Below are positions 1 to 64,000 of a DNA stretch of 64,000 bases, one piece after another. How positions within the stretch are numbered: position 1 is the first letter of the stretch; each line of letters opens with the position of its first letter. Made by a program: the position numbers and the translations under genes. Source of the stretch: Hydrolagus colliei (Eukaryota). The stretch lies in the NCBI GenBank assembly GCA_035084275.1, contig CM068748.1, positions 5,208,001 to 5,272,000 of the forward strand, in the 5' to 3' direction. The notes under the pieces are model-generated. The model was not told where the DNA came from. It saw nothing but the letters and a program-made list of their open reading frames with translations, and did no database searches.

Positions 1-195
1 GGAGTCTGTGACGTTTGATCTAAGCTGTGACGTTTGATATGGTTTGAAGAATTAATCATGAATAAATACATAGTTGGAGATTGGGAATCCATTTGGGGGA
101 GTTTATGGGCTTCCCAAGAATATTTGGTAAAGATAAATGCCAAACTACACCATTACATCCATAACATGTAAATCTACTGTTGATTTACAGTGAAT

Positions 196-272
196 AGTAG
201 TAATAATAATAATCCTTGCATTTGATATAGCGCTTTTCACATCTTATCGACGTCTCAAAGCGCTTCACAGAA
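196..272 (-). mobile_element. 3' tail fragment of the same SINE family
   Basis: taataataatccttgcatttgatatagcgcttttcacatct...tctcaaagcgcttcacaga matches the tail at 672..750. Confidence 0.75.
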
Positions 273-671
273 AACAAACCCATAGTTTAATTAAAGCCTG
301 TAATTTCTAATACAGTATAAATATCTTCTGAATAGAAACTTATCTGCGGTGCACATACATTACAAATTACAGTTTTATTGTATTGCATGCAGTCTTCAAA
401 TTGTGCTATGTTAACTATAAAATACGCTATATGCTGTGCTCCTATAGGATTGATAAATCCACCTTGGGAGACTAATGCGTTTAGTTGTTAAAATAATGCT
501 GCCAGACACACAAAAGAATTGCACATCTATGGAAGGATAAAATCACAAGCGTTCTGGGACACTGTCAAGCATGAGGCCCACTATATAAATGCAAGTTGTT
601 ATTGTTGTAAAATCAGTGTAACAAAATTGTTACAGTAGAAATGTATAGTTTAAATGAGGGCAACATGTGAA

Positions 672-994
672 AATAATAAAAATAATAATCGTTGAATTTG
701 ATATAGTGCTTTTCAAATCTTTGAGATGTCTCAAAGCGCTTCACAGAATATACTGTAATGTGAATTGACTAAATATGTAGGCGAAACGCGGCAACCAATT
801 ACGCACAGCAGTGTCCCACAAACAGTCGTGGATTGAAATGACCATTTTATTATTGTTTTTTTTAGGAGGGATTATTATTAGGCGTATGGAGTAAGGAATC
901 TTGCCCAAGGTTTCACCCTGATCTGCCTGGATTCAAACACAGGTCTCCTGCTTGTAAGGCGAGTGCGCTAACCACTGAGCTACAGGAGTTCCAC
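672..994 (-). mobile_element. Near full-length tRNA-derived SINE (DeuSINE-like core, LINE-type 3' tail)
   Basis: On the minus strand: head with A box (tagctcagtggttag) and B box (gtttgaatcc), central tgtttgtgggacactgctgtgcgtaattggttgccgcgtttc, tail agcgctttgagacatct...(att)n. Homologous to 60751..61043. Confidence 0.85.
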
Positions 995-3900
995 GTTCAT
1001 CACTATATATAGAGTATAGGAATTCCTCACCATTTTCAGTTCACTATTTGCTTTCTTTTTGCCATTGGGAGTCTTATAACAAACAGCAGTCTGTTTCGGC
1101 ACATGTAATTAAACCAAGAGCTATTTTTAAGATCTATTTCAGTGGCTGAACCAAGGAAGTACGGTTGTACAGCTTCTTTAAGATGGATTTCTGGGAATGG
1201 CTAAAAGACTGTAATATAATTGAAGGGTTCAAGTGACATCCTAAAATGTATGAGTAAAACTCAGCAATATTATAATCTGACATTTGAAACATATGATTAG
1301 ACAGACTATAGTGTTGCCATCATCCCTGGCATGTTTTATGTACTTTTAGGGTTACAGTTTTTGGTCCATTTTTTTGCTGACAGTTGCTGTCGGAATGGAC
1401 AATATATTTCAATGTAATTTTCTTTATTCACAAATCATTCCAGCAGATTTATGCACAATATTCAAACAGGTGGTTCACATCAATTTATTGTCTCAGACCA
1501 ATTCCTCCGAAGTCTCATTAATTCAGAGGAATTTAGGGCTGTGAAATTGTTTCTCCAGTGGTAGTTGCAGCACTAGCATGATGGTGGAATTACACTTAGG
1601 CTTGTAAATCACTTGATTATGATAGAGGACTCATAAATCATTTGAAATGTAAAAAGTACATTCATTGACTTTGTGCATCATAAACAGCTAGATACTGCCA
1701 CTTTGTCTTTCACTATAATGCCACCCTTATTTAGCCAGTACTAGGTACAGTTAGGTTTTCAATCTTTCACAAGAAAACAGACTTTCAGAGCAGTTTCCTG
1801 ATGTTCTGACAAACATTTAAATGAATATTTCCTTCATGAAAATAGATATTCCAAACACTTTTTCAAGAGTGCCCCTTTAAAATTAAAAGTTGTTTCACTG
1901 AGAGACTGTTGACGCAGGCAAACCAAGCAAGCAAACAATCTTAAATCCAATTATTATAACTTTAGCATTCACATCTGATAATATTATTAGATTCTTTGAT
2001 TTTTACAATGCATTTGGGTTTGTATAAAATGCCCTATTTTACTGGAGCTGAACTAATGGTGGGCTTGTTTTGAGTGACATGTATTTTAGGTGAGTGTCTG
2101 GCTCAGTCGGTAGCACTCAAATGTATAGACAGCAAATGTATAGGGTGAGGTAACATACCTTGACATCTCAGAGGAACAGTACATCAGGGGGGTGCAGTTT
2201 ACATGAGAAGCTGTCACAAACAATAGTTGCCTCAGTACTAAGAAATGCACAATGAATCTCCTGCGAGCAACACAGCCAGTGGCTAAGCAGATCAACACTG
2301 CTTTGAACATCAACGTCACAGGTTGATCTCAGGCACCTGTTGAAGTCGTTATAAGCTTTTCATGGGGTCAGCCGGCTACCTGACGTGTGGAAAAGAGTAT
2401 CCAGTTCCACATATGCATGTCACTTATGCCTGGACTTTGCAAATGGCGTGAAGAGCTAAGCACCAGCCAAACACCTACATGCTTCAATAATGAGCAGATT
2501 ACGGAGCAATACTTACAAGATTCATACAATGTAAACTATTTTACAGAAATAGTTGGAAAGACGGCATTATATTTTCAAGCGAGACAGATCCTAAAACCTG
2601 TAAGAGGTGATATGTGTGTGGTCATTGCAGGTTCAACTTCCTCGCTAACATCTGCCGCGGGAGCTTAGTGTTCACTCAGTGTTCTGTGACACGATGAACT
2701 ATGTGTATCCTGGAGCTAGCCACGACTCTTTCATTTTATTTACTGACTCTATGTCAGATTGATTTGAAGGCTCCCAAGTTGCCTGAGTGCTTTGCTGAAG
2801 ACAGGGATGCTCTGTCGATGTTTAATCACCTCTCTTTTCCTTCCGTCTAACCTAGTGAAGACTTGGCTCATTTGTTCTCATCCATCCAATATTACCATGT
2901 TTCCATCATGGCATCAAACTGTTTCTTAAATGTGTTCAAATGTCCTGGTGCCTGTTAACCCTGCCTCGTAACCCATTCTGATTGTCAAGGAGTCTTTGTG
3001 CAAAACAAAGTACTGTACTTCCTTGGGTCTAGTCTGAATTGCTTTTTACAACTCTAAACCTGTGCCCTCATGTCTTGTTTCTTTGTTCCCTCAAATACTC
3101 ATGTATTTTTCTAAGGTTATTTTCAATATCCCATTACGGATGTCAGCTCCTAGTTTTGTTTGGTGTAATGCTATGACTTGGATGCAAGAGTGGCTACGAG
3201 ATTCAAACATCAGTAGTGATGCCAGTGAAAATCAGGGATTACCTTATACAGTATGTATATTTTGCCACAACCATGCTAGCTGATGCCATGTTATTGTGTT
3301 ACATGAGCTCTCCTTTTGTGTAGGAGTTATTTGACATTGCTAGTATTCCATGTAAATATCAGCTGGGTTTCCTTTTTTCTGTGCTTGTATCATAAACTAG
3401 AAATCTCATTTTACTGGCAGTTTTGTGGCATGTTTTACTGTCCAGGTGACGTGTATGGACAATGCATAATGGGATTTTGAAAATAAACTCAGTTCCAGAG
3501 ACGGGGAAATTTGTGTGTGTAAATTGCTTTGGGAGGTTACAATAAAATTTGATTTATTGCTTTCCCTTGATTTAATGGCGGAGTTACTATTTACTAAAAC
3601 ATTTCATTACAATTAGGGGTTCGGAGATCAATATGTTTCAATTTAATTAGATTCAGAACATGAGAAAACAGTTTTATTTGGCGTACAATTATTGCTTTAT
3701 TTTCTTTGCTACTGTGGTCACAGAGGAAATCAAATAATAAGACTTTGTCATATGACAAGATAATAAAGTTCCTGAAATTGAGCATGTGTGCTTGAATGAT
3801 CTTAAATGAAGCGGAGGAAATAAAAAGCCAGGTTTAATGCTTTTATCCATATAGACAGAACAGGATTTCGGGCAATGCTGAGGTTTTGTTTCCAATGTTA

Positions 3901-6900
3901 TCCCTTATTTTTGCCTCTTCAGAGATCTAGATTTTTCTGCATATTGCCAATCAGATCAATCTTTTAAATGTTTGTATTGTGCCAAACATTGGAAAATATT
4001 TAAATTTATTTTAATGTTTCATAATTCATTAAAGAATATTTCAGTTTCTTAAGTTTGAAGTGATCTAAAATTGCACTGTTGTACTTTAAAAAAAAAGATG
4101 ATTATTGTGTTTGCCTACATAATACAGTCCCAACAATTTATAAGTATGTGAATTAATTCAAGCTCTTTGAGATATAGTCCCATTGTGAAAGGTCCTATAC
4201 CAATTGCAGAGATATTATTGATATTTCTAAAGTCTTATTAGTGAATTATCAAGACACCATGAATCTAGTCAACTCATTGTAAATGTTATATTTGTATTGT
4301 TTGTCATCAACCCTATTTTTGTTAACTGATAAGTGGTAAAGAACTATTGCCACGTTCAGCACTTCTCCTGTACCAGATAGTACAGAACTGTGGAAGGAAT
4401 TTGCTGAACATTTTGCTTTGCTAAACATATTTTCCAATAACAACTCACACTTATATAGCATCCACCACACAGGGTACTATCTCAGAGTGCTTCCTAGTTA
4501 TCCTTATAAACAATATTTTCTGTTTGATATAACACAGCAGCAGCAATCACCACATACACAGCCATTTCATATTTTGTGATGTGTACAGATAAATTTCAAT
4601 GACCATGAATCTCTTCTACCCTTTTGCTTGTTTAAATAACTGACTCTGTTTTTAGAGATCCAATCTGACCTATATTTAATGCTCATCTTTGTTGCAATTA
4701 ATTGCATATTACCTTAAAGAAAATATTCAGGGATAAACAAATTTCGTATATTTAACTGCAACACTTGTAAGCGGAGTGAATCTGAATTCAATCCATCTGC
4801 ATGATCCATTTTTATTTGCCAGCATATAACATTTAGCATAATGGTTATGTAGCAATGATTATAAAACTGTAATCTAATTGTCCAGTTCAAAGAATGTCAT
4901 CAATTGGAATTTGCTATTGGTTATAATCTGTAATATTTACGTCTGTGTTTTCATTGGTCTTGTGCTGCCTGCAGCTGGTAATTCATTTCATCACTTAATG
5001 CAGGATAACAGTCACAAAAGCGGATTAAGGTTTTAGATTATCACTACTGCAGCTCTACAAATAAATAATGTACAGTTTATTTCCAGGGATTTCCGGTTCA
5101 GCATTTTATGTATATTAATAATGGATCGAGAGTTGAAAGCTAAATGCTATTGATAAATTAATTGTGTACTGTATCTCCAATTCAAACTGTGATGAAATTG
5201 GGTATTTTTTTTACAATTAAAGCAATTAAATGTTATAGTTGCTCTAAAGGTCAAGAAGTTGCATGTGTGCTTAGTTGTGAATAAATAATATGTTCTCTTC
5301 CCTGATAGTGACATATGTCATCCAACAGAACCTTTAATTCCAGTAGCCATTTAGGAGTGGAAGTAAGTGGAAATCTGGACAATAGAAAAAGAATAAAAGG
5401 TAAATTAAGATAACTGATTTAGTTTAAAGTGCAACATTTTAGAAGAAATCAGATCTTTTAATAACCATCTGAAGAGGTACCTTGGGTTGGATTTGCCCAA
5501 TGGATGACACTTCCCTCAACACAGTGTACTGTCTCTGCATTGGAATGTTAGCATAATTTGTAAGCCCAAATCCTGATTTGAGGCTTGAAGCAACTGAGCA
5601 GTAAAAATAGTGAAGTATATGGGGAAAGAACTGGAAAGTGGGATTAATAAAAAGTGTGCGACTTAGAAGTAGCTGTGCAAACACAATGGGCTAAATAGAC
5701 GCCTTCTTTGCTGAAACTGGGACCATTGTTTTACAATTTGAATAATTAGTAATAAGCATGGATCGTTTAAGCCCCCAAATTTAGCTAGAACACTGATTGC
5801 AATTTGTTTTATTTTATTCACATTGAGTGGTGAATAAAACAAGCTTGATCACATAAGCAAAGGTTTACTCAGGTGAGGGATCTGGGCACAACCTGACCCC
5901 AAGCCTCAGTATACAGTCAGTGCTGCTCTTTATGTAACTGAACAACAGCCTGGGTGAATTGTTTTTTTCTCAAACTCCACCAAAACAAGCACCTTTCCAG
6001 CGCTTGATATGTGGAATCAAATAAAATTCTACACACTGTCAAATACAGACATGGCAACACAATATGTCATTGCATTCTACTTGGCAGCCAGACACCTTTA
6101 TTGTGTAGAGCATGCGATTCGTAAACAAATCTGGTGCTACAAAAACTGACGCTGGCCTAATCTATATGCACAGAATTTTTAACATGGTTGAGGTATATGT
6201 TATTCAGCTACTTTCTACAGGGTTCACATCATTACACTTCATCCTAAGAGTATACATTTACACCTGCAATATGCCAATCCTGCTAAGATTGATTGGAACG
6301 GTTATTGAGTTATTATTCATGAATTTTTATACATCAGATAAGATGGAAGATAACAACAAAGTATGTCATTGGGTGATTGACTGAACAATATAATCTAAAG
6401 CTGTAAAGGATTTTCCAAGGTTTGAACAGATTTTCTTTGGAGATGCTTTAGTACAGGTACTGCAATAATTACAAGATCTGGATGTTTTGAGAAAGTGGAT
6501 TTTACCAAACTGATATTTGCTTACGACGACACAGTTTTCAGACTAAAATTGAGACATTTATTCAGAAATATATGAAGCTATGTAGATTGATGGCAAATTG
6601 CATCCATTTTCACTATTTAACGAAAATGTTGGTTATTAATGGTTTGTGTCTGCATGATTGCTGAGGAACTGATTTATCAACAAAGAATCACAAGCCTTCC
6701 CGCTCCTTTGTAATATTTCTCTTTTTATATATTTTTTGTGTGCCAGAATCCATTTGGTTTGCAAATTTGAATCTACAAAAACTATAAATTGCATACATGG
6801 ATCGTTTATCTATATCTGTATATGTATATATATAGATATATGTGAATGTATGGTATCTTTACTTTCTTGAGTGGCAAAAAACATTATTTTCATATCAATT

Positions 6901-7317
6901 TCCTGAGTGTCCTCAAACAGAATAAATGCCATAATGATGGGTATATTTCCTTCTTTATCTCTTCTAGACAAACCAGAATTGTTAAGCCCCTTGGGCCATC
7001 CCCCAACGTGAAATGCACTTTCGTAAATCTACATTTGTATTGTATTGTAAAGGTCTTAAGGAAACAATGCTGCTTTGAGAATTTATTTTGCCATAAATTT
7101 GAATATTATGAAATCTGCCTTTATTACAACAGGAAATTCAGTCTAACAATGATTTTTATGGTGTACTCTTTAACAGAGGAGCCATCTAAAGCAAAGAATT
7201 TCCTTTTTATTGCAAGGATTATTAGCATTTCAAGAAAAAAAGGTCATATTTATTTCATTGTTGTTTCTAGGACATTTCTGTGTGCAAATTGGTTATGATA
7301 ATAAAGATTCTTGGATT

Positions 7318-7430
7318 TAATATAATACCTTATTGCATCTTTGAGATGACTCAAAGTGCTTCACAGAATATATTGCTGAGTAAATTGACTGTATATTTTG
7401 TGGGTTCACAAGTTTGCTTACAAAGACACA
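7318..7430 (-). mobile_element. Degraded SINE 3' fragment
   Basis: tctttgagatgactcaaagtgcttcacagaatat...aattgactgtatattttgtggg. Confidence 0.6.
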
Positions 7431-10179
7431 GTCACTACATTTCACAATTTTAGAAAAATCCCATGAAGCTGTTTGAAATGTCTCGGCGACATAAAAAATA
7501 ACTATATCACAGGCAAGGATTAGCATAAATATGGCTAGTCAGGGTCAATGGTCCAGAGCAACGGGCTTTGCTGAAGGAAAGATTAGCTGCTCTTCTCAAA
7601 CAGAGAAGAATGAGGAGAGACTTGTTAGATTAATTATTAAGGGTTTGTAACATTTAGATTCAGGTGTGTTTTTTCCCCGGTTTAAACTTTAAATGAAAGA
7701 TAACAAAAACGTAAAAAATCCAGGAGTCTTTCATATCCTTTTTTTTTAAAAAGGTGAGATAGGCATTCCACAATAGATGATGGAACATGAAATTACAAAG
7801 GGTATCAAAGTGTTCTTGTCAACTAAAAACATTACTTTGTGAGAGATACATTAAAGGATACAGTAATGGGTGGCAAGATGGCTTTCCCTAGCCTAGAGTG
7901 TTACTGTACTTAAGATGTAACAATGAACAGGACTGATAAGTAATTCTTAGATTGACCATTTCTCTCAATTTGGTATATTTTGTGCAAAATTGTGCAAAAT
8001 AAGTGGCTCAGCTGCACTTTCATGAAATTACCGGTTCTCTCAACACCCTTTGGCATGTACTAACCTCCATTAAGAAATGCCTGTTACATTTCTCCTTTTG
8101 ATCGTAGTGGTGGAAAGAATGGCTTGTGGCAGTGCATGGCATTTTGTAAATCTCCCTCCACTGCTGTGTTTGCAAAAGGAATAGGTAACACTTTTCCTTC
8201 CATATCTCAAGCGCTGGTTGCTTCAGGAATGCTGGAAGACGTTTCTTATTGAAATACAAATGTATTGTCAATTTTACTATGCAATTTTCTTCTTTTCTCA
8301 TTGTATTAACAGCTCATTGGTCAAATCTTGTGAAAATACCACCTGTCACTAAAACTGTAGTTACAGCGCTTACAGCTATTCTAACAGCACATTCATTAAT
8401 TTCTGTTTAGTTTATCTGTGTATTGAAAAGATTCTGAGTTTTCACGAAAGATTATTTTTGGTATTATTTAATTCTCAGATATTCCTTATTACTTTCATTT
8501 TTGTGTCCTCGTTAAGGTTATGAATGTCAATGCTAGAAAATGGAACATCTTTGATATTCAATAACAACTGTGGGAGAAATATAAGTGACAGTCATTTCTT
8601 TGCCTTTGCCACATTAACCCCAGTTACAGCACGATAGACTGGTGGAAAATAAAGTGCTATTTATAAAATTATATTTCAATTTGTGTGGTTTTGAAGGCAA
8701 GGAGAACAGTGACTTAAGTGGAAATGCTATGTATGGTCATTATCATTGCTGTGGATAGAAAACTTAGAACAAAGCAGAGCTGTTTTGATTCAGCACCCAA
8801 GCAACCTGCCATTCCCACAGGGAACCAGAGGCTGTTGACTCCGTTCTAATCCCTGTTCTCAAAAGGCCGTGTTGACATAATCGTAAATCATTTTGTGTGT
8901 GTCTGTGTGAAAAGAATTACCATGCAGTAAGATTTAGTTTGGATCTAGGCATTTTGGAAAGGATATATTGCAGAGTCGGCTGGCAAGGAAAATCTTTGGG
9001 GCAATACATTTATCATGGAAATTTTAAGAAACCCATTTTATGTCATCGGGCTCTGGTTGTTTAACCCTTTTTTTGACTGTAGAGTGCTTTTATTGATTAG
9101 TGGGAAGAACCATTGTATTCTAAAAGAATGCACTGAGCAGGTCATTGAATTGTGAGACATGGCTTGCTGAATAGTAGAATTGTACTGGACACACATTTGC
9201 TAACAAATGTAATAAGTTTTCTCTGAACTAAGAGGAGATGACATGGCTACCCAGTGCTTTCATTTTGATTTATTATTCCTCAAAATGGGAAGGATATTTG
9301 CAATGATATAAATTCCACATTGAATGTCATCAAATGATATTGTGTCATTCTTAATTCAAATTTGTTAATAAAAATAAGCTATTTTAACACAATTCATTTT
9401 TGAAGTCGAGTTTCTACTTTTGACTTGTGCTACATACTCCCAGTGACCAAAGGACTTCCCACTCACACATAACAATGAGACAACAATGTGAAACTTTGGG
9501 ACTGTGCTAATCTTCCATGGGCTTGAAATGCAGCCAGGATTGGTTGACATTCATGTAGCGGGTCATTTTAAAAGTTAGATTACTTGATCAGGTGTAAACT
9601 CAACTCTACAAAGTGTCACAACTGTAAAGAGTCTCCTGGCTCAGCCACCCGCAAAATTCGACTATATTCTTTACTGCGACCCTAAGATGAAAAGGTACAA
9701 GGTGAAGAAATAATCTCACACTGCTTTGTTCTTTGGTGATCATGTAGATAATAACGAGTAATTTAAAACCTTTAGTTAGCCATCTATTTTAAAATTTGAA
9801 TGCGGCATGGACCGCATTTAAAGTAATGTATATTCTGAAGCAATCTAAACCTAAATCTATGTAATATATCTTTTCAAAAAGTGCCGTGTCAAAAAATGTA
9901 ATATTGCTGCTATTGGTATTTCTGAAAAATATTTCAGGCATCATAAATAAATTGAAGTAGCTGTTAGACTGGAACCAATCTATAAATAAGATGTCGACCT
10001 ACATGTCAAAACCTCGACACTTTCATTATATGAGAAAAATCCTATTTGTGTGACTCTTGACTGAAACTTCTCTCCAGGTTCAGCATGCAACGGGAAGAGA
10101 TTTGTTGTTTAAGGGGAAAACACACTTGTAGAAAAAAAATTGGATTGCGAACTTGTTAAATAGCTACCTCTACTGCTAG

Positions 10180-10600
10180 CGTAGCTTAGTCGGGTGAGCC
10201 TGACTTACTTAGTAGCGTTCTAGCTTCTGGGTCAGAGGTAGTGGGTTCAAGCCAATTGTCAGGACTTTGAGCTCACCGTCTAAGCTGACACTCATTTCTG
10301 GAAGCCATGGAACCTGGAGACATACTGTGTACGAAGGCTATGATAGCCTATATGGACCATGGAAGTTTGTGAAGCCCAAGTAGCGTATGAGAAAGATATG
10401 TTCTCATGGTTCCAGTGCAAGGTAGAAGGGCAGCCTTTTGTGGAGGTTGTGAGGGAGGAAGCCTCGCTACCCCGAGGGAAGCTCACTCAGCCTGAATGAG
10501 AGGTCCTCAATCAGGATATCTTGGGACCCCTATCCTAGCACTGTTCTCCACATGAATTGGTTATTCACTTCATGATTGTTGGTGGGATTTATAATGAGAT
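10180..10600 (+). mobile_element. Old tRNA-derived SINE remnant (DeuSINE/AmnSINE-like head)
   Basis: ttctgggtcagaggtagtgggttcaagcc...ggactttgagctcaccgtctaagctgacactc; B-box-like ggttcaagcc; boundaries approximate. Confidence 0.45.
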
Positions 10601-11358
10601 GAAAATTAAGTTCTGGCAGGTGTTACATGTAACGCCTTTGGCTTATGTGATTTCCTCCATTGTAATGATGCGTAGCCAAAGAAGCTACACGTAATGCTGG
10701 AATTTTAGCTCTTAGATTTGTGGCTGCTACTTTATCCACTGTAATATTCTGTCAGACCATGACTTCTGATTGTTACTGTTACAGTAATGCTTTGAGCTAT
10801 GGCGCATCCTGAAGCACTTAACCAACATTTATTGACTTCACACCTAAGCAAAACAGATTTTCTGCACCAACAAAACTGCACAATTCATAATATTCCTGGA
10901 ATGAATTCAGCAGTTATAATGTTGATTAGTTATAGTTCTGGTGGAAGAAAATACTTCAAAGCCCTCTGAGATTTGAGTGGTAACTTGTTACAGAATCCCA
11001 ACTTCTGCCCAGCCCACAGCTGCAGCACATCTACTATGACGAGAGGAGATTTGCGAAGAGAACCTGACCCCTGCACCTGAATCCCAAATTCACAAGCAAT
11101 GATTTGCATTTCAAAGCATTACAAAATGTGTATCAATAAAAAAATGAAGCCAATTACATTGTAATTAATTTGTTTCACACCGAATTGTTCTAATGTTGGA
11201 GACAAGGTGGAGTGTTAAAATGAATTTTCTGGTATGCATTTTCATCTCCAGTGAACCAAGCACTAATGTAATACAGAAAGAGTTTACAGAAGAACAATTT
11301 CAAAATTTAAGAATTCGCCAAATTCTAGATGGTCTGAAATGAAACATAAATAGAATAT

Positions 11359-11472
11359 GTGGAGTGCTGTAGTGTAGTGGTTAGCATGCTTGCCTCACAA
11401 GTGAGAGGACCCATGTTCGATTCCAGCTAGGGTGATACCTTATGCCACAAACCGACAAGTTTCCTTACTTCA
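11359..11472 (+). mobile_element. SINE 5' head (tRNA-like)
   Basis: tagtgtagtggttagc...gttcgattccagctagggtga...tttccttactt; same head as 27394 and 60751. Confidence 0.7.
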
Positions 11473-11653
11473 TATTGTATAAAAATGGACTTTCTTGCCG
11501 CATATCTTTTTCTGATATGTATAATTTTTATGATAACAAGATTTTGATTGGTCTCTAATCTTAAATTGATGATTATTGGCCATTTCTGCTACTTTTTCAA
11601 AAGTTTATAGACAGACCTCATATGTTGTTCCATCAGAAATCAATATTTGAGTG

Positions 11654-11766
11654 ATCGTATGTAAAATTGGGAGGGGGTAGGGGAGCTTGCTTGCCATAGT
11701 TAATTTTACTCTAGGGCTTAAATTATGAAGTCAAGTTTTGCACTGGGTTAATTTTCTCCATTGAAA
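11654..11766. repeat. Left arm of long-range inverted repeat (partner 14616..14728)
   Basis: By-eye alignment to the reverse complement of 14616..14728 gives ~12 differences in ~114 columns. Confidence 0.9.
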
Positions 11767-12194
11767 AATTGTAAACAATATATTTAACAGAAATCCGATT
11801 TTACTAAATTGTGTTCAAGAATCTGTTTCACTAATAGATAGATTTTCCATTGAATTTTTTGACTGATTATAGTGGGATAATGGAAACTCTACAGAAATGT
11901 TCATAATAACAATCACGGGCCATTGATTTTCAGGTTTTCAGCTGATGGTATGTAACTCACAGCTCACAGACTCATGGGATTCAGGGCTATGAGTGCATAA
12001 AGTAATACAGTGGATACTTTACCAAACATTAGACTTCAATGGCTGATGTTCCAGAAATAATTAATTACTGTTTATTTCACGACTAAGATCATTATTGTTC
12101 ACATTTTCAAACATTATTTCTCCCCTTTATCTTAAATATGTCAAATCAACAAACCTATCCCCAGTTGAGAAGATAAGATAGCAGCGTAGTTCTT

Positions 12195-12670
12195 TAGACA
12201 AGCTATACCTAGAGTACTGTATCCCGTTCTGATCACCGCAACATAAGGGGATGCCTACACCCTCGAATCAGTGCGGAAAAGAGCAATGAGGATGATCTGC
12301 GGTGTTAGAGGAATAAGCTGTGAGTAATGATTTAGACAATCTTAGTATTGAAAGAAGTTGTCTTAGAGTCAATCTAATAGAGGTATATCAAATTCTATAT
12401 GAGATTTGGAACAGTCATTTAGGTTGCACCAAGACAGTGGGACACGTATATATACATTTAGAGTTGCAAAGGGCAATTTCAGGACAGGAATTATCAAAGT
12501 ATTCCTTTACCCATTGAGTTTCCAGGAGGGATGGTTCAAAGCAGGGCACTGACTTTTTTTAAAAAAAGAAGCTTGATTCTGTGATGCAAAGACAACGGGG
12601 TGGGTATTGTGGAAGGATGAGAACAAATGAACCAAAGGATCTTCTTCATCCAAAGTAATCTTGGGATCTT
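12195..12670 (+). mobile_element. CR1-type LINE 3' fragment (decayed ORF2 end plus 3' UTR)
   Basis: ctagagtactgtatcccgttctgatcaccg...gtgcggaaaagagcaatgaggatgatc reads LEYCIPF*SP...VRKRAMRMI, resembling the CR1 ORF2 motif LEYCVQFWSP...VQRRATRMI. Confidence 0.7.
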
Positions 12671-14239
12671 ATAAAATTTATCTCAAGTCTCTGCAGCACT
12701 GCTCGTGAGCCAGTGTGTGTAGAAGATATAAGCGTGCTGCTGGGTCCTTCACTTATTGATTGTTCCCTCCTACTTGTATGGAAATGCCTAGCATCTTATT
12801 GGCATTGAAGGACCAGAACTGCATCACTGTTTCAGCGCCTTGGGACATCCTTTCGATGTGAAAAGTGCTCTAGAAATTTAATTTTGTTTTTATATTTTGT
12901 TGTTGTTTGTTAATGGCAGAGCACATTGCAGCACTGCAATCTCCCATGATTGTTAAATTAGCAGTCAAAAAAGTGCTACGAACTATAAATGTTTTATATC
13001 TGTGAGGCTGACTATTGAGTTATCAATATATGTCAAATTTATATTTGTGTACCTTCTAGATCAGCTGGAAGACATCACTTGCACTAGGTAGAATTGACTG
13101 TCCATTTTTCGTTAGGTTCTTTATTGCATCGCAATATTTAACCTTCAGAATCAACCATAAACTCGTGAAGTTGGCTGATGAAGATGAGCCATTTAGTGTT
13201 GCAGTCAAGGTTACATATTGAAATTCTGTTTGGGAAGTTAACTACTGTACAGCTAGTGATTAAGCATCCGTCAGAGTGTACAGGAATTTACCAGTGATAG
13301 ACTGGTAAATTGAAGGTTGAGAGTTTTTATATATGTTCTTCGAATAAGATGCTACACTAGACTTCACTATATCAGAAGTTGACTGATTGAGTGCTATTGA
13401 CTGACAGTTTGCTGAAATAGGGAAAGTAAAACTTTGAAACTCAGTTACAGGTCAATTTGAAACAATTTCATTTTTATACAGACATTGATGTAAAGTCTCT
13501 CTAATCCGAAGAAGCTTTAAGTATTGTGTCTACTCTGAATGCAATTGGATATATTATTATGGAAAAATGTGAGGGAATAATAATTATCAGATAGACCAAA
13601 ACTGTGGTATTGAATTTGCTACCTCTATATGGGACCGGGGATAGAAAAAGCTGTACAATTAACAGATCAATTTTCAATGGATTAGAGTGTGGATTAGAGT
13701 GTGACTTTCAATAGAATGGCACTGCCCGTTGGATATTGGCACAATTCAAGAACAGCAATTTCAGGAAATATAAGAGAGGAAACTCAATCTGGGTAAGAAT
13801 ATAAACCTCGACATTTCCACAAATGTACTGCAAAGACATCACATTCAAACTCAATCTTAAAGTTTTAATAGTGACTAGGAATCATATTTTGCTGTGATGT
13901 CAAGTTTTAATATTGCAAAATAAAATCAAAGACAAGACACTTACAACCCAATTTAAGATTAAATGATATATAACCCATTTGAAGCTGCAAGTGTTGCCGC
14001 TTGAAGCTTTGCAATCAAAATATTGGGAAGATAAATGTTGTGGATTTGGAAGCAATCCTATAATTTATTGTGTTCGAAAAATTGCCACTATTATAAAAGC
14101 TTCTGTTTTAAAAAATATATATCACAGCATTAATGTCTGTATTGTGATTAGTGAGAACTGCTGGTGCTTTTAAATTCTCCTTTGAGGGAATCTCAAATCT
14201 ACGTCAAATGGACAAATAATATTTATTTCTCTTTCAAAG

Positions 14240-14519
<280 letters not shown>

Positions 14520-14615
14520 TAAATTAAACTGCAGTTTATAGCTGCAAGACAATACAAAATTATATTTGTACAGCGTCTTTCACATCGGGAAGACATCCCA
14601 AGGCACTGGTTATAG

Positions 14616-14728
14616 TTTCAATGGAGAAAATTAAGCCAGTGCAAAACTTGCCTTTATTATTTAAGCCCTAGAGTAGAATTAACTATGACAAGCAATGGTC
14701 CCCAACTCCCTCCCAATTTACATATGAT
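14616..14728. repeat. Right arm of long-range inverted repeat (partner 11654..11766)
   Basis: tttcaatggagaaaattaagccagtgcaaaacttg...tttaagccctagagtagaattaactatg is the reverse complement of the left arm. Confidence 0.9.
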
Positions 14729-17700
14729 TCTAGCAATCACCACTCCAGTGGGCATTTAACATTGTCAGAGGCCAGCCGGTGAGCTTTTGTAGCCTAATTC
14801 ACCATGAAAGAGCATTAGAGCCAAGTGCAAACATACAATACAAAAATACATCGGTATAATGTCTTTCAAGTCTGGAGAACGGAAACAGCTAACGCAAACA
14901 TGATCTGAACTCTACACTCATGCACTTTTAGAAAGGATAACTAAATGGCAAATAAGGAAATCCTATCTGCAGGTTCTTCTTTTGCGCACAGAAACGCTGA
15001 AGCAACTTGTAACATCTCCACTGAATCGCCAGATAGAACCAGCACGGATCAAAATCAAACCTGAGGCCTTCTTTGTCTGGGAAACTTGGTCCCACCCTCC
15101 ATAATGCATTTACCAATCCAAAGTCGAACTTTGGAGATGTTTAATGGTGTTTTTACTATCAATACTAAGAAACACACTGGATTCCAAGGACTTGGCAAAC
15201 TAAACAATTTTGTCTGAGGCATGAAAGTTAAATATCAACAAGTTCTCATTGCCCTTGTATGCAGACAAATTTAGATTTAATATTGTGCTGGTATTCTTAA
15301 ACCACGGTGGGAATAGATGGAGAAGAAACTGAGAGTCTAATATGCACAAAACCTCACAAGTTACTCAACTGTCTAGACAAAATGGTCTTCCGGGGAGTGA
15401 TGGAGCCCATTGATTGCAATCACAAAATGATAGCAGTGAACATTTTACAATTCGGATGACAGTAATTTATAGAAGCATTATAGGTTAGAGCATTAATTTT
15501 GCATTATATCATCTGTCTATAATCATGCTGACCCATATTTCCAGTAATATGAATGGACTGTTTTTTATTACATGTGGATAGGAAACTAATTATTTTCTTG
15601 AAATACATTTGATAGTTCTGCATTTTTTTAATATATATGTGAGACAGGGGCACTGCTTATGAGTGAAATGATACCTGTGGCCCATAGTTATGGGTTCCTG
15701 CAGCCATGTACCATATCACAATCTCAGACATTCGTATGGCAAGGATATCAGTAGACAGATGTATATTTGTCCTATATCTGTACTTTTTACCAAATGCTCA
15801 CTAAATCAATGGCTGATGCTTCGGTACAGAGATCTGAGCTTTCTGTTGAGTAAGATATTCCCTCGACCTGCTGCAACTTTGACAATGTTTTTTTCCCCCC
15901 CAATTCTGAGCCACATCCTCAAAGACACTACACTTAGCAGCAAGAAGGAATTTCACCCTTACTGTGTTTGTTAAAGAGGCCTAAATAAAATGACTGAAAG
16001 CGCATTCTAAGTGATATGTTTTCAGATGTACCGTGAACAAAGGTAGGGAAGAAACGAGTTAAAGAGACTGCCGGGCAGAGTTCCAGAGCGCAGGGTAGAA
16101 TTGTTGAAAGCCCGCGCAAATGGTGAGACAGTTGCTGTTTTGTATCTTCCTCCAGATGAGGCTTCTATGAACAATTACTTCCATGGTGACACTCCCCTAC
16201 TTGATTGCTTGCCTTGCAGGTGAAAAAAGCAAGCAAATGCCCCCAATAGATCTATCTAAAAGGGTACAGTATATAGCAGGTCTAATACAAACCCTAAAAG
16301 AGAAACAATGGAATATCACCAAAAAAAATCTCTAGATTGTCTGTACTGCATGGTGAAGCTCTAGCACAGCTCAAAGATATTTGCATGTCATTGGCAATTC
16401 TGTTGCTGCATCAGTGATGATTTCTGTGACTGTTACTCCCTTCTTGTTGCAACACAGCATATAAATCTTGCTTCAGCACTGAAGCAAATGGAACTGTTAG
16501 ACTATATGCTTTGTGCACTGCTAACCTTCATTTATTCCATTCCCAATTAATGGAAGGTCTTTGGTGATTAATTCCCACCCGAGTAGGGAACGCAGCGATT
16601 GTGAGATAGATGGGAAAAGGAAACAACATAGAGCTTGTTTGTCTGTGAGAGAGGTGGGAACCGAAACTTATCAACAATTTGAACATTATTATTACCAGGT
16701 TTTCCTGCAGTTCAGATCCTGTTTATTATTATCTTTTAGTGTTGATCAAACAGAGTGGGTGTGTTGAATGTGCAGTGTAAATCAAGTTTTAGAGATGCTG
16801 ATTCCTAATCTTAAATTGAACTCCTTAATTTCAGAATGCCATTAGCTGAGGTATAACTACCTTAATGCAGCTGATAATACACTTCCACCGTAAATGCTAT
16901 TAGACATAGTATTAGGTTTATTAAGGTCTCTTTAAATTTAAAAAGAAATGAAATAACATTTCAAACTGTTTAGCATAGACTTAGTTGTTATGTTAAGTGC
17001 TTCAGGCAGTGTCCTATAAGAGTAGCATTACCCTTTCCTGAGTTAAAACAATTGCTGTGTGAACATGTTTCTTTTCGAGTCTATTCTTTCACGCCCTCTC
17101 GATTCCCAGGCACAGACTAAACTATAGCTGTGAACACAGCCTTGGTGGGAATTCCAACCCCATCTGTCTGGTTACATTAAGATGCGCCTGGGAAACAAAT
17201 ATGAAAACATGTTAGGGGAACCAACAAGCAGCTTGTCTCATGCCAGCTTTTAAAGCAAACTTGTTTTGTTCCTTTTGCTTTCAAATTTCAGTTTAATGGT
17301 AATCCAGCACCATTCTACCGTTGTTGTTTCAAAAAGAATAGATTCCATGGTGTTTTTTTTTAATATTTTAAAATAAAATTCTTATTAGACCTCATTAAAA
17401 CAGCTAGATTCTCATTTTGGTAAAATATAACACTACTTATTGGAAATAATTTCACAAAGTCAAAGGTGTGCAGTCAGTAACTGAACCAAATATATGTGAA
17501 TGGATTTTTATTGGAAAATTGACACAAGCACATCTCATGGAAAATCGATCAGGACTCTAATATGCTGACATATCTGAGCCTGGGATTACAGAGGCAATGA
17601 TAAAGCTGGAGACATGAAAAAATATATAGTATAAAGAGATACTATCCCCCCCAAAACACACATATTTTAAGATTAAATGTCGTTCTTGTCTACATGTCAA

Positions 17701-19900
17701 TCAACGGAAATTTATCAAATACTTTTAGTTTAACTGAAAAGCATACATGGTATATGAAACATATTTCCACATCTATAAAAAGTGATCTTGTAAGCCTAAG
17801 TAAATTGGATATGCATTTAAGATGCTTTGCAAACCAACATACAATTTGTTCTATGTATCTAAGTGATATCGTCCAGTTATCAGGAAATAAGTTCAAGAAA
17901 TAATCATGAAACTATAATTGGCTAAGTGACTGACTAAATGTGAGGGTTACAGACTAAAGTTCAAATCAAAACATACAAGTGACATAATGTTTGCTCTATG
18001 TGTTCCTGACATATGGAGCTTATTGGTATTGTGTTAAGTTTGAGAGAACATTACGGGATAAATTTTAGCTAACAGAAACTTAACAAACTTATTCCCTTTC
18101 AATCCTGGTGGCTGATCACAGAACCACTAAATCAGTCTAGATTGCAGATTTCTCACAAACGACAAATGCATCTTGTTGAACAAAGTTTCAAAGAAGGAAA
18201 TTTTATTTACTTTTTACTGAGTCTATTTTCCATGGTACCAAGTCTATTTTCACAGTCTTGGGACATCCTCCCAGTGTGAAATGCGCTCTATAAATGTAAT
18301 TTTGTTGTTGTTGTGTTCCTGTTTATGGGCTTTACTTTTCTAGAATCGTTCAACACACACAATTGTGTAGATATGAGACATTCATTAGTTATGAGGGTAA
18401 CCAGCAAACTTCTGTCAGCCTCAATCACGGTCACTTTCTAACTGTCCATATTCAATGATAATGGAGTCCTGCCTGGATTATTCTTTATTTTGCTGCTGTT
18501 TTTTTAGATATGCCTTTGGCATGGGCCTCTCTTGAATAAATCTATGTCTCAGATAGACATTCATGTTACTCTAAAGCATATATTTTGCCCTACGGGGTGT
18601 TATTTAACGCAGTGTGTATTTGGAAATATTTTCCTTTTATAAATCTTCTCGCAGTTTTAACCAGAGGGAGAAAATGAAGGATCTACAGTGTCCAATATTT
18701 CTTCATGAGGTACTGTATACTGTGAAGTACATCAATCATCTTGAGGAGTGATTCTCCTCAGAATATTTGTAACTATTTTGGTATGACACAATTCTTTACA
18801 GTCCTATGTCACTATGTTAATTGTTTCTGAATTTAAGGTGCTATAGCACTCATTAGAATATGTTCTTCTCAATTTGACAAGCATTACACATGAATTTCCC
18901 TCCTCTCTTTTGTTCCATTATTTATTTGCAGCCTTTATTATTTCTCCCCTTTAACATGTTTCCTGCAGGAAACATGTTATTTACCACCGTTATTTACCAT
19001 GTTATTTACCACCGGTTCATTTTACATGGTAGCCACATCACTGACATTAATCACAGTGGATCTTCTATATAATGTCTGCAATTCTCATGTGATTCATTAC
19101 CTCAGTTCCCAGCAGCTATAATGCAGGATGAACTTTCTGTTTCCATTAATTATTTTCCACACTCTTTGCATTCATTTCAAGATATTATTTCAGGCCATTA
19201 GTTTATCTCTTTTTGTCTAAAGACCACTCTGGATACAAATTACTGGCTTAATTATTTCATTGTGCTTTGTTTTAAGTTATAAATCTGAAACCATGTCCTG
19301 TTCATATCGGGTCATGGCTATAATTATATAATATGGCCTAAGGCAGGAATGGATTGAGACCACATAAGCTTCAAAAGCAGAACTGAATGGTATATTTCTG
19401 ACCAATGGCAAACCATTAACAATTTCACCCTTAAAAAAGTGAAATAAATTTTGCATGAAGAATCAAATCGGAAAATTATTTAAATCCTGAAACAAATTGA
19501 TTTTGGTGCAAAATGTCATTTCAGTTCTTAAAACCTGCAGTTCTCTGAAAAGGTCAAATATTTTAAAATATTTATGAGCAATGGTGCTGTTTAAAGATTT
19601 GAATAACACTCCAAACATTTATTCATTGATGTTACTGCTGAATGTTATTTTGACAGGTGATACTGTGCACAATGCTGATTGAATTATTGGTTATCCTCTA
19701 GTGCTGCACCAATCAATGTAAAGGTGTAGAGGTTGCTCAAGGGAGCTTTTGAATGTACAGTTAAGTTTCATGGTGCCTGTAATTGTCTTTATTTGCAAAG
19801 GGCTATCAGTAGCAAATTGTGGATGAGTCATTATGTTCTATTATTAGACTGCAGGTGTGAACACTTGCCTATGTTTTAATTTTCCAGTAACAAATTCCAA

Positions 19901-20104
19901 ATAATAATAATCCTTGCATTTGATCTAACACTTTTCACATCTTCTAGACTTCTGAAAGCGCTTCACAGAATGTACTGTAATGTGAATTGATTGTATATCT
20001 ATGGGTGAAACACAGCAGCCAGTTGCACACAGCAGTGTCCCACAAACATTCGTGGATTGAAATGATCAATTTATTATAATTTTTGGGGAGGGATTATTAG
20101 GCAT
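19901..20104 (-). mobile_element. SINE 3' half (Deu-like core plus tail)
   Basis: Collinear with 680..885. Confidence 0.8.
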
Positions 20105-22046
20105 AATATTTGATATAATAACAAATTACAGGAATACTAACAACTGGACACGGTAAGGACACAGTAATCATTAGAAACAGCTTAATGCTATAATGTAAGG
20201 ACATTAGTTTGTGAATTCTGGAAGAAGGAGGTCAAATCAACCTTAGGGCCTTCTTCCAAACTTCTGATGGTTTTGTGTGAATTACAGGTGGCGTAACATG
20301 TTACATGAATATTCACACGTTCAATTACAGTTTACGATTTCTAATGCCCCTGCAAGATTTTTAGGTGTATTCACCACATGTTTTAGGCCTGGTAGCAAAT
20401 TACAGGTGGATTAACATGTAACATCACTTACAAGTGTGTTGGTATGTTTCATGAACACCCTCCGCAGCAAGTTACAGACATGCTTACAAATCTAATTGAT
20501 GGGTAGTAGATATTTGGACACAATTGTGTCTGACTTTGTTTTCAATTTGTGCTTGTGTCAACACAAAATACTGAGTCTGTAGCATTTTATTATAAAAATC
20601 AGGTTTATGTGACTGCAGGAGCATATAGAAATACAAACAGAAAAAAAGTGACTTCTAAAAACAAAACATTAACATAAAAAGTCCTGTCAGACTTTCTCAA
20701 TTTGTGATTATATAAGCATCACTGAAAGCAGTCTGATGGAAACTAACAAATGGCTGACTGGATGTTCCTCTAGAACATTGCTTCGATGTTTATCTAGCTT
20801 CTTGCTGAAGCAACATTTGCAAATCAAGTGTCCACTGTAGTGTAAAATGGAAGAAATAAACCTTTTACACAAGTGCAGGCTGACCCAAGTCATTGCAATA
20901 CAATATGTATACAGTATATATATGTAAGACCACGATGTGACACAGTGAAGCCCACCTTTAATCAATGGTACTTGTCTCCAGGCAACAGAATTTCTGTATT
21001 CTGATCAGGCATTGCTGCTTTGAAATGCCTCCCAAGTATTGACATGGCTGTATTCCGGGTGTAATGTAAATGCTACAGACCATATGTGCTGTAAGAGAGT
21101 TTCTCTAGGATCAAATATAATTGAAGTTCATGAATAAAAATTGAGAAAAAGATTGAGTTATAATCCTGAACAGATTATTAGAGGGAATACCCTCAAAATT
21201 CATGCACTAGCCTGCATCATATTTTAACAAAATGTGCACATTAATAAATACAGATAATAAGATTGATCTGATTACAAAACAGAGCGTAATATTCTGTAAT
21301 TAACTCTGCATAGAAAGAAAATCTTGAACAGACAACTCGTCAGTGATCTTCAATTTCTTTGATGTTTAATTTCAAACTCTTGACTCAAAACAACAAAATG
21401 AATGGACTGGCCTCCAGCATTGATGGAGATATACAATTCTTTCTGTAGCTTCAAAAGGTCATGTCTGGTATGTGAGAAAAATTAAGTGCTAAAAGTGTGA
21501 ATAAGTCATACTGTAAGTGGCTATTAAGGAGCCAGCACCACAGTATAAGCATTATATACAGTATATTAATACTGTGAAGCAGATACTATATGGACAGTGA
21601 AGCATTAGTTAGAAATCAATTTCAAGGGAACAACTAAAGGACATAGTTGGTCAGAATAACAATCATTTCTAATTCTTCAGGGTATTTTACCTTTCACCTT
21701 TGATCTGGAAAAATGGAGCTTTTTACAGGACAGGACAGTGATTCTTTCTATAAGAGGATCGTTTTTAAATGGCCTTATACATTAATTACTGTTAACTTTC
21801 CTACAAAAAGACCCCTGGAAATGGGAATGCGCTGTATTCTTTTGATCATATTTACTATAACTAACTGTCCCATCTTCATTCTATTTACTTTTGGTCAAAT
21901 TTCCTTGCATATTGAGAGCAACTGACCTCTCTTCCCACCCCATCACCCACCCCCAAACAAAACAAGCTAAGATTTGAGATTTTACAAAGTGAAGCAAACC
22001 ACTGAATTACCTAATTAGGATTTCCAAGCACAAACAATCAATCTAA

Positions 22047-22643
<597 letters not shown>

Positions 22644-22704
22644 TAAACCTATTGAATATAATTGAGTCTAGCTTAACTCTTTGAAACTACATGAGTAGCT
22701 TCAA

Positions 22705-23010
22705 GCCAATACAGCCCTGTAGGTTTAGTTTTCATTTCTATGTGAGCTGAACTGTGCTGAGTTACCTGATTTAAGCTGGAACAGTAGATACGGTGCTGTT
22801 GACAGCCCATTGCTATTGATGGAAGGCTCATGAATGGATGTCAAATGAGAGGAGGTTTCGTCTCAGATTTGATGTCCAGTCCAATAGGTTGCAACCATAC
22901 ACATGGGCAAGGTCCTAAGTGGCAACTGTGGAATCTTACCCCAGGAAAAAGAGAGATGAGTCAAGTGCCTTCAGAGACAATGTGGAGGTGAAAAAATTGG
23001 TGAAAATAAT
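22705..23010 (+). mobile_element. Ancient SINE-like interspersed repeat remnant
   Basis: ctgtgctgagttacctgatttaagctgg...gagtcaagtgccttcag...aaaattgg; a related tgctgagtta segment recurs near 58295. Family not assigned. Confidence 0.35.
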
Positions 23011-23224
23011 ATCCAGAAAAACTGTAGATTTTTTTTTAAACTTTTATTTTTCTATCAAAACTGAGGTGCTAAGCGTTTCAGAATTCCCATAGCAGGAATC
23101 ATGGTAGATGTGATCTATTACTTCTCCACTCGTTGCTAAGAGATGAAAACCATTAGATTTTTCAATATTGTATTGCAATTGTGAACCAAGCACTATTATC
23201 AGCAGCCTATTGAAAACACCAAAC

Positions 23225-24118
23225 TGCATTTATACAGCACCTTTCATGTTGGAAGGATGTCCCAAGGCACTGGTCAATATGAGGTTTGCACCTGAGCTGT
23301 GGGTTGGGATCAGAATGGAGGAGGGAAAGTGACCAAAGGTACAGTCAAAAAGTAAATGATTTAGATGGACTTTGAAGGAGACAAAAGGGTTCCAGAGGGT
23401 GGGGCAGAAAAGCCTGAAGGCCCGCCTGCTGATAATGGAGCAGGCAGGGCAGTGGCGTGGAGCAGACCAGGTTCTGCAGAGCAAGGGGAGCGAACAGATT
23501 GGTAAAGCTTTAATAGGTTGCAGAGCTTTCAAAGTGAGGACAAGGATCTTGAACTTCATCCTCTGGTGGATGGGGAGCCAGTGAAGCCAGGCACTGATCG
23601 ACTCACAAAGCTTAGTGCAGGAAAGAAAACAAGCTGCACAGTTCAGAATAATTTGCAGCTTGTAGGGGAAGAGTTGGGAAGTCCAGCGAACATGGGTGTT
23701 AGGAAAGTCAAGCCTGGACATAATGAAAATGTGAATGAGGGTTTCCGAAGCCTGAGGAGAGAGATAACGGGGAGGCAGGCAATTTCACGAAGGTGAGGGG
23801 TGGCAGAATGGGTCATGGCACAGATGTGGGGTTTAAAGGGCAGTTGATGGTCAAATTTGACTTTGAGGTTCTGTACTGGCTTTGTGAGGAGGATATTGCA
23901 AGCATGCAGTGATGCTATCGGTGCCTGAGGTGTGGAGGTTCTGATGAGAGACAAGTACTGCACTAGAGCATCGAACTTGTTGACATTCAACTGTAGAAAA
24001 TTGGCTCTCATCCAGGACTTGAAGTCTGACAGGCAATCCGTCAGAGCAGCAGTAAACCTAGAGTCAAGGTTGGTGGCAGAGAGATGGAGTTGGATGTCAT
24101 CTGCATACATGGTGAATT
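23225..24118 (-). mobile_element. L2-clade LINE, 5'-truncated (RT domain to 3' tail), frameshifted
   Basis: Minus-strand ORFs contain YADDIQLH (RT YxDD), WMRANFLQLNVNK, SRLD and LHWLPIHQRMKFKILVL; tail ccttgggacatccttccaacatgaaaggtgctgtataaatgca. Confidence 0.9.
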
Positions 24119-24549
24119 TGCCAAAGGATGTATTTATTTGTCAAAAAAATACAGAATTTTGTTTGCTCTAGATTTTCAGTGTCTTTTGAAGCAGCCGGTT
24201 CTTATATTATAGTACAACTTTTTTTGTGGTGCTTGTTTTTTTTGTTAAATAATGGCAGCAGTGAGGTGGTGCTCTATATGTTTTGTGAACTTGGGAAGTG
24301 ATTTGGAAAATTGCCAACTACAAATGAGCTAAAGAACAATGTTTCGCTACTATTGATTAGCATTTCTCCGGCAACCAACCTTGGTTACCAAACATAATCA
24401 TTCATGTTTCATTAATGTTGCTTTTATAGAATTTCTTATTGCAGATAACATCCGCTGTGCTATTATGCCTTAAAATTCACTTCTGTTGAATAAACTCCAT
24501 TAAGCATGTGAGAAGGACAAAGATCAATAAAAATGAAAAGTTGTATAAC

Positions 24550-24955
24550 ACCAATGGTGAAGTGGAGGGGACAAGGGACAAACAGGAGGTAGGAGCGAGC
24601 AGAGCGGAGACAGTGGGTAGTGGAGTGAGGGATAAATAGATCAGATAGTTTAGCTATCCGATTGGATAGGTGCTAGGACACAAAGGGATTAGAACACGAG
24701 TGGTAGGATCTTGAAATCGATCTGTTTGGTAATTGGGAGCCGGTGGAGCCAGGCAAGGACTGATGTGAAGGAGGTTACAGAATTTTGTGGGGGTTAGTAT
24801 CTGGAAGGCGTAGTTTTTAAGTAATTGGATTTTGTGTATGGCAGAGCTATGGAGACCAGTTAGGGGGAAGTGGCAAAGGCATAGATGAGGGTTCCTGCTG
24901 CATTGATTGTGAGACGGAGGCGGTCAATGTGACTGAGGTGGAAAAATGCAGTCAA
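24550..24955 (-). mobile_element. Heavily decayed L2-like fragment
   Basis: Purine-rich + strand with aggatcttgaa...tgggagccggtggag, paralleling 23540-23590 and 31810-31860. Confidence 0.45.
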
Positions 24956-27393
24956 GAACTGGATATAAATGTGCTTTATAGACAGGTTAAAATGTTTTCC
25001 AGTCTCATGTTTTGTAAGGATGATTTAATAGATTCAGAATATTAGACGTAAAAGATTTGCAGTAAACGTTGATCACATTTATATTTCACGTTTTGGAAAA
25101 TCTTACATTTCATAACAAAGCTGTCTGCAAAATGTCAAGGTAGATATTTTATATTAGAACATATGAACTGACAAGCTGGCTCTGTTCCCTGCTGTTTCAG
25201 AAGCTGAATAAATAACTTGCCATGGAGCGCTGGATGCAGATGTAATAAGAGTTATCATTTCTAAGATAATTTATCTTGATTAAAAACTAAAAAGCCAACA
25301 AATCACATTAGCTCAAAAAAAAATACTTATTTTGTTGTGTTGCAACCCAATGTAAAATTGCTCGGTTGTAGGTCTATCCAACCTCAATAATTAATACCGC
25401 TTGAATTGACAGATTCCATGACCCAGTTATACTGAAGGTACCAATGTTAGACTGGTACTTTGAATGGTGAGATGATTCACTGTGAGCATGGAGGGCAACA
25501 CGCTTCTCTGCATCCGTCTCTGTTTAATAAAATCAAAATGTCAAAATCTTGTCAAATCCGCACAACAAATCTGCGGTTTAATTGTCACATTAAATTTAAT
25601 TGAATACAGTAATTTCTAATCTGTTTAAATCATTTATAGTCTGAGTCGATTCATACATATCGGGTATGGGAATAAGGAAGGGCTTGATGATTGAAGGAGC
25701 ACCTTGTCTGAGAGCAGATGCAAACAGGATGGATCAAATGACCATCTGTGGCCATTTACCTGTGCTGTAAATGTCCATGTTTCTATGTGGTGCATATGTG
25801 CTGCATCCCAAAGTTCACTGGAAGCCTAAGCAACAACGACAATAGCAAAATTACAGCACCTTTCAAGTAAGGAGACATCCCAAGTCACTGGCACTTGTTG
25901 TAGCTTGAGCTGGGACTACTATATGCAGTGAGTTCTCATACTCCACGTTGAGGCCAAATCCTTTCCCACTGAGAAGCAGGTTGTTAATGGAATCTCCTCA
26001 GGCCAACATTATGGGCCTTCTAACAGATTGGTTCACAGCAGGGTTAGTTCCAGGTCAACCAGTTCTCCTCTTGACGAGGAATACTACTTGGCACATGGAA
26101 AAAGACAGATAGAAAACACCCTCAGACCAAAACAGTACCAAATGTTTTTTTATTGTTTTGCCATTTTTCCGTATGCCACCATATGCCACCTTTTGTGGTA
26201 TTTTAAAATTAAATATCAAAGAAGTACAATACCTCAGAAGGGAATTCTGTAAAGTCAAAGATAACCTTGGTACTATAGAAGAAAGCTTAATACAAAACTA
26301 TGTATTTCCTTTATCTGAAGCAAACTTCATCAAGTATTTATAAGATGGAAAATATGTTATTGGCATCTTATCCATCATTTTCTTGCATTTCCCAAATCTA
26401 CGATTTATTAACATTCATATTTTGATTTGTTTCTCCCAGAAAGGTTCACAAATGCAACTGGTTTGAAGGGTCAAGATCTAATTTACAGATCTAATGTTCT
26501 ATAAACAACTGTAAGAACTCTAGTGAAATGGGGTGCACAATTTTCAGTGTATCAGTTGTACTGGTGACTTTCTGATATTGATAGACTTGAATTGACAAGG
26601 TGAAAGAATCCTCTCTCTGCTATGACTTGATGATGTGTATACGGTAATTGCTTTTATAACTGGGCTGAGCTGCTATGTCAGCTCTCAACAGCATGAAAAG
26701 GCAACCCCTGAAATTTATATTCTGTATCAAAAGCCTGAACTTGTGGATTTTATGTATTATTTTCAAATAGTGCAGTAGCTGCAAAATGTTATACAACTGT
26801 TAAGAAAGTCCTCCTTGTAATCTATCATTCACGTAAATCTACAGATTAAGAAGGCTTAATTTGTGCAGGTCTTTACTTTGCATTCCTTTTCTGAAATAGA
26901 ATGACATTTGATGCTGTTTTTAAACAGAAGAGTGTATATAATTTCAGTTAAAAATTATTGATTTAAAAGCAGTGAAGTAAACAAAGGAACTATAATATAA
27001 AACTGTTGTTATAGAAACCACCTAACATTAAATTCATTTTGAATGCACTTAATAATTGATCTCATCAAAAAATAATGTGCTTTACAGTTTATAATCCATG
27101 CTATATAATTTCTTCCATTGAAGTGTTGGGTTAAAGATGCGTAATTGTTATCAAATATACAATTCTTTCATTACCTAAACAAATTGCAGATTCGATGATT
27201 GTATGAGTAGATCAAAATTCATATAAATTCCCAAATGATTTCAATAGTTACCATTGTCGTTTATTACTTAGCCATGATAGGTCATAAACACACATATATA
27301 TATATATAATGCTCTACTGAAGTCATTCTTGTTCTTCAGCTGTTACTATGCACAATGGACAATGGATTAATATCAATGGATATTCAATGTATT

Positions 27394-27635
27394 GTGGAGG
27401 CCTGTAGCTCAGTGGTTAGAGCATCCACCTTACAAATGAGAAATCTGGGTTCAATTCCAGGCAGGGTGAAACTTTGGGCAAGATTCCTTACTCCACATGC
27501 CTAACAATAATCCCTAAAAAAAAAAAAATTTTTTGTCATCAATTCACTTTACAATATATTCTGTGACACGCTTTCTGACATCCAAAAGCTGTGAAAAGAG
27601 CTATATCAAATGCAAAGATTATTATTATTATTATT
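27394..27635 (+). mobile_element. tRNA-derived SINE with the central core deleted
   Basis: Head tagctcagtggttagagc...ggttcaattcc, A-rich linker, then directly the tail caattcactttac...atcaaatgcaaag(att)n. Confidence 0.85.
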
Positions 27636-28784
27636 TGGATCTTTCAGATTTTTACAAACAAAGGGATAAAGTAAGCTATGTTCAATTATATCAGTTTGTC
27701 TTTGTGTATTGGGCGACTAAATAACATATTGTTGTTGTTGCCTATTCTTGACATTTCCATTTCAGTGCTCGAGAATCAAGGTTTCTGTTGCCATTGGTTT
27801 TATATTTAGGGTTAAAATTTTTTTTAAAGAGGATATATAATAATTAAAGGAATCTGTTTTCCAAGTTGTGACAAAGGGTCTTCATTGCCATGATTTGCTT
27901 CTGATTCCAGTGCTTTGGATCAATTCTTCCTCATCGTACTGGAATGCACTTCAGAGGCAATAAAATGTTGTCTTGCGAGTTTTGTGGCAATTCTGATTCA
28001 ATTCTGGTCATAGAGAATACAGTGGCTATGAAACAAATTGGTGGACATTTAAAATGCAGTCAAATTGTTTTAATCTCAATCGTCAGAAATAATTAAATCC
28101 ATCCTCTGTCACATCAATTGAGCCAAGCAGCGAATTGAAAGGTTGGATTAACTCTCAACAGGGTACATATGATCTAATCTTGTGATTACATTTTGTCCAT
28201 CCACAAAAAAAATTGCATTTCTAAATTATTCTGAATTTTCAGTTAGTAGGAGAAATCAATGGCAGTAAATGAAGGATAAGTAATGAAGGTCACCTCCCTT
28301 TCCTAACATCGTAACAAGATGAGCTTTCATTGTTAGAATGGTATTTTTAAAGCATGACTGCGAAATATGAATCAAGCTGAACTCATGCAGTATTAAAAAC
28401 AATTGAACTGTCATAGGTTTGAAAATATTTTGAGTCATATCACAACTTTAAAGATAAACGATCGACATCAATCATATTCTATTCTCTGTATGGTTAACGT
28501 CTATAAAAAAAAAGCCGCATTATTTAGCCCAATTTGTGATACATTTTGCTATTTTGCAACTGGTGCATTTAATAATAATAATAAGTTTCTAGCATCTTGT
28601 TGAAATATGCTAAAGCATTTTTGTTTTACTGTCTAGACAATCTAGACAATAATAATGCACAGTGCAGCCATTTCCTCCAGAACAACAGAGCAAAACAATA
28701 TAATGCCTCTCTGAACTCCAGCAGAATATAGTTTTTTTAAAGAACGATATAAAAGTGATTTGAAGACAGTAGAAATATTCCTTA

Positions 28785-29057
28785 CATTTAAAATAGCATC
28801 ATTCACATTTGGGAAGACGTTTCAAAGTGCTTCACAGGATTTTGTTTTACTGTAAATCTGTAGTGGCTGTGTATTTTGTAAGCGAACGGGGCAGTCAATT
28901 TATGCACAGCCAGGTCAAGTCAAAATAAAGCACTTCAAATCCACCTCAAAAGACAGACGGGATCTGCTCCAAAGGGCAGCACCTCCACAATGTATTGGAG
29001 AACCAGTTTGGACTGTGTGCGTTCAAATCCTAATTTGGGGCTTAACCCCACAATCTT
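28785..29057 (-). mobile_element. Old DeuSINE-like element
   Basis: Tail tcaaagtgcttcacagg, core caatttatgcacagc and head-like aaagggcagcacctcc...aacccacaatctt in reverse orientation. Confidence 0.55.
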
Positions 29058-29477
29058 ATTCTATTTTCGTTAAAAGAAAGCATTTTAGAAAAGTTTTGAA
29101 GAGGCTGAAGTTTAAATGTTTGATGAATATTTCCCAAATTTCCCTTACATGTGCACTATAGCTAGACAACAGCACGTCCTTGAAGTCACTGAGTGATGAA
29201 AATTTTGTTAGACTGCCCTGTCAAAGAAATATTGTATGTTTTCTAATCTGGCCCAGGAGGGCGACAGTGATGAAAATTGGTTAGTTTCCTATAGATAATT
29301 TAAAGGTTTCATACGATAATATACACTTGACCTTCAAAAGTAATAATAATTCACTTTGAAGAAAAGATTGTTTGGTTGTTACCAACATTTTAAAAACACA
29401 ACAAAAAATAATACATTATTGAATATTGTTCATCCCATACCATAAAGTTCTGCTAAATAGTTACTTAATTTCTCTTG

Positions 29478-30030
29478 GATTTTGTCCAGGCTCAACTCTG
29501 CCAACACGCTGCTTGTTGGACTCTCCAATTCCTCCCTCCATAGGCTGCAGATCATCCATAACTCTGCAGCCTGGATCCTCTCCGCGACTCTATCTTCCCC
29601 ATTCTCGCCCCACTCCACTGGCTTCCCATCACTCAAAGGATTCAAGATCCTGGTCCTCAACTTCAAAGCCCTCCATGGCTTTGCCTCAAACTACCTCTGT
29701 GACCTCCTAACCCCTACCAACCTGTTCACTCCCTCAACTTAGTGGGCTCCGGCCTGCTCCATGTGCCCCAACCCACCTGTCCCAGCATCGGCGGACAAGC
29801 CTTCAGCCACTCTGCCCCCAACCTTTGGAATTCCAATCGGCAATCCCTCCACCTCGCCCCACTCTTCAAGTCCCACCTCAAGACCTTCCTGTTCCACCAT
29901 GCCATCGATCACCCCCCGTCCCTCCTCCCTGCCGGATCCCGACCCCAGCTCAGGTCCGAAACACTGATAGTCCAGCGCCTTGGGATATCCTCCTGACGTG
30001 AAATGCACTAAACAAATGTAATTTTGTTGG
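29478..30030 (+). mobile_element. L2-clade LINE 3' fragment
   Basis: SRLNSANTLLVGLSNSSLHRLQIIHNSAAWIL...FKILVL...GGQAFSHSAPNLWNS...FKSHLKTFLF, then tail cagcgccttgggatatcctcctgacgtgaaatgc...ttgttg. Confidence 0.9.
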
Positions 30031-31644
30031 TTAATGAATCATTCTGCCTCTGTCATCTCCCTGGGAAGTCGATTCAAAATATTCACCGCTCTCCATATAA
30101 TCTAAGTAAATTTGCACTGTCTCTTCACACTGTCTCTTCTGAGTTCAAGTATATGCATCTTTGTTTTAGATACCTGACCACATTAAACATTATTAGGATT
30201 CAACTTATTTAAACCCTCCGGAGTACTGCCATAAGATTGCCCTGAGCATCTTTCATATGGAAATTTCCAGTTCCCTTAGCCACTCTCTCGTAACCCATCT
30301 CACTGACTTTCCCTGTTCAAAGCTGAAATTCAAGTTATATAGCAATGACACTTCTAACATTAATCTTTTTTTTTCTAAATCATAATGCAGCCTTCCAGAA
30401 GGCAATCCCCAATAATTAGGGGATCACTGAAATTATTTGGTTCCATTCTTTTCTGAATTCTTAAATAAACTGGATAGGCAACAGATTGTCATGGTCTACA
30501 AGGATCAATTGAATTTCATCCATAAAACAGTGCAATGCATTTCAAAGTCTCCTTGGACAGTTTATTCAATGAAGGGAAAACTGAATCTATTGAATGGAAC
30601 AAACATGTCTGTTTCCCTTTCTGTATCTTTTAACTTTTAGATCAGTATAGCATTTGCATATTCCCCAAACCCAGCTCCATTAATACAAAAAAAAGCACAA
30701 CAAATTAGCATTCACAAATTTTATACCTATTATTCTTTTTAATGCAGAAGGAAGTCTGATGGCATTCCACTGATATTTTACTGCCAAAAGTATAGCCCTG
30801 TGTTAGCAATTACGATGAGGCAAAATACTAAATTCTTATTTCCCTTCTGATCATATGAAGAGATTTAACTTGAAGGATGCTTCCATTCCTGCACAAGCAT
30901 TTACTTGGTCACCTTAGACAAGCCTTCATTCGGGTGCCCTAGTTGCTTCACACTGTAGTACCATGCCATCCAAGACCATTCTGATATTTGACATAGAATG
31001 CACTTGAATTTATTTTTTATTAAGTTAAAAAATAAGCAAATGCAAAGTCATAAAATGATTAAATTCATACTGGATGAAAAACCTCTTGAAGCTTTAGAAT
31101 GGAACCAGCAGATTTCAGTATTCTGCCTTATGGTGATTGTTTATTTTTAATTGATATTGACTGAGATTTAAATTAAGATATTTCATTCAGTATGCTTAGT
31201 GCAGCAGATGTGTTTTATCAAGTTCAGGCAGGATAATACAGGGTTATCATGGATGTAGCTGAGTCATTCTAAAACATGGAAAGAATCCACAGATACTGAT
31301 CAGTCTCAAATTGATTAGATTAATTTGCCTTGTTATTTTTCTGACGTAGAAACATTTTATTTAACATTCATTGTATGAAAAATAAATTTAAAAACAACAA
31401 TACACTTGTATAGAGTCTTTTATGTCAGGAGGACGTCCCAAGGCCCAAAACAACATTGATAGTCTAAAATAACATTCAAATTCTGAAACATTCTTGAATA
31501 TTCACGTCATGTTTTCAGTTTTATTTATTTTATTCTTATTCATTACATTTTATTTCTGTGAACCAACCTCAAAGAATGTATAATATAACCAAAGTACAAT
31601 ACATCATTACTGTTATTTATTTAACTAATAATAATCCATCAAAA

Positions 31645-31715
31645 AACAATAATAATTTGGTTATTTCAACCCATGTCTGTTTGTGGGACGCTGCTGTGCG
31701 CAAGGATTATTATTA
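31645..31715 (+). mobile_element. Short SINE fragment, core joined directly to the (att)n tail
   Basis: ttggttatttcaaccc...tgtttgtgggacgctgctgtgcgcaaggattattatta. Confidence 0.6.
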
Positions 31716-31789
31716 TGGTCATGAAATGATTGAATTGAATCTTGACAAGAGAATGCTTCACAGGACTTGTGTTTAATGGTCTGAGTGGG

Positions 31790-32415
31790 AATTTGGAGTG
31801 CTTTAAAGGTGAGGACCAGGATCTTGAATTGAATCCTCTAGGTGATGAGAAGCCAGTGGAGTCGGGTGAGAAAGGGGATGATAGGGATGCAGAGCCTGGT
31901 GCGGGAGAGGACATGGGCTTCAGAATTCTAGATAATCTGCAGTCTATGGAGGGAGGAGTTGGGAAGACCGACAAGCACGGCATTGATATAGTCCAGCCTG
32001 GATGTGATGAAGGCATGAGTGAGAGATTCAGCAGCCTGAGGGGTGAGGGAGTGACTGAGTCTGGCAAAGGCAGAGCAGGTTGTGCCATGGATGTAGGGGA
32101 GAAAAGACAGTTCAGGATTGAACAAGACACCTAGGTTCCTGACTGGCTTGGTGAGATGGAGTGTGCATCCATGGAGGCTGATGCTGCCAGTGCCTGAAAT
32201 ACGTAGGCTCTGGCACATGCCAATCAGGAGGGCCTCAATCGTGTTGACATTCAACTGTTGAAAGTTTGTTCTCATCCAGGACTTGATGTCCGACAGGCAG
32301 TCTGTCAGGGCAACAGTGGTCCCGGAATCGAGGGTGGAGGCAGAAAGATAGAGTTGGGTATCATCCACATACATAAAAGTTGACCTTACTGTCTGCGGAT
32401 GGTGTCACCAAGGGA
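31790..32415 (-). mobile_element. L2-clade LINE RT fragment
   Basis: ORF 31928..32374: YVDDTQLYLS...WMRTNFQQLNVN...VRNLGVLFNPELSF...HAFITSRLDYINAVLVGLP. Confidence 0.9.
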
Positions 32416-33628
32416 GAATTATCCTTTGATAAGTAGGGAGCACAATGTACTTCATGCTGACAGATGGCAGCTGTGCCCCAAAAGTGGATTTCATTGGAGC
32501 CAAGTTCCTGTGAGTTACTTAACCTATGTCCAGTTTCCTTATTAAGGAATCCTATTCAAAATTGCCACGAATGGCATCCAGTTATGGGATGCATAGACAG
32601 GGCTGGAATCTTGAGAGTGATCGCAGCATCGGGATGATTCAATTATATTTATATATACATATATATTTAGCACTCTAACTCCTCAGAAACTGCTGTTAAA
32701 ATCTTATAGTGAAAGGCCAGATGGCTCTGCAGAAACAAAAGGCATTTATTTCCGAGGCCTTCGAGGATGTAAAGGAGGAAATCTTGCACATTGTGCTGGT
32801 GAGGAATTGCCACGTTTGCTAGTTTGACCTAGTAGCATCAGTAAGAATAATGAAGAGGAAGAATGTGAAGTAGCAGCAGCAAGCAATTTTGCCAATGTTC
32901 ATTCCAAAATGTAATTTAACAGAATAAAAATAACACAGCTTAATACTGCACTAAACCATAGAGCTGCACTAAGCCATTGCAATCTGCACTGGAGTATTGA
33001 TCTTGCCTGAGGCACTAGCTGGGGTGCTGGGATTGACATCAAGCTAGTGGCCTACTTTTCTTCGGATAGAGGAGGAAAAATGAACCCAAAAGGAGGAAGA
33101 AGGAAAATTGATCAGCAGATGAAGATTGCTAACAGTATAACAGAAGAAGAATGTTAACTACAAATACTTATTTAGGAAACAAACCCAGGTTTCAACTGGT
33201 AAGTGAACTAATGAGAGCACTTTCTGCACTATTGCTCATCAAATGTTTGCTATTTTGTATTGATTTGCAATTATGTCTTGTTAACTAAATAAATGTGCTG
33301 TGCATGGTACTACTGTTGTAGAGATTAGTGCTGGTCAGGATAGAGCTCAGGATGGTCACAAAGATCATACAAATTCTGAATTAGTACAACGACAAAATTA
33401 CATTTGTATAGCGCCTTTCACGTCGGGAGGATGTCCCAAGTACCATCAGAAGATGCAAATGCAGTACCATTGCTCACATAACCCGTCCACATCAACACAA
33501 AACAGTGACATGTGAATAATAGGCATTCCTTCCTCTGACTGGAGTCTTACTGTCACAGAAGGATTGACTAGTGACAACAGACTTCATACAATGCACGCAT
33601 GTGTGATTGTGTTTTGTTCTCATTGTAG

Positions 33629-33892
<264 letters not shown>

Positions 33893-35439
33893 TAACAAAA
33901 TCTTGATCAGGGGCATTTTAGATGCGTTCTGCTTTACTCTGAATATTTGTGCAATATTATCACACTAAAGCACTTTTGAGTACAACTTTTTTTGAAAACA
34001 ATATTTACACTGTAGCAAAATGTGTTCTGTTTCAATAAAGAAGTAATTTTGTGACTTAAGCATTTACCAAAAATATCAATTGGGTTTATAGTTGCCATAG
34101 ATTATATGGTAAGGTTGAGGCTATTCGTTTTTTGAGGACACTGACTTTTCAAATAGTTTACTTGTTCTTCTAATAAACTCAAATACATGAGAGCATCACT
34201 GCCCTGATTAAACACGTGGGAAAGATTGGCCATTGTGTACTGAATTTAGTGCATATCTTCCAGGCCCCAGATCTTTCACCGACTAACATCTAAATTGATC
34301 AAGGTCTAATTCTAGACTTCAATGCTAGTCCACCAAGTTTGCGAGATTCTGTAGTTATTAAAATGTTAGCAACTATTTGAGGTATTTTAATAGCAGTTTT
34401 CTATTAGGATTATATGTAATTATGTCATTTTATGCTTCGCTCTTAATTTGCTAAAAGCACAAATTGCTGCTTAATTATAAAACAGATCTCATGTTTTAAG
34501 CATACGTTAACCTTTCCCATTTTTGACTCTCATCCAGATTCTTTTGTGCACTCGTTCTTGATTTTCTTAGCACATGGAATGCAAAGTCCTGCAAGCACAG
34601 TGTACTTTTCCTATGATGCAAAAGCCTCTCCTGCACCTGTTGAATGAGGAATCTGTGCACTTTCTAAATAGGTTTTCCAGTTTGCAAAGTCATTCATCAG
34701 CATGTTCTCAGTGGCTTTTTCTTTCCTAGTGTGCTCCAGCGTCTAATTAACAGCAATAATCGCAAACAATTGGCATTTAAGTGCACCTATTCAAACAAGC
34801 ACTGTGAATTACAATAAACAACAAAGTGTGCTGGTTCATTGGCAAAGCAGTGAATTGCCCTTCCAATACACGTACTTTATTTCAATATTTCATTTCTGTT
34901 TTTATACAGAAAGTATAAAAAGTGTTATTTTGTTCACTCAATGGTCTAGTGGTAAAAACACAGTTGTTTGTTAGCACTACGCCATGCAAGAACAGAGAAT
35001 GGGAGAAAATTGGCCAATGATAATTGTTTTGTAGCATTAACTTAAGTTTATTCAAACCCCATATTGTCTGCAGTTTCTCTTCATTTACGTTCTTTACAAA
35101 TGTAACAGTATAATTAGTTTACTTCCACCCTATAATTTCGTACATTGAGCATTTCATTTAAGTAAATAAATGAACTGAAATAAGTGATTTATTAAGAAAT
35201 CACTGAACACTGCCAATGTTAAGATTTTTTTCTGTGTACGTGTGATTTGTGCATTGTCTTTCTATGTCTCAGGTGTTTGATTGTTCATTCTGCCACTTTA
35301 GGGCATAATTTACATTTTACAGTAGAGGGGAAAATAAATTCTATTATTTTGGCAAACTCTTCAGTCTCTTTGATCTTGGTCCAGCAGAGAGACATATTTA
35401 CACTGATGTCCAGTTATCTGCAGTTGATCTTTGTTTTAG

Positions 35440-35649
<210 letters not shown>

Positions 35650-36389
35650 TAATTGTGTGGTTCTATTACAGGAAGTCTAATGATACTGTATTTGTATGAG
35701 GATTATCATCAACAGAGGCAGAAACAGTGCTCATAACTCTTTTCGCCCACAAATATACAATCAATTTTCCTACTCTTCTTCATCCTGCCCCGACCCCTCC
35801 CCCCCTGCTCTTGTCCCTACCTAACTATGCAACACCTTGGAACGTCCTCTTGACGTGAAAGGTGCTATATAAATGTAAGTTTTGATTGATTGATTTTATG
35901 AAGTAGTATCGTGTATATATTTTTCACAGAAAGATAAGACTTTTTACAAATTGTGTATACTATATATGCACATCAAAATTGTTCTGACATTTCCTCAGCT
36001 CTGCAGAAGATTATGTATTCTGCATCTAAAGCACTTATAAGTAGCTCTAAAGCACTAAGCGAGCAATGTGATCAAACCCTAAAGGAATATTTCTTTGCAA
36101 CCTATACTGTATTTAATTTTTATGATGATGGCTTAAACAGATGCATGCACCTGCGTAAAAGGATTTCAGAATATTAATACTAATTTTTTTCACATTTTAT
36201 TTCCTTACACGAATATGTGTTGAGCTGCAGAACAAATTCCGTTACATAAATGATGGAAATTGACTTTTTGTTTTCCTAACTTTTTGTTTTCCTCCTCCTG
36301 TGCTTTACAGTGTATGTTATGCAACAACTACGAATCTTTGCAAAAACATGCGTGAATAAGAAATGAAAGTAAACTATTAGACATTATAA

Positions 36390-37015
36390 TAATATAATAA
36401 TAATCCTTGTTTTTGAAATAGAGCCATAACACGTCTTCAAGGCATATCAAAGCACTTCACCGAATATACTCTAAAGTGAATTGACTGTATATTTTGTGGG
36501 TGAAAACCGGTAGTCAATTGCGCACAGCAGTGTCCCACAAAAACAGATGCAGATTGAAGTGACTAATTTATTAACTTTTTTTGAAGGAAGTATTACCCCC
36601 AGAAAAGTGATCCGGCAATTGACTAACAACTGGGTTCTTACTTACTGCTAGGTAAACAGAGGCACATGGAGTACCGAAACCGCGGATTCCTGTAGCTCAG
36701 TGATTAGAGTACTCACCTTCCAAGTGAGAGACCTGAGTTCAATTCCAGTCAGTGCAAAACCTTGAGGAAATTTCCTTACTCCACATGCCTAACAATAATC
36801 CCTCAAAAAATTTCAATCCATGACTGTTTGTGGGATCCTGCTGCATGCAATTGGCTGCCACGGTTTGCCCACAAATATACAGTCAATTCAGTATAATTAT
36901 ACTCTACAGTATAATTATAATAATTCTTGCATCTTCTAGACGTCTCAAAGCGCTTCACAGAATATACTGTACTATAAAGTGAATTGACTGTATATTGTGG
37001 GTGAAACGTGGTAGC
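36390..37015. mobile_element. SINE cluster: minus-strand 3' half (~36390-36590), plus-strand copy (~36684-36890), minus-strand tail (~36912-37015)
   Basis: Each segment is homologous to the 672..994 / 60751..61043 family. Confidence 0.8.
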
Positions 37016-38449
37016 CTAAAATAGATTATAGAACATGACCCTAACTGGTTACACAAAAGTATCATGTTTATTGATGAATCTTTTTTATTCGCTAAACACA
37101 TTGGCCTTCTTACCTGATCATGAAAGTCTAAAAAAAACCTAAAAATTGGCTGCGGCCTTTGCCTGTAGAATTAATAGAATATTAACAGAATTTTACTCTT
37201 ACTTAAAGCTTCACTGTTGAGTTGACCGTTTTCGACATTCATCTTGTAATACTGCAATAAACTACAAAACATTTACTTTTAATGTTCATCCAGAAAATTT
37301 CATTCATTCAGACATTAAAACCAAATTAGTTGGACAGATGCCACAATGTATTTTCCAAGGATTATGATGATTTACATCAAGTTGCTTCAAGTGTAATCAT
37401 AGTTACAAATGTCTATCTGTAATATTAGTTAGTCACACTTCACTTTATAAATCCTATGAAAATTCAGCCATATTATTAATATATGCTAGTTTTTAATTAT
37501 ATTGGTTTAGCTATTCTTAAATGATCCTAAAGCTTTTTCTGCAAAACTCATTTCAAAGAGGCAGGGACATGTATGTAATGGACATGCTAGCAGAGCAGAC
37601 TGCAGGGATGGGAGGAGGATACAGGGAGAGAGAATGTCATAAGGTTAAATATCTGATGCTCCATTTTCTTGTCAATTTCCTTGTAATCCACAAATTGTAG
37701 ATATTGTATATAGAATTAAGTGCAATAGTTCAGAGAATGGTTCAATAGCACAACAAATTCATTGCTGCTGCCAATCCCATCACCGGAATGCTGCGTGAGT
37801 GATTGATTAAACACAATTCAGCTTGTTAAGACTGTTGAAGCCCATTAAGTAGTAAGAGGGGCAATTCTGCAAAGATGAGAAGGGTTGCTTAAGCCTTTGA
37901 TAAGTGATCTTAAATAACGCAGAGTTGGAAGGATGCCAGTATTCTAGCTGAGAATGCTATCATTTAGTATTTATCTCTATTCTTTCCCCATTGTAGTCCA
38001 TTTGGCATACACCATGAGGTTTCTGGGAAATGTTAGAAATTGAACATTTCACCTCATTGACTTTTATCATTTTATTTAAACCTGACAAATTTACAAACCA
38101 TAAAGGCAACGTTGAGCAAAATTGGGCATCAAAGGGGTTTTGTTGTTGTTTAGTAAAAATGTGTGAATAGTTATAATAATGAACTTTACCCATATTTATC
38201 ATATAGAACATAGAATAGGCCGCCAAACAGAATCTTAAATAAAGTGAATTTAGGTTCACTTTACCAGTACTTAGTTCAGAAAGTATGGGGAATTAAGAAA
38301 TGAGGAAATTAATACTTCAATTCACTGTTCAATCTGATCCTTTTTAAACCATGGTAACCATATTACATTCTTTAAAAATTCTATTCCTAATTTAACATTA
38401 TATATGTTCGGCAACTGAATTAAAATGATCTCAGAAGTAAATGATACAA

Positions 38450-38720
38450 GGGATTATGTTTATCCCAAAATGTTTTTGGATGAAGAATGTCATTTAGTCC
38501 ATTTGTTCTCATCCTTCCAAAACACCTGCCCTACCATCACAGCATAAAATTATTTTTTAATGAATTCAGTTTGCTGGCCTCAAATCCAGTCATTAATTGT
38601 TCTTAGAATAAAGAAAATTTCCCAGTGTCTGTCCTAAAATCGTTCTTTGCAACTCTAAACCTCTTGATCAACTGTCTTGGTGCATCCTGAAGCATTATTC
38701 TCAGTTTACTTTATCAATCC
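38450..38720 (-). mobile_element. CR1-type LINE 3' end fragment
   Basis: Reverse complement of 12420-12670 (ttggatgaagaa...catttgttctcatccttcca...tttgcaactctaaa...ctgtcttggtgca). Confidence 0.65.
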
Positions 38721-38939
38721 TGTTTAAGTTAACATCAAAATTGATATTTATCTAAACATGAATCAAGCTGGAAAAGTTATCCTTGGCACAATTAAATGAA
38801 ACAAATCTGTGATTACCTTAAACTTTCCATGAAAGGAGACTTTCATTTTCTAGGATCATAGTTTTTAAGGAATGATTCAAATTAAAATTAAATTAAAGGT
38901 TGGTTCAGTTACTTTGATTTCTATATTTCTGGCTTTTAG

Positions 38940-39128
<189 letters not shown>

Positions 39129-39324
39129 TAAGCTAAGCAGCAATGCTGGGATTTTGCAGCAGATATATCGTGCTGGCTACTTGCTATGCGGACAAAAAGG
39201 GAGAAAGTATGGGTGAGTACAATTACTTTTGTGTGCCTGATTATTATTTTACTGGTCAATGGTGACGAGACAAATTAAATGAGCCCTCATTTTTTCCACC
39301 ACTGATTATATTTCTTTTTGCAAA

Positions 39325-39560
39325 TCTCTTCTGCTCTAGAACTCAGCTGCAATCTCCTCCAGCCCTATTCTCCTGCCTGTGCTCTTCTCTTCTAACTCTG
39401 GTCTGTGCCTCATTTCTCCCTTTCTCCTTCCCTCGATTAGTGACTGAGCCTTGATTCACTTTGCCCCTGCTCTCTAACAAAATCCCTTCACCTTGCGTTC
39501 TCTCTCCCCACCTTCAAATTCCTATTGAAACCTTTTATTGAGCAAGGCTTCGGACAAGAC
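39325..39560 (+). mobile_element. Decayed L2 3' fragment
   Basis: ctgcaatctcctccagccctattc...gagcctt...ccaccttcaaattcctattgaaaccttt parallels 29695-29895. Confidence 0.5.
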
Positions 39561-40395
39561 ACTTAAATTTCCTTCCCATTACTTCCTTGCTTGGGGATCC
39601 CTGCTCCCACCATGGTTGTTAATAGGGGTGGTTGCTGAATGGAGGTGGTTGCTTGAACAGGTTTGATTGTATCATGGCCTTGGTTTGCCCATTGTCAATG
39701 GAACTGCGGCCACTAGAAATAATGGCACAAATATTTAATCGCTGTGCAAATTGAATTTGATTTTGTTATAGTGAAAATACTAATTAATTTAATTTGTATT
39801 TGAAAATCTGTTTCAGTTCCTGTTATTTCTGTGAGCATAACAAACATTCTCTAGACGTTTAAGCAAGATTGGAATCAATATATTCTAAGTTATTGATGGA
39901 AGTATGGTGATAGTACATGTCTCTACTTTCACTCTCCTCCCATGATATTGTTATACTCTGTCATGTTACACAGGCAGAGTAAGGCAGTGTAACAGGAATT
40001 AAAAGCAAGTAATGCAGATTGTACATGAATCAATGTGTTGGTATTCAAGTGAAAGATTTGTATTATAACTGTAGTGATTGTGAATAAGTTACTTATTAAT
40101 AACTAGCCAGCAGAAGGTGAGAGTCGGCTATAAATAACTTCACTGTAACTAACATTAGCAAGTGCATTTAACTAATGTAAGTGATTCCAGACATTGCTGC
40201 CATGACAATTATCACTCTTGAAATTGACTGCGTGGTTTTAGGCATTAAAAGGAAAAATCAAGAATAATTGAACAAGTGGAAGTACCCTTCATCACCTATT
40301 GATGAGAGCAACAATCAAGAAGTTTATCAATGAAACCTGAATTCCAACTCTTTTTACAGTCTTGAAATCACGTGATAATGTTCAGCATTTTTATT

Positions 40396-41187
40396 ACATT
40401 TTGCTTTTAACTTATTTTGTTGCTGGCAGTGGCTTCTTTAGCATCTCCACGCCCAAGTGTTAATGTTTGATACCAAGAGTGGATTAATGTTAGGGAGGCA
40501 AATACTCCATGTTTATTGAGAAGCTATATGCCCTTCATTTATACTCGTTTTTGCCCATTTTGCATGGTAAATAGAATATAATGTAACGATAAAAATGTTG
40601 CCATGTTGTAAAACCAGTGTATGTTGTTTGTGGAACATTATTTAAACAGAATTTGACAAAGTAACATGTAAAAGGCATATTTTGATTTTTTTTAAAAAGC
40701 TACAATCAATGTAGAACTAGGAAAAGATACATTACTCCTTAAAGTTGTAACTTTATCTCTACTTTTGTGATTTAATTTGGAAGCAAAAACTGACAAAACG
40801 CTTATACAGGATGGTACATTTTCCCATTTTGGAGTTGGATGAAATATGTGCTGTTTATATAGCAACTGTGCATCTCTGAAAATGGCAGAGAAATAATGCC
40901 AACCCTTCCATCACTAACATTGCTTGTCCTATTTTCAAATATCTGTTCCTCCATTAGGCTGACAATTTACCCTGTTTACAGCATAGATTTACAGAAGCTG
41001 ATGCTAAGCCATACAGGAGACAAACAGTACGACATGTGAGTGAATGCCCATGTTTTACTTATGTATGTTGTAGGACTGCTATATTTTGATTGACAATGGA
41101 GAAAACATTTTATAACTAATCAAATTCACATTTTGCTTTTAACTTATTTTGTTGCTGGCAGTGGCTTCCTTAGCATCTCCACACCCA
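40396..41187 (+). repeat. Dispersed 60-bp direct repeat (40396..40455 and 41128..41187)
   Basis: acattttgcttttaacttattttgttgctggcagtggcttc(t/c)ttagcatctccac(g/a)ccca, 58/60 identical. Confidence 0.92.
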
Positions 41188-42813
41188 TGCTTTGTGCTCA
41201 CTGGTAATTTCCAGTTTGATTTGAAACATTTGACTTTGCGGCAAACACCTCTAGACTTCATCTGAACTTAGTTTGTAAAACCATTTTCTCTTAAAATTTT
41301 AAATCACCAGTCATCCAGCAAACAACTGAAGATGGAAGTTAAGAATTTTCCACAATGTTGTGCCATCTTAGATTTTGAGGCAAGATGATCTTTCAGGCTG
41401 ACTGAGTGAAATTTCAGCTTCTATTTTATTAACAAATCTATCACTTTCATGTGGCTAGACTGATATTCCTATCTGGGATGGTTATTTGGATTGAAGCAAT
41501 AACCTTACAGAATGCAGCACAAATCTCAAGGCAAAATGTTTCTTTTTCTTACTCTTTTTAATTGGATAATTTGGGGTCAGTTAATTTAATTTTGGGGGGT
41601 TTCATTTCACGCACTGTAAGTGCTCCACGTTGGAGTGGAGGAATGAGCCTACCAGTGGACACATCAAGTATGCTGCGGTATCATCAATAAAATAGCTTCT
41701 GCCTCGTCACATAGAATATTGCACAAGAAATGCACCCTGGCAAATGATGTGAGCAGCAGTACTCAAATAGTTTTTTTTCTCACAATCTCAATAAATTCAA
41801 GGCTTTAATTCTGCCTAATATTCACGAGCCATTTAATGGCATATAAAGAGACATTACCAATGAATATGGGCTAATCTTACTTATGCCTTGAATACAGGCA
41901 CGCACATGAAAATAAAGCTGATTTTCACTCAAAAAACTGGAGAAAAGTAACCCTTTTTAAATCCTTTGTATGAAATCATAAATTTAAATTAAATTACCTT
42001 TAAGTAGATTTGACTGTAAATCAAATGTGACATGTTAATTGGTTATTCCAGTACTTAGTCTTCCAGGGTTTATATATAGTGGTTTATTTGCCATATTTCC
42101 CAACTGTGATATCCAAAGACATTTTGGGTTTGTATCAAACAAAAAGTTAATAACAAAATTTAAAACACATTGAAATAAAACAAAGGCAAAATCTCCAAGG
42201 AGAATGTGTTTAAAACAAATCCAATCTATTCCTTGGGCAATGCTCAAAGTTGAATGCAGTTGAAAAATAGATCAGTTTTCTTATCAAAATACGTTATACT
42301 TTTGGAAAAAGTCATTAGCAGGACATAATCATAACACAGATCATAGCAGTCACAGATCCACAATTTAAAAACTGTCTACAATTCATCACAGATTAGCATT
42401 AAATAGGGATATTCAACCATAGCGACTATTAGGAAGGCAAGTATTGAAACTGGCTAATTATAGTAATTTGCTCAACACAATCATCTTGTACTACCTATTT
42501 AAATAATGTTCCTGTTGTGTTGTGGCATGCTGAAACAATCTAGTTTTCAAGTGACTCCTTCCTTCCTTTTCTTACATGGGATCCTCAGATAAGCCAAAAA
42601 TTGAGCACACCCTGGTACTGTACTTACTTTGTAGATCTTTCAGTAGAATTTGGTTTATGAATAAGTCATACATTTAATTTTGATTCCTAAAAGTAAACAA
42701 TTCTCTTCGGATAATGGCCATTAATACCCAATGAAGAATGGTACTCCACAAATTTTCTAACATTTTCAAATTTGTTTTAATTTTAGTCTACATTGTTTTC
42801 ATTCTCTGTGTAG

Positions 42814-43011
<198 letters not shown>

Positions 43012-43497
43012 TGACAGACAACAATATCAATGGCATGCTATGTTGTTTTAGCTAGTTAGACTCTGAATTAGGTCAGGATGTATCCCTCTAAGGGAGAGAG
43101 TGCGCATTGCAACAATCTATCTCTGGAATTTCCATGTGTAGGTGGATGCATGGAATTTGCAGCTTGGTTTGGATCCCCTTGAACATGGTGATTGGTATTT
43201 GCATGTGTCAGACACCTGGCTATCCTCCAAAAAGAGGCTTACAAACTGGAAAAAGTTAAATCTCAGCCCAACAAAGGCTGACATGACCCAGAAACACACA
43301 AAATAAAATGAGGCTCATTGTTTATTACCTTTTGGAGCACAAATTCAATCTTTTATCTGTTGGAATCTAGCATAACATTAAAAAAATCTAAGAAATGTAT
43401 CCAAGTATAATACTTAATACAATATTTGCAACCAATCTTTTGCCCAATTCCATTTGCCCACTTTATGATTCTTACATTGAATCTTTATTTTTTTCAG

Positions 43498-43533
43498 GCA
43501 TTGGAGACAGCTGGCTACGTCAAGAGTGTTATT
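43498..43533 (+). CDS. JAKMIP3: JAKMIP3 coding exon 7 (36-nt microexon)
   Basis: tttatttttttcAG|ALETAGYVKSVI|GTAAGT. Confidence 0.9.
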
Positions 43534-44719
43534 GTAAGTGTTACAATCCAGATTTTATTTGCCTCAAAAGAAGTTAGAAGTGCATATCATCACATTGATG
43601 TTACAGCTTCTGGCAATTCTGACAAATTAGATATCTAGGGAAATGTTCTTAATTTGGAAAGTATACACATAGGTCTTTTGGCAGGACCATGGCATAGAGG
43701 CTAAAAGCTGACTGTATTTCCACAGGCAACTATCTAAATCATGTAGCTTCAAATTGGGGGGAGCGCAACCTTTCAGCTATTATGTACCATCCAGAATTTC
43801 CTGATACTGCCAATTTTCCCTTTGTGTCAAAGACCATTAGCAGAATTTGATCATCCATTGTTACATATGCAGTTACAATTGATATATTCAGCTGCTAAAC
43901 TGAAACTCACAAAAAGTTCAACTTCCGATATATTCCAAATCACATCATAGCACTTAAAGCATCATGTGACATATTTGACAATCATTTCACCGAGAACCGA
44001 GTCTTTCATTAATACTTTAGAAGCAATAAGAAGAAATGAGAGCTTTGCCCACATGACAGGGTCAATTGGAGCAATCTAGGCAAGGAAATTACTACCGGAC
44101 ACTGGCATCCTGTTCCAAATAATTTGACCTCTGAGTTGAAATAAAATTAATCTTGTTAAGTGCAGTTTATAGCACAATATCATATCTGAGAAACTAGCCG
44201 TTGAGATTCAATTAGAGTGTTGGTTTAATGAAGGGTGGGTTGGACAGTGCGCGAGCAAGTAATACTGTAGGAGGGAAATATTAACACACCAGGTCACAAT
44301 GCAACAAAATTCTATCATCAGCTCGGCAGAAGATCAAATTGAAGTTTAGCCCCAAATTAAATGATTCTCGCAGGTATGGAATGAAATAATAAAACAAAAT
44401 AATAAATAATAAGACCAGTATTTTATCATGAAAATAATGAATAAAATGTTACCTGATTATCTGCTGAAAAATCAATTGCAATCCAAGATCAGATATCAAG
44501 ATCCCAGAAAGAGTAACAACCCCATAGTACCTAAATCATCAGCAGACATAAAGTGTGTACCCAATTCCCCTCAAAATATAGAGCGCCAAATAGGGAAAAA
44601 TGTGCACAAAAACCATATCAAACAATTGCTTCACTCTTTTGGCTCTTCTATTTAATTAGCATTGTTCTACCTGAATTTTCATGCTTGTTTGCAAGGAATA
44701 ATCAAATTCACACCTTTAA

Positions 44720-44900
44720 TATTAACAGAGCAATGTTACTGCTGCCAACTGTGTCAAAGCTGATGGAAAACAAAGTGAATGAGAAGCTGTTTCAACATTT
44801 CAGACAATCTGCTATCTAATTGCTAACTTGGCTTTGGAGCAAATCAAGTGTTTTGTGACATTCTCAACATAGACAATCTCATTACTGTATCTAGAACCTG
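44720..44900 (+). mobile_element. Old non-LTR retrotransposon RT remnant
   Basis: LLPTVSKLMENKVNEKLFQHF resembles the RT N-terminal motif (YRPIS)LLPxxSKxxExxVxxxLxxH. Confidence 0.45.
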
Positions 44901-45103
44901 AGTAATTATGACTCAATGCGTTCAGCATTTCTGCAACCGTAAGCTTAGCAAATCGATCACTGTGGAATTGCAAGACAGTTAATAAATTCGATATCTCTGT
45001 GATATCTAATCTTCCTTATGTAATATTAAAGCCATCCTACAATCCAACACAAAATTTTGCAAATATTTGAATTCTGAAAGCCTTTCATGTGTTTATACAA
45101 CAG

Positions 45104-45163
45104 GATCGGGACAAGCTTCTACATTACAAAAAACCAAGGAAAAAAGTTACAAAGCCCAGCAAG
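45104..45163 (+). CDS. JAKMIP3: JAKMIP3 coding exon 8 (20 aa, basic)
   Basis: tatacaacAG|DRDKLLHYKKPRKKVTKPSK|GTAAAT. Confidence 0.88.
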
Positions 45164-46064
45164 GTAAATACAGAAGCAACAGTTTAATTTTTAATGGCTG
45201 TCATTGTGATTCAACCCATGCCAAAATCAACTGTGAGCAACCAGGTGAAATTTACAAGACAAACTTAAAAATAAATCCTTGGGCTTCTTGGACAAATATA
45301 TTAGGAGGCAACATGCATCCATTAAAATATAGTCCTGTTGCTGAAATCTGTTTCAATTACATTTGAATTACACTTTCATTTTAAAATGTCATCGTTTTGA
45401 GAGTCAAACGCACTGGTCCTGTTTTGCTTGATACAAAGTAGTACTGATCATTAATCTTTTATCTTTGCAATATGCAATCCTACCTGTCAAATGAGGCATG
45501 TTGAAAGAGTAGAACTTTTTGGATGAAAGCAATAAAATGGCCAGATAGGTAAATATGAGAGCAATGTATTTAATTTAATTGGAAAATAATAGATTTTTTT
45601 AAACACTGCTACTGTTAATAATTCATTCAATGGTACAACAAGAATCTTACATTTTCCAGTGCAGCAAGTAAAGAATCAGACATATTCATCAGACCTCAGT
45701 CAAAGCTGGAACATAGTTGCTCAGCGTTACCTCATCTTGGAAATTTTTCTCAATTCTAAAGTTGTTGTACCATGAAATCTTACATTAAACATAATGGTAT
45801 TCACAAGTATAACTAATAGATGTTTTAGTCCAAGTGTTTGCAGTATTCTATACCAAGGAGGATCTCAGGAGAAGACCAAGATTCCCGTGGATGGCCAGAA
45901 AAAGAATCACTGTAGGCAGTTGACCTATAGTAGAAAATTATCTTAATCCAAATATTTCAAATAGAAATTGTAGGGTGATTAATAGCGACAGAGATTTTGC
46001 TTCCTTGAAACTTGAATTTGCAAAGGATTTATGGATAGTCTCTCTTATATTAATCTTACTTTGA

Positions 46065-46211
<147 letters not shown>

Positions 46212-46221
46212 TAGCATTCAG

Positions 46222-46603
46222 AAAACAACAACAACAACAAATTACATTTATAGAGCGCCTTTCACGTCGGGAGGACGTCCCAAGGCGCTGCACAGGAGGC
46301 GTGTGACCCGAGCTGGGAGGGGAGTGTTTGGGAAGGGGTGAAACACGAAGGGGAGGTAAAAGAGTTCGGGGTGGAACAAAAGGCACGATTGAAGAGGAAA
46401 GTCTTCAAACCGGCCTTGGAAGAGGAAAGGGAAGAAACGAAACGGAGTGATTGAGGGATGGCATTCCATAGGGTGGGAGCGGAGAAATTGAAGGCCCGGC
46501 CTCCGATGGTGGGGCAGTTCGGGCGGGGGGCTTGGAGCAGGCCAAGTCCTGTTGAACGGAGGGTCCGGGTGGGCGCCTAGGGGGAGAGTAGATCGGTTAA
46601 ATA
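46222..46603 (-). mobile_element. Young, GC/CpG-rich L2 3' fragment with intact tail and (ttg)n microsatellite end
   Basis: (caa)n-attacatttatagagcgcctttcacgtcgggaggacgtcccaaggcgctg, followed by the reverse of GGRAF...LWNAIPQSLR...FKTFLF. Confidence 0.88.
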
Positions 46604-46998
46604 GTTGGTTTATGGTACAATTTCAAGTGATTTAATTTGGATATCTTTCTAAATATTTCAATTGCTATTGAGATGGACAGTGTATTTTAAGTTTACATTA
46701 TGGGCTTTGGATTTATTGTACATTTATTGGCATAGCATTAACAGATTAGAAGAGAGGTAGGGATGAAGAAAGCCCATTGGTCCACTTTATATCATTTTTA
46801 AAGAACAGCTATCCTACTATTTTCCTATTATACCATCAAACTATTTCATCACTGCCAGCCTCAAATCACTCTTGTGAGGAGCCTTTTACAATACTGATCT
46901 ACGTTAAATCTACGTAAGGAAGAATACAGTTAAAATTTAAGTGTGATTCTGTACTCTAACTGAGCTAGTAAAATGTATTCACTGGTTCCTCTATTTAG

Positions 46999-47241
<243 letters not shown>

Positions 47242-47640
47242 TGAAATAGCACACAAACTAGCAGAGCATAAATGCTAAATCTATGTCAGTGGTGTCATTT
47301 CAAAGTTAGAAAATGTTGTAACGGATCGGGTTCAATGGTCAGAATTACTATGTTACATTTTCTCATCTGACCATTGTATTTAAAAGATGAAAATGAACAG
47401 CTCTTTGGTAGAATCTATTTCTTTCATTAATCATGAGTACTTTCTGAACATTTTCATTGTTTAGGTTTGTAGTTGTTTATCTTGCCACAACTCCTTCGTG
47501 CTGCTCTTACCAGTAACACCAATAAGGCAATGCCCTAGGGAGAATGTATATTTCTATAGTTCAGAGTGACAGCTTGGAGGTAAAAAGCTAATTGAAGAGA
47601 GAAGCAGTCTTCACTTTTATTCTTTTTCCTCACATTTTAG

Positions 47641-47724
47641 ACTCGTGAACAGATACAAGCAGAAAACCATAGATACCAAACCAAGATTGAAGATTTGGAA
47701 AAGGCTCTTGCAGAACAGGGCCAG
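47641..47724 (+). CDS. JAKMIP3: JAKMIP3 coding exon 11 (28 aa)
   Basis: cacattttAG|TREQIQAENHRYQTKIEDLEKALAEQGQ|GTAATA. Confidence 0.94.
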
Positions 47725-48742
47725 GTAATAATTATATGTGTAACGTACATCAGGCTCCAAAGACCCAAGGTGTGGAGAATCAGTCTTGTTCTGGTGCAGT
47801 AATGTTATCAGTAGCAGTGAAGCGATAACCTATCTAACTTAATGATAATCCATCTTTTTACTTAAAAATTAGACCTGGGCACATTCAAGCACAGGACAAT
47901 GATAATCTTCAGTGGTCAAGCCCTTAAACAATTTTCAGAAACATTTTTCAGCCTATGTTCTTTAAAAAAGATAAAATAAAGCTAGGATTGAACCTAAAAA
48001 TACAGAAGAAAGTAACTGTTAATTATCGACATCCAGCTAGGCAGCAGCCGCTCGATATCCAGCTAACCTGGTCTCCTATTGCCTCCAGCACTAATTGATT
48101 ATTTGGTCTGGAAGTTGGAGCATTTGGTCTTCAGTATGGAAATACTGGATTTTTGATTGATATCATCCTGATGTGACATTTGCCAGATTTTTCTGTGCTA
48201 TTAAATTACCCACGGTGCAATAATGAGTATCAGCTATGAACAATGTCCAGATACAGTAATAATTTACAATCCACCTGGGCATAATAGTATAGAATTACAA
48301 ACCTTTATCTGATTTGAGTCCAGGTTGATCGAGACAAATGTGTTTATCACATCAGCAGCTATATTGTTTTTAGAAAACAAATAAAGAAAATCTGTTCCCT
48401 TGACCATATCACAATTACAATTTTTCCTCAATGTTCAATAATCAATTCTGACTCTCAGAGGCAAATAAAAATGGGAGGAGTACAGGTGGAAGTGGACAAG
48501 GGAAGATGAGGAGTAAGACAGTACCCGGAATCAGGAATAGTACATGCAACAGAAAGCAAAGATAAATCAGGAATAACGGAACAATCCATTGTAAATTTTA
48601 TATTTTGATGCTTGAAAACAGAATGAAAACAGTCTTTAATTACATAGAAATGTAGTTGTAAACCACTATACAGTATTAAGTAGTATTTATGTGGGGATCA
48701 GACTAAAGCTTTTCAAGACTTCATTCTCATTTGCTTTTTTAG

Positions 48743-48805
48743 GACATGAAATGGATTGAGGAGAAACAAGCATTATACCACCGGAACCAAGAGCTACTGG
48801 ATAAG
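48743..48805 (+). CDS. JAKMIP3: JAKMIP3 coding exon 12 (21 aa)
   Basis: gcttttttAG|DMKWIEEKQALYHRNQELLDK|GTATTG. Confidence 0.94.
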
Positions 48806-48987
48806 GTATTGATTCTCAGACATTCGAAGGCAAATAGAACTGATAAAGACATTATACAGTACTGTATTACCATTATTATTTTATTTAGGTTTATTTAGTT
48901 TTCTGACACTATCATTCAGATTTCAAAGTAACCCGGTTAAAATAGCAGGTAAAAGTTAAACTCCAAAATTTGTGTTTCATTTTGCAG

Positions 48988-49086
48988 ATGCAACAAATGC
49001 AGAATGAAGAAAACCGACTTCGTCATGACGTACAAGATGTCAAAGATCAAAATGAGCTTATGGAATTTCGGATTTTGGAACTTGAA
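48988..49086 (+). CDS. JAKMIP3: JAKMIP3 coding exon 13 (33 aa)
   Basis: cattttgcAG|MQQMQNEENRLRHDVQDVKDQNELMEFRILELE|GTAAAT. Confidence 0.94.
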
Positions 49087-49579
49087 GTAAATAAAACCGG
49101 AAATCCCAATGCCATTTCTATTTATAGTCATTCTGATCCAGGATATCTGGAAATTGGAGACTAATATGCAGTGATTTGTAAGGATTCATTCTGGTAGCAG
49201 TTTATGCAGATACCAGCAACATGGGGGGAATCTCTGCTCTAAATGTAGATTGTGCATAATAAAGTTCTGGAGGGAAATTGCTGCATAATAGACTTGTATT
49301 GTACATTTTAAATACATACAATGCCGATTGTTAATGTACATAATGGGGATTAATTTGCAGTATTTCTTAACAGTAAGCAATCAAATTCATGCAAATTATA
49401 CATCTTCCAATAACCAGAAGTAAGTGATAGAGCCAATGAGAACTTTACTCTGAAGCAATCTACTTCCACGGCCAAAATCTAGTCTAGTGGATGGGCGGGA
49501 TTTCTTATTGAGGAATGTCATTGAGAAATAGCAAAGATTAATGTGCAACTGAGTTAAAAGCTTCAGTCTTTTTTTCTAA

Positions 49580-49729
<150 letters not shown>

Positions 49730-49816
49730 TAAAAGGGCACAGGGTATTAGTTACATGTGTTTAATATAGTCATCGAACGGGTCCATTTCAAACTTTTCAC
49801 CTTTCTGATTTGTCAG

Positions 49817-49870
49817 GACATTTCTGTAGCAGATCTCATGAAAAAACTGGATATCTTAGGAGATAACGCC
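49817..49870 (+). CDS. JAKMIP3: JAKMIP3 coding exon 15 (18 aa; alternative end at 49876 adds VS)
   Basis: gatttgtcAG|DISVADLMKKLDILGDNA|GTAAGT GTATGT. Confidence 0.93.
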
Positions 49871-50220
49871 GTAAGTGTATGTTGCTTTTCTAATCATGCA
49901 TGTATTCGTTTGTTTTGTATATCTGTCACTATGTAACCTCAGGGAAAATCTCAGAATACCCAAGTACTGTACTATACATTCTGTTGGACTTCATGCTCCA
50001 ATATTTATTTGTAGTGCAATCTCTAATTTGCTATTGCCACACTTCAAGCCAACCCCATTGATTGCTGTAGTTAACACATGCAAAACAATACCCAGGAACC
50101 AGGTCGCCATGCTGTGCACAGGAAGTGCCACAACATTAGCCTTTTGCGGTTTCTATTCATTCCCTTTGTATCTAACAATTTTAGAAGTTTGATTTTGTTG
50201 CATCAAATTTCCCACATATA

Positions 50221-50706
50221 CAGTAAAAGCCCGTTTATCCGTGACTCGATCAACCGGAACTTCTGTAAAACCAGTACGTAAAAAAAAAAGTCCCCATCTA
50301 ATTAACTGGATATTATCCATCACAATCGCAGTGGCGCATGTAATGAATCGATTGTCGCACAAGAGTACAATACAGGTATTTTGGCGTGCCGCTAGTAGAG
50401 CCTTAAAGTCGCGCTGCCGTTTTTTTCCCTCGCGTGGCATCCGCCATTGCAGAAGTTATCGATAGACTTCAACCCCAGCATCAAGGCTTCAAACTAGGCA
50501 TCTACCAGCAAAGGTGATTTTTAGGTGAATAACAAAGGTCTGTTATTATCTGTTATTATTTAGTCTATTATTAATATGGTATGTGTTAAAATAAGTTAAT
50601 TTTTTTTATGTTGGGTTTCCGGCGTCGGATCTGACCGAATATCCGTCATGCAGTTTAACCGGCATTGGCCAAGTCCTGCGGGTGCTGGATAAACGGGTTT
50701 TTACTG
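50221..50706. mobile_element. Non-autonomous Tc1/mariner-superfamily (Tigger/pogo-like) MITE, 486 bp
   Basis: TIRs cagtaaaagcccgtttatcc (50221-50240) and ggataaacgggtttttactg (50687-50706) match 19/20. TA dinucleotides flank both ends (50219-20, 50707-08). Confidence 0.88.
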
Positions 50707-50837
50707 TAATGCTATATATGATTCCCGTTTAGAAATGAATGCAATAAATTTCAAAACGGTCTTCGTTCTTAAACACTTGTCTCTGCTGCCTTGACTAATC
50801 TGAAACTTTTATTGAAAGGTATTTTATTTACTTGTAG

Positions 50838-50903
50838 AACTTGACCAATGAGGAGCAAGTGGTTGTTATTCAGGCCCGAACAGTGTTAACCTTGGCAGAA
50901 AAG
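50838..50903 (+). CDS. JAKMIP3: JAKMIP3 coding exon 16 (22 aa)
   Basis: ttacttgtAG|NLTNEEQVVVIQARTVLTLAEK|GTAACA. Confidence 0.95.
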
Positions 50904-51107
50904 GTAACAATATTATTTCTTTCATAATGCAAGCTACAGTGCCAACACATTTGAGGCAAGTCCTTGCGAGTATTCAAAGAATAAACCATGTTTAGAAGGC
51001 AGATTGATTCGTGGAACCCTGTACTCTGGCAATTTAAATATTAAAAAGAAATGAGTGTTAATTGTTGAATTCTAATTAAATTTATTTGGTTTTCCTTCAA
51101 CCTCTAG

Positions 51108-51176
51108 TGGCTCCAACAAATTGAAGTTACAGAATCTGCACTGCAGCAAAAAATGAACGATCTGGAAAATGAAAAG
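51108..51176 (+). CDS. JAKMIP3: JAKMIP3 coding exon 17 (23 aa)
   Basis: caacctctAG|WLQQIEVTESALQQKMNDLENEK|GTACCA. Confidence 0.94.
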
Positions 51177-51211
51177 GTACCAGCAAGAAACATCGACATT
51201 ATCAAAACTGA

Positions 51212-51570
<359 letters not shown>

Positions 51571-51882
51571 ATGAGCTAAATTTATTTGTTAAACACAATG
51601 TCCCATCTCATGAAAAACTTGTGAATGGGCGCCTGAATAAAATGGGATCCAAAAACAAACCAATGTGACTTTGAACTGATATGAGCTATATAAGATACCA
51701 TATTCAGTATTTAACTGCATTATGACTCTTAAAAATCTTTCACTATGAGTTCTTCAAATGGGCTTTTCTTTAAGATAACATTTCCTAACATTTAGATGAT
51801 TCAAGAAAAAAAAACTCGGAAAACTGTAGATTGTAAAATGTAATACAGTAATCAATAACGTTTTGAACATTAATTTTTATGA

Positions 51883-52406
<524 letters not shown>

Positions 52407-53393
52407 CCTAATTTAATAACCCACTACAATACTCTTATTTATTCCTTACCAAACAAAAGGATTTTGTCTCAAAACAAGAGAAACGTAGCATTGACATGGA
52501 TTTTGAAAAGGCTGGAATCTCTTTTCTTTTGGGTCAATAAAATCTTTCACTCCAAGGCTGTTTAACTACTAGTAGAAAATATTCCCGTCTCTGAGTCAAA
52601 CCAACATCTGAGCTTCAGCTACAAAATGTATTATCAACAATTGGAGTTCACAGTTCTTCAGTGATTACCACGAGGACCTAAGCATATTCCACATGGTTCA
52701 GCAAGCTTACAATAACTGCTGTATGCACCCAAATACCTGTTTGTTAGGATACCTTGGTATACATATGTTCCTTCATGTACAGATTAGATCTTTTATTATA
52801 TTGTATAAAGTTCCCATCCAAATATTTACTACAAAATAATGTTTTACAGACTACAAATATATTACATATTTAAGATATGACGGAATAATCCTTTACAGAG
52901 TAACATTATTGTGTGTTTAAAAAAAAATGCAGGTATTGATTTTAAAATCAGTGCAGGATATTTGAGCATCCCTTCAGTGTTTGCGGATTTGTTTTGACAA
53001 CAGCAATGCATATTAAACATGCTTGGTCTTAATTCTGGGAGGACTGTTGATTCATTGGGTTTGCATTGCAGGTAATTGAGGATTTCTATCTATTTGCAGA
53101 GCCTAAGGTTTTAAACGAATAATATGTGAGCCTATAGTTTAGCAGGTTTTAACTAATTACCAGTGGTACTTATTTGCCAACTAAAGCTGGTGGGTAATAA
53201 AGATGTCTATTGAGAAAAATGTATATTATAAAGCTATTAAATTAGCAAAATCTCCAGGTGCCATAAAGATGCCAATTATATTTCCCACTCAAGTGTGGTT
53301 ATTGCTTTAGAAAACAGATTTTCCTCTGTCCCACCATTTTCTGTCAGAATTTCTGTTCATCTTAGTTTTACAAAGCTATATTGCAACATATAT

Positions 53394-53636
53394 TAGAGCT
53401 TTTTAAAGATATTTATTTTTAATTCATAATAGGAAAACAACACAATGTGACCATTTTAAATAAGACAATTAATTTAAAGTTTAATTTCTAATACTCATAT
53501 CAGTGTTTTTCTTTAGTTGTTTATCATGTTGTTTTCCTATTATGAATATATACAATTTTTTTTAAAAGCTCTATTATTTGATATGAGTATTATAAATCAA
53601 GCTTTAAATTAATTGTCTTATTCAAAGTGGTTGCAT
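53394..53636. repeat. Interleaved double inverted repeat A-B-A'-B'
   Basis: A 53394-53442 pairs with A' 53527-53573; B 53445-53502 pairs with B' 53579-53636 (51/58). Confidence 0.9.
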
Positions 53637-53891
53637 CGAAAGCCTTAACCTACCTCCCACTTCTAGTCTTCATGTAAAATTGTAGCATTTTTCTGGTTTA
53701 TTTCAGATTTCCTTAGATTTATTCAGGCTAGAGCCTCTCTCTTTTTTTTAGCCTGGAGATTATTCTTCTAATTTACTTCCGAAATATTTTCATTGTAAGC
53801 TAATTTTAACTTTGATGACTTATTGATTTGGAAAATGTACATCCTTAAAATATTGGTAATTCTCACATCATTCCTGATTTAAATTTTGCAG

Positions 53892-53957
53892 AGAATCAAA
53901 GAATTAGAAGAAAAGATTGAGGCACAGAGAAGACAGATAAAAGAGCTTGAGGAAAAG
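53892..53957 (+). CDS. JAKMIP3: JAKMIP3 coding exon 20 (22 aa)
   Basis: aattttgcAG|RIKELEEKIEAQRRQIKELEEK|GTAATA. Confidence 0.95.
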
Positions 53958-54422
53958 GTAATACAAACTATTTAAACTATTTAAAATGCACATTCTAAAG
54001 TGCTACAGTTGATTCAATTTTTAATGTTAAATGCAATATTTGGTTAAAAAATAATTTTGCTAACTTTAGTAAAATGTAACTTTAGTAAAAATAGAATATG
54101 AAGTGTGAAACAATTCTATTGTTATTTAGTTATATTTTAGAAAATAAAAAATGTGTGTATTTGACAAATCTAATGTGTCTGCTTATCTTTTAATATCTTA
54201 TCAATGTTGCTTTGGTAAAACTTGGTATAAAAATGTTGGAAGATCTAGTTTAATATAAAATTATAAATTAGCCCTCTTCACATGTGTTGCTATTTTTTCT
54301 CTATGCTTGATACACCAGATGGCTTTTTTTTCAATTATTTTACTTATGTCACACTTCACTCCGCTTAAATTCTTGTTTTCTGTCTGTTCTTCCCTATTTC
54401 TTCCTTTCCTGTTCATTTTCAG

Positions 54423-54473
54423 TTTTTGTTTTTGTTTTTATTTTTTTCTTTAGCTTTCATTCTTTGGTCGTAA
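54423..54473 (+). CDS. JAKMIP3: JAKMIP3 coding exon 21: C-terminal hydrophobic membrane anchor plus stop; exon continues as UTR to 54498
   Basis: Long pyrimidine tract ...gttcattttcAG|FLFLFLFFSLAFILWS*(TAA 54471-54473); donor AAG|GTAAGG at 54499. Confidence 0.93.
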   Translation, partial: FLFLFLFFSLAFILWS

Positions 54474-55860
54474 TACTCCCAGGCAGTCAACAAAGAAGGT
54501 AAGGTTTCTTATTTTGACAGAATAGGTTTCGTAAATGGGACATTGGGAAATTTCATGGGAAATTTACTGAAGTAAATGGGGTGGGAAAAGAAGACTTGAA
54601 TGATGCAGTGCTCCACTATTTATCATTTACTTTGTGTGCTAACTATGACGTTTAAAGACTTTCGCTTTAGTACATAATGCAGAAGTTAGTAATAATTGCC
54701 TTGTTAATTTATCAATATTGTCAAGGCAAAAGTCCTTGAATAGTGTGTGACAGACTAAGACATTTCTATGTACAGGCAATCATTTTAGTGAAACTCGAAA
54801 TAATTTTCAGGGATTTTTTTTCTATTTGCTGATTAATTATTGGTGAAGTAGAGACAGATGTACAGTTTCTCACAACTCCCACAGTCATTGCTTTTGAAAG
54901 CCTTATATACGTAAATATTGCAATAAATATATAGTAAAGAATAAATAACCACGTCTGGGATGCAAAGGCGAAGATATTTCTGGATATTGATTTGGGTGAT
55001 GTGTGCACTTGATGAGGTATCTAATGTGTGCTGCAGTCAAACTGCATTTTTCATGCCTGTACAAACTTAGTGGTCTGAGCAGTATAATTTGGGAGTAAAT
55101 CGTGCATGAGTTTCCTTTCATTTCCCTTAATTGAAGCACTTCTCTATAGACCCCAGGAGTCTTCCATTTCGATAAAGAAGATGTGACACCAGCCAAGGAT
55201 GGCTCTGTGGAGAGTATCCATTACTGGACATTGATTTGAGTGTAATTGTTCTTTGTGTCCCACCACGTTTTGGCTGCATTAAAAAAGAGGTCTTCAAATC
55301 AATTCCCAAACACACTGACTGCAAACAAATCAATAGCTTGTAGTGGATACACTCTGGCTGATGTCACTTGCTCACTCTTCATTTGAACAGAGATCTCCTG
55401 GGTTATGCACAAGAACTCTTCAACTAGGATTTTTTTTGTTTTAAAACACATTGATAGCATTTAAAATATAATAGTCATATTTTTATTAAGTATTTATTCT
55501 AATGGGATGACAACTTATATTTTTGGCAACTTGCACTTGATATTCATCAGCGATAAATGGGTATCTTCTTTATTTTAAATGCCTGTGATCAAACCTTTGG
55601 TAGAATTGGAGTTTGCACTCAATGTTTACGCAAAGTTTAAGTTAGTATCCTTGGAATTTATATATGAAGCTTGCTGGTCAATGCTTATTTTAAAGCAAGT
55701 ACTGTGCCTAGTTTTTGTTACTGACATTTCTTCCATTTTTAAAGCTTGTTGTTAATCAAGCTCAAGTTTAAAGAAGTGACAGTTAAGTGATGTTAGTGTG
55801 ACCTGTTGTCTTTATAATTGATTATTCTACAGTCATTTAAAATCAGTTTGTTCTTCACAG

Positions 55861-55983
55861 GTTGCAGGGAAGGCAAGTAAACCAGGCACTGTATTAAATG
55901 ATCAAATTACAGTGTTATTTCAAGAGAGCCCAATACTGCAACAAGATGTCAAGTGTATGAGAGAAAACCTCACAGTTCTCTGA
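55861..55983 (+). other. JAKMIP3: Candidate downstream exon start: 3' UTR for the anchored isoform, or 40-codon alternative C-terminus for an anchor-less isoform
   Basis: Acceptor tttgttcttcacAG|G at 55859-55860. Phase-0 frame is open: VAGKASKPGTVLNDQITVLFQESPILQQDVKCMRENLTVL*. Confidence 0.45.
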
Positions 55984-58900
55984 GAATATGAAATGCATGG
56001 AGAATATTCAGGGTTCAGAAGCCACTGGGCAAACGTGCCTAGCAGTAATTCATTATTCAAAAGAAACCTTGGAGAACCGTAACATTGTTTTGGAAGACAT
56101 GTTCTGTAAAAATTTAATAAAACCACTACAGGAAAGCACAGCCTCAAAGGGAACTTATGTTAGCACAAAATCATACCATCGACAAGCAAACGCTTGAGGA
56201 TTTAGAACATCAAACCCCAAGGATGATACTAAACAAGAAAGAATCCATCCACAAAGTGGCTGAATGAATGGTACAATGTATTTGTGGATGAAGGAAGGAA
56301 TGGCTTTAAACTTTTCTGCTGTGCAGGAGACAAAGACAACCGCTTCTGTAGAGAAGCATAATATCCACTTCAGATTTATTTCTATTTTATATGCTTTATG
56401 TCTGGAATTTGGCGTATTTCCAGAGATGGTGAAACGCTGGCGACGAGACGTTTCCCGAACCAGTGCGGAAACACTTTTTGTTGAACCGATGGAGTTCTGA
56501 ATCAGAACCAGGTACATTTCCCTTCAGACATATTGGATAGTGTGTGGGTTACACACAGCTCACACTGGTAACCTTACAACCAAAACACTCTCCAGCTAAG
56601 ACAAATGCAATCTCAAGCAAAATGCTAGACTCTGAGATGGCACAAAAATATGAATTTGTGTTTTGCAGCAACTTAAAATATTTGAGATTTACAAAAAAAT
56701 GATTTGTGAACGTGTACAAACATAGGCATTTGAGTGTATAATTGGAAGACTTTTTGAGCGCTTGTAAGGAATGATTCCAGTCAGCTTTTGGGATCTAAAT
56801 TAATTTTGCATTATTCAAAGAAATGTGATTCCATGATTTCCAGTGATGGCCATCAACTTAGTCAGAAACCCAAAGCTCTACACTGTGAGAACATCAGAAG
56901 ACTGGCAAATTGTTTCGGGGGTAAAGAAAATTGCCAACAAAGATCAGAGGTGCTTTTCACATAAACTATGGGGCAACAAAGATGTTAGAAAAGTATTGCC
57001 AATAAGAGAAAAATTAGGTAAATTGCAGCAGTGTAGTTCTTAGTTACAGGCAAGATGACCAGTAACAAAAAGTACCCACTCGTATAGTTTTCTTTTCAAA
57101 ATGGTTTTCCAAGCAAGACCATGATGAGTTACACTCAGAGGAAAAATTCAGCGTTTGAAAACAAATGAATTAGTAGAGACACTGATTTTGACACTCAAGC
57201 ACTGAACAAAGGGAGGGAAGAAAAGAAACAAATTCATATTTCTATCTGGATGCAAACGACAAGAAGATGTGCCAAGCATTCCTTTGGTAAGGAATTACAG
57301 AAAAACTGAGTGATATTGGACTACAGCAAGATCATTGAATCATAGAGGTATATTTAACCTTGATGGATATTGCAAACAATCATCCTAATATGGAACAGGT
57401 AAGGAATACATGGTTAGTTTGTTAAAGGATATGTACTTTATTTGTTACAATTATTGGAAAAATGACCAGTTTGGTGGTATTTCCTGTTTTCCGAGTTGTA
57501 GTTTCATCTTGGGAGCATGGTTGCAATGCTAATGTGAAGGAAGAGACTTATGGATGTGTATTTAAAAAAACACTCCACTTTACTGACACAAATCACATTT
57601 TAATCTTTAACCATCATGAGCATCAGTTCAGAGAATATTAATTTTCCTACTAAATTAATATTTTTGTTTATTGAGTAAAGGTTCATATCATTTATATTTT
57701 CAGAGCTGCATTGCAATCTGTTTTTGTGTTCCATTAAAAGATATGCAGCTGCTGCTGGCCTACATATGCATTTCATGTTTTTATTCAGCAAATACTACTC
57801 ATTTTGTGTGTGTGATTTTACGTTTGTCATTTTTCTCCCCCCATCCTATAATGACACACCCTAATCTGTTGTTCATATGTTTTATCAAGCTTGAATTAAA
57901 GTGAAAAATGTAGGTTGGAACAGTCCTGGGGACATCCACTCTTCCTGATGACATTACCAAAATTAGGAACTTACCATGGGCAGAATATTCTCTCCTCCCC
58001 TCCTTTCTGCTACCTCTGAGACACAACTCAGACAAGCATCAACATATGCAACAGCCACAAGACTTTAATATACATTTTTATTTATTCGTGCTTGTTCTGT
58101 GTAAAATCATTGATTTTTTTTAATGTCTATTTCTGTTCTATTCTGGCAGCATGATTCCACTTTAATTTAATTTATTGCTGATTTAAAATAACTGCATAAT
58201 ATGACTTCCTGCAAATGGGTCATTAGCTAAATCTATTGTATCTAGGGGATCCTGCTGCAAAGATCACAAGGTCTTGGGTTTAATGCTTTACTCATGCTGA
58301 GTTAACTGGCTTTAGTCGGGAAATTAAACTAAGCTTAGCTAACAGGGCTCAGGTGTTAGAGAAGATAGAACAGATCATGTCCTTGCAGAAAAGACTCTTG
58401 TCATCTATGAAATGACACGACTTATGTTGGTCATAGATTTGAGTGACTATTACTACCGTTGCTTAAACCTAAGGCATCCATTTGAAGTAAACATCCTGTA
58501 CTTGGTTTTATATAAGCACACAAAACCAGTAGCTTCATGAAAACCTTTCCAAAAACCCAGATGCTGTTCAAATGTGACAAGTGCTACAAGGTCGTTTTCA
58601 GTGTTGTGGAAAGTAATTTTTAATGTCAAAATAACAAGGCAATTGCTGTACAAGATAGATTGCTGTTTGTGGGACATTGTTGTGCTGCGTTCATTTACAA
58701 AAGAAAAACAGTAACTACATTTTACAGTAAATCCTGCAAATTATTTGGAACATCCTCCAGGTTGCACTTTTGGCTTGCACTTTTATGATTAGACTGCTAC
58801 CAGATCGCTTTCCTAGAACAATCCCAAATGAAAGACTAGAGCTCAGAAGAGACAATCTTAATGGCATACCTATTCCTGGCTTTGCGGTGTTTTGGAGTTA

Positions 58901-59074
58901 ATATTACCCAAATGAACTAAAATTCCGATTGGTAAAAAATATAATCCAAGGTTGAGTACATTTCATCATAATATTAGTGAACAAATTGAAATAATGTACA
59001 GTATAATGCATAAGAGAGACCCGGGTTTGTTTGCTGGCAGGGCAAAATCTTGGGCAAGTTTTGTTACTCCGTAC

Positions 59075-59190
59075 GCCTGATAATAATCCCTCAAGGAAAG
59101 TAAATAATAATAAATTGGTCATTTCAATCCATGACTGTTTGTAGGACACTGCTGTGTGCAATTGGCTGCTGTGTTTCGCCCATAAATATA
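59075..59190 (+). mobile_element. SINE central fragment
   Basis: ataatccctc...ttggtcatttcaatccatgactgtttgtaggacactgctgtgtgcaattggctgctgtgtttcgccca. Confidence 0.75.
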
Positions 59191-60750
59191 TATGTGAGCG
59201 GCACGTGGTGTAATGTGATTGGAACTTCAATTCTCGTGTACAATGTCAATAACATTGGCTCTAACACTACAGTGTGAGCCTGGCACACTACAAGGTACTT
59301 TTCAAGATGTAGGTAATTTCTGATCCACTTCAGGAACTCTCTTCACTCCCTCCCACTCTTCATATTCCTTGACTTTCAGCCTTGTTGAACAATCAATTGT
59401 GCGGCATTGTCAAAAGTACTTGCCTGCTTTCACTACAACATCAGGTTTACAGACCCTCTACTTGCTATTAACAATTGATTAGGCTTGCTGGTTGCCTGAA
59501 CTATGGTGGTTCCCAGTTCCTACCAGATTGCTTCAACCTCCCTGTTCCTCTTCACTCTGATATCCTGCTACCAATCTGTTCTATTCACAAATAGACTGCC
59601 CTTTGCCTTATTCAACAATTCCTTTGAGTTAACAAAGCTACCTCATGCAGTCAAACTATACACATATTGTATTATTATCCATCAATTTTGAATGTGGGAA
59701 ACTAGGAAATTCGTTTTTTAATTTATTTAATTATTTTCCCTTTAAAACATAAGATTGAAATGTGGTGGATTGAGTCAAACAAGACAAAATTGGTTGTAGA
59801 TCTCTCTAGAACAGGAAAGAATTGGTGAAGGCAGCTAAAATCCTAGATTGCAGAGCTATAGATAGACTTCTGCTGCTTCACTCCCCGAAGCACAGATCAG
59901 AACAAGAATTAATCAATCGAATGCTGACACTCTGTTTCGCAGAAGCAAGTATATTAGGAAATAAATACAGTATGATGAAAACTGGCAGGCAAACTGTGAC
60001 AGTTCATCGGATATCCGCTAACCAAAGCTCACACAGAAAGGCAAGGACATCTGGTCAAAGGAAAAGCTCAAATGGACTTCAGAAGAAGTTATATAAAGGC
60101 CACGCATAAAAATTATGCCATTTTGAACTAAATTCAAAAATGAGAAGTCATGGATTTGTAAGCTAAAGCTATGCATGTATCTGAAGGAAGAAAATGTAAA
60201 TTTCAGAAATAGGACATAAATACTCACATTTTGTTACCTGTCTCTGGTCAACGCAGAACTACCTCTTCCCATGGAAGATAAATTAGGTTTTATAACATTG
60301 TTGAGAGACTGAGTGATTGCAGTTAGGCATGCTCTGGTGTTTTACTTTTGGTCTTTATTGGGCACATATAGGAAATGAAATGGAGCAATCTCAACTCAGA
60401 TCAAAATAGGCTGGACCTACAGCACAAAAGTGCTTTGGATTGAATCCAAGTTCAAGAGAAAACCTTGATTTATATCTATTTAGGCCTCCCAATCCACCAT
60501 AGGCTACCAGTCTTTTGTGAAATGCATTTATAAACATGTATAGAGCTCAATTCAATAATGCTAATCAAATACCCGTTTGTGAAAACACACAAACAAAATT
60601 TAATTATTTTTCAAATATGTAATTTTTACACTTCAAGCCATTACATTATGTAAAGCAGCCTATTCAAATGCACGTAGTTGCTGTTATTCAGTCATATTTC
60701 TAACATTAAGAATAGGAACAGGAATGAGCGTGAGAAGCTAATGTAAAGTT

Positions 60751-61043
60751 GTGAGTTCTGTAGCTCAGTGTTTAGAGCACTCTCCTTACAAGCAAGAGAC
60801 CTGGATTCAATTCCAGGTAGGGTGAAAACTTGGGGAAGTTTCCTTACTCCACATGCCTGATAATCTCCAATAAAAAAAAATTGGTCATTTCAATCCACGA
60901 CTGTTTGTGAGACCCTGCTAGGTGCAATTGGCTGCCACATTTCGCCCACATTTATACAATCAATTCACTTTACAGCATATTCTTTGAAGCGCTTTGAGAT
61001 ATCTAGAAGACGTGAAAAGTGCTATATCAAATGCAACGATAAT
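60751..61043 (+). mobile_element. Near full-length tRNA-derived SINE
   Basis: Head tagctcagtg...gattcaattcc, core, tail gaagcgctttgagatatctagaagacgtgaaaagtgctatatcaaatgcaa. Confidence 0.87.
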
Positions 61044-61384
61044 GAGGATTTGGAAGAGGAATGGATACTGATCTAAACCATATCAAACAGCTGCAGACTA
61101 CAAGAAAATAAACTAGAGCTATTACAGTGTCTATTACATACCGTGAAGACTACATTAACAAATTGAAACATACTGGAAAGGTTATCCTGAGGCCAGCACT
61201 TATTCCCATATACTCTGGATATTTGTCCACACTTAAAATTGTGAAAATTATCCACATAGAATGATCAAATCCCTGCTTCCACATTGTTGAATTAACGTAT
61301 TAAAAGGACACTAGATTATCAAAATAAATGTTTGAATCATTGAAATTCAAACCTGAAACCTGTCATGTGTTAATGATCACCAAC

Positions 61385-61576
61385 TTATTAATACATGCAT
61401 TGACAATAGTAACCTTAAGTTAATTAACACATTGACCAGTTTGCTGCTCTCACGCAACAATTGAAAGGATTTTGGTGGTGAAGACGACACGAGGAGATGT
61501 GCCTTCATTTTACCTAGGATTCAGTCAATGTGTTAATTAGCATCAGGTCGCCAATTTTAATTCATGTGTTGATTAG
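61385..61576. repeat. Imperfect ~50-bp inverted repeat (foldback / old MITE-like)
   Basis: Perfect 16-bp core taattaacacattgac (61421-61436) and gtcaatgtgttaatta (61524-61539), with degenerate outward extension. Confidence 0.7.
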
Positions 61577-62644
61577 CACCATAGATAGTAATGAACATAT
61601 CACTGATAGTGCAATTTTCCTCTTGCATTTTTAATGTACTATTTATAGCAGCAAAGATTATCACCCCCTTTTGTCTACAAGAGGATTAATTTTTTATAAA
61701 GATTTACAGTATGTATGTATCAGTCAAAATAACTGTGTATTCAACAACCAATGTTTTTCAAAATATTTTACCTTCAAAATATTTTGCAAAATGTCTCTCA
61801 CAATTTGGAATCTATTTAGTAAGGGGTATCATTCTCTTTTTGTAATTTAACCTTCCAGTTTAGTAACTTGTTTTAGCTGCTGCTGTAAATTAAGATTCTG
61901 CAAGAAAAACATGACAGACTGTATCAATTTCTTAACCTTTTTAATCATATAATTGCTTGGCAGATGAAATTATAAATGGTCATAAAAGAGATTTATGGTC
62001 CTTCAATCTCTGCTGTGATTCTATTTCACTGGAAAAATGTGCTATTGATCTTGAAATATATTTTATCTGCATTACATTCTGGGTAATTTATGCTTTATAG
62101 CTGAGATTCAAGCAGACATAGTTTGTAATCAAGAACACGTGTTGTGATATACGTACTTCATATAAAAACACAGACATTCTATGATGATTTTAGCATCTTC
62201 CAGTTCAGTAAATCGTGTTTGAATACAAGTTATGAATACAGTAATCGAAAATACGTACAGATATTGTACTCCTGGGCTCATATTCATTCAATATCTCATG
62301 ATATATACAAAATATGCTTGTCTCCCTAAAAGAGAGCATATCTGTGCTTCACTCAGCCATCCACTGGTATCAGAATGTCTCTCCTACCATTGTAAAACAT
62401 GGAACTACACACAAAACATGGTAGCCATATTGAAGTCTCAAACTCTTAGAGGAGTGTGTTCATTGCTTTTGTACTTCAGATCATTGTCAAATTGCGCTGC
62501 CACAGTTTAACGTGTCACCCCATAAATATTGCTTTGCAATCTATTCCTAGCCCATATTTATTCTCTACACAATAAATGAAAGGGGAACAAACAGGCAGCA
62601 AGTTTCTTGTAATGGCAACAGTTTGCTTTACTGTTACTGTACTA

Positions 62645-62840
62645 TAATAATAAGCCTTGATATAGTGCCTTATCACATCATTGAGATATTTCAAAGTACT
62701 TCACAGGATGTTTTTACTGTGAAGTATAGTGACAGTATAGTTATTTATTTATTTATAAATACTATAGGAAGTTTGCACCAAAGAATGCCCACAAAATGTC
62801 ATGAGGTAAATCACTGAATTTATTTGTGGGGCTATTATCA
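62645..62840 (-). mobile_element. Decayed SINE 3' half
   Basis: ataataataagccttgatatagtgccttatcacatc...tcaaagtacttcacagg...tgcccacaaa. Confidence 0.55.
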
Positions 62841-63264
62841 TAAGTATGGAATAAAACTACACTGGGGTTTGTATGATGGAAACGTAATGAGTTAGATATG
62901 TTCCTGCTGCGATAATATTCTCTCCCCTCAGGAAAATCACACCTTCACCTATCAATTTCCCCTTCCATTCTGGGGAAGAACTCCATGCAAAAGTTAAAAC
63001 AGCCCCCTGAGTTTTTCACAGAATTCTGATATTACAAGAAAAATAATTTCTACAATGTGCCTACAGTCTTTTGATTTGTTGGGTTCTTTTTCTCTGAAAG
63101 GCAATAAAGGGAAAGCAACCGCCAAAATAAAAGTAGGCTGCAGTTATCATATCTTTTCAAGGTACAGCTACCGCAAAAATCCTGTTACAAAATCCTGTTT
63201 TGAAGCCCTAACACCATGTGAAAAATCATTGTCTGGATGCTAAGAATTCTGACTCATCATGACT

Positions 63265-63332
63265 GTTCAGCGCTTTGGGACATCCTCCCGACGTGAAAGG
63301 CACTATATAAGTGCAATTTTGTTGTTGTTGTA
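63265..63332 (+). mobile_element. Isolated L2 3' tail
   Basis: cagcgctttgggacatcctcccgacgtgaaaggcactatataagtgcaattttgttgttgttg. Similar tails occur at ~12833, 14550(-), 18255, 25830(-), 31390(-), 33388(-) and 35835. Confidence 0.8.
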
Positions 63333-64000
63333 AGAAGAAAATTATACGGGGACAGAAATACAGTCAGCAAGCGTGAGACTGCCTTTCTCCTTGCAATGGG
63401 AGTGCTACTTCAAACAGTAGATAATATGGGGAAGGAAGATAGGTTTGAATGAAGAACACCTTTAAGTCGATGCTGTAATGAAAACATAGTAAAGTGGGTA
63501 TTTTGGAAGGTTTAGATCAAATGAGCCAGAGGTCCTTCATTATCCAAACCACTTATGATTCTGTGACAATCCCCATTCATATTCCTTATTAAAGAAAACA
63601 TTACAAATTGCAATATTCTATGCTAGCAGAGCATTTTTTGCCCCTGTAGGATTGTCTTTAAATTACATGTAGAAACAAATTGTTTTCTAACCTGCAAACA
63701 GAACAATCTAAATTGTTGTTTCATTAATCATCTGTCCTGAAGACAGGTTAACCTGAAACAGGAACATTAGATAAATAGTTTTTTAAAAAACGGACAAATG
63801 GGCATATTTCAGCTAATGATATTACAGGTTGATAGATCATAGAGCTCAGTAGCTCTGTTTTATTCAATTGAAGAAAACTGCTGAGTTCTGGCTTGAAAGA
63901 ACATGTCTTACCAATACTGATGGTTAGCAAAGTAAAATCAATACATTGTCACAGTTCACCTTTTGGTGAGAGCAGAAGAGCAGAAGAGCAGAACATGCAC

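What the first reader, a model, noticed from the sequence alone, without database searches (positions are those of the whole stretch)
54423..54498. Dual-use terminal exon: the membrane-anchor codons are also the polypyrimidine tract of a second, frame-shifting acceptor
Seen: splicing at 54422 gives FLFLFLFFSLAFILWS*, encoded by tttttgtttttgtttttatttttttcttTAG|ctttc. That T-run plus AG (54452-54453) is a strong 3' splice site in its own right. Using it skips 31 nt and opens another frame, LSFFGRNTPRQSTKK. This frame is exactly 45 nt, bypasses the TAA, and ends in phase 0 at the donor AAG|GTAAGG (54499). Joined to the candidate acceptor at 55860 it would continue VAGKASKP...ENLTVL* (40 aa). Inference: one 76-nt exon switches the protein between tail-anchored and soluble forms, with Phe/Leu codon choice constrained by splicing. 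From memory, anchor-less JAKMIP3/NECC2 isoforms are reported in mammals, so the novelty would be the mechanism and its deep conservation.
Basis: partly seen in the sequence, partly recalled or inferred. Interest (0 to 1): 0.75.

Follow-up and report, generated by a model that had tools for sequence, protein, structure and literature searches.

The report
Splice site inside membrane-anchor codons
In a cartilaginous-fish gene for the scaffold protein JAKMIP3, a second splice site lies inside the codons of the membrane anchor and likely yields an unanchored form; databases already predict this form in many vertebrates, and an anchor-less form of the protein is published for rat.

Summary
The window is the JAKMIP3/NECC2 gene of a chimaera-like fish. 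Exon 54423-54498 encodes the 16-residue tail anchor. An internal AG (54452-53) scores as the strongest acceptor in the gene and opens a 15-codon frame that joins exon 55861 in phase.

No RNA from this species could be tested. Predicted database proteins carry this junction in 12 of 20 cartilaginous fishes seen, three teleosts, turtles, lizards and birds, and in two JAKMIP1-like paralogues. None was seen for coelacanth or amphibians, and one fish JAKMIP3 locus has lost the AG while keeping the anchor peptide.

An anchor-less isoform made by 'intra-exonic splicing' of this exon is published for rat, though its primer points to a different junction.

The codon-constraint idea is only weakly supported. 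Random recoding of the peptide gives the same pyrimidine content, and a usable acceptor 22% of the time. The alternative tail is poorly conserved and is frameshifted here. The exon is not terminal.

Verdict: an old, real-looking alternative acceptor that is one of several routes to a known anchor on/off switch. No earlier scan note on this gene was found.

The parts
14349..56197 (+). JAKMIP3 (NECC2) gene: 20 coding exons up to 53957, then the anchor exon and a downstream exon
   Evidence: tblastn exon map against shark and chimaera proteins; first large exon 96% identical to Callorhinchus milii JAKMIP3; Pfam JAKMIP_CC3 on exon 46074-46193
53892..53957 (+). Last coiled-coil exon, ends in phase 0; shared donor for all C-terminal forms
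   Evidence: donor score 10.1
54420..54422 (+). Main (proximal) acceptor CAG, preceded by about 100 nt without AG
   Evidence: score 8.9, top 1% of 2593 AGs
54423..54473 (+). Anchor frame: 16 hydrophobic residues and TAA
   Evidence: identical peptide in 102 of 111 anchor-type proteins held; hydropathy 2.69
54423..54450 (+). U-rich stretch (86% T) coding the Phe/Leu residues; predicted pyrimidine tract of the internal acceptor
54451..54453 (+). Internal (+31) acceptor TAG, formed by the Leu TTA and Ala GCT codons
   Evidence: score 12.8, highest in the gene; same junction in database models of 12 of 20 chondrichthyan species
54454..54498 (+). Alternative 45-nt exon form; 15 codons, the first 6-7 overlapping the anchor frame and its stop
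   Evidence: 5-6 of the first 6 and 3-5 of the next 9 residues identical to shark models
54499..54504 (+). Donor GTAAGG, 25 nt after the anchor-frame stop
   Evidence: score 10.8; distance
55861..55983 (+). Downstream exon: 40 codons of hydrophilic alternative tail in the +31 form (or after skipping the anchor exon); predicted 3' UTR in the anchored form
   Evidence: colinear with shark tails; maximum hydropathy 0.48
55967..56197 (+). Remnant of the longer shark tail in a shifted frame (frameshift near 55980)
   Evidence: 20-27 of 43-47 residues identical to six shark tails

Best explanation
The anchor exon of this fish JAKMIP3 gene carries two splice-acceptor sequences 31 bases apart, and the inner one is likely used in some transcripts, which would drop the membrane anchor and give a predicted unanchored protein with a 55-residue hydrophilic tail.

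Shown: the two acceptor sequences, both frames, the donor, the downstream exon, and the same junction in predicted proteins of many jawed vertebrates.

Inferred: the two sites compete for the same upstream donor. The Phe/Leu codons supply a ready-made U-rich tract, largely as a by-product of coding a hydrophobic helix. What matters functionally is loss of the anchor rather than the tail sequence. The anchored transcript would escape nonsense-mediated decay because its stop lies only 25 nt before the next junction (50-55 nt rule, established knowledge; assumes 55861 is the last exon).

By analogy with rat NECC2, the anchored form would be an integral membrane protein and the other a cytosolic or peripheral scaffold. 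The +31 site is one of at least three routes to anchor loss, with skipping of the exon and the rat junction.
For: Site strength.

An N-terminal query blind to the C-terminus (best 120 of 5804 hits), plus cluster members, gave 129 chondrichthyan records: 71 anchored, 52 +31-type, 3 other and 3 without the junction. The +31 type occurs in 12 of 20 species, both types in 7. The +31 type also appears in carp, loach and chum salmon models, and in 4 turtles, 2 lizards and 23 birds (that query was chosen for this junction).

A published rat primer matches 54448-54469 at 19 of 22 bases including the TAG, and a marmot model contains the same frame. Two JAKMIP1-like models start with residues compatible with the same +31 frame.

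Rat: anchored 844-aa and anchor-less 915-aa isoforms were amplified by RT-PCR, and only the anchored construct floats with caveolae membranes (PMC3765260). Alternative tails run 25-150 residues, and the window's has no hydrophobic segment.
Against: The models are computational predictions and I did not see their read support.

No +31 record was seen for 8 of 20 chondrichthyans, including the closest relative Callorhinchus (2 records), for coelacanth (19 of 19 anchored), three frogs (7 of 7 anchored) or a caecilian (4 anchored, 5 other). Fish JAKMIP3 locus L001 has no internal AG.

The rat isoform-specific primer reads EEK followed by PSA, not the +31 junction, so the one experimentally confirmed anchor-less form is probably a different splice.

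The window's tail is frameshifted against sharks, and tails are about 50% identical against about 87% upstream. 10 of 67 distinct alternative tails have a hydrophobic patch above 1.6, so 'soluble' may not hold everywhere. A passable acceptor arises by chance in 22% of recodings. No consensus branch point was found.
Confidence: 0.65

Rival explanations
1. Splicing noise: the Phe/Leu codons make an accidental tract, the AG is a chance by-product, and annotation pipelines pick up a low-level cryptic junction with no selected function.
For: 24% prior for the AG and 22% for a passable site; pyrimidine content 0.89-0.93 in all 5 DNA loci with or without the AG; patchy distribution; unconserved, frameshifted tails; 3 of 5 loci other than the window keep the AG (2 of L001-L004 plus the rat primer), which is not far from chance.
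Against: In 4 shark species every record seen is +31-type (11 of 11, 8 of 8, 3 of 3, 1 of 1), and in one skate the single record is. The 15-residue frame stays open and in phase in all 13 distinct shark tails. Residues 2-3 are identical in 274 of 274 JAKMIP3-type records, which fixes two synonymous codons.
Confidence: 0.2
2. Strong dual-code version: selection on the internal acceptor shapes the codons of the anchor and helps explain why the anchor peptide is nearly invariant. Compatible with the best explanation, but claims more.
For: Observed score reached by only 1.5% of recodings; T content 0.86, 0.75, 0.75 in loci with the AG against 0.64, 0.71 without; the four synonymous sites just after the AG match the window at 10-11 of 12 positions in teleosts, sauropsids and mammals against 4.2 expected (P about 7e-4), but at only 8 of 16 in JAKMIP1-like sequences (P=0.16).
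Against: The peptide is unchanged where the AG is absent (L001, L003). Three of the four Leu codons up to the AG end in purines besides the one that forms it. Pyrimidine fraction is not raised (P=0.42). The synonymous test sees only lineages that have the isoform, assumes saturation and was chosen after seeing the data. Control: rat against window third positions match 4 of 6 in the dual-use stretch and 4 of 7 in an ordinary exon (read). The T-content comparison has n=5 and is confounded by genome composition.
Confidence: 0.2
3. The switch is real in sharks and amniotes but decaying or unused in this chimaera-like lineage.
For: Frameshift cutting the downstream tail to 40 residues, with the old frame still visible behind it; no +31 record among 2 Callorhinchus records.
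Against: All three splice signals are strong and in phase; two stingray-type species also have a shortened tail yet keep +31 models; one of the two Callorhinchus records is truncated before this exon.
Confidence: 0.12

Closest known systems
Rat Necc2 / Necc2-alpha (PMC3765260; passages and sections 17 and 22 read, figures and supplements not seen)
   Same: [quoted passage not shown]
   Different: The alpha-specific primer implies a junction other than +31: an acceptor further downstream, possibly the AG of a TAG stop, or exon skipping (my inference). In the text I read, the paper does not discuss anchor codons as a pyrimidine tract or conservation outside rat.
NCBI/UniRef predicted JAKMIP3 isoforms (for example Chiloscyllium punctatum XP_072413743.1, Triplophysa rosa XP_057184556.1, Dromaius XP_064370487.1)
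   Same: Exactly the +31 junction and frame; in sharks also the same downstream exon.
   Different: Automatic predictions, not studied; shark tails are 125-150 residues against 55 here; the sauropsid exon form appears to be 14 codons, not 15 (inferred from protein only).
Soluble splice variants of tail-anchored syntaxins (bioRxiv 10.1101/162958; passages read)
   Same: Alternative splicing replaces a C-terminal anchor by a short hydrophilic tail of no conserved sequence; several routes in one family, including an alternative 3' acceptor (Stx1AS).
   Different: [quoted passage not shown]
Dual-coding exon regions made by frame-shifting alternative acceptors (recalled, not from a call)
   Same: One stretch read in two frames after alternative splicing.
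   Different: The overlap here is only 6-7 codons, and the skipped part doubles as the splice tract.

Membership tests
JAKMIP3/NECC2 | Best sequence matches are JAKMIP3 | tested here: met
   118 of the best 120 hits are named JAKMIP3 or are unnamed or hypothetical frog-like records; top hit 96% identical. No tree was built.
JAKMIP3/NECC2 | JAKMIP_CC3 domain (PF16034) | tested here: met
   exon 46074-46193, 48 bits against a cutoff of 30.2
JAKMIP3/NECC2 | C-terminal hydrophobic region ending in WS | tested here: met
Frame-shifting alternative 3' splice site | Second AG with a tract, offset not a multiple of 3, open frame to the donor | tested here: met
Frame-shifting alternative 3' splice site | Junction reads in this species | not testable with these tools
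   no RNA holder listed; only DNA-type contigs laid
Frame-shifting alternative 3' splice site | Same junction in orthologues | tested here: met
   12 of 20 chondrichthyan species, 3 teleosts, many sauropsids; predictions only; not seen in coelacanth or amphibians, AG absent in L001
Rat Necc2-alpha isoform | Same acceptor as the published isoform | tested here: not met
   primer d reads EEK followed by PSA, not the +31 frame; Figure 1B of the paper could not be seen
Anchor-less (soluble) isoform | Product has no transmembrane segment and is not membrane-integral | tested here: inconclusive
   hydropathy maximum 0.48 against 2.69 supports it; localisation untested
Codons constrained by splicing | Synonymous sites more conserved or biased than expected | tested here: inconclusive
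   searches point both ways

The most novel reading that the evidence does not exclude
The +31 acceptor is older than the JAKMIP1/JAKMIP3 duplication and has been kept since the origin of jawed vertebrates as a regulated anchor on/off switch written into the anchor's own codons, with splicing selection fixing synonymous sites around it; membrane-anchor exons in general would then be hot spots for such built-in acceptors.
Probability: 0.2. Interest if true: 0.55.

Novelty: new member of a known kind. Interest (0 to 1): 0.32.

Why it matters
If true, the anchored/unanchored switch described for rat NECC2 (a caveolae-associated modulator of TrkA and insulin-receptor signalling) is old, and knock-down or antibody studies need to tell at least three anchor-less forms apart. 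More generally, it is a clean, minigene-sized test of whether hydrophobic codons create alternative acceptors by accident or under selection. It does not reveal a new kind of system.

Tried and rejected
No own genome is held. RNA: no RNA holder listed. The one run laid gave contigs with DNA-like, intron-spanning cover; one contig spans 52377-59066 without gaps, including the frameshift, but may be the window's own source. Neither bears on expression.

Pattern scans of viral and prokaryote collections found 0 hits; the metagenome scan gave 4 vertebrate-like loci.

Two searches aimed at mammalian isoforms returned only sauropsids among their best 120. Mammalian evidence is limited to rat primers, one marmot model and one unnamed skip-type protein (P0483).

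Homology of the downstream exon between sharks and sauropsids: profile comparison was negative (probability 0.1; HMM scores equal to shuffles). A junction-anchored ungapped test gave p<0.05 in 13 of 40 pairs, all with three non-passerine birds, none with turtles, lizards or a jay. Inconclusive.

A branch-point consensus search found none for either acceptor. The matrix omitted one real exon (49817), which then appears among the top background sites. My recollection that syntaxin 3S uses an acceptor inside the anchor exon was wrong; it is exon skipping.

Literature searches found no paper on the +31 site or its conservation; the library lacks most subscription papers, including the first NECC1/2 description. 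Passages only were read of PMC6201366, PMC2685396, PMC12732012, PMC2189523, 10.1101/305904 (Jakmip3 exon 4, unrelated) and 10.1101/162958; other papers were seen as listings only. The supplements of PMC3765260 were not available and may show the rat junction. Earlier scan notes: none on this gene. No structure or complex prediction was run, as it would not decide the question.

Full report
Identity. The window holds a complete JAKMIP3 (NECC2) gene on the + strand. Its large second exon is 96% identical to Callorhinchus milii and 84-91% to sharks and rays, so the source is probably a chimaera-like fish (inference). tblastn maps the coding exons from 14349 to 53957, and one exon hits Pfam JAKMIP_CC3.

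Observation. With a matrix built from 18 acceptors of this gene, the internal site scores 12.8, higher than any of them and than all 2593 background AGs; the main site scores 8.9, the downstream acceptor 7.0, and the donor at 54499 is matched by 1 of 2341 GTs. The matrix is crude and rewards T-richness. The exon is not terminal: it has a strong donor, and the anchor-frame stop lies 25 nt before it, inside the distance at which nonsense-mediated decay is normally not triggered (established rule; it assumes 55861 is the last exon, which I did not show).

Is it more than chance? From sequence alone, only moderately. Recoding the same peptide at random with the gene's codon usage gives the AG in 24% of 200,000 draws, a passable acceptor in 22% and an equally strong one in 1.5%; pyrimidine content is unremarkable (P=0.42). 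All five DNA copies of the exon that I hold have 89-93% pyrimidines over the first 28 nt, whether or not the AG is there.

Orthologues. A query from the N-terminus, blind to the C-terminus (best 120 of 5804), and members of ten clusters that I chose gave 129 chondrichthyan records: 71 anchored, 52 with the +31 junction, 3 other, 3 without the junction. Twelve of 20 species show the +31 form and 7 show both. A junction-targeted search returned the form in 120 of 120 rows, from 4 turtles, 2 lizards and 23 birds; that count is selected by design. Representatives from the all-protein search add carp, a loach and chum salmon, and the frame inside a marmot model. Two JAKMIP1-like models, from an electric ray and a mudskipper (labelled '2-like' by their source), begin with residues that fit the same +31 frame, and both JAKMIP1-like DNA loci keep the TAG (L002, L004). 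All of these are predictions; such pipelines usually rest on RNA alignments (my knowledge), but I saw no read counts.

Against universality. Coelacanth (19 of 19 records) and three frogs (7 of 7) show only the anchored form; Narcine, Pelodiscus and a caecilian show other junctions that look like skipping of the exon. Locus L001, a teleost-like JAKMIP3, encodes the identical anchor without the AG, as does the JAKMIP2-like L003. The anchor peptide therefore does not need the acceptor to stay invariant.

The tail. Alternative tails run from 25 to 150 residues (67 distinct) and change frame between lineages. Window versus sharks: about 87% identity upstream, 5-6 of 6 in the overlap, 3-5 of 9 after the stop and about 50% in the next exon. 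The window's tail stops after 40 downstream residues because of a frameshift, and the old frame is still readable behind it. This pattern fits selection for losing the anchor rather than for the tail. It resembles soluble syntaxins, whose replacement tails share no sequence (10.1101/162958, passages).

Codon constraint. For: residues 2-3 of the second frame are the same in 274 of 274 JAKMIP3-type records, and the four synonymous sites after the AG match the window at 10-11 of 12 positions over three other lineages against 4.2 expected (P about 7e-4), but at 8 of 16 in JAKMIP1-like sequences; T content is higher in loci with the AG (n=5). Against: ascertainment, possible non-saturation, and a control from the rat primers with 4 of 6 third-position matches in the dual-use stretch against 4 of 7 in an ordinary exon.

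What is known. [quoted passage not shown] PMC6201366 (passages) finds the adipocyte protein soluble. Their primer c shows that rat keeps the +31 AG, but the isoform-specific primer d reads EEK followed by PSA, so the confirmed rat form is probably not the +31 splice. The functional switch is thus known; the +31 route is in databases but was not found in print in nine searches of a library that lacks most subscription papers.

Verdict. A real-looking, old alternative acceptor inside the anchor codons, likely used (0.65), with noise (0.2) and loss in this lineage (0.12) as rivals. It works like the rat Necc2/Necc2-alpha switch but is probably not the same junction. The dual use of codons as a tract is mostly a by-product of coding Phe and Leu. 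Interest 0.32; 0.55 if an origin before the gene duplications and selection on synonymous sites were shown.

Noticed in passing
window 55960-56197: Frameshift cuts the alternative tail; the longer shark-type frame persists in another frame at about 50% identity. Two stingray-type species have an independently shortened tail at about the same place.
   Followed up: partly
window 53957 to 55861: Skipping the anchor exon altogether would also be in frame and give a 40-residue hydrophilic tail; Narcine, Pelodiscus, caecilian and an unnamed mammal-like protein (P0483) show such junctions.
   Followed up: partly
window 54922 and 54940: Two AATAAA signals in the intron after the anchor exon could make it a true last exon in some transcripts; another AATAAA lies at 56116.
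   Followed up: no
PMC3765260 primer d: The rat anchor-less junction may use the AG of a TAG stop codon at +51; sauropsid frames imply TAG there, whereas the window and most sharks have TAA, which offers no AG. Inference only.
   Followed up: partly
L003 and L004, 77 nt after the acceptor: Donor-like sites at nearly the same distance as the window's (76 nt), suggesting that the intron after the stop codon is shared by the paralogues.
   Followed up: no
window 49817-49870: An 18-codon exon present in shark models but missing from the Callorhinchus UniRef model.
   Followed up: partly
window 23230-24140, 29423-30038, 31666-32404, 46248-46622: ORF pieces in introns that look like LINE reverse-transcriptase remnants (by eye); high-copy repeats near 51385-51412, 52120-52400 and 58660-59190.
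   Followed up: no
bird proteins P0155, P0159, P0354 and others: 10 of 67 alternative tails have a hydrophobic 15-residue stretch (above 1.6), so some may regain membrane affinity.
   Followed up: no
protein database: The anchor peptide is almost invariant across JAKMIP1, 2 and 3 (108 of 111 differ at most in the last residue), unusual for a plain anchor and unexplained by the splice site.
   Followed up: partly
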